NCBI GenBank assembly: GCA_000934665.2
Contig: KZ538166.1
Span: 62,001 to 109,582 of the forward strand
Direction of reading: 5' to 3'
Length of the DNA: 47,582 nucleotides
Source: Catajapyx aquilonaris
Lineage: Eukaryota
The notes beneath the pieces are model-generated. The model did no database searches and was not told the origin of the DNA. It saw only the letters and a list, made by a program, of their open reading frames with translations. Positions 1 through 47,582 of this stretch are shown here, piece by piece. Position 1 is the first letter of the stretch; every line of letters begins with the position of its first letter. A program made the position numbers and the translations under genes.

Positions 1-3000
1 AGGCAGATACACTGATTTCCTTTTGATGGCGAATTTCAAGCTGAAAATAGGGGACATTGACATTTCTGGTGCAAAAGCATGAACTAATTAGGATTCTGCC
101 GCATAAGGTTGTCGTTGGAGTGCCGCACAGACCTTTCCCACTGTTTTCGACTTCGCTATAGGCTTCCAGTGCAATCCTGTCCAAAGGCATTTTCCCATTA
201 ATTTTAGAAAGGCTTTGACGTACGTAAAACTGCGTACTGATAAACTGCTGCAGGGCCTTACACAGTATTTCATCATTTTCGTGCTGTGCCATAATTATGT
301 ACGATACTCACTGAGTAACTGCGTAACATAACAGTATTTTATTTATCATAAGCTGCCGTTACTTAGGTGGTTAGATATCTGTAGAAGAACAGTTTGGCCG
401 TCAACAGTAATTTTCATTATGTAACTTCGAGCTGGAGGCTGCACTAATCAAAGCACAAGAATATCAGCAAGTTACCTGTGATGTATAATGTAGACCGGAA
501 GCAGCGGTACGAACTAGGGAACTAGTGTAGTCTGTAATAATTACAAGACTGGAATATGAAAAGTAGGCCTATACTAATAATCAAAATCGATATAGTCTCG
601 TGGAAGACATAACATTGTTACCTAACAAAATTTCACCTTCTACATTGTAAAGTTGATTTATTTCTCTTCGGACATCTCAGCGTATTTATTCTCAAACATT
701 CATAATTGTGCAACAATGCAAAATTAACATGTATTGCTGTAGAATTGAAAATGCCTCAAGATAGACAGGGATATTTGATGGAAATAATAGTGGCTGTGCT
801 ATATGCGTCGATTACGGCTGTATAATAATATTAATAACCAATTCGGGTACAGATTCATAGTATGTAAGTGCAATACCAAAAGTCCCCAGTTCAAGGGAAA
901 AAGACAGAGGCGAAACCCTTGGGAAGCAACAGTCAGTGCCACGTGTATACCTCTCGGGATTGTTGTTTCTCTGAGTTGCTGGGATACACCGTAACTTCAT
1001 CCCTTGAAATTATAATTATGAGGGCTCTGTATATAATACTGTACAGTGTACAGTCACGTGTAAAGAAGATGGAAAAGGCCTAAAGGCTCAATCCAGTTAC
1101 AGTGAACTCGTTGAAGCCCCCCCCCCCCCTAGTCCAGTTTCTTTTAGCCCGCCACTGTGCACCTAGCAAAATTAATAAGACTTGTAAAGTCCAACAGTGC
1201 ATAAACGAGCAAACGAGCTACAAAAAAGTACTCCAAAAAACACCTTAAAGTAAAGCACATCTCTAATAAGTAATCCGCACCTTCTGCTGCTCTAGGGCAT
1301 TTCTAGGCCCTCTTTGTTTAACTGGTCCTATGCTGAACATTCAACCGCCCTGTCACCCACGTTGTTAGTCCAAATCCGCCTATTTCCAGGATAGGAAGAG
1401 TAGGGTGGGGAGAGAATGGAAAGGCAGTGAGAGGGAGAGGTCGGAAGGAAGGTAACTGCAAGTGAGGCATAGCCAGAAGGGTAACCGCAACCTCCGCCCC
1501 TTTCCTGCACTTTACCAGAATATCCTTTTCGCGGGTTCGCCTTTTCATTACAGAGGAGGGGTACAGAAAGCGAGCATTTATCATTGCCTGGTGCAATTCA
1601 TGCAGTATTTAGTCTAGGTTCTGGTCCAGATTTATCCAGCTGGGTATAATCTGGTTGTTGTACTTGACACCTGTTTCTCTATGCAGTTATTTGGCATTTA
1701 AAAAAATGTTGGATGGGTTTCAACAAGTGGAATGGTTGTGGACAAATGTGACTTGGAATTTAGCAGGCTATTTTTGCTCGTAAAATAAGAGCTGACGTGA
1801 AGTTACACTCAATAATTACAAGGAATCAATTATGATTATTAGACCCTATAGAGCTAAACATTAAAAGGTTATTTCAATGGATCACCTGCATAGGAAAGGT
1901 GACAATCAGTTGAGAGCCAATATATTATAACTGCCGAGATTTGTCATACTCGTTCTCTTACATTTTTTGTTGGTGGTTACAGTTTAATACACCTGTCAGG
2001 AGCTGAAATCTTTTTCCTCCTATATACTTCTCACTTAAATCCGAACATGTCAGTGCATCTCACTGCTCAATTTTCGTACAGTACAAAGTACATAGACGTC
2101 TAGAATGTTTCATGAAAGCTGCCGCTTTTATAAGCTATTCAGAGTTGTACTTGGCCCTTTTGCGCACTGTACAAACGACTTCGAATCGTATCCATCTAGA
2201 CGGCACAAAAGCTATAGGGAAATCCCAAGTGCTGCCAAATTGCACTTTTCGTCTTCCGAAATCAATAATCCATATACTTTATTACGGTCCATATACCTCT
2301 TTAGGGACAATTTCCGGGGTATCAAAAGATTTATTTGATTGCAAAAAGACGCTTAGGAGAAGATAGTCACCATAGTGCCCCCCCCCCCCTCTCTCCAGCC
2401 TTTTTAAAAAACTTTCATAGTAGGTCTCACGTGGCCGGTTTGCCGATATGTTGCACTACACCACAGAGAATCTGACGGTATTCGATTAATTATGTGGCGC
2501 CGAAGGGATCCCCAACTTTTGCTGTTCTCTCGGGAGGCCCAGCTCTTCAAAAATGCTTTAGCAGCTATAGCTAATTCTATGAAAAGTCTAACAAGGTACT
2601 GGTTGGAGGGGGTAGGTTCAGGTTAGTGTTCAACTTTAGAGAGAGGTGATGGTTACATTCATGTATTCTACTGATAAAAGCTGGTGAGATATTTCGTGCG
2701 AGCATAACCCCCAATGGCTGTTCTTGGGCATTAACCGTAATGAATACTGATTTTGCCAAATTCGACCGGATTACACGTTTTCTTCCCTCGCACCAAGGAA
2801 AAGCAGACTTAAAAGGAATTAAAACGGTTCTTGCTTTCTTGAGGATGAAAAGGAGGGGGGGGGGGGGTCCCAGGCGGTAAGGAAAGCAAGTCGTGCATAA
2901 ATCCCTTCCCTTGATCAATGGTCATGATCGGAGGGGACGAAATTGGTGTAGCAAAAGGATGTAAATTCCCAGATGAATCGACCACCCTGCATTGGCGACA

Positions 3001-6000
3001 ATTTCATCGATTGTCGAGCAGTGATGGAAACCGTTTTTCCAGCGTTTTGAAGAGTTTAAAGCATAGTGTGGCCCCGCATACCAAACCTTCTTCCCCCCCA
3101 TCCCCCTTTTTTTATTCTCCTGGTCCTCTACCATGTTCTTTTTCTAGTCGCGCCTTGTGCCTGGGCCTATCTTTCTTTTGCAGGCTCGCTGGAGCGAGTA
3201 GCAGGTCTTCACTATCGGCAATGGTTTTTTTTCGGGGAGGAGGAGGGGGCCTGTGTGGAAGGAAAGGACCTTAAAAAAAAGAGAGAGAAAAAAGGCGGCC
3301 ATCTTGGCTCGCTTTTGTGATACGCCTATTGTGGAGAAATGCCGCTTCCCCCACCACCCTACCCCCCTCTCTTTCCTTTTACCAAATGGTTTCACTGTCA
3401 GCTGCGACTCACTGCCTAGGTGGCCCCCTCTGTTTTGGCGATTGCAAGGGAGTGAGTTTTATATAGGACCTTTTTTAAGGGGGACAGAGGGGGTGCGGCA
3501 TTTTTATGGATACCAAAAGCAAAGTTGTGCAAAGTCTAGTGTACACATGACGTGCCTATCCTCTCTGTACTAGTGCTAGGTTAGGGCTGCAGGTAGATAT
3601 AATTTTCTTCCGGCTTGTAAACGTGCAAATACGGCTTTTTGATGCTGTTTCAAGCGAGTAGGTAAAAATAATGTGGATGCAGTTGGTTCAGATCTTCAAA
3701 GGACTGGTTGTGCAGCGCACGCTTATTTTTGCACCGAGCAGTCACATGCAAACCTGTAGAGTTTCTCAGCATCCTTTACGCATACTGAACTACTAGAACA
3801 TGAGGCCATAATTAAATTGTCTCTGTATTTGCAAACCATACATCGGATTTGAAAAATGCAAGCTAGACAAAGGCTGTGTTACTGGAAACGCGACGGATCC
3901 TTTTTTTTGTCACTTCTGATGCTGTAAAAGAGTAGCAGTATTTATCTTTTCAATTTTCTGAAGTTACACTTGCAATAAGAAATGTGCAGATTCCAAGATA
4001 GTCATACTACTCCATATTAAAAGCGCCGCAAATCTTCATGGAAACATTGCCTACTCACAACTGCAATGACTATTAAAAGGTTTTCCCATTCCCTTTTAGT
4101 GGTTATCCGTCACGTAGACCTCGTACCGAAAGCGAAGGGATGTAAGAGACCGCATTTTATCTATATTAGACGCGTGGTCACTACAGAGTCCATTTTAGAC
4201 AATAAAAATATTTTCTCCATTAAGAAAATCCGTTTTTGGCCGCTCCTAGAAAAATCCATTTTCTCCTTACCTGTGAGCCATGCTCCTCCCTTTCCAATGC
4301 GCAAGTTGCGCAGCCTGCTCGTAAATTACTGGGAATCTTGATAGCATTATGAAAACGATAACTTTTAAAGTTTTTCGTCATTAACATTAATTGTCGTAAC
4401 AAGGAGAAAATAAAGGAAGGCATAAATTAGGGCTGGGATTCAGGAAGAGAACAAGCCACCTAACGTGCAGGAATGATTAGGTGCCTCTTTCTGGGAAGAA
4501 ATGGAAGAGTGGGTGGGATAGGGTGGGGAGGTGGGTGGTAGGGAGAAGAAATGGTTCCACGTGCAGAGTCACGTTTGACGACAATTTCAGAAATGGACCC
4601 GAATGTACGAGGCCCAGAAATCTTGCGGAGGATTTAGTGCTCGTTATAGTCATTCCAATGTAGGCTTTTTCTAGCCCTGCGCCAAAAATTTTGTGTGTGT
4701 GTGCAAAGCGAATGGGTTGAGCTTTATGTGCCGTCTATTATGAGGGTTTGTTTGAGTATTGCATTGCAGTTCTTTGGTGCTGGGAATTGCCTTCATTTAG
4801 TAACGCATTACTGGTGCCTCCTTTAATAGTCTGCTCTTTCATTGAGTGACTACTTTTTTCAGGGCAGAGATAGGTTTGAGTTGTTTCTAACGTCAAAATT
4901 TAGGGCTCTTGTGTCTACAGATTATTTTAAAAACAATCTGAACTGATGACGAAACCAAATCAATTACTTCTTCCCATATGACTACATCTCTCTCCTATTT
5001 TATGTCACAAGCCATTACAGAACTGTCGATTTCTCCTTGACGGTAGCTGCCCATTAGCTAGGTAAACAACAGAAGTAGTATGGTATTAAGGTTCCGAGAG
5101 ATTCGTTTTAAATTAGAGTAGAGAGAATATGTACACGTATATGCATCGCCAGTATGAAGTCTGTATTATTAGATCTGAAGGGTGATTAATAATAAGAGAA
5201 ACAGTTCACTGATTAAGACTGCCATGATATACTAAATGTCTATTACGCAACAATAATTTAGTAGAAAATCCAAAATGTTTTTATTTTTAATTCTCATCCA
5301 ATTAACTTAACATTCGCTTGTATGATATTGTCAAGCCCCCATTTCTCTAGCCACGAGCATAGTGGGTCCTCCTGCAACAATACCCTGGAATGATGTGCCC
5401 GGAGCCTGTAGAACCTATTCCAATAATGATGTTCGTCCTAGTAATTGACTCGGTTGTATCGGAGAGGGCTTGAGTGTTGGTTGTAAAGCATCGCAAGATT
5501 GTAGCTGTGGTGAAGTGGAATTCAGGGTAGATCGGCCCATCTGCTTGAAAGCACTCGGGGGCTTTTCGATGGACTTCAGTGAATGCAATTGGAGCGTTTT
5601 CAAAAGCTGATTCCTCGAGCCGTTTCAAGCCTCACTTGCTCGTCAGGAATGAACTTCACCGAGAAAAACGAATCCGTAGGCTAATGGATCAAGATTGGGC
5701 TCTCATTCAATGACTGTAGCTTTGGTTCAGAAATGGGAACTACGTAGTTCTAGATACAACCTCGAGAAATTGGCTATAGGGCTTTACAAATTACTCATAA
5801 ATTATCTTCATCCTTACTACTGGGCGCGTATACTGTGTTCAATCTTTTAAGTCAGCTATAACCCATCGCCTTATTTGAATGCCACCGTCTACCTAAACCC
5901 AAACGCGATAACTGAGAGCGATAAGACGTTGATTTGTCATGGTAGCGGTATGTTGCAGTTTGCATGCACTTCAACATGTCAAATTTGGCCAACATTTTAT

Positions 6001-9000
6001 TCTTTTTCAATCCGGATCTCGTACGCTACCAGTACATAAGATAAACCCTGGCCATGTTGTAGCGACGCCTTTATGAGCAACAGACGGATTGGTCAAGTTT
6101 ACGCCCTTATAAAAACACGCAGGCACGTGGAAGGCAAGAGCTGGAGAAAAAGGTATTTTCTTCCTCGCTCTCAGGTAGACCACCAATCATGTAACGAGCA
6201 ACTGCCGGGTAAGCCGTCAAAGGGCAAAAATGGTGACAGGCCGAACGCCCTTTTTGTCGAGCCCGAGTAATAAGAAAAGAATGGTCAGTTCGCCTTTGGA
6301 GTTTCAGAGAAAGGGGCCGATCAATGTGCTTGTAAAGCACACGAGCAACAAGGTTGAGTCCAAGCCATAGGCTATAGAAGTATTTTTTGACTCTCTCCCC
6401 GTAGTTTCCAAGTGGCTCTTCCAGCGCAGATCGGGAGAGGCCGGTCAATGCAATGCTAACATTGGAGACCCCCAGCTTGTTCTTTGCGATATTACCTTTA
6501 TTTTGCAATGCTACTAGAGTAGAACCGGTTTTCATGTTCTGGACTCAATTTGCAGATTTAAGGAGGCAGGGCTTTTTTATCCCTTTTTTAAAGCGGATGG
6601 TTGATGCCGTTGTTTACCAGACGTGTACGGGCAGGTTCCTAATTTTTGATGACTTGATTGCACAATGGATGCAATTTATGTCTGCAAACGCTGCTGAACT
6701 AAGCTTCTTACAGCCTACCCCCCTGTGCAACTTATAATCAATTTATTACAAAAAAGTGCCAGTAAGAAGTTCGGTACTTGTAATTTGTCCGAGCTTTAAA
6801 AGCAATACATTATCGGCTTTTGGGCTGATGGATTCAATAGCTAATGTACAGTACATCTAAGTAATGCAGGACCGAACTCCGTCCCCCACATATACCCCCT
6901 TCCCGCTAACGTAATTTATGGATGTTCTGGTAGAGGAGTGGTTGTCATCAGATGGCCAATGCAGCAGGAATTTGTATCCGTTGCAATTGAATTGAACGGA
7001 CGTTACTTGGCAATCGTCTAGTTCGTTATCACATGCCAATGTTTGTGCCGAGGTTGTTATCACCAGACAGGAGCTCATTGGATTTGTGGAATGAGCTGGG
7101 AAATGTGCCTGAAGAGGAAAACGCTGGAAATGAGAATTGCTGGGGGTGGCTTTCCCGGCGAGTGTTTCCTCCGTATAATGAAAACGTCACGAGCTTTCCC
7201 TGTCGATGACGAACCAAGTCGGTAGGGGTACGGGGATGGGGGTGCCACATACCATCCTGCAAAAGCCTAATGAAACTCTGCACACAAAAAGTGGGCGTTA
7301 AAAGAAGCCCCCCTTTTTATCGCAAGGTCCATTAACCAATCCGACATATTTGCGACTAACTCTAGCTTTTTTTCAAGGCAGGGGGTCCCCTGTGGTCACG
7401 TGTTGAAAAATGTTTGGGAGGGTAATACCCGCGGCGAAACGGGCGGAAAATCTACTCGGAAAAGTCGACGCTAAGAATGGAGCGAGGTTGGTGGTCGAGG
7501 GTAGGGGAATAGCTGTCAGTCCAGGAGAGGCTGGCTAGAAAAACACTAAAACGGGGATTTCCCGGGGAAATCCCAGGGACGCCCGAAGTTGAAGCTGGCA
7601 AATTATTCGCCATAAAAGGTCAGATAAGATGGGAGCCGAACTGTCAACTCATCAGCTTGGATATTCAAAAATGTGGTGCGCAATATGATCTCGCATATGT
7701 TCAACTCATTCTGGGATGTTCCGCCATTTTCTATTCAAAAACCTGATTCAAATCAGGTCCAGTGGACGGTTCATTTGGAAAACGGAGAGGATTTGCATTC
7801 TTATGTTTCCTTGGTGCGGCACAAAAGGGGACTAATCGGTTTCATTTGTGGCGAAAATGCAATTTCTGTGACTCTTCCCACCTCCCTTCTCCCCCACCCA
7901 TCTCTTCTGCTGGAACAAGTCACGGCGTCTTTGAAAGGGGGCGCCTCACAGTTGTACTTTCCCAAAGAGTCGGAATGCTTCATGATTAGGTTCCTAATGC
8001 AGTTAGCAGATGAATCCGCATAGAAGGGGCCCAAAATGAATTTGCCTTTCAAATGATAAGGGGAAGCTGAGCGAATATTGAATGGCGTCGCCTCGTCGTT
8101 GCTACCCAGCTTTCTTAATCGAATGTGCCCGTGGCATTGGACACGAATTAATGTCTGCCAAGTGACAAATAATCCGTCTTGTTGACGACGAAGGGAATCA
8201 GATTGCGTTGCCTCCGGCGGGCTGGGTAGCGATTCCGCAAAATGTAGGAAATAATCCTGGGGATATATTGGAAAGGAAATGAGCGCCTTCCTTTTTCCCG
8301 AGCTGTGTAACAATCTCATAGCGCTGGGGATGTGTGCAGCTTCATTGCGTGAATATTTCAGGCCTTTCTCTCCCTTTCGCATCAGCTGCAGGTAAAACGT
8401 GCAGGGGTAGGTCATATCCGGGGCTGTATTATATTAGGAGCCAAGCTCCGACTCTCTAGTTTCCATGAGCCTTTTTCGAATCTATCGGCAGCTGGTGCAA
8501 CCTGCTCCGAGAATACGGATCTAGAATCCCGCTTGCTTCTCTTTTCACAATAATGGCTGGGCAGATGAAAACGAGGCCTACGTTTTCAGGGATCGATGGC
8601 CTACTCAAGCCTTTAGGAATGACCATCTGGACCCGATTTGTTCACTTCCTCTTCGCAGCAGCAAGAAGGCATTGGGAAAGAAGGCTGAGATGCCGTGTGC
8701 TGCTGCACCACCCAAAGGCAATAATGCTTTGGCCATTAGGAATGTGGGCTTGGTTTTACGTGGATCAAATGTTAGCTGTTTCTCATTGCCTTTTTGTGGG
8801 CTGTGGGATGAATGGGTGGCTCTCAAAATTATCGGATATCAGTTGGTGATGTGGGGATGCTCCATGTGTCATGCGTCGCACCAGAAGCCTGTGCAGGTGG
8901 AAATGCTATCGATTTCATGATTCCGTCGGCAGATTTATGAATTCCTTACGGTATGCAATCAAAAACCAAATGATCAACGCGAATGTTTAATTTACTCAAA

Positions 9001-9450
9001 ATGTCACATTGTGTCTTAGGAAAGTCTGGAGAAAACATCCATATGGACACTTGGACAATGACACGGTTTGGTCTATGGTAGATACGGTGATACGGAAGAA
9101 TAATTGATATAACCAACATCATCATTTTATTACTCTTAATAACTATTTACATCAGTGCCATTCAGTACACACACTTTGTTCACAGGATACTGTCCACCCA
9201 AACAGTGAGCACATCAACCCCTGTCCCTATTCCCCTACCATCGAAGCAACGCACAAAAAAACTTCAATCATGGAGTAAAACTTTCTTCCCATTGTCCATT
9301 GCCCGAAGCACGTGACTGACTAATATAATGATACAGTCCATTTGTAGCAGTCTTAATTAGAGCCATTGTAACAACCCTGCCTTTTGACTCCATTGATTTA
9401 ATTATACTCATTCTTCTCTTTTTCCCCCCCCCCNCCCCCCTCCCCTCTAG

Positions 9451-9617
9451 TTCGACCACTGAATGTGGAATTGAGCGGCCTGCAGGAGCGTTTGGTCCAG
9501 GGCGACACCGTCAACCTGCTGTGTCGTGTCGAAGGTGCTCGACCAGCTGCCAACATCACCTGGCTGAACGACTCTTCCCCTTGGCCCAATCACGCCAATT
9601 CTCACCTGGCAGTCCAG
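9451..9617 (+). CDS. nrm: Internal coding exon (phase 1 to phase 0), N-terminal half of an Ig domain of a neuromusculin-like Ig-superfamily adhesion protein
   Basis: Pyrimidine tract and TAG acceptor end at 9450; donor CAG|GTAAGC at 9617/9618. Reads (V)RPLNVELSGLQERLVQGDTVNLLCRVEGARPAANITWLNDSSPWPNHANSHLAVQ, with the Ig B-strand Cys and the GARPAANITW motif. The nrm name rests on my recall of insect neuromusculin (VRP...VQG..V.L.C...GARPA..LTWYN), not on a database search. Confidence 0.88.
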
Positions 9618-10895
9618 GTAAGCCACATTTACTTCCCTGCTCACTCCCAGAGGTCGACAAGTATCAGCCCAGAAGTTCGCGTGCGCTTAATGATTAATGA
9701 CACCTCTCCTGTCCGGAAAACATATGCGTCCAGTGCCGGTTAGTAAATTAGCCTGCGGGTATTAGTAGGCCTTCACTGTGCAAAGACGCAGGCAGGCCCG
9801 GAAAAGGAGAATTAATATTCCGAGGGTTGTTAAATTAAGGCTGTAACCGTTGGTGGGGCGGAGGAGGAACATGACTCGTGATCAAACTTAACGCTTGTTT
9901 AATAACCTGAAAGGGGCCTTTGGAGATGCGGTAGAATTGGAGAGGAATCCTGGTGTAGTAGACCAATGTGTACGTTATCTTCGTGACTCTGTACTGGATA
10001 TGGTATCCTCGTGTATTCTAAGTGCGTGCGGATTACAGCACGAGATAGGGCGCAAACCAGTCTCAAGTTTATTGTCCTTCCCAGGAAACATTTATTGGGG
10101 GCACATTCTTATAAATAGTGGACGAAGGCGTACAAGTTTTATTTTAAACTACACACACTTCATGCGTTGCTTGTCGTGCCACGCGATTGATCGAGAGCAG
10201 GGTTCTAGGGAGTGGCTGCACATAAACTGTAGGACTGTCCTGGGTAATATAGGAATGAAGAAAATTTTTGTGCAGGTTTTAACAAATTTAAGAATAGACA
10301 AAGTAAAGCAAAAAGTGCCATCATGATATTATATAATGACGTTGATGGGAAAGGATGGTCCTACATCTTTACATCTTTCAAAGCAAGAATAAAAGGTAGA
10401 GACACAAAATTGTGCACGAGTGACGGCAACAGAAATACCCTTCCATAACTACGGTACTATAATAATTGTGCAGTGTTGCAATGTGTCGTGACTGCTGAAT
10501 GTCTATACATGTTCATTGACATAAAACGTCGGTTAGCGTTGCACGGAGGCCACTTTGTGCTTCCGCCTTTTGGTCTTTGTGCTGTGCCCTGCCACCCATT
10601 TCCATGTATATCCCCTTACACGTCATTGTCACATGACTGCTGGAACCGGCGTGTCTTTTACCGAAGCATGTGTTGCACTCTTTGTTGATGAAAGTGCCTG
10701 AAATCATAAAATGGAGGGTATCTTTTCATCTTTAATATGTGACAGAGCCATTCTCCTTTGTCCAATATGATGAGCAAAGAACACTAGCAAAGGAAATCTC
10801 TGGCACATTTATCTAGGTTACCTGCTGGTGCAAAAGGTGCTAGATAAGAAAGAGATAAAGTGGAGATAAAATCTAAAAAATTTGTAAATTTGCAA

Positions 10896-10952
10896 CGTTC
10901 CTGTCACCTTTGTTGCGGACATTTAATGTCCGCAACAACGGTGACAGGAACG
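10896..10952. repeat. 57-bp near-perfect palindrome (28-bp arms, one mismatch, 1-nt spacer)
   Basis: CGTTCCTGTCACCTTTGTTGCGGACATT-T-AATGTCCGCAACAACGGTGACAGGAACG. Confidence 0.95.
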
Positions 10953-12136
10953 CAAAATGGCGCACTTTTTCGAGATGCATATGTGTGTGCTTTTGTTCAT
11001 ACCGATTATAACCATAACTTTTAAACTTTTCAAGTTCCTAAAGAGGTTTTGTTATTATTTATGCTGTGTTACACATATCGGTAACAATGTAGTACATGCC
11101 TAGATTTCAGTTGATTGTATCAAGTATGTAGCTCAACTTTAACGGTATTACGCATTCACTTTCAGCGGGTCGTAAGCTAACATGTTATCACATAGTGTGT
11201 CACGGGGCATTGATTTTTGTGGTCTGAATTGCGTTCGTCTGGAAACCCTGGTGCTCGACAAGCTCCAAAATTTGTCATACTGCCTAGGACAAGAATTGAA
11301 ACAGGACCATTGTCCTCCCCCAACGATCATGCGGTGCACTGGCAAGCCTGGAAAAAAAAAGAGAATAGCCTTCCCAATACAGTGCCAGAGAGAAGCATTG
11401 ATAGCTTCCTATCTGTACAATACTAGCCTCATACAATAGATATCCGCAGAATGTAAGTGAACAGCTGCGAACTGATCCAGCGTATTTGTCCAAATGATTG
11501 CGCCAGGCGGCCGGCCTAAAACGTGGCAGAGACAAGCCCTACCTCCCCCGCCTCCCCCACATTTCAGACCATTGGATCGTTCCACACCGGGGAATCCCCC
11601 CGTGGCGGCCAATTCCCATTGCCGAATCCGTTGTGCCGACAATATGCTGCCTTTCCGTCTCAGTGGCCTTAACTAGTGAGTAGGAAAATACTAGAAGGGG
11701 ATTCGATGCTGGGGCACGGTTGACTGCCGGAACCTCTCGCATTTGGGACTTTAGCGGATTGGGTGACGGCCAACGCGACTGGGACCTCTTTTTTTGACTA
11801 TCCAACGATTAACCTGTTGTGTCAAGTCGTGCATACCTGGTTGAGAGCCAAAGAGAATACGGAAAAAGGGAGTGCTCTTCCATCCCTCACGGTACACATC
11901 GCAGAAGCACAATGGGGTTGGGCAGCGACAAATAGTTACTTGTATTTGTGCAGAGAGAGGCATAACTTGAAATATTGTTTGTAGTAGCTAAGTACAGTGA
12001 TGATAATCCTATAGTTGTCTAAAGTGTTCTTTCAGTGTTGGGATTTTAAATGACGAAATAATGCGATTAAAATAGGGAAGCAAAATAATATTGCCATTAA
12101 CCTGACTTATACGATATAGCCTCTCTAAAAGATAAT

Positions 12137-12178
12137 TTACTATAGTTACAGTATAGTTACTAGTATAGTTACTATAGT
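12137..12178 (+). repeat. Short imperfect tandem repeat of TATAGTTAC
   Basis: TTACTATAGTTACAGTATAGTTACTAGTATAGTTACTATAGT. Confidence 0.8.
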
Positions 12179-12182
12179 GCAG

Positions 12183-12216
12183 GAATTGTGATAAATATAT
12201 ATTTTTATCACAATTC
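12183..12216. repeat. Inverted repeat, 13-bp perfect arms with 8-nt AT spacer
   Basis: GAATTGTGATAAA-TATATATT-TTTATCACAATTC. Confidence 0.85.
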
Positions 12217-14130
12217 AGCTGAAATTATGTTTTACATACGTGCCCAAACAAGTCGGTAATATTATCCTGCCTAACACACACTGTAAAATTCAGTGTTTAA
12301 ACAAATGTATATTATCATACAGCAAAAATGTTCGAACTATTTTCATTGCATGAAACATCATTCTTGGCACGTTCCGTTTCTTCTTGAGTAAATATGCTGC
12401 AAATATTAGTTTGATTGGTATAGTATCCCTGTTGACCACTACAAAGGTTCAACGGATACCAGTGTAATACAGGTTATTCACAAGGTCTAACCTCAGATAT
12501 AATTATTGCAACAGTGTTTGTAACGATCATTTTCAGTCTTATTAGCACCAATCTTTTTGATACCTTCAGAGAGTATTGTTACAGTCACTGGTTAATAATA
12601 ATAAGCAGCTCAGTGACAAAACATTGCAACTATAGTCTAATTAAAGGAGTGAAATCGGAACATCATTGTGGGAATATTATGCCGTTAAGTTTAAGGGCAT
12701 GTAGTCACCAGTGTACTATATTGCCAGAGTAGAGGGATTTTCTGAGATTTTGTAGCCAGGCTTTTCCCGGGCTTCCGTTGCCCTATACGTTTGGTCCGGC
12801 GTATAAAATCAAACAGGTATTTTTCGTGGCTTATACAGCACGATATGGCACAGACTTAATGAACAAGTCCGCCTTTCATTCCCTTGCCTTTGCGGCCCAC
12901 AAGTTCTGAGCTCATAATAATAGCGCTTGAAAGCGTCTCGCATTTAATCAGGCGGCCAACGTCGAGTCCCGAGTTTGTGCTCGAAAACGACTGTTTACAC
13001 ACTATAACACACGCATACATAGCGTAAGCCGGAATAGCAAACGCGAGGGGACGAAAAAAATACTTGGTGTCGTGAAAGCGCACTATTGAAAGCAACGCAC
13101 GTGGGCAGGCTTCAGGATTTCGGGGAAGCACCATAAAGGGGCCTTTGGAAGGACGACATTGATTTCAACGTGTTCTCAAAAAAAAAAAAAAAATCATGGG
13201 CCCCCCCACCCACACCCTTACCGCCATTCATCCGTGTCTATCCGAGGTAATTGCTCCCTTGATTGGCTTCGTCATTAGCAGCTGCGGCGAGATCAAAAGG
13301 TGGGTAGGGGTCTCCCCCGTTGGCCCTCGCCGGCAGACTCGGCTGACAGTTATCACCCCTCCACCCCCTCACTCCCCTGACGACGCCCAGATTCCTCCGC
13401 CATATTTCCCCATTACGGCACGCCTCATTACCAACCTTGAGTATGCATGCCCAGGCTATCGCTCTTAAATTGGAATACCTAATTTGTCCTCAAGTACACT
13501 AATTGTAACCGGCTCTTGTTTGAAGCGTGTGGCCTTTTTTCTTTTTTAAGTAATATTCTATGCCTGGTCAATGGGGTCAGCTGACTTGTGAATTTGTTTC
13601 GGTCACGCTTGAAGGCAACCTGTTTCATAGGTGGCATATCCTGTATATTCTGTAGGAACATGGGTGCACGTTGTATTTGCTATAGAAGCTATAAGTTAGT
13701 ACATTAGTGAGTCTTAAAGTTTTCATGAAAACTCACTTTTGCAAATTGTTTTCTCACTTTATCTCAGTCAGAACTCCATCAATGCCTAGATTTGCCTAAA
13801 TCAAATTAAAAGGTAGAGATGGTAAGTTTCAAGACGTTTTTGTGACCCTCAGACATGGGGCAGAGTTACCATGGAGTAACTTGTTTATTGTCTCCCATGT
13901 TAAGGTTGATTGACCTGATGTGTTGGAAATTTGTTATTGGGTGTTATTATTAAATTGATTTTAATTAAAATGTTGCTCCAATCAGACTTATACTCATGAG
14001 GAGTGCTGAAATTCCACCCATACTTGTAACGTTTTCAGAATTTGGTCGTGTGCGGCATTTTCGCGGACCAAAAATTTCACAGTTTGCTTTCATTTTTGTA
14101 CAGTTTGTTAAAACTAAAACTGTTCTTACC

Positions 14131-14167
14131 AATAACAATAAATAATAATAATAATAATAATAATAAC

Positions 14168-14234
<67 letters not shown>
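14131..14234 (+). repeat. (AAT)n microsatellite with rare AAC interruptions
   Basis: Directly visible; accounts for the poly-N and poly-Y ORFs in the track. Confidence 0.98.
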
Positions 14235-14235
<1 letters not shown>

Positions 14236-14394
14236 AACATCACGACATTTCCCTATGAGGGGTAGTCAGCGATGAAGGGAGACGCAAGCTAACCCAACAT
14301 ATGAACTAATAAAACTCATGAGAATAAACCTAAGAACAACCTGTCCCACCCCCCACCCCTGCCCACCTCAGACATCACCTTATCTTGTCTGAGG

Positions 14395-14421
14395 ATAATA
14401 ATAATAATAATAAATAATAAT
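14395..14421 (+). repeat. Short (AAT)n microsatellite
   Basis: ATAATAATAATAATAATAAATAATAAT. Confidence 0.9.
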
Positions 14422-14505
14422 TTTTGACCCTAAGCTGCTTACTAGTAAGTACGTAGTTACTTTCAAAGGTTTAGCTGTTATCAATAATATTGTGCCTTTG
14501 ACTTA

Positions 14506-14670
14506 GGCCGGGTTACTTATACACCGGCTCCCGGAAAATTTGTCTGGCCGAAGAAGAAGCAGGATAGTTTGTTATTCATTGTTGACAGAATTGTTGACAA
14601 AAATGAATAACAACCGAATCGGGCTCTTCTTTGGCCAGACAAATTTTCCGGGAGCCAGTGCAACCCGGCC
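14506..14670. mobile_element. PIF/Harbinger (Tourist-like) foldback MITE, 165 bp, TTA target duplication
   Basis: TTA at 14503-14505 and 14671-14673; ends GGCCGGGTT...AACCCGGCC. Arms share GGCTCCCGGAAAATTTGTCTGGCC and TTGTTATTCATT in inverted orientation. Confidence 0.82.
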
Positions 14671-17600
14671 TTAGAGAGTCATTGTAGTTCTACCGTCCGC
14701 GGTACCTAAGCCGAAAAATGGACACTTTGAGAATGCACCTTAGTCTAGTGTTGTCAACTTGACTCGAGCACAACACACTATCGCGTCTACTAGCATTTTT
14801 AGTTTATTTACTTCAGAAAATGTGCGAGTGGTGGACTTTTGCTATTGCCTTACGGTTGCCCAGTCCACCACAGTTCCCACTCGGTAATCGCGTGCACAAC
14901 CCGGTGTTTGTAAAACCGGCTCTACTGTGCAATACTGGTGCACACAAGCGCAGCGTAACGAAAGCGAAAGTGTGTAAACAAGTGGTCGTGGACTTTCAAC
15001 TATACAAAGCAGCTCGACCGTGACAATGGTGGTGGTATAGGTGTGGAAACTGCTCCGGATACAGTTCATCAAGGAGCCTGTTTTTACATGTCCACTTCTT
15101 GCAGATAATATAAATGAGGCGCCTTAACTCCTTAAGCGTGAAAGGTATAGCAGTCATCCGTACTGGCTTGTTCCTGATGTCTTTATATAGGTGGTTTTTG
15201 CTGGCCATCTAATCCGCTGAACAATGCCCCTGTCGATATCAGACCGTCTACATGGCATGTTCTTGATTGACATTTGTAGGTTAGGTTGAGAAATGAAAAT
15301 ACCCTTGCTTCATAACTTGAACTGCCAAAAATTACATGGAGTAGTAGTTCTATGGTATGCATTGGCCCCTTTCACTGCCAAGAAAAGGGAAGAACTTGAG
15401 GAAGCACTTGTTACACACTTCAAGACGGCGAGATAATGCCCCAAGTGAATAATTGATAATGCTACTAAAAGGTCGATAGAGCAGAATGAGGCTGAACTCC
15501 CGGGAATTTTTAAGCTGCCAACATTGTCACAGAATCCTGCAGGTTTGGCATAAAAAAACATATTACAGTAGGTCTACTTGTAGATTATGGAAAGTATTTT
15601 CTGTCACATTTGCTTAATAAATGGATGCTATGACTAAGCAACGTGCATGTAAATAATATTAACCGAGTGAGGAATACGAATTGGGTCCATAAGATAATAT
15701 GAACGTTTGTGCAAGTTGCAGGGAATACAATAATTTTTTAATCATTACAAATGAATTTTAAATGCGGGATAGTTGTCTCAGCTAAGCGAATATGTATTAT
15801 TATAATTATCATTAATTATTATTAGTTACATTTTAAGTAGGATTTAACATGGCATATGGGAGCTGTTTCTGGCACTGTTGAATTCAGGACATTAAAGTGA
15901 GCATACAACCCTTTTGTATATATTACGCTTTGCAATAACTAAATTGCATCGCTCCTTGAAAGACCCGCAGCTGTTTCACCTTGCCTGTAATGCAGCACTT
16001 GCAAGCTCACAACGCTGCAGGGAATTAAAACAGACTCGGAACAATACCTGTAAAATGTCAACACCTTCCTGAAAAGTGTGACCCAGAATATGACGAGACA
16101 TACTTTGTCCGTAACAGCACCGATATCACGAGGAAGGCGTGTATATGAGCCGAACAACCCAATTGCACATTTATGTGTGCTCTATAGCCTCCGGGAACAC
16201 GCCTTTACAATAGCCATGCTGAGAGTCAACTGTCCCCTAAATGTCTACCCATGTATACGGCAGTAAAATGTAACCAACCCGAGATGGCAATCTTGGCGCA
16301 GATATCGCACGAGTCATGTGTATTGGGTGAAATATTATTGCGAAACGACTCGCCAATTGAGCTCGTAAAGAAGGCTCGACCAGGTACGGAATAAGTTCAG
16401 CATGCATGTCCAGTGACAATAACCGTCGTCGATAAAGGGAGGTCATTCCCGTTCCATTAGCCCTTAGGACAGCATAATGTCCATTCTAGGTGAGTCCGAA
16501 CTATACTCTTTATATACCTGTGAACACACACACCCACATATGATACACACAGCAAAGTTGGCTGAAATCTTGCGCACCATGTTCGCCTGTGACATGTTGC
16601 ATGGATTTTCTGTAATTCTCTGACACATGAAAAGAGGTGGTGAGTGCCAAAGTAATCCCGGTTTGCACAAGCGGACGTGCTTTATGTGGCCGATCCCCTT
16701 TTGTCACATGGAGCAATTACCGGCTCTTTTCACGTGAGATACTGCCAGAGGCTCCGGTTTGGACGCGCTGCTGGAGTTGAGGGTGGGACATGGGGTAGGG
16801 CTGAGAGGGGAGGGACGTTTCACCGAACGGCAAGCTAGCTTTTATTGCAATTGGCAAAACGCGCCACCGTGAAACCTTTCCGATTAAGAGGGATTTGCAT
16901 GAGTCGAGGGGGTGCATCAAGGGGTGAGTCAACTCGCTGGGGGGTGGAGGGAGACACAAAAGACCGGACTCAACCCCCCTCTTAAAATCCCTCCACTCAA
17001 CGGAAATAGTCCATGAATTCGATCGGAATCAAGGTCTACGTTTGTGATTGACACTTCTTTTTTGTCGGAAGAAAGAGAGGAGATGGGCCAGGTTGTAACG
17101 TAATCAGCGCGGTTTTACGGTCTGCAATTTGCCAAAATATGGGAGGAATGCCGATAATAACCTCTAGGTTATGCAACTGGTGTAATTGCTAGAGGCGAAA
17201 CTGCTCTCGGTTGAGAAACGTAATGGTGCATTTTCGTCTCTGGCCGATTGTCTACAGTTTAGACAATAAAACTAGGCCTGAGCACTCCCGAAGACATTGC
17301 GGCTGCAATGCAATCAACTACAATATCTGCGGAATTACAACATGTCCCCATCTGCAGTGGGGTCCCCATTGCAGGTCGTCACTGATTGGACCAGGAAACC
17401 TGGAGTGAGAGAAATTAGCATAATTTTACATATTGCGTCATAGGTGCCAAAAAAGTGTCGCATTTCGAGTATTTAGGAGAGTTGCGAAAGTCTTTGAAAC
17501 CCTCGGAAGGTGCTCATTGTGCATTTAATTCTAGGGGGCTCCCAAAGTATTGCTCTGGACTTTCTACATTGCAAAAAGAGTTTTGAGACAATGCAATATC

Positions 17601-17755
17601 CCTGAATTGCGACCAGTTAACTACGTGCTGCTCTCATTAGCTGCACCATAAATATCCTGGAAATTAGGATACACCCCCCTTTTGCAGCCGGCAACAAGGT
17701 CTTTTGTGCTGACAATTTTCTTCTTTTCTTCTTGCTCCCCTCTTTATGGACGCAG

Positions 17756-17788
17756 CAGCAGCAGCCACCTATATCCTCTGTGCATGAG
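17756..17788 (+). CDS. nrm: Candidate alternative microexon (33 nt, QQQPPISSVHE; 30/27/24 nt with downstream CAG acceptors)
   Basis: CTGAC branch point at 17709-17713, AG-free pyrimidine tract, (CAG)4 at 17753-17764, donor GAG|GTAAGT at 17788/17789. Phase 0-0 with no stop, matching the host intron. Confidence 0.65.
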
Positions 17789-18027
17789 GTAAGTCTCCGT
17801 GTGTGTACTGTACGTGTGTCGTTGCATGCGTGTCAGTTTTTCATTGCACAACCAATAGAACTCATATTAGATGTTTGACACAATATAACAATAAAGTGAG
17901 AACCACATCAGCAGTCGTGTAGACGTTTATTCTGGTTTTGTGATATTTGACATGAATTATTGCCAATTGATTCACTGTCGACACGACCACTTCTGTATTA
18001 TTACATAATATTTACGGGCATGGTATA

Positions 18028-18355
18028 CAGGGTGTTTCAACTTTTTGTCCGAACAGTTATCGGAAAATTGCACGTAGCTGCTACTTTGTAAGCAGTGACT
18101 TGCAACCGGTGATTTGTCGGAGGAATGGGGCATGGGGAAAAAGAGGGTCACACATCCCATGGCATGTGTGACCCTCTTTTTTCCAGGCTTGGCCTTCAAT
18201 TTTCAGCGGGCAGCACGTATGCCACTTCAACCTACGATTGGCAGGGAATATTCCCCGTTCCTCCGAAAAATCACCGTTTGCAAGTCACTGCTTACAAAGT
18301 AGCAGCTACGTGCAATTTTTCTATAACTGTTCGGACAAAAAGTTGAATCATCCTG
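18028..18355. mobile_element. Tc1/mariner-like MITE, 328 bp, about 103-bp TIRs
   Basis: Left arm 18028-18130 (CAGGGTGTTTCAACTTTTTGTCCGAACAGTTAT...) pairs with right arm 18253-18355 (...ATAACTGTTCGGACAAAAAGTTGAATCATCCTG). TA on the left, CA (decayed TA) on the right. No coding capacity. Confidence 0.85.
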
Positions 18356-21300
18356 CATACTGTTTCATCCCTCCACTGCATATTTGGCCTGAAGGCATCT
18401 GAAAATAAGATAAAACCATGTAGTCTACTCAACTATTGGCAAGCTCCTTTTTGTTCCATCATCTTCCGGAAGAAGGAGGATGCAGACTTGTAATCGAAAG
18501 ATAGTTGCCTTAATTCTGAAAGGCTGGCTGGGAAATGAATATTGGCAGCAACGAAATGGGCTATCTAGGAAGCTGATCAGTAAGGTTGTAACGAAGAAAA
18601 TAAGGCAGTGCTGGTGTGTGGAGATGGGTTGCTATCTTTAAACCTCATTGGTGCGTGAAGTTGAGTGCCTAGGATGTCAAATTCAGTTTCGAGGGCTTAC
18701 CAATTTGACCCCAAGTCTCGGGACTGAATCTATTTACAAGCGTTCGATATATTGGCAAGGTATTTCTGATCTTACGATTTTCCATCGGAAAAGCAGAAGC
18801 CGTATGAAGCAGTGCCACCTGCTGAAGTAGGTCACACTTGAAAATATCCGTGGATAGAATTGCAGAGACACTATAACATCCCAGGCTGGACAAGAGAAGT
18901 TATTGTTAGGTCTTTCTCCTTCATGCTGGCGTCACGTTGAGAACAAAGCGGGTCGTAAATAGATAAGGAAGCCCTTGGTTACAGCGTGAGAACAATGATC
19001 ACTCTTTTTTTACGAAGCTTTGTCCCCTAGGCCCTCTTTGGTCAACCGGAGACTATTGATAGAAATGGCGGCAGATAAACTGCAGGGATTCCTATGGTCG
19101 AAGTGGCAAAGGCCACAGGGGTTTCCCAACTGTGCTCATGGACACACTGACGTGAAATGGCCTTTCAAAGAAGCCTCTCTTGCAATCGCTGACGCACAGG
19201 GCATTGTTCCGACCAGGGGAAAAAATAAATATAATTCGCTCAGATCCGATTACCTGTCGCTATCACAACCAACCATGTACGCTTTTATGCCGCTATTTTT
19301 ACCACCAAAACTGGCATTTAAATGTGTGGATTTTCCGTGTCAAAATTTTAGGTGGCTATATGTGAGAATTACATCTGGAATCTTGGACTCAACACGGAGC
19401 GCCCATGGTTATGACTTTGTTACATAACATGGGAACACCGATACTTTCCTATATGGGGTCACTAACAGGGATGAAATAGCTCTTCCGTAAATCTTCAAAT
19501 GATTTATGGCTGTGAAATTACGCGGCAAATTGGAAGGCGCACATCCTGATGGCAGGCTGTCGATGCCCTCCTCGCAAATAGTAAACCTATATACGCGAGA
19601 GTACAGTGTGATGGAGTGTGATGTTAAGGCAACGAAATGCACACATTATCCTGAATAGTTCGATATACTCATTAGGACACAAATGCTTGAGTACGTCCTT
19701 TTCCGACGGGACCGCTTTTGAAAATCGCGAGGATTAATTTCGTATGCCGTGCTGCAGGACAATCAGTTTTGGGGAGAGTGAATTATTATAGATAGATAAT
19801 TGAATCATTCAAAGATAAACGTGGCAATTTAGTTGGCGCGCTTGTAATAGATGCTGCTGTGATTAGACCATATCGCGCGTTGTTTGACTCGTGAAACACA
19901 CGTTTACCAAGCGATTCAGGTTGTATCGAGGAAAATGTTGCGCAACTCTCGACTCTGCATACAATTTGACGTGAATTACCAATGGAACGGAAGCTTTTTG
20001 TGGCCTTTATTAGACAAATTCCGACTGTGGCGTAATAATTTGCACCAGACATGCACCGAGAGAGCCGGCATTTTCACGCCCATTGTCAGTCAATGCCCCC
20101 TCTCCTCCACCTCCCTCCCTAGTCCCTCTAGTCTCTTCGAAAGGATTAATGACATCATGGAATTTATGGTGAGGAAAATTTGTCGATTCGTTAGGTCCGA
20201 CACACGCCATTTAACACCCGGATTTAATTATGTCAGGCAGTTTAAATCACCAATAAATATTGGTGTGGACCTAATCGATGCTTTGAAGTAGTAATAACCT
20301 GGTTCAAAAAAAAATTAACTACCCCCTCCCCCCTCCACTTCTCTCTCTCTCTCTTTTTGAGGAAAATGACCGTGGCGGTCAAACATGCCAATCGTGTAAG
20401 TGCGCAGGGCGAAAACACGATTATCCCCGATTGGATGCCCGGTTTGAGAATGCAAATGAATGTAGGTATGAATCGTTGATTATGGAGCAAACTGCACGGC
20501 AAAAGTCCCAAACTCCCACCGCAAACCAGCAGATTGACTCGTCAGTTAGTGTTGCGGGGGAAAGGGGGGGGGGACATGGATGGGGGATGCAAAATGTGTC
20601 CGTTTAATCGAAGCAGAAAGTCGTCTCGATTCATCGCCCTCCAAAAGAGGTCCACTTCTATACTGTACACGTGCTACAAGTGCTCATTTTCGCGCCAACC
20701 GAATCATGTGACGCCCCAATGTTACTAATTGCCTAGCAGAAATTCGTTCCCATAATTCGCTTCCAAAATTGATGGTCCATGGGGCCCTCAAAAAAAGGAT
20801 GGAGAATAATAATACGTAATGTTAATAGAAAGGGGTGTATACCCTGCTTGTATAAACTGGGCATTGGGCAGTGAGTATCCCAGCGGGCGTTTGTTCGCGA
20901 CGCTATGCGTAGCTTCCAGAAGAAAGGGCATTTTCGAGCGGACGACCGCATTGAAAACGCAAATAGACTTGAGCTAATGGAGCGCGGAAATGAAGGGAGA
21001 ATGGAAGCAGGCGTGTACAGCAATTTCACGGCGGACAACCTGCGAAATCTGCCAGGAGCCACGTACGGTTTCATTAATGCCGGTCTCCATCATAATGTTC
21101 CCAGAGCGACGCTTTATTGCGTTACAGCATCATCGTCTTCAAACCGCTATCGGCGTCAGCAAGACTCGCAACAACGGGGCTTGGAAGTGCCAACCGCATG
21201 TGATGCTGGCTTAAAAATCCAATTAATTTCCACTGTTACAAGCCATCAACTGAAGGTTAGCTTTATTTATGTTGGTGTATAGAGACAGAAAGGAGCGGTA

Positions 21301-21759
21301 GGTTGGTCGGTGGTAAAGGAAATTTCTACAGCAAGCTTTTTGTGATCATGTGTTTCGGAGTAAAAGGGCTTTGTGTGCAAGGTGTAAGTTTATTACTTGC
21401 ACCTGCTTTGTGACAGGCATTGCTTTGATTTTTCTGAAACAGCAATGACGGGGTACGTCCTTTACAGTCAATTGGCTGATCCAGTACGTAGTTGGACCAT
21501 TGTGTCATCGGATTTATGTGACCCCTAGGCTATGGTAGGTTCTGATTAACATCCATAAGCAGATTTTTTGCAACAAAGCAAGCCCAAAGAGGTGTAATGA
21601 TGCAACCGAATGCAATTGTACTTCAATCGACAATCAGTGACAGTGCATGTGAATAATATTACCTTTACAATTTGGGGGAAATGGAATAGAGATGTGTAAG
21701 TGAAACCCACAGAAAGGACGGTGGTATTACATCAACCCGAGGGACTCTCTGTAATATTA

Positions 21760-21870
21760 CAGGGTGTTCCAAATTCGTGGGTCGTAATTATAACTGATAT
21801 AGCCCTGATATAACTACTATCGGGCGATATCAGTCATAAAAAAAACGCCCCACGAATTTGGAACACCCTG
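21760..21870. mobile_element. Tc1/mariner-like foldback MITE, 111 bp, TA target duplication
   Basis: Perfect 22-bp TIR CAGGGTGTTCCAAATTCGTGGG / CCCACGAATTTGGAACACCCTG, TA on both sides; the interior is also self-complementary. Confidence 0.88.
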
Positions 21871-23539
21871 TATATGGTAGCGAGAGCATTTCTGATTCAC
21901 TAAGTCAATACGCGGATTTTCCACGAAATAAGTGAGTAAAGGCTACCTGTGAAAACAGTTATCTCAATCTCATTTTCAAGGATTAAATTCTAATAATGCT
22001 ACACGAACTACACGACTGATGTATGACTGGATATTAAGTCGAACTTTTATTTTATTTATTGGGGCTTACGGAAGGCGACAACCTTGTTCATACTGCAAGC
22101 CGGACTTGGGTATTGATATCACGGAGAGCAAGAATTTGCTAGACGCTATTAACCAACCTTAATATACGTATCAGTCTGGCGCTGTACATGATGTGAAACG
22201 TCGCGAAAAGTGTGATTTTGCCAGTGTGTAAAAACATTTTGGGGCGTCGCAGTTTGACGTGGCAGGTTAGGCCTGTGTGTCAAGCTGCCTTTCTTCATAA
22301 ATTATGCATGGGTACCCGCAGTGCCTTTGTCATATCTTTGCATCAAGCAGCTCCTTTGCATTAAAAGTCCATAAAACATATCGCGTAGAAACCCGTAATA
22401 AATAAACATCAGCTCCTTCCAAACTCGTCTCCTTCGCCGTCTTTCATTTTCGCGCTTCTGCCACTTTCATTACCGTTGTCTTCTTGGAAATAGCAGACCG
22501 TAAACTCTAATGTCTTCCACTTTTATTTTGCTCAGAAACATGTCCCCTTTCCATACGAAAGAGCTATAAAAAGTTACGCACAGGATACAAAATGCACGTG
22601 AACCGTTCTTAAGCATGTAGATTTATTCTTGCCGCCCTACATTTTCACGTTCAAACTTCTCTCTTTTTGGAAGGCTTGATTAGGTATTAAGGAATTTGGG
22701 CTAATCTGCGAACCTGTAAGGGAGTCTTTGTGCAAAAAGAATGCCTAAGCTTGGCACGAGGCTGGGAAAAAAATAGACGGCCATTTATTAATCATCCATC
22801 AGTAGCCTACGTCATCAGCAGCTCTGAGAAGTTGAAGACTTTCTTGCATCTCATTTCCATCATGATTCCATTCCAGTCATTGGGGCTGCCCTCATGTAGT
22901 CGGAACTTGTACCATTCCCCCCTCCCCCCCCCCCATCGAATTTTCAATACGAAATTAGTTTTCTGACTTTCTGCCAATCCTCGACTCCATAAAAAATAAG
23001 ACGGGGAGAAGGAAGGGGTCGTTTCATGGCGACAATAATCATAATCAGGTGACTCGAAGGGAGGGGAAAAGTCGTCAGGAAAGCCAGAATTTATATTTTC
23101 CGCCGGAAATTTAAAAATATTGGCCACGAAATAGTTTATTGGCTCATCCGAAATTATTGCTGACTCAATTTGAGAAGGCTTGTGCTTGTTCTGAAAGTTT
23201 TCCTTTTCCCCTCCCCTTTTCCTAATTAAGCCGGCGGTTTGGTCGATTAATAAAAGTGCAAAAGTGCGAACTCTGGGCGCCACACATTATTTTCCCTCTA
23301 ATCTGATAAAATTCGTTACTGTCCCGAAAAGTTCGTGCCGTGCCAATACACTCGTATCTTATTCTCGAGTTGGGGCCTGCTGAGACCGGAATATTGGCCA
23401 ATGTCTGCGAAAAGCGATTTAGAAACCCGTTATTTGTCTCCCCGTGCTATCGTGCAGAATAATCTCGTTTGGGCGGCGACCTTTGGGTCATTTTGATTGA
23501 ATCACGAACTGCACGAAAATGACACGTCTTCAAACAACT

Positions 23540-23631
23540 CCCCCTGCACCCCCTTGCACCCCTTGGACCCCTTGCACCCCCTTGCTCCCCCTTGCTCCCC
23601 CTTGCTCCCCCTGCTCCCCCTTGCTCCCCCC
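23540..23631 (+). repeat. C-rich minisatellite, about 9 copies of C4-5-TTGC(A/T)
   Basis: Directly visible 9-10 bp tandem units; the opposite strand has regular G4-5 runs. Confidence 0.95.
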
Positions 23632-26600
23632 GAGTACCTTACACGTTCGGAGCAGTGACATCTGTCGTTTCGCCAACTCATCCTCACTCGAAATTGCCAT
23701 CGCAAGACACACCACTTCCACTATTAATGATGATAAATCGACCTGTTTTTTTTTGTTCTTGTACATCCCTCATCTAAAATTGTGCCAACTTTTACCACAA
23801 AAAAGAAAGAATAGAGAAACCCTCACTCAATGCGGGGTGTCTTGACGACAGCTCCTTCATCATTCATTCAACAGGGGCCGGGTAAATTCCCTAACCCTTC
23901 CTCCTCCTCCCTACTGCCCACACTTTCCTCAAAGTTAAATAGGCTTATCTGGTGTCTGGCGCCGAAAGAAGAAATTATCACTCTTCCAGTGGGTTAAGAC
24001 TTGCTCCCTGGTGCTATCAAACTTTCTTGGAATATTGAGGGAAAGGCATCCCAGACGGTAGAGCTCCCTGTTTAATTAGGCATTTGACGAGACAGTGGAA
24101 GAGGAGGAGGTGGTGGTTGTGGGGGAAGGAAGAGGGAGGCTTTACCCCTGAGAGAGAGTTACCCTTTAACCTTGTTAAGAAGCAACGTGCCCTTGCATCG
24201 CTAGCTTCTAGTCTGGTGATTAATAGTTCAGCTCTATGCGGAGTCGGCTTCGCCTTGCCACAGGGAGTAAAATAAACATGGGTCTAGCGGATAAATCAAG
24301 GCTGGCACACATACAAGGGGGGGACGGGGGGNNNNNNNNNNNNNNNNNNNNGGGGGGGGGGAGGATATTATTTAGATGAGTTAGGATGTAACGTTTGATA
24401 TGACGGGTGTGATGAAATGCGCGTTTATATATCCCCCCGCCCCCCCTGCTTTGATTTGATTTTAGTTCATATGTCAATCTCGCGGTGTGTTATTATTGTT
24501 CCTGATATTATTGTTGGAATTGTAACTGTTTTTGCTTCAAATTTATGAGTGCAGATGTGTCAAATTGTGCGAGGTATTGGCACGCCGGGCAGGTGAATTC
24601 ACCGCTTTGCAGATGTAGTATGCGTACAAATATTGGACATGCAGAGTGTTCTAATAAAAATGCCCGTATTGACGTTTTTGGCACGAAGCTGCTTATTTTA
24701 GTAGTTACTTTTCTGGTTATGAAAGTTATTACCTTCTAATGTTATACTGAATTAAAACATTTATCTACGTTCTGAATTGCTATGAACTTTCTAAAGTAGA
24801 ATTGCCCTTTGTAACACCGAATACCGAACACTTAATGTCAATACAGAAATAGAAACGATTTTTTTCCAGCCAGACCTCATTTACAAGCGTTAAAAATAAC
24901 GGATCCGTGCAACCTGATATTATCTCTAAATACTTTGCCCTACAAACGTAACACATATTCAAAAGTAACCGCTTCAAAATAAACAGGTTAGCGCCAAAAA
25001 TGTGCTAACTAAGACTTAGTTTTAAAGTATTAATTACTTCCTAGAGAATGTGGTCATGTTACTCGTGTGCTTTTTGAAGTAATGGAATTAATTTATGGCT
25101 GGATTGCAACAGTTTGCTACGAAAAAGGCAAAAACCATGCAGAATTATTAGCGTTCTGCCGCATTAAAACATGTACGAACGTAAGCCAACCTCAAGTATA
25201 ATTATGTGAAAAATCTCTAAAATGATCCTAAATAAAGTAGGTTCAGTGGCCACTAAAAACTTATTTGCTGATCAATTTGAAATAATTGTGCTTGTAAAAA
25301 TATCGGCTTTATTATCAAAGTGCAAATCAATAGCTTACATCGTTTCGGAAATGTTAATAACTAATTACTATTAGTAATATATTAATTGCAACCAGAAAAT
25401 AATGGAATGTAGCTTTGCTGTTGAAGGACAAAATGGCTTGCTTTGAAATCAAGATTTTATCGAGAGGCTGCATTATTACTAGCATTATATGTGGAAGTCT
25501 CATCATGATTTTTTTCCAAGCTCTAATGGGAAACAACTCTAATGTAAACAGCGTGGGTATTGTTGCTGATCCATGGCAGCGGCAAGCTGTTATTCAAACC
25601 ATATTCCCACCAAATTCACTGTATTCACTGTGTATATGTTGCCGAGAGAGCACAACAAGGGCGTCTTGTTGCCCCTGCCACGCGAACCGATCAGACGAGT
25701 GCTAGGACCACAGTATTAATGAAGGAGGTGGGAAATATGAAAGCCATGATGGTTGCTGCAGTCCGTTAACCCAAAGAACGACACTTCGTCAAGCAACGGT
25801 GAAGGCATTCGAATTTGGCTGGCAGCAGTATCAAGGCACCCGATTGTTTGTGACGCAATATTGCCAACCGTCGCGTTGGGAGGCCCGCCCGCCATACCCC
25901 GACCGCTTTGTTAAGGTGCGGATAAACAATAGTTTATCCAAAATAATTATTACGGATTGCTTACTTTAGCACCAGTTTTATAGAGAACAACTTGTTGCAG
26001 CAACACTCAGGGAAATATCAATTTGTCGTGAATATTTCTTCGCTTGAAACTCGTTTCTGGGTTTAAAATCCACAAGTTCTTTCCTTAGCATTTTAATCTT
26101 GAACTGGGGCTTGGCCACGTCCTGTATAATGTAACTGAGGCTATCCTCAATGAGGACAGATATTCCGGAATCACAAATTAAAGTGGATCTCGTGAAGACT
26201 GTAGCCCCATTTATGAGTAAGAAATGCATCAATATTAAATGGTATTCAAATCTCATGAATAGAGTTTTAAAAATATAATAGTTCAAAGTGGCCCGAAAAA
26301 TCCCGAAAAGGTCTGGTAAAGAAAGATGCCAATATACTGTATAGTATAGGTACTAAAATCGTGATGTGATCGTATGTATAGGCTCTGTAAAACCTATAAT
26401 TTGGCCCTGAATTAACTGGCTAGCTGTGTTGACGTTTTCATACTAACCAGGAACCCTAACAAGGAACAAACAAGGATGAGGGCCTCTAAAAATGGAATCT
26501 CTACATGTGACATTGTGCTATTGGCTATCTTCTCGCTGTAAAATGAAGTATAAGTATAATTCTATATATACGCCACTCTGCACGAAAGTGAGGAAATAGG

Positions 26601-29600
26601 AATTTATTAAGGTTTCATTCTACCTAAAAGCTCAAGTTTGTCCATAATACCATATTGTTCGCATATCCGCTTGCCTCAAATAACCGTAAAGATTGAATCC
26701 CACGTATAATTCGACCACTCTTCACAAAAATGAGGAAATTGGAATTTACAAAGGTATCCCTCTTCTGCTTTCTTGTGCAGGTTTCCGGCTTGTGTCGTCC
26801 ATAATTGCCCATGTTCTCTTTTTGGACCACCTATAGACCTTTTTCCTTTCCTCCCTACCCCCCTCCCTATCCCCTCTTCAAACCCTCCTTCTCCGAATCT
26901 TCTCTCCCGGACTTGCCCCGAAACTCAAAAACGTGGTGCGCATCAGAATGCTGATTGCCTGGTGATCGTGGGGAATCTCTTCCCAAAGGAAGGAACCCCC
27001 CGAAAAACGGATGGGAAGGCGAACGAGGGAAAAACAACAAAAATAGCAAAACCCACACAAAAAAAGTGAGCTCCGAAAGAACAGCGCCGAGAATTGGGTA
27101 TATTTCATGTATATTAGCAATTAGGGATTTCATTTTGGGAGAGGCACGAGTCCCTTTGGCATGCCCTTTCATCTTGAAAACACAAGGAAACAGGCTTTTA
27201 AGAAGACCCTGGAGATGGCCACCACACCAGTTTTGTTCCTTTATTAACTGAGGGGGCGGGCCCCATGTCCTCCCCTAGAGTGAAAGCTTTAATAGGCGAG
27301 ATTGGCGAATTAGAGACGAGCCAGAATGGCAACAAGCGGACGGTGTAACGCTTTAAAAGTCCTACAGTGGACCCCCACTTTTTTCCCATACGCTCTTGAT
27401 TACCCGGCTGGTTATAGAAGGCATGGGGTGGGTAACCACCTTTTTTTAACCAGTCTGTACTTCCCTACCTGTCTCTTTTTTCTACCTTTTTTATGTAGGC
27501 GACTCCAGCTCGTGTACTTAAAATTACCGAGGGGGTTTCGTAGGTACATGAGTAATCAGTGGAACGTGGGAGTTGTAGGTCCCCGAAGGCTGTTTTGCTT
27601 GTCACGCCACAACGGTTTAATAAAATGTGACCCCTACTATTTCTCTGGGTGGGAAATTACGAGAACCCCCTCCCTCCCCCTGCCCTCCAAACCCTCTCAG
27701 TTTCTAAAGGAGAGCTGCACTTCCATTGAGGTTCCAATCACTACTGGGACGTGCAGGAACGGTTTGAGCTTGCGTTTATCTCCCTCCCCCCACCCCCTTG
27801 CCCCTACCTCAAAGAAAACAGGATTAGGGTTCGGATGGGGGGGGGGGGGAGGCGTTGGAGATACATTGAAAACACTCGCTCTCAGGAACCGTTTGCTTAC
27901 CCATAATTTCTGGGGATGGGGAAGTTTTCGGTTCCTAAGGTTGCGTTTGGTCATTAATGGAACCGTTCAGATTGTCTCTAGGTGTGAAATTGAAGGCTTT
28001 GGTACTAACTTGGAGGGTAGAGCAAGCGCTTAATCCTAACTTGTTTTCAAGGGGGGGTAGCGTTGGTAAGCTTAAGATTTGCAATCCAGGCTGTCAAAGA
28101 GGGGGGTGTTGATCAAGCCGATAATTCCTAATCTGTGTGCATAACATGACGTGAAACAAAATGATGGGTGTAATAACAGTGGTAGACGTAATATACATTC
28201 CATATTCTTTCTTCTGAGGGAGGGAAACATGTCGAGGGAAAACGGCCGTATTTATTGCTGCATAAAATGTAAATAATGTGTGTTCGTAAAATTGCCCCTG
28301 TATATTAACCCAACGACCTCATAATCTTCCGTTTTTTTGTTACGAATGGTTAGTGCGCATTTTTATCATTTTTGGCCAGGCTATTTTATTACGGTGTATG
28401 ACACATCATGTGGTATTAAATTGCAAATGTGGCATATATTTTGTAATATTCTTGCAAGGAACTTGGCAATCGTTTTTGCAACACGCCCGCTAGGAGCAAT
28501 TTACATTTTTGCACTTTGCGCGTATATTGTACGGTATATATAGAAGGTATACTACTAGTTGTTCCGCTCCGTTTGCTTTGCAGCGAAACGAATTATTTTT
28601 CTGAGATTTTTCCCCCCAAAAATGGAAAACCTTGATGAGAGCACCGGTATTGTCAGGCTTCAGAACTTCCCTCGGAAAATTCAAGTTTTTTTCCCTTATG
28701 TTATTGTGGCTTCTGGTTAAGTTGTCAGTTTCATATGACTTGAATTTGGATGAGTCTGGTTTCGCTTGTTGTTCATAGCATTTGTAAAACTTGTGGCGAA
28801 ACCTCATGTTTCACTTAATTAACACGGTTCCCAGCCTTTATATTCTATGAAACTTACCCAAACACAGATTTACGACCCCCAAAAAATTGCGGCTCCTATC
28901 AATAATCAAATAAGGTGGCAAAGTGGCAGAAGTCAGGCAGACGATGTCGCACCTGATCTTCGGATATGGTGCAAACTAGACACGTCTTCAATTACACTCA
29001 ACTACGCAGCCTTATTGAATAAAAGCCAAGGGGGAAGGAGGCCGTAACCCCCCTGCCGCCACGAAAATGCTCACCTTCTCTTCTCCTCATTTTCCGCTTA
29101 ATGACAGACATTAATCAATGAGAAGGCCTCGTTTCCCCCTTGAGGCGATTTTCAAACCATCTTGGCAATGAAGTGCATCAAGGTGATTCAATCATGTCGT
29201 CTCCTTGACGACCCAGAAATGAGCGATAGTGTATCGCAATGGATGAACGATTACCGTTAACGTTCCGTTACCGTTGGCGGTGATGTCCGCCGCCCGATGG
29301 CTGATTCTACGGTTGTGTTATCAGAATGGCTGTAGGGACTAGGAGTGTAATACGTTGTACGAGCGTAATACTTTGTAGATAAAGTGGGCAAATGCAGGAA
29401 GTGGCATGGGCTTTTTCCGTACCTGCGATGTTATGCGGGTCTGGGAGGCCGATGATGCGCTGACCTCATTAGGCAGCCATTTTGTGGAGGTGCTACTTCA
29501 GCCCTTTCGCATCATGAATAAATATTAGCGATGGTATAAACTGGCTAGTTGAAGTGGCGCATACTGATGGCACAGGACCAATCAGCAAACTGTTAGGGGG

Positions 29601-29860
29601 ATTAAGCATCGATGAGTTTTTGGTGAAGTCTATGGCCAGGTGTTATTTTTGCGAGTGTGTGAACCCCGGAGGGTTGTGTATGTGCGCAGTTTTAAATTGT
29701 GATCTTGCCATGTGTGCCGCTGTGCTTGTCACATTAATAGCATGAATCGCGGCAAGTGTGGCAGCTCGCGCACTAAACTGTTCCCGGTGTGAAAGGAACT
29801 ACCGGTAATTTGGTGGGGGCCAGTTGCACCAGTCACTAATGTGTCAGCTGCTCCCCTTTC

Positions 29861-29912
29861 AGGGGGGAGAGAGGGGTAGGAGGGGAGGGGAGGGGAAGGG
29901 AGGGAGGGGGGA
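29861..29912 (+). repeat. G/A polypurine tract (G-quadruplex or triplex prone)
   Basis: Nearly pure purine run with several G3+ tracts. Confidence 0.8.
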
Positions 29913-31148
29913 ACGGGTGAACACTATTGATTAGAGATGTGAGGATAAAATAGGTCCATTTTCCTATACATGTGCATCAAACTTATTTTTCTCCATATTT
30001 GATGCCATTGCATGTTGCTTTTGCCTTTTCATGTTTGCTTTATCCAGATGGATGAAATGCAGCGCATTTTGCATGCATGCTCTGTATACATGAGTTGTCC
30101 TTTTCCCTCCAAAATGGGTAAGCTCCATAGAAACGGACTGTTTCCCTGCATATTATAACAATTTAGCAGATTTTGCATATTTACCAGAGGTAATAGAGGC
30201 CACCACTAACCAGTGAAAAAATTTAAAATGTGTGATAGATATGTGCATATTTTATGTTCGCTTGCTCTTATATGATTGGGTAGTGCATTTTACTTTGAAG
30301 GACTAGCGCACGGGCCTTCATCATTTACCAAGTGTAATTTGGGAAGGGGGAAGGTTCCAATATATTTTCTTTTGGTACTAGACAGAGAAGGGAATTAAGT
30401 CTGCACAGCCATGTTGGTAGAAAAGAGGAAGAGGCAAGACCGTGGGCCAGACTAAACTAAGGTGGACTGTGAGCAACATAAATTATTCTACATACAAGCT
30501 TGTTAATTAAGCTACATACACCATGTCTAGTACTTCACGACAAACTGACACGTTCTTTCGTACATCCTGCGAATTCCACTACCTGCTGCACATGTGGCGC
30601 AGGTAGTGGCACTCACAGGATAGGAAATAGTGTTCGCCGATAGTACAGCACACATCTGACGGAGTGAGATCATCATAAGGGTACAGAGTCTTACATCGAC
30701 ATCTCTAGAAAATGAAGGAAAAATATGCATTATTGGGCCCCGTCCTCAAGACTCGTCAGGATCCACCTCTTGAACAGTCCTTTGACAACATGGGGGTTCT
30801 TGATAGGGTTGATTTTGCTGGAGAATGTACACATCCTTCCATCTTGTCACAACCTGGAACCGAAAATGCATCGGAGGCGACAGCTTTTACTCTCAAGAAG
30901 AGAAGCGCACTATCTTAGTGGCAAAGATAGCTGGAGACGCGTGTCAGCCTGAAGACCCCCTCCCTCCCCCTGCCCCCCCTTCCTTAGTCCCCGCCTGCTC
31001 CGCTCTACATAAATCTCACGTGTTCTGACACCATAATGGAGTGGTAATGTTGGAGGCAATCTCATTTCTGCAGGTGGCCTCTCCCACTTCATCATCCTAA
31101 ATTACGCGTTAAAAATAATTTACTTACACTAATCTGTTGTGTTCCCAG

Positions 31149-31299
31149 ACTGACGGCACTTACGAGACGCAGAGTCGACTCACGTTCAACGTGACCCGCT
31201 TCGAGAACAGGCAGACCATCGCATGCGAGGCGACCAATCAGGTGATGCGGGAGAGTGAAGAGGAGCCAATGAGGAGCTCCGTTACACTGACAGTGTTCT
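31149..31299 (+). CDS. nrm: Internal coding exon (phase 0 to phase 1), C-terminal half of the same Ig domain
   Basis: Branch-like CTAAT and TGTTGTGTTCCCAG acceptor end at 31148; donor T|GTGAGT at 31299/31300. The 151 nt read TDGTYETQSRLTFNVTRFENRQTIACEATNQVMRESEEEPMRSSVTLTVF, with the F-strand Cys. Phase matches the 9617 donor. Resembles recalled nrm DGT..TQS.L.F..TRFEN...CEA.N.V. Absent from the ORF track because it is short. Confidence 0.9.
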
Positions 31300-31806
31300 G
31301 TGAGTAGAGAGCTTTTGGGGATGGGGCCCTCCGCATTTATTTAATGTTTTGCTTTGTTTGTGCCTTGCCATAATGCTGAGGTGTGTAAGTAGCCTAAGTG
31401 CAATTTTACGGACAAAGGTTTGTTGTGGCACTATTTAGTAATGTTAGTTGCATTTAATGATCTTGAAGACGCCCTTCTACAACCTGCTAGAGGTGACCAC
31501 TTTCAGGAAATCGCGTACAGAGTCACTGGGAAACCAGGATGTCATCACACGGTTCAATTAGTGGATAGAAGACACTTGCTATGGAAGTGGTTAGTCCCTT
31601 AGGAAGGTCTGTCTACAGTATTCAAATAGTATTTCATGGCGTCTATAGTCATATTTTGAGAGTCCAGGGAAAAATTTGCATCAAAGGAAGAAATACCAGG
31701 TGCTCATAAAATCTAGTGTTGCGAGTAGAGAATTAGTAACAGGATGCAATCAAAGGGTTCTGATTTTTTCGAGCAGCTAAAAGATGTATGACGGCGGTTG
31801 ATATGG

Positions 31807-31829
31807 TACAGTACGGTACGGTACGGTAC
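31807..31829 (+). repeat. Short (GTACG)n pentanucleotide repeat
   Basis: TACAGTACGGTACGGTACGGTAC. Confidence 0.7.
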
Positions 31830-34800
31830 ACTGTCATTTTGTTCGCGTGAAGGGACATAACTTGGATGAACATTATTTGATGTAATGTATATTACATTGG
31901 AATATGTAGCATAATGATGATATGACGCCTGAAATGCGTTTGAATTTAGAATTGAAAATTCTTAACATTGCCTACGCTTTTATCATGATTTTGCAAGTCA
32001 ATATGTGATGATAAATATAATTTCAAGAAAGGAGAACACTTCCAATGATATATCTTTGTGAGCCTCTCTCAAAATAATTCTGCATTTCCATCCCAGTATT
32101 ACGCATTTAATTGCACACTACACTATTCTGTCAGTTGACCAACAGGAGTTTAGTAACTTAAAAGACCCGTTACATGACACATATGGGAAGAACACGGCTG
32201 AACTGAGGTCTGTGTCACTCTTCCCATGTCTTCTAAAATCAGTGCAATTTTTTATCATTATTTTTGGAGGTAGGTGAGTGGGAGGGTGCGGGAGAGAAAT
32301 GGGGCGGTTGTTACGGAATCCCCAACTGGTGTTCTTTCAGCCTACAGCGTTTTCCCATTTCGCTCCAATTCACCGTAATGCCCCAATCTGGACCAGGCCG
32401 CTCCATCATTCGGCCAAAGGTAAGTGACGCCCCCGATCCGTCTTCGTCATTGGATCTGCCACAGGTGTGCACTGCTCGCCCTCCCTATCCCACCCCCTGC
32501 CACCCTCTCGGTTTCGTCCTGCTGCAAACGGAAAAATCCTATCCTTGTCATTTGGACAGTCTCAAGACATCTCGGAAGGAAAATCTTCAGATAGGATTTA
32601 CTATCCCTATCTTCCCATCTCTCTCTAAAAGAAGTAGTAAAACTGAGATTTTTACGTCTCTCCTGATTGAGCAGAGACGCTTCTATTTTGGGAGATGGCG
32701 TATTTCCTGGTGAATCGGTTAGATCTTCTTAAAATAATAAAATATAGTTAAGAACTAGTAATTTTAAATTAGGAATAGAAGACTGTGCCATGATGCACAG
32801 AATATCTCAGAAGCATCAGTACAGTACTGTACATAATATATTTTGCACAGCGGAATATCCAAAGAAAGGAATGCACATGAGTATCAAATGATGAGTAGCC
32901 ACCTAGTCACGCTATCTGTCAGCGACCAGTTATGTGAAACAAGGTAGCAAATATCAAAGTCAAAAACACAAGATGTGTCCATACAATATTAAAATCCACT
33001 GTTTTCCTGACTGTTCAGGGCTACACTCATGCCTCCCATTCTCGGCGGGCTGCCTCGCAATCAGGATAAGGTGAAAATATTGTGATTTTCCTTTTAATTA
33101 CTGTACAACCAGTAAGTCACTATTTTGTAAGCTGTAATTTATGTTTTTTCCACTTCATATTATTACTTGTTAATCCTTATTTGCCCACATCGATCGAACC
33201 ACAAGTTTATAAAAGCCCTTTAGAGCACTGTTAAGCAGCAACTCGTAAGAATACGCATCCCACCTGCTAACCAATAATTCTGCTTGCAAATGACTGACCC
33301 CAGGCCAAACAATTTGTCCATCAGTTCCGTAACTCCCAAGATTTGGCCAATTCCCACCCGATAGCCGAACCACATCCCCAGATTCTTCCTACACTGATCC
33401 CCCTTTTTTGTCATATATACAGAAAGGGGGGGATGGTCTCCGGGAAGTCGGAAACGAGGTAGTTGTAAGCAGTTTTGCGGCAAATACTGCATAAAAAAGT
33501 AGGCCTGGGCCACAGGCAAAATCCGGATTGAGTGGAGGCGGGCTGGCGAGCGTACGTTACGTCTTGCAGCGGGCGGGCACGGACGGGGGCCCAGGGTGGG
33601 ACGGTTTTCTCGGTGGGTGGGATGGAGGGTTTACAGTGATGGATCCGCTACTTGCGCCCGGGGGAACGGTAGTAAATAAAGTCGCAAATCCCTCGGTTGG
33701 GGCCGATTGGTTTCCAAAGGGGGTCATTTCGTCGGGGCAGAGAAGCATTAGAAGAGCCGTAGCCACTTCCCATTATCAGACTGCTTGTCCCGTGCAGTCG
33801 GAGCCTGAAAAGCGCCTGTGCTAGACGACACTAGGAAATGACTAACCGGAGCCTCTTTTTTGGGGGGAGAGGGAAGGTCCGCCAATAACGGTCATGCTGG
33901 AGCTGAATTTTGAACGGGCTCTAGATAGGTGACTTTGCATCCTTCCGTGACCCGAGGAACCGGGGGCAAATGGGAAGAGACAGTGGTGAATTATCGTAGT
34001 GCGTGAAGAAGGTTCCTTTTTTTCCTAGTTCTGCTCTGCCTGGATCGATTTCTAGCAGGGGAAGTTTAAATGTGGACTCCGACTTGAAATTGGCCGCGTG
34101 TCCTGCATATATCTCGTTGATAATGCCCAGGACTGCATTCTGGAGGTACTGAATAAGGCAGAATGAACATGTGGAGTTGCACAGTGGCGTACTAGGTGGC
34201 TTCTTGGTCGCTCTGGACTCTCTTTGTCTTTTTTGGTATTTGCAATTTCTTTTTTGTTCTTTTGGTATGGCGGTATTTGCCGAGCTGAAATATTAATACA
34301 TCTACCTACAACGTAATTCGAATCTGACTTAGGTTCATGTGTTGGATTGGACTGAAATATTAACGTTTTATACCATAGTATAGCGACTTCTGTGTAATTT
34401 TTTATAATATGCATATGCTCGGCCGAAAAATGCAATGCCCGTCTTTAAAAATCTATCTGCAAGTCCATTTGTAATAGATTCCGGTGTCCCATCAGTTTTT
34501 GTTTCTCTGATGGAATCCTGTAAATAAGATTTTTTGCCACACGTCACATATTATTTCCATGTCGTCCTGGTTGCCCATTAGAAATTTTACGTGTTTGAAC
34601 TTCTCAGCAGTGTTCACGGAACAATGTATGAGACGAGAGCAGGTACTGGTGCGGGTGGGGAGAGAGGCGTGAAGCGATCGAGTGTGACACGTTGGCATAA
34701 ATATACTAGCCTTGAGCCAACCAGGCCTAGGGACAAAAACAATTTGACACTTGTCTGACTTTGCCATGTCATTCTCCTGAACATGTTACACTGCTTAAAA

Positions 34801-37800
34801 TGCAGGTCTTTCTAAATGTCATCTTCCCGGACTGTACCCTCAGGCCTATATCTGATGTTGGCGTTGTTTATGTACTAAATTGTCAAAATTAACATACGTA
34901 TTTGCCTGAAATTAAATTATGCGAATGATTCTAAAACTTAACATCAAGTGATGTGTCAATAAACACGTACCGTACACTCCATGCTGACATGTAATCTTTG
35001 CACTGCAAACTTAACTGCGAACTAGAAAACATCACTAGTACCAAGTGTTATATAGAAAAAAAGAACAGCAGAGAGGGGGGGACACCACTTTCTCAGAGAC
35101 TGGTCCAGGAGTACCACGAATGGGCTGTAAAAGCCAGCTTCTGGAGTGTGTGGCTTTGGAAAGGAAAGAGGAGGAAGGGGGCTTCCTGAAGCATAGTAAA
35201 AAAAAAGAAGGGAGGAAAAAGGATCTGTATAACCCGTGGGCAAGCTGCAGGTGTCACCAAGTAATCTCCCGACGAGGATGTGGGAGGCTCTTCTGTCTCC
35301 GCACGTTACGTCCAAGTGCCCCAGGAGGAAAAATGGAAATGTGAGTTGGGGTGGTAGAGGAAGAGGTAGATAACTAACTCGCAGGCTCAGGACTTACCGT
35401 GTTTTACTGCGTTCTTCCTTATTCAATAAAGTTGGGAAGTGAAAACTTGATTGTCCTGTCAGGAGACGGTGTTTCGTGGGAGGGATGGAGGAGGGACAGA
35501 ATTGGGGAAAGGAAGGTGCGAGGCTTTTCTAGAGAAGAGATGGAAAGGTGGTGGAATCGTTTTCTTGTAATAAAGCTTGCAGCTGCTGGCCAGAACAAAA
35601 ACAAGACGAGTTCGGACTCAGTTTTGCACACAGAGATGTAGCTTTTTCCATGGGATGTGAACTTGTGTGGGAAAATAATAATAAAAGACGGGGGTAAAAT
35701 GGTCTTCTCCTGGGATAGGGGGGAAGCCGTCCCGAAAATTGGAAATAAAGTAGCTCCTTTTCAAGAGCTCATCTTCGTTGCAACCCAGTGCGTACAAGGA
35801 ATGGCTTTTGCATGAATAAAACGAGCAGTAAAAGGTGACTATTTTGTAGTTACACGCGATGGTGCGGATCATTAAAGCAGTGTCAATGGGTTGTTGTTTT
35901 TTTGTAAAGGAAACAGAGTGTTGTTTTATTTTTCGGGTCTGACCAGATTCAAGGGTGGAAAGTAAATTAAGGGAGATATGTTAGAGTAACTCATATAATG
36001 TTACATTTGTCATTGTGATTTTTAACAATCATTTTCTTGCGACGATTCGCTGTCACATTTTTCCTCATGGGCAGTCGGTAGCCTGAAATTTGTATGCAAT
36101 TTATGGCAGCCTCCTGAAAGTTGTGTCGAAAAAGCTCCTCTAAACTGCTACCCTAACTTTCCACTTACTTAGGTACACACTTATTGCGTTGCACTTTGTG
36201 AGTGCACTCGAAACGGACCTATCATGGAAGGCCAGGACAAAGTAAACACTACCTCCTTCTGTATGTCAACACCATTTTTTGCCCCGAATTGAAACTTGGC
36301 CACCATTATCTGCCAAATAGTCTCGACCAAAACAAGAAGAATCCTCCGTACCTGTTGTGGGACTCCGCACTCCCTTTGAAAGCCAACTTGGACTTGTGCT
36401 TCTCAACATTGAAGGCACTCCCCTCCTCCCCTTTTCCTCTCCCCCTCCTACACCAGCCTCCTTTCTCTTTACCATCTCGAGGGTTCTCATTCTCTTCTCT
36501 GAGAACGGCGATAGACCTCTTTGTTGACTAAACCATCTCTTTCATTTGAAGATGTAATCTCGCTCACGGCGTGCACTCTCTGTATTTGTTTAGCCAGCGA
36601 GACAGGAGGGGCTTGGTGCTCATCGTTCACCGGTACACGACAAGAGAGGAAGCTACCCAAACAGGGCCATTCTGAAGCACTAGAATGGAGAACTGTTTTT
36701 GGTAGGAATCCCAGATGGCAAAAGTCCACAGTTTGAAACCATTATTGGCATGTGTTTTCGCGCCCTATTGCTGACGTTTACTGGTAGGCCCTGGGTATTG
36801 CCACTTGCTAAATGAGGCAGAGGCAATAAAAGCCTTTGAGGTGCTAGAATTGGCGTCTGGCGTGTCGTTATGCTTTCGCCTTACGAGGAAATATCTCAAT
36901 ACCAAAGAGCTCTTTGCCATGTTCAATCTCTAGTATCGTACTCTGTTAAGTTCATTCGGGACGTTTGCGATTGAATGGACTGAAACGTGAGGAACAAAAT
37001 AAAGAGGCGGGGCACTCCTTCGGGAAGGGTAGGCTATACACTATTTTTACTGCGTCTCTAAAAAATTATGTAGCAGGATACAAATTACTAGAATTGCCTG
37101 CAGGGCTGCCTGCAAAATATTTACGCGGTATTTTAGTTGCGGAAGGTCCTCTTTAACTCGTTACTTTGTGCATCCCTTGAGGCACAAGAAACACAAACAC
37201 AGAAACAACTACATGTACAAGAAAATAGAAACCCGAAGGATACGCCTGTAACGCAATGCAAATAAACTCCCTCCTCCTTTTCCCATCTCTGCCTACAGCA
37301 GTCTTCCTCTCTCGAGCTTTTCGCATCGAGGATTTTTGTTTACTACTATCATTTATAGTTCGTAAGCCTGAAGCGGCCGGTGTTACACGATATATTAGCG
37401 ATTATATACGAATGATGCCACAGTTTGGAAATTTAAACATTTGTACATTAGTAAAAATTGAGTTTATGCTGAGAATTAAAATTACATTTTTACTATAAAC
37501 TGCAAAGTGTTAATTCAATAATCCTTTGTTCATGTGTGTATGAACCTCTAGAATTCGTATTTGTAAGCCCAGGTTTGTTTGGCTAGTCGAGAGTGGATAA
37601 CTTCGGTTGTGTATCCACCCCCGCCCTTGTTCGGTTAGTGACGTTTCGCATTGTTAAAAAGTTTGTGAAGAGGAGGCAAAATTGAGAGTGTTTGTCATTT
37701 TGTAGTCCCAGCAGGGAGGAGGAAACTAGACAAAATGTAATATTTCCAGTGTTTACGCCATGCGGAGTCCCGGGAAAGTCAGTACTTACTTTTCTCATCA

Positions 37801-40800
37801 ACTCAAGTTTGCAGCCAAAATGAGTTTCTTTTACCTAATTACGCGGGCCGGGGGTAGAGGAAGGGGGGGGGGGGGGGANNNNNNNNNNNNNNNNNNNNNN
37901 NNNNNNGGATGGGGGACCTGGGAAAAGTGGGGTAGGGCGGGGGGGGGATAGATGGGAAGGGGGAGTTGGGTATAGGGGTAGCGCGAACGACCTGAAATTC
38001 ACTCCCATTTACAGCGTGTTGGGGGTGCAACATGGCCTAACCCTTGCAGCCGGAATTTTCGCAAGGCTTGTCTTTCTTGGCAAACCGAACGCTTTAGAGG
38101 GGGGGAAGGGCGGGAGTGTCCACACCACAGTTGGGGGGTTGCACCCAGCAAAAGGAAACATTTCGCACAGAGCCTTGGAATGTCTGCTGATATTGATTGG
38201 CGTGGTTGCAGTGGTTTCCACAGACGAGGGTTTCTCTTCCTGGCCAGTGATGCTCGATTCGTATTCGTTTTAATGAGGGGGTGAAGGGTAGGAGAGAAGG
38301 GAGCTTAGTTCCCCCCCCCCTCCTTCCCCCACTTCTCTCATTTCCCGATTTCCTGCTGCCAATTTCCAAGGCACAATGGCGTCTCGCTTCGCGGAAACTG
38401 GCCGGACATGAATGGTTCTCGAAAAATTGTACCTGCTACAAGGCACTTGATTAGCTCCGGCAAGATGAAATATGAACCGCAAATTAAATGCAATGAAGCT
38501 ATGGAAACTGAATTGACTGCACGTCTCATGATCCTCAATAGCTGGTTGCAAAATTCAATTTAACGTCACCATGAACATCTATGCACATTTAGGGTAGTCC
38601 AACAAGGAAGAACCTGGAAGAACCATTGCTTACTTAGTTGTTTGTGCTAAGCTTGAATAGTAGCAGTGCTTACAGTGCTCGGCATTTTTTTCTGAGCGTT
38701 ACATGAGATACATCTGCACGTACTGCTCAGTGCCCTGGAAAGAATATACTGTGTACATATCATGAATTGGGGAGTTTCCAGTATAGACGCGTCTATTATT
38801 TATGCTAGTACACAAGGTGCCGGTGACTCAGTATCTGCAGGAGGGGACATTTTTCAACCCGTACAGTGCACTCTAAGCAAAGCAAACATCACCCAAGTAG
38901 TGTAGCTTTTTTACATTACTCATGCAGAGATAGCGTAATGGTAGAGTAACGTGCCATGTTGTAAAAATGATGTCCTCCACCGTCTATCTGTAAGCGAACT
39001 ACTGCCGTGCCCTAATTTTCTCTCGTTTTTGCACTGATCTCTGCTACTGATGCAAGGCTTCAGTCAGAGTACTGTTTATGTACGAGGAAGCTGTCAGAGA
39101 GCTGTTTATTCACTATACAAACTGCAATCAAGTACCTACAGTATGTTTATAGGAAAGCTGTAATTATTTAACAACGCAAGTAGGCTATATATAATGCATG
39201 TGATGTACCGATACCGTTATAGAAACCGGTTTCGTTGTTAGTGAAACATTGCATTAAGGCACAAAAGATGCAGTGTACAGGCATCCTTATTATTTTAAGT
39301 ACAGTAAAAAGATTTTTGTTGAAAGTTGAAATGGCTTCTTGAGAGAGATCCTAAGGTTTTTCCTGGGCCAACAAAATGTTATTCTACATTCAAGAAATTC
39401 AACAAAACCCAGTTTAGATTACCATCAACTATACACCATTTAACTCCACTATCACTTACAGTAAAAACAAATGTTACATTCGCACTTGTCAGCGTCCAGG
39501 TCAGATCCAGGTCAAGATGACACTATTTTGCAAAATTACCTGGTGGTATATCAACACACACTGTATGAGATAGTCCTCTAAGTAATTCAGTGCCTTTCAT
39601 TCTGACATGTTCCTGTCCTATAGTTCTCGCAATATGGCCTCAGTTCCCTTTTTCCCTCCTATCATTTGGAACGCTCCTGTCAAGCACGCCTATATGCCTT
39701 GTGTAGGCAGCATACAATTCAGCTCATAGGACTGAAATTCATCACCACCAAACTCGCCTTGTTTTCCACAACTTTGCATTAGCGTTTGGAGGGAGTCGAT
39801 TGGCTGCAAACTAATCAACTACGGCCTCGCCCAAATTTACTCGCTCGGCGTACATTTTCATTTTGATTTATCGGTTATTCCCAAACCGGGACGTGGAAGA
39901 GAGGGGGGACATGCTTCCGACTGCGATAGAATACATAGCTTCGGATTCCAATTGTCTTTATGGACCAAAATTTTCCTCCAGTACTGAGTTTTGCTTTCAG
40001 TTTTTTTTTTACCTTCACTTTTCCTACTTGCCTGTGCAGTTCTAGGGTCGGTTAAAGGAAAAGGTCGAATCGTGGCTTGGCAGGGAGGGAATCTAGAGGA
40101 CGAATTATCATAATCGGCTCTAGACTGCATAATACAAGATATTTAAATCGATAATGAAAAGCAGGGTAGGGCTTGGAGGCCACCCCCGTCTTTCTGGATT
40201 AGGAGCTTTTCCCACTCTCTTCTTTTCCCTTTTTGCTAACCTGTCTTCCATTACTCCCACGCATTTTTATTTTATGACGAATAATTTTTTCAGTTACTTA
40301 TGCCCGAGCTTTTCGAGCGTAATATGCAAGTGCACGATGCCAGTACCTATGGGAGGAGGGGGAGGAATCGGAAATGATTTAGGAGAGAACGATCGATAGA
40401 TCTTATATATGCCGTGTTGGAGTATAGAGTAGCAAGCCACAAGATCGTTATCCAGCTCCCCCAAAAAATAACCTGTCAGAATTACCGGCCCTGCAGGAAG
40501 ACGACATCAACTTTGCAATCTCCTTCCTTTTCTTGCCCAGGCTCTTATATAGATAGCGAATAAATTCTCCATAAATACCATTTATAAGAAGAGCAGCCCT
40601 CCGAATAATCTGGAGATTTCATTCAGTAAAACGAATTTCGGAAAACCTTGCCAGAAGAGCGGGAGTGAAATGAGATTACATTATTTTTTTCCCCTTCCTC
40701 CTCCGTATTTTGGCCTAGAATCGTAATAACGCAGGTAATAAGGATGTGAGTGATATCTGAACCGAGTGCTCCCGTACACTCTCGGCTAATAACAATGATT

Positions 40801-43800
40801 ACTTCCTTCTACGATACCACTGATGCGAGTTGCCCTCACGGTAATAATATTGCGGAAGACTAGAAAAGCCTTTTCCATATACCCAGAACACTGCCCAAAG
40901 CCGTGAAAATCCCATTTCAGACATACAATTGAACTAGCAATTAGTCCAAAATGGCGCCGGTTACTCTCCGAAAGCGAGTCCCTGGATATATCGCAATTAT
41001 CCAGTCTATTCCCCTTACTAGTGTATTAAGGGTAACAGCTTGTCGGACAGCAAAGGACGATTTGGGCTCGAACGATGAAGGATAAAGTGGCGAAAGCAGC
41101 AGCACCGAATGTTCTGCCGCCAGCTGTCACCTAAATGACCGTGATGATATTTTGTTCCAGTCGTGGACTAGTGGGGAAGAGGGGAGCTGGAAAGGGGGGG
41201 AAACAGGGGAGAGGAAGGGAGGGGAAAAGCCCAGGCCATGATAAATTAATAAGGGCTGCATCGGGAGGTGGAAAGAGAACTTTTCGGTGGTTTTGTGTCG
41301 GTAATTATGCACTGCGGAGGACAGATGCAGTGTTGCAGCGCTCGTTTGTATACAAACAACCCTCGGAAAATTTTGGGAAGGAGCTCCGTGTGCTACTTGA
41401 GGCTCCGGAGATGACGCCGGCTTTATTGAATTCCCTGGAAAATACGATTTTCTCAGCCTCCAGGGATGGTTATTAGTAGTAAGTGGAAGAAATATGGACT
41501 GTTTAGAATTCGGAGGTTTTTGGCGCATGTGCCGTATATAAGACTTCTGCGCAGGATGTGATAGTAGGTCAACTTCACGTTAGAGGTCCAAACGTCTTGC
41601 AAGTTTTTTTTTAAAAAAGCCCTAATTGACAGATTTACTGGCATAAAATGTAGCCTGTATTGCTCCATTATTGGATTAGGGTATTGAATTTTTGCTGCCG
41701 ACACTGCATTGTGTAGGCTTAGTGCAGATCGGCTTATGATATTTGCTGCAACGGGGCTAAGCTATTATGTCTGAACACCTCGATTAATTGTTAATCGATA
41801 GTTATTGTCATTATTAGTGAATTAATATATTAATAATTAATCTATAATATTGTGCTGGCAGAGAACCGCATTGTTTGGATCGTGTGGTTCCACCGTCCAA
41901 TTCCATCATATAGTTTTGGGGGGGACACTTTTTCCTCAATTTGTCCCATCTATTTTTAGAGCAGACATCCAAATTGGGACAACTCGCTCGCAAACCGTAA
42001 ATGAAGATTAGACTACATTTGAAGTCTACCTTTGGACCACTTTCCCTTACTTCTGCGCCAAGTTGATAGGCGCAAAGATCCAGTTGCTTAATGAGCAATA
42101 AAACCCACGGCGCCACTAAACAAAGATTTTGGTCGTAACGGGCAAGTTTGCTGAAATGTAACGCCGAGTGTGGCAGTGTCCTTTAAATAGCATTTCTGTT
42201 TAAATGGTAATGATGGTGTACTTTTTCCGGAGTTCATGCATTCATAGCCAAAGGGGCCATCAAAAATGTGCCCAAAACCCTAAAAGCCTGCCGTAATTCT
42301 GGAATTATATTTCACTGTATGGGGATTAGCGGCGACAATTCTCGTGATGAATTATAGTGAATATAGCCTGAAATGGCTTGACACCAAGGTCAACGCAGGA
42401 TCGTAGTAAAATATTGATATCGCTTTTGCAAATGTGGATGCCTTCCGGACAATTCCGGAAAACGCTGCACATGATCGGAAAGTATTGCCGCTATATTTCC
42501 TGCTTAACTGCTCTTACCAAAGTGAAGAATGGCGCTTCGGAGTGCGTTTGGCAGCTCTTATTCCACGTGAAAAGTTTGATACTGAAGCATTACAGCCGTA
42601 ACAGACGGTTTCATTTTTTTAAAGTGTCCTCCTCTGCTTTTCTCTGGATATATATTGCATTTTTGGTGGAATTATCTGCTTGTGGTCGAAAAATCTTATT
42701 TGTACAGTTTAATCAAAATAATGGACCTTTGTGGGGGGGAAATTGACTGCCACTTTTATTAATAGGTAGAGCACGTCATTTTCCACAAAAAAAAAGTTGA
42801 AGTTTGGTAGGGGAGGGGGCAGAAAGTTCATCATAATCAAGATGGCAACGTTGACTAGCTTGGCACTTGTCTTGAATTGCCACAAGCAGCTTCTGCCACC
42901 GGAATGTGTTAAGCAAGTGGCAACATCCCGATTCTGTCTCATGAATCGGCAGCGAAATTCATTTCGAGCATGCAGTATCGGAAAGATCTTAACAAATTCC
43001 CAAGGAAGCAGATGAATCACGTAGATTGATGGTTATCGATATTGCACCCATCCGTAACCTTGATTAATCGTCCTCACTATCTCCGAAGCCGGACTTTTGG
43101 GGGAGAAGGCATGAGGGGGACCCCAGCCCTCTATTCTACCGCACTGACCAAAAAGGTTTCCAATGGCAGCAGCCGTTCCCTCTTCAAATGGGCTCCCTTT
43201 TTTATGTGCCATTTCTTCTTGGTCCGTTCCCCCGAGGGCAGTTGGAAACCCGCTGGCGGCGGCCGACCAATCAGCACCATGGCCCTAGTTGCCAAGACGT
43301 CGTGATTAGGAGCTGCGTTGCCGCGCTTGTAAGACGCAAGACCTCGCTCGCTCGCTTCTCGAGACCCGCTTATCGCGACAAGGATCCGACTTGGAACAGC
43401 TTTCTTCTCTCGGATATCATCTGAGATATGTACTCCTGCTGCGAAAACGCGCTTATGGCCCGTCAAGAAATCCGAGGTGAAGATTTGCTACGCGTGCGCC
43501 TAGGGCTGATCGCCTAGGGCTGGCCCACCCCCATTTTGCAAGTCGCATCATGTTTCGTCAGGTGGTGCGTCTCCCAGCTAGGGATCAGGCTCGTTGCCAT
43601 TCATAGGGACCGAAACATGTGCTGACACTGGGAGTCAAAAATGGCCCGAGGTTAGGTCAAGGGCCATGAAAATGAAGTAGCCAATTAACTCAGGTGGCTA
43701 CCAAGTTATCACCTCGTCTTTGTAGGTTTCCTCCAGCTAATTTGCCGGACTGAAGTCTCTCCTAACTAGATTGAGGCAGGCCAACCACCGATTTCTATGA

Positions 43801-44517
43801 AGTCCGGTCCAGCTTTGGGTCACGTCTGCGACCAAGGAAGCTAACAAAAATGAAATAAAAAGATGGGGGGGTGCATGGAAGGCATGCTGTAAACGGTTCC
43901 CTATGAATTTGCTCCGGACTTCCGGACCTCCTTTGTCCTCGTAAAGAAAGCGCCGGACGTGTACTCTACAGCTGCAGGCATGGGAGGCAGTCGGAGCGAA
44001 TCGAAGCCTATTGGAATTCCCTCCGCACCAGTCGATCTCCAGATTGAATCGGGAATGGAACTATATAGGGAAAGAACGCACCCCCTATATTATTGAAATG
44101 CATGAGCACGGAGACAAAAGTAGAAGGGGGACGGGGGAGGGGGGGGGAGAGTTGGGAGTCATTCCCCTACCAGCTATCCCAGTTGCGTCCAGGTCATTGA
44201 TGGACCTGCGAGATCCCATCTTCGCCTGCGAATATTAATGCGGATTTTTTTTTAAAATTCTTAATCAGCCAACATTTATTCGGGTGGCGTTTAGGTCATT
44301 TGGATGTGGCAGGGAATATCTATTTTTTGGAGGGTAGAGAATAGGGAGGGATCTAAAATCGCTTTGTCAGCTTTGGCCGTATGGTGCATTCTGGGTGGTT
44401 TTTCCAAATTTGCAAAGTGAATCGGTCGAATTCGAGGGTGAGAAATGGACCCGTCCTGATTTTCCCTGCCGTTGATTTGGGGGATCATGGGGATACTGTG
44501 ATCAACATGACAAGAAA

Positions 44518-44587
44518 GCTCCTGTGGCTCACTGGCGGAGCACGGGCATCTCTGCTCGAGGCCCGGGTTCGAATCCCGGCGGGGGCA
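44518..44587 (+). ncRNA. tRNA-like Pol III unit (tRNA pseudogene or tRNA-derived SINE head)
   Basis: Cloverleaf with acceptor GCTCCTG/CGGGGGC, D arm GCTC/GAGC, T arm CCGGG-TTCGAAT-CCCGG. A box TGGCTCACTGG at 44525-44535, B box GGTTCGAATCC at 44566-44576, TTTT at 44594-44597. The anticodon loop is only 6 nt (ATCTCT). Confidence 0.8.
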
Positions 44588-47489
44588 CCGACCTTTTACC
44601 TCCCACCTTGTTTCTCACTCCTCGTGTTCGTGCTAACTATAGGATTTCAATTAAAAGTGCAGTTGACTGCAAATGTAGCCTAATGATGCATCATACGGGG
44701 GTTTGCCACGTCATGGAAACCAAACTGGCATGCTTTTTGACGGACTCGATGACGTTCGTAATGGGGACAGTTTCAATTACAGTCATTAGGAAGGAGTGTT
44801 TCCCCGTGCAGGCGAATCATTTGAAAAATCACTATAGGTGTGTCTGAATAATGTCGCGGTTGCGTTGCTCTAGATGAACAATGCGTGATGTCAGTAATCA
44901 GTGGCACTGCTATACCGTGCGAATGTGAGGCGAGTCTATACCCTGCCTAAAAAAAAGGTCTCCAAGGGTCCTGACATGCCGGATGTCATACTAGTGTTAG
45001 CTCATTTTCTACCACCCCAGTGCACTGTAATCTCTAGTAAATTCAATTTCCCGCGATATTACATACTCCGACGAGAATTGATGTCAAGAACCTACATTTC
45101 ATGTGTATGATGAAGAATAAAAATACGCCTGCCCTTATCTATAGTGCACAAAGTAATAGTACAGACCACGTTATTTTAAAAGGCTGTTATAAATTACAAG
45201 TTGCAGGAAGGCTTCAATTTGACCAAAATAAGTGGTAATTACAATTGAAAATAAATGCTAAAACGAGCAATCTAATTAACGAGTCGGCAACACCATTACG
45301 ATTTTTTCGCACCAGTACGCAAAGTTGCTCGGGGAAATAATTGTGAGCAGAATAAGGGAATAGGGTAAATGCCGCGGTCAAGTCCGTGATTTCAATTTTT
45401 ACAGTATTTGTTTCATCCACGGAGATAATGGAATTTTGGCAACTCCTATGCCACCCCCACAGCTACACCCGACATTTTGAGGCAAATAGATTTATAGATT
45501 GACAACGTTCAGCGCTCAACACCACAAAAACTAGTTAGAGCTAAAAGTTGGTTGTTTCTACACTGTCGGTTGGTTATAGTCTCTCTCTGTCGCTCCCCCA
45601 CAAAATGCTCAGCTTTTGGCAGGTAAACCGAGCACGTAAAAATGAGGAGAAACATTACCGCATTCCGTTTAGCCAGACTGAACTATTTCGGTGGACTAGG
45701 TGACGGAACACTCCCCTCCCACTGTAATGACCCATTCCAGCAGAGTCTGCATTATGGAAACAGAGCGAGAGATGTTCTAAGAGTACATTGTAACCGCATC
45801 TCTGGGAACCGATGCCTCTCGCTTGTTTAGCCCGGATGACAACACCGCATGGGACAAATAATGCAGATGTTACGTCATTCATGGTGACTTGCCTCTGATG
45901 TGCATGTTTCACAGCAAATATGGCGATTCGGAGGTAAATTCCATTTTAATTGCCTTTCGCATGAACGGACAGCGAATCAGCAGAAATAAAGTGTTAAAGG
46001 TTGGCGCTTCTAAAAGTACGTTTTAAAAATTGAGTTATTTCCGCCTGCTCCTAGTTTATGGCACTGCATGCCATGTTGTGACACTACTGGTGTGCTGCAG
46101 AGACCCTGCTCTATTCGAGCGTAGACTCAAATTAGGCACATGCTTCACTCTATCATACATACACTCTGATCGGATAAAACCCATGCTAATTCCCCTACTT
46201 CCACATTGTGCCAAATTAGATGAGGGTTCCCAAATTCCAGAAGAAGAAAAAAAACCGGTCTGGACTTGCCAAGTTGACTAAGCACTCAATCTGAACGCCT
46301 CTTCCTCGGTGAAAAGTTATGGACTAGTAAGCCTTATCACGCAGGGGATTCTGAATAGGATCCGATGAGCCTTCCTCATTTGTGGGCACTCCCTCCTCCT
46401 CCCCTTACTTTTCCTTTCTTTTGGCTATCTAGAGAATTCATCCCATCTAGGACTCGGGCTTGAAAATTACCCGGGGCCTCATCACTCCAAGAGTGGCAAG
46501 CCGTGGATCATTGCGGTCATTACCGAAACATTTCCACTAGGCCTCATTTCCGACTTGGCACTATTCACTATGCCGGCAAAGCGTACCCCCCCCCCCCCNN
46601 NNNNNNNCCCTATCCAGCAGCCCCCTCCATTAGCATGGGAGGCGTTGATCCCCATGCAACGACCCCTACAGTCACTCAGAGTCGTAACCCCAATATAACC
46701 CCCACCACCCACTCTCAACCCTACTTCCACAGCCGCTCGCAATCACACGTCCTATTGACTTCCGCACTGGGAATGTGGATAGGAGCTTTTTTTCCTTTTT
46801 ATTTATAGTCTCTTGCTTTTAAACAGTAAATGATTCATATATGGTTGGTTTAATCAGCAGGGTTTTTTAGGTGTGGAGCTTGCGTATTTTCATGTTTTTT
46901 GCATTTTCTTATGTGCTATACTAAATCGGATGATGTACAAACAAAAAAAGGTGCAATATAGGTGCATGGACGGATCACGTGTGTTAATGAGGAATAAGCA
47001 GCTTATGTGTTCTGTAGTTTTGGTCTATTCACTGTGGTTTTGAAAAACTCTTTGTCAACAAATAAAGCGCTGGTACCAACACAGTTTAATATTTTAAAAA
47101 TGACGAAGCAGAAGCTGAACCGAGCCTTAGTAATGTTACAAAAGTGACGGATTTTACTAATGTAGCAATACGTCGCCACCATTACGTGTGGAAATGCAAT
47201 AAATAAGTTGGGTTCGTGTTGGCGCATATTAGGTAGCCGGTGGCAAGTTTCATCCCGCAGTTACAAACAACTATGGGGCTGTGTAGGGAAACAAATGGAA
47301 AAATAAAAAGTAGTCGAAGGATTATGCCAATACCATTGTCTCTTTTAGAGCACATTACATGTATACACAAGTAGCCTACTATTTTGGTGGTTACCCTTCC
47401 TAATTGCTCGTTCTCCCACGGTACAGTGTGCTGTGGGATATTCACAAAAATTAGCCAAAGTTCGTATTAGATGGAACAACACAGATATA

Positions 47490-47582
47490 CAGGGTGTATC
47501 TGAACTCAGTGCCCCGACGTATATGACTGCCTTCCTAGCCACCAGAGGATCGATTTAAGTATAGGAGTCATTATGTTTGGCC
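47490..47582 (+). mobile_element. Probable left end of another Tc1/mariner-like element running off the window
   Basis: TA then CAGGGTGT, the same terminal 8-mer as the MITEs at 18028 and 21760; the partner end is not visible. Confidence 0.4.

Follow-up and report, generated by a model that had tools for sequence, protein, structure and literature searches.

Neuromusculin (nrm) is an Ig surface protein of neurons and muscle. Its knockdown is reported to misroute a sensory axon in the fly (bioRxiv 10.64898/2026.04.22.720075). In a supplementary table, Torres-Mendez et al. (2022; PMC8797185) list two microexons of Drosophila melanogaster nrm: DmeEX0008868, of 12 nt, is eMIC-dependent, and DmeEX0008867, of 9 nt, is eMIC-sensitive. 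As far as this table goes, the two eMIC-regulated exons place nrm in the Srrm234 program in a fly. The same paper gives the fly eMIC signature as a long stretch free of AG, a UGC close to the 3' splice site, an extended CU-rich tract, a strong CUAAY branch point, and weak splice sites. In published abstracts, microexons are defined as exons of ≤27 or ≤30 nt, limits that are straddled by the 24–33 nt of the exon described below. Another described system is the tandem acceptors, a class with spacings of 3, 6, or 9 nt; in NAGNAG acceptors, in-frame AGs lie 3 nt apart, and CAGCAG is the classic form (PMC2699507, PMC1669710, and PMC2279118).

Here, we analyze a stretch of 47,582 nucleotides (referred to as the window), which carries a candidate small exon at positions 17756–17788 of the forward strand, deep in a 21.5-kb intron of the putative nrm orthologue of Catajapyx aquilonaris. 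With a probability of roughly three in four, this site is a real, alternatively used small exon that is orthologous to one annotated in other arthropods.

Host gene and Ig domain 3

The identity of the host gene had been proposed from the bare sequence, and homology bears it out: judged from its exons, the gene is an arthropod nrm orthologue. The translation of exon 2 (31149–31299) matched 80 proteins at E ≤ 0.001 in a search of 1.84 billion representative proteins, and the closest named matches were those of Rhodnius (65% identity) and Nezara (60%). Full-length matches named nrm, neuromusculin, or hemicentin-like came from Hetaerina, Macrosteles, Artemia, Darwinula, and several Diptera; the names nrm or neuromusculin are carried by full-length matches of Hetaerina, Lycorma, Bemisia, and Megaselia. 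In word-index protein searches, exon 2 gave no match among longer proteins, and the Darwinula orthologue recovered only itself.

The window contains two coding exons of nrm and only these, as located by tblastn with eight orthologues. The upstream exon (9451–9617, + strand) encodes the first half of Ig domain 3 and ends with SHLAVQ in phase 0, on the evidence of the sequence, Pfam, and tblastn with the eight orthologues. The downstream exon (31149–31299, + strand), located by the same three kinds of evidence, encodes the second half, begins with TDGTYETQSRLTF, and ends in phase 1. The sequence-only reading had given the flanking junctions as 9617 and 31149; both stand, and the full extents of the flanking exons are set here. 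It was also right in placing the intron inside an Ig domain in phase 0: the flanking exons are the two halves of Ig domain 3, and the phase 0 of the intron at its edges (9617 and 31149) matches the phase 0-0 of the candidate exon. A single N is present at 9434 in the poly-C tract just ahead of the acceptor of exon 9451.

Both half-domain exons matched the CD80-like C2-set family of Pfam (C2-set_2, PF08205), with 21.8 and 21.7 bits against the curated cut-off of 21 bits. Residues 12–41 of the upstream exon correspond to profile positions 10–41, and residues 3–36 of the downstream exon correspond to positions 55–88. Because the 13 residues between the two matches span the 13 remaining profile positions, Ig domain 3 is complete without an insert.

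Architecture of the candidate exon

When checked against the sequence, all motifs that had been listed for the cassette were found in place. The branch-point candidate CTGAC (17709–17713, + strand) starts 47 nt ahead of the first exon base. It fits YTNAY and differs from CUAAY, the fly consensus in PMC8797185. Together with the pyrimidine tract, it is contained in an AG-free zone of 55 nt that precedes the first acceptor (17699–17753, + strand), and the tract includes a TGC (17733–17735, + strand) at −23 relative to the first exon base. Four in-frame tandem acceptor candidates follow as (CAG)4, CAGCAGCAGCAG (17753–17764, + strand), and define exon starts at 17756, 17759, 17762, and 17765. The resulting exons are 24–33 nt long, and all have AG/GT borders, an open frame, and a length that is a multiple of 3. 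The longest form of the candidate exon (17756–17788, + strand) is 33 nt, open, and in phase 0-0, and would encode QQQPPISSVHE. The donor GTAAGT (17789–17794, + strand), which sets the exon end at 17788, makes up the full consensus with the preceding GAG. The sequence has TGCATG within the exon (17781–17786, + strand) and again downstream (17823–17828, + strand), at +35 from the donor, and a GT/UG-rich run was read 3' of the donor (17798–17834, + strand).

The upstream U/C tract, which had been described as AG-free and leading to the acceptors, is indeed AG-free but does not reach them, as the purine-rich ATGGACG intervenes before the first CAG. Counted by reading the sequence, 14 of the 20 bases ahead of the first CAG are pyrimidines. 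The usage of tandem acceptors drops with distance and with a purine-rich upstream context. The crude acceptor scores of CAG 1–4 were 2.9, 0.9, −3.1, and −7.1, respectively; the first is weak, and acceptors 3 and 4, which are preceded by CAG repeats, are poor. From the sequence, we infer that more than one CAG acceptor may be used.

Orthologous inserts in annotated isoforms

In three hemipterans (Macrosteles, Lycorma, and Bemisia), pairs of NCBI isoforms differ by an insert of 9–12 amino acids at the same junction. The clearest statement comes from Macrosteles quadrilineatus, in which RRLPKTKVFNT (33 nt) is the sole difference between XP_054282600.1 (X1, 1325 amino acids) and XP_054282602.1 (X3, 1314 amino acids). 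This insert is placed between STERQMQ and TDGTFDT, the homologue of the window junction between SHLAVQ and TDGTYET. In Lycorma delicatula neuromusculin, HKRVPNTTVIPN is present in X6 and X7, and X3 has no insert there; in Bemisia tabaci, TPKTRVIAT is present in X4, and nrm X2 has none there. The Lycorma X6/X3 and Bemisia X4/X2 pairs show additional differences elsewhere in the protein. In Periplaneta, X4 and X6 have APETRVVEA at this site, and a cockroach-like transcript (P0121) is without the insert.

The sequence-only reading knew of no description of such an exon for nrm. Because the orthologous insert is already contained in public gene models, those of the three hemipterans, the exon is not new as an annotation; by title or abstract, none of the papers listed for neuromusculin and splicing concerned the splicing of nrm. 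Since an alternative, frame-preserving small exon is annotated at the same junction elsewhere, the window cassette is very probably real.

A second search yielded 49 orthologues. The junction was inspected in 43 proteins, 37 of which were readable by pattern and 6 not. In the 37 readable orthologues, the distance from the W to the DGT falls mostly into two groups, of 17–21 and 23–30 residues. The distance in the window would be 19 residues with the exon skipped and 27–30 with the exon included, both inside the observed ranges. Many genomic-ORF matches show the identical acceptor position, with FQx directly followed by DGTYET. Two short genomic-ORF matches, both dipteran-like, show other arrangements: in P0064, the D-position segment runs straight on into the downstream half-exon, and in P0074, it is read through a short in-frame intron, indicating that the intron pattern around the D-position strand varies between lineages.

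The distribution of the two forms bears on whether the exon is alternative at all. Only the short form was present among the proteins read for Clastoptera, Darwinula, and Tetranychus, and only the long form among those of Homalodisca, Periplaneta, Bacillus, Chrysoperla, and Hetaerina; in Diptera, every protein read has the D-position segment of Ig3. The long-form species and the Diptera, together with the perfect consensus of the donor, would fit a real but constitutive exon, by which the 21.5-kb intron would be two introns of 8.1 and 13.4 kb with no skipped form. This possibility is considered quite unlikely: both forms occur in three species, the two flanking exons suffice to cover the C2-set_2 profile with no gap, and the acceptor is weak and far from the branch point, as in the regulated exons described in PMC8797185.

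Related loci in metagenomes

A metagenome scan with the domain alignment gave 18 loci. Four of them (L009, L014, L015, and L016) have an upstream exon of the same length (55 amino acids) that ends with LAVQ directly followed by gt, with 27–29 of the 55 residues identical to those of the window (28–29 in L009, L014, and L015). The three loci with enough downstream sequence, L009, L014, and L015, each contain one outlying in-phase cassette 1.4–3.2 kb after this exon. The cassette of L015 (9052–9084) is 33 nt, encodes HEYTIESEIIE, and has a splice score of 20.7, the next best in that locus being 8.0. That of L014 (12526–12558) is also 33 nt and encodes RELKTEFEVSE (splice score 15.4), and that of L009 (2208–2249) is 42 nt and encodes PAEGELNIEEEIIK (splice score 22.7). 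Each has a single main acceptor, and only the window has the (CAG)4 ladder. Since the downstream Ig half-exon was not found on the L009, L014, and L015 contigs, these cassettes are placed between the two Ig halves presumptively.

No convincing cassette was seen in the 0.7–3.9 kb of downstream sequence available for L004–L008 (cockroach- or blattodean-like) and L003 (damselfly- or odonate-like), and a metagenome scan with exon 2 of the window gave 555 pattern matches, none of which was confirmed. A cassette of 36 nt is common to L006 (548–583) and L008 (1142–1177), with flanks that are nearly the same in both and a splice score of 18.5–18.6. It is located ~4.4–4.6 kb upstream of the first-half exon of Ig3 on the strand of the gene and could be either a further small exon or a repeat that the two loci share.

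How unusual the cassette is

A loose census was made of sites with at least 75% pyrimidine over 30 nt, a YAG, an open frame of 9–60 nt in multiples of 3, and GTAAGT. The 47.6 kb of the window contained one such site on the + strand, which is the candidate, and one on the − strand, compared with ~0 in 200 shuffles of the intron; these criteria, as well as the splice-score thresholds, were fixed only after the candidate had been seen. A stricter first census missed the candidate because its pyrimidine tract is interrupted. All open phase 0-0 cassettes of 21–39 nt between AG and GT on the + strand of the intron, 310 in number, were then ranked by a crude splice score that uses generic frequencies and no trained model. 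The candidate ranked first with 14.8, and the next unrelated cassette scored 10.8; its donor score (11.9) was also the top among the 310. The background scan covered 286,178 bases of strand from the window and the related loci, with the near-duplicates L004, L005, L007, L011, and L013 excluded. Eight donor sites scored at least 14, of which four are the candidate and its three presumed orthologues. The other four indicate that comparable cassettes occur elsewhere too.

Within the window, (CAG)4 occurs once, counting both strands, and the + strand has two copies of AGGTAAGT. Because TGCATG has 21 copies on the + strand, a density of 0.44 per kb, its presence twice in 48 nt represents a local excess. 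With regard to a repeat or mobile element, no second copy of the cassette was found within the window. As for a non-coding RNA or stable fold, Rfam gave no match at E ≤ 1 for 17000–18600, and the fold z-score was −1.17. Pfam assigned no family to the 85-amino-acid frame running through the cassette.

The encoded peptide was compared with those of the orthologues. Against eight insect cores (P-x-T-K/R-V-h), PPISSVHE ranked 49th among the 14,395 8-mers of the + strand of the intron, and the candidate ranked third among the 310 cassettes with splice borders. Scored with a profile built from 21 orthologous domains, the form of 33 nt ranked second of 218. It gained 10.4 bits relative to the skipped form, compared with 4.7 bits for the median cassette, and its fit was reached by 5 of 300 shuffles of its residues. 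By a hand calculation, the candidate has little in common with the acidic inserts found in L009, L014, and L015 apart from the [IV]-x-E end. Taken alone, the peptide match of the candidate appears weak. Two better peptide matches were rejected: LPRTRIET (11280–11303) has no in-frame acceptor, and PPGTRLYN (16188–16211) reaches its first in-frame donor only after 75 nt.

These results also weigh on the chance that the site is a pseudo-exon, in which the spliceosome ignores good-looking signals around an open frame. Long introns contain many decoy sites, and the comparable cassette on the − strand, the four further strong ones in the wider scan, the weak acceptor, and the modest rank of the bare peptide match are all in keeping with such a site. 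However, the candidate leads the 310 cassettes in splice score and comes close to the top in profile fit. Its size and phase are those of the orthologous exon, and it is located in the same intron where relatives carry that exon; we regard a pseudo-exon as unlikely. A decaying relic of the ancestral exon, no longer used in this lineage, with its frame and sites surviving by chance or because the loss was recent, is highly improbable. The peptide has diverged greatly from the insect type (P-x-T-K/R-V) as well as from the acidic type, and a (CAG)4 repeat has grown at the 5' end of the exon, as might happen in a relic, but neither the frame nor the consensus donor nor the AG-free zone has been disrupted.

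Structural consequence

AlphaFold models of the long and short forms of Macrosteles were built on a 21-row alignment, and the structural reading comes from this one distant orthologue. In the long form (pLDDT 88.0), KTKVFN of the insert forms a strand at 61–66, and the preceding TERQM has a pLDDT of <50. In the short form (pLDDT 90.9), STERQM forms a strand at 50–55. In these models, the insert takes the strand between C' and E, and the displaced strand joins a longer loop. We take this strand to be D from general Ig topology, not from strand pairings. The insert had been expected in a loop between the C and D strands; in the Macrosteles models, it is more than a loop and forms the D-position strand itself.

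The best matches of the modeled domain in a Foldseek search were Rst D1–D2 (4OF8), Necl-4, nectins, and SYG-1/SYG-2, with E values from 1.6e-07 to ~1e-05 and TM scores of 0.68–0.77. We know of no alternative D-strand exon in Rst, SYG-1/SYG-2, nectin, or Necl proteins.

Here, we propose how the exon may act, taking 17756–17788 as this gene's version of an ancient arthropod neuromusculin exon that is small and keeps the frame. The exon would sit in the phase-0 intron between the two halves of Ig domain 3 and would be alternatively included in at least some relatives. If the strand exchange of the Macrosteles models carries over to the window, SHLAVQ, the last residues of the upstream exon, would form the D-position strand when the exon is skipped. 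When it is included, approximately ISSVHE (after PP) would occupy the D position in place of SHLAVQ, and the former strand, together with 0–3 glutamines, would be shifted into a longer C'–D loop. Such an exchange would alter one edge of the sheet of Ig domain 3. By exchanging one edge strand, a conserved small exon could be a compact means of changing binding partners between tissues, and the locus offers a testable case of strand exchange through a tiny exon. A small exon in a 21.5-kb intron is easily missed by gene finders. For annotation, the present case argues for an additional exon in the gene model.

Possible regulation

We infer that the exon is spliced in C. aquilonaris and that its inclusion may be alternative and tissue-regulated. 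Next to the fly eMIC signature, the window shows 55 nt free of AG, a TGC at −23, and a weak acceptor; its branch-point candidate is CTGAC, its donor is strong, and CTCTCT is absent. Among the related cassettes, L015 has an upstream TGC at −34 and L014 has two, at −17 and −5, whereas L009 has none. A downstream TGCATG is found in one of the three, L015, at +63; L014 and L009 lack it within +300. Control of the candidate by Srrm234, Rbfox, and CELF is thus far a proposal drawn from motifs.

Isoform differences were also seen at other sites of nrm. Two isoforms of D. subpulchrella (P0042 and P0088) differ by ENI (9 nt) at around residue 150, and two of Hermetia (P0079 and P0106) have GTRQI versus V (12 nt) at around residue 1202. 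From the match in size to the supplementary-table entries, these differences may correspond to DmeEX0008867 and DmeEX0008868, respectively.

A more far-reaching proposal combines a pan-arthropod D-strand exchange exon with a four-step CAG ladder gained in this lineage. Under Srrm234 and Rbfox control, neurons or muscle would make the skipped form and up to four C'–D loop variants that differ by single glutamines. We regard this combination as a long shot; if true, the four-step ladder would be a graded adhesion dial on one Ig domain.

Other features of the window

A second strong cassette-like site lies at 8386–8406 (+ strand) in the intron upstream of exon 9451, in which CTGCAGGTAAAACGTGCAGGG (21 nt) is preceded by cag and followed by gtaggt. 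Its crude splice score is 18.2, and it is open in the phase-1 frame of its intron (AGKTCR). The orthologue pairs that were compared showed no difference between isoforms at the Ig2/Ig3 boundary. An inverted repeat at 18023–18360, which begins 235 nt downstream of the cassette, has arms ~92% alike (111 nt) and a central 50-nt palindrome and resembles a miniature transposon. Smaller palindromes are located at 10896–10952, 12183–12216, 14502–14674, 21758–21872, and 30564–30621. ARAGORN found a tRNA-like sequence at 44518–44589 (+ strand) with the anticodon undetermined, and the surrounding six-frame translations resemble a tRNA-derived repeat. The window further contains an (AAT)34 microsatellite (14131–14234), 9.7 copies of a CTCCCCCTTG repeat (23538–23630), and runs of N at 24332–24351, 37879–37906, and 46599–46607.

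Comparison with known systems

The microexons of Drosophila nrm, as listed in the supplementary table, share with the candidate the gene and the nature of tiny, frame-preserving exons, the fly ones being neural, but they appear at other positions in nrm. The NAGNAG class shares the in-frame AGs 3 nt apart at the acceptor. In the window, however, four CAGs stand in a row on a very small candidate exon, as candidate acceptors. IRM/nephrin-type Ig domains (Rst D1–D2, SYG-1/SYG-2, and the nectin and Necl ectodomains) resemble the modeled nrm domain in structure, whereas the sequence identity is 14–25%. The closest system is the nrm insert of the hemipterans (27–36 nt), the exons of which are compared here as predicted gene models. 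The peptides are weakly alike between the hemipterans and the window, and (CAG)n acceptors are not inferable from the protein alone. Both share the gene, the phase-0 junction between Q and x-DGT[YF]xT, and the preserved frame; a P-x-[ST]-x-V core is loosely common to the hemipterans and the window, and the Macrosteles insert, at 33 nt, has the very size of the window candidate.
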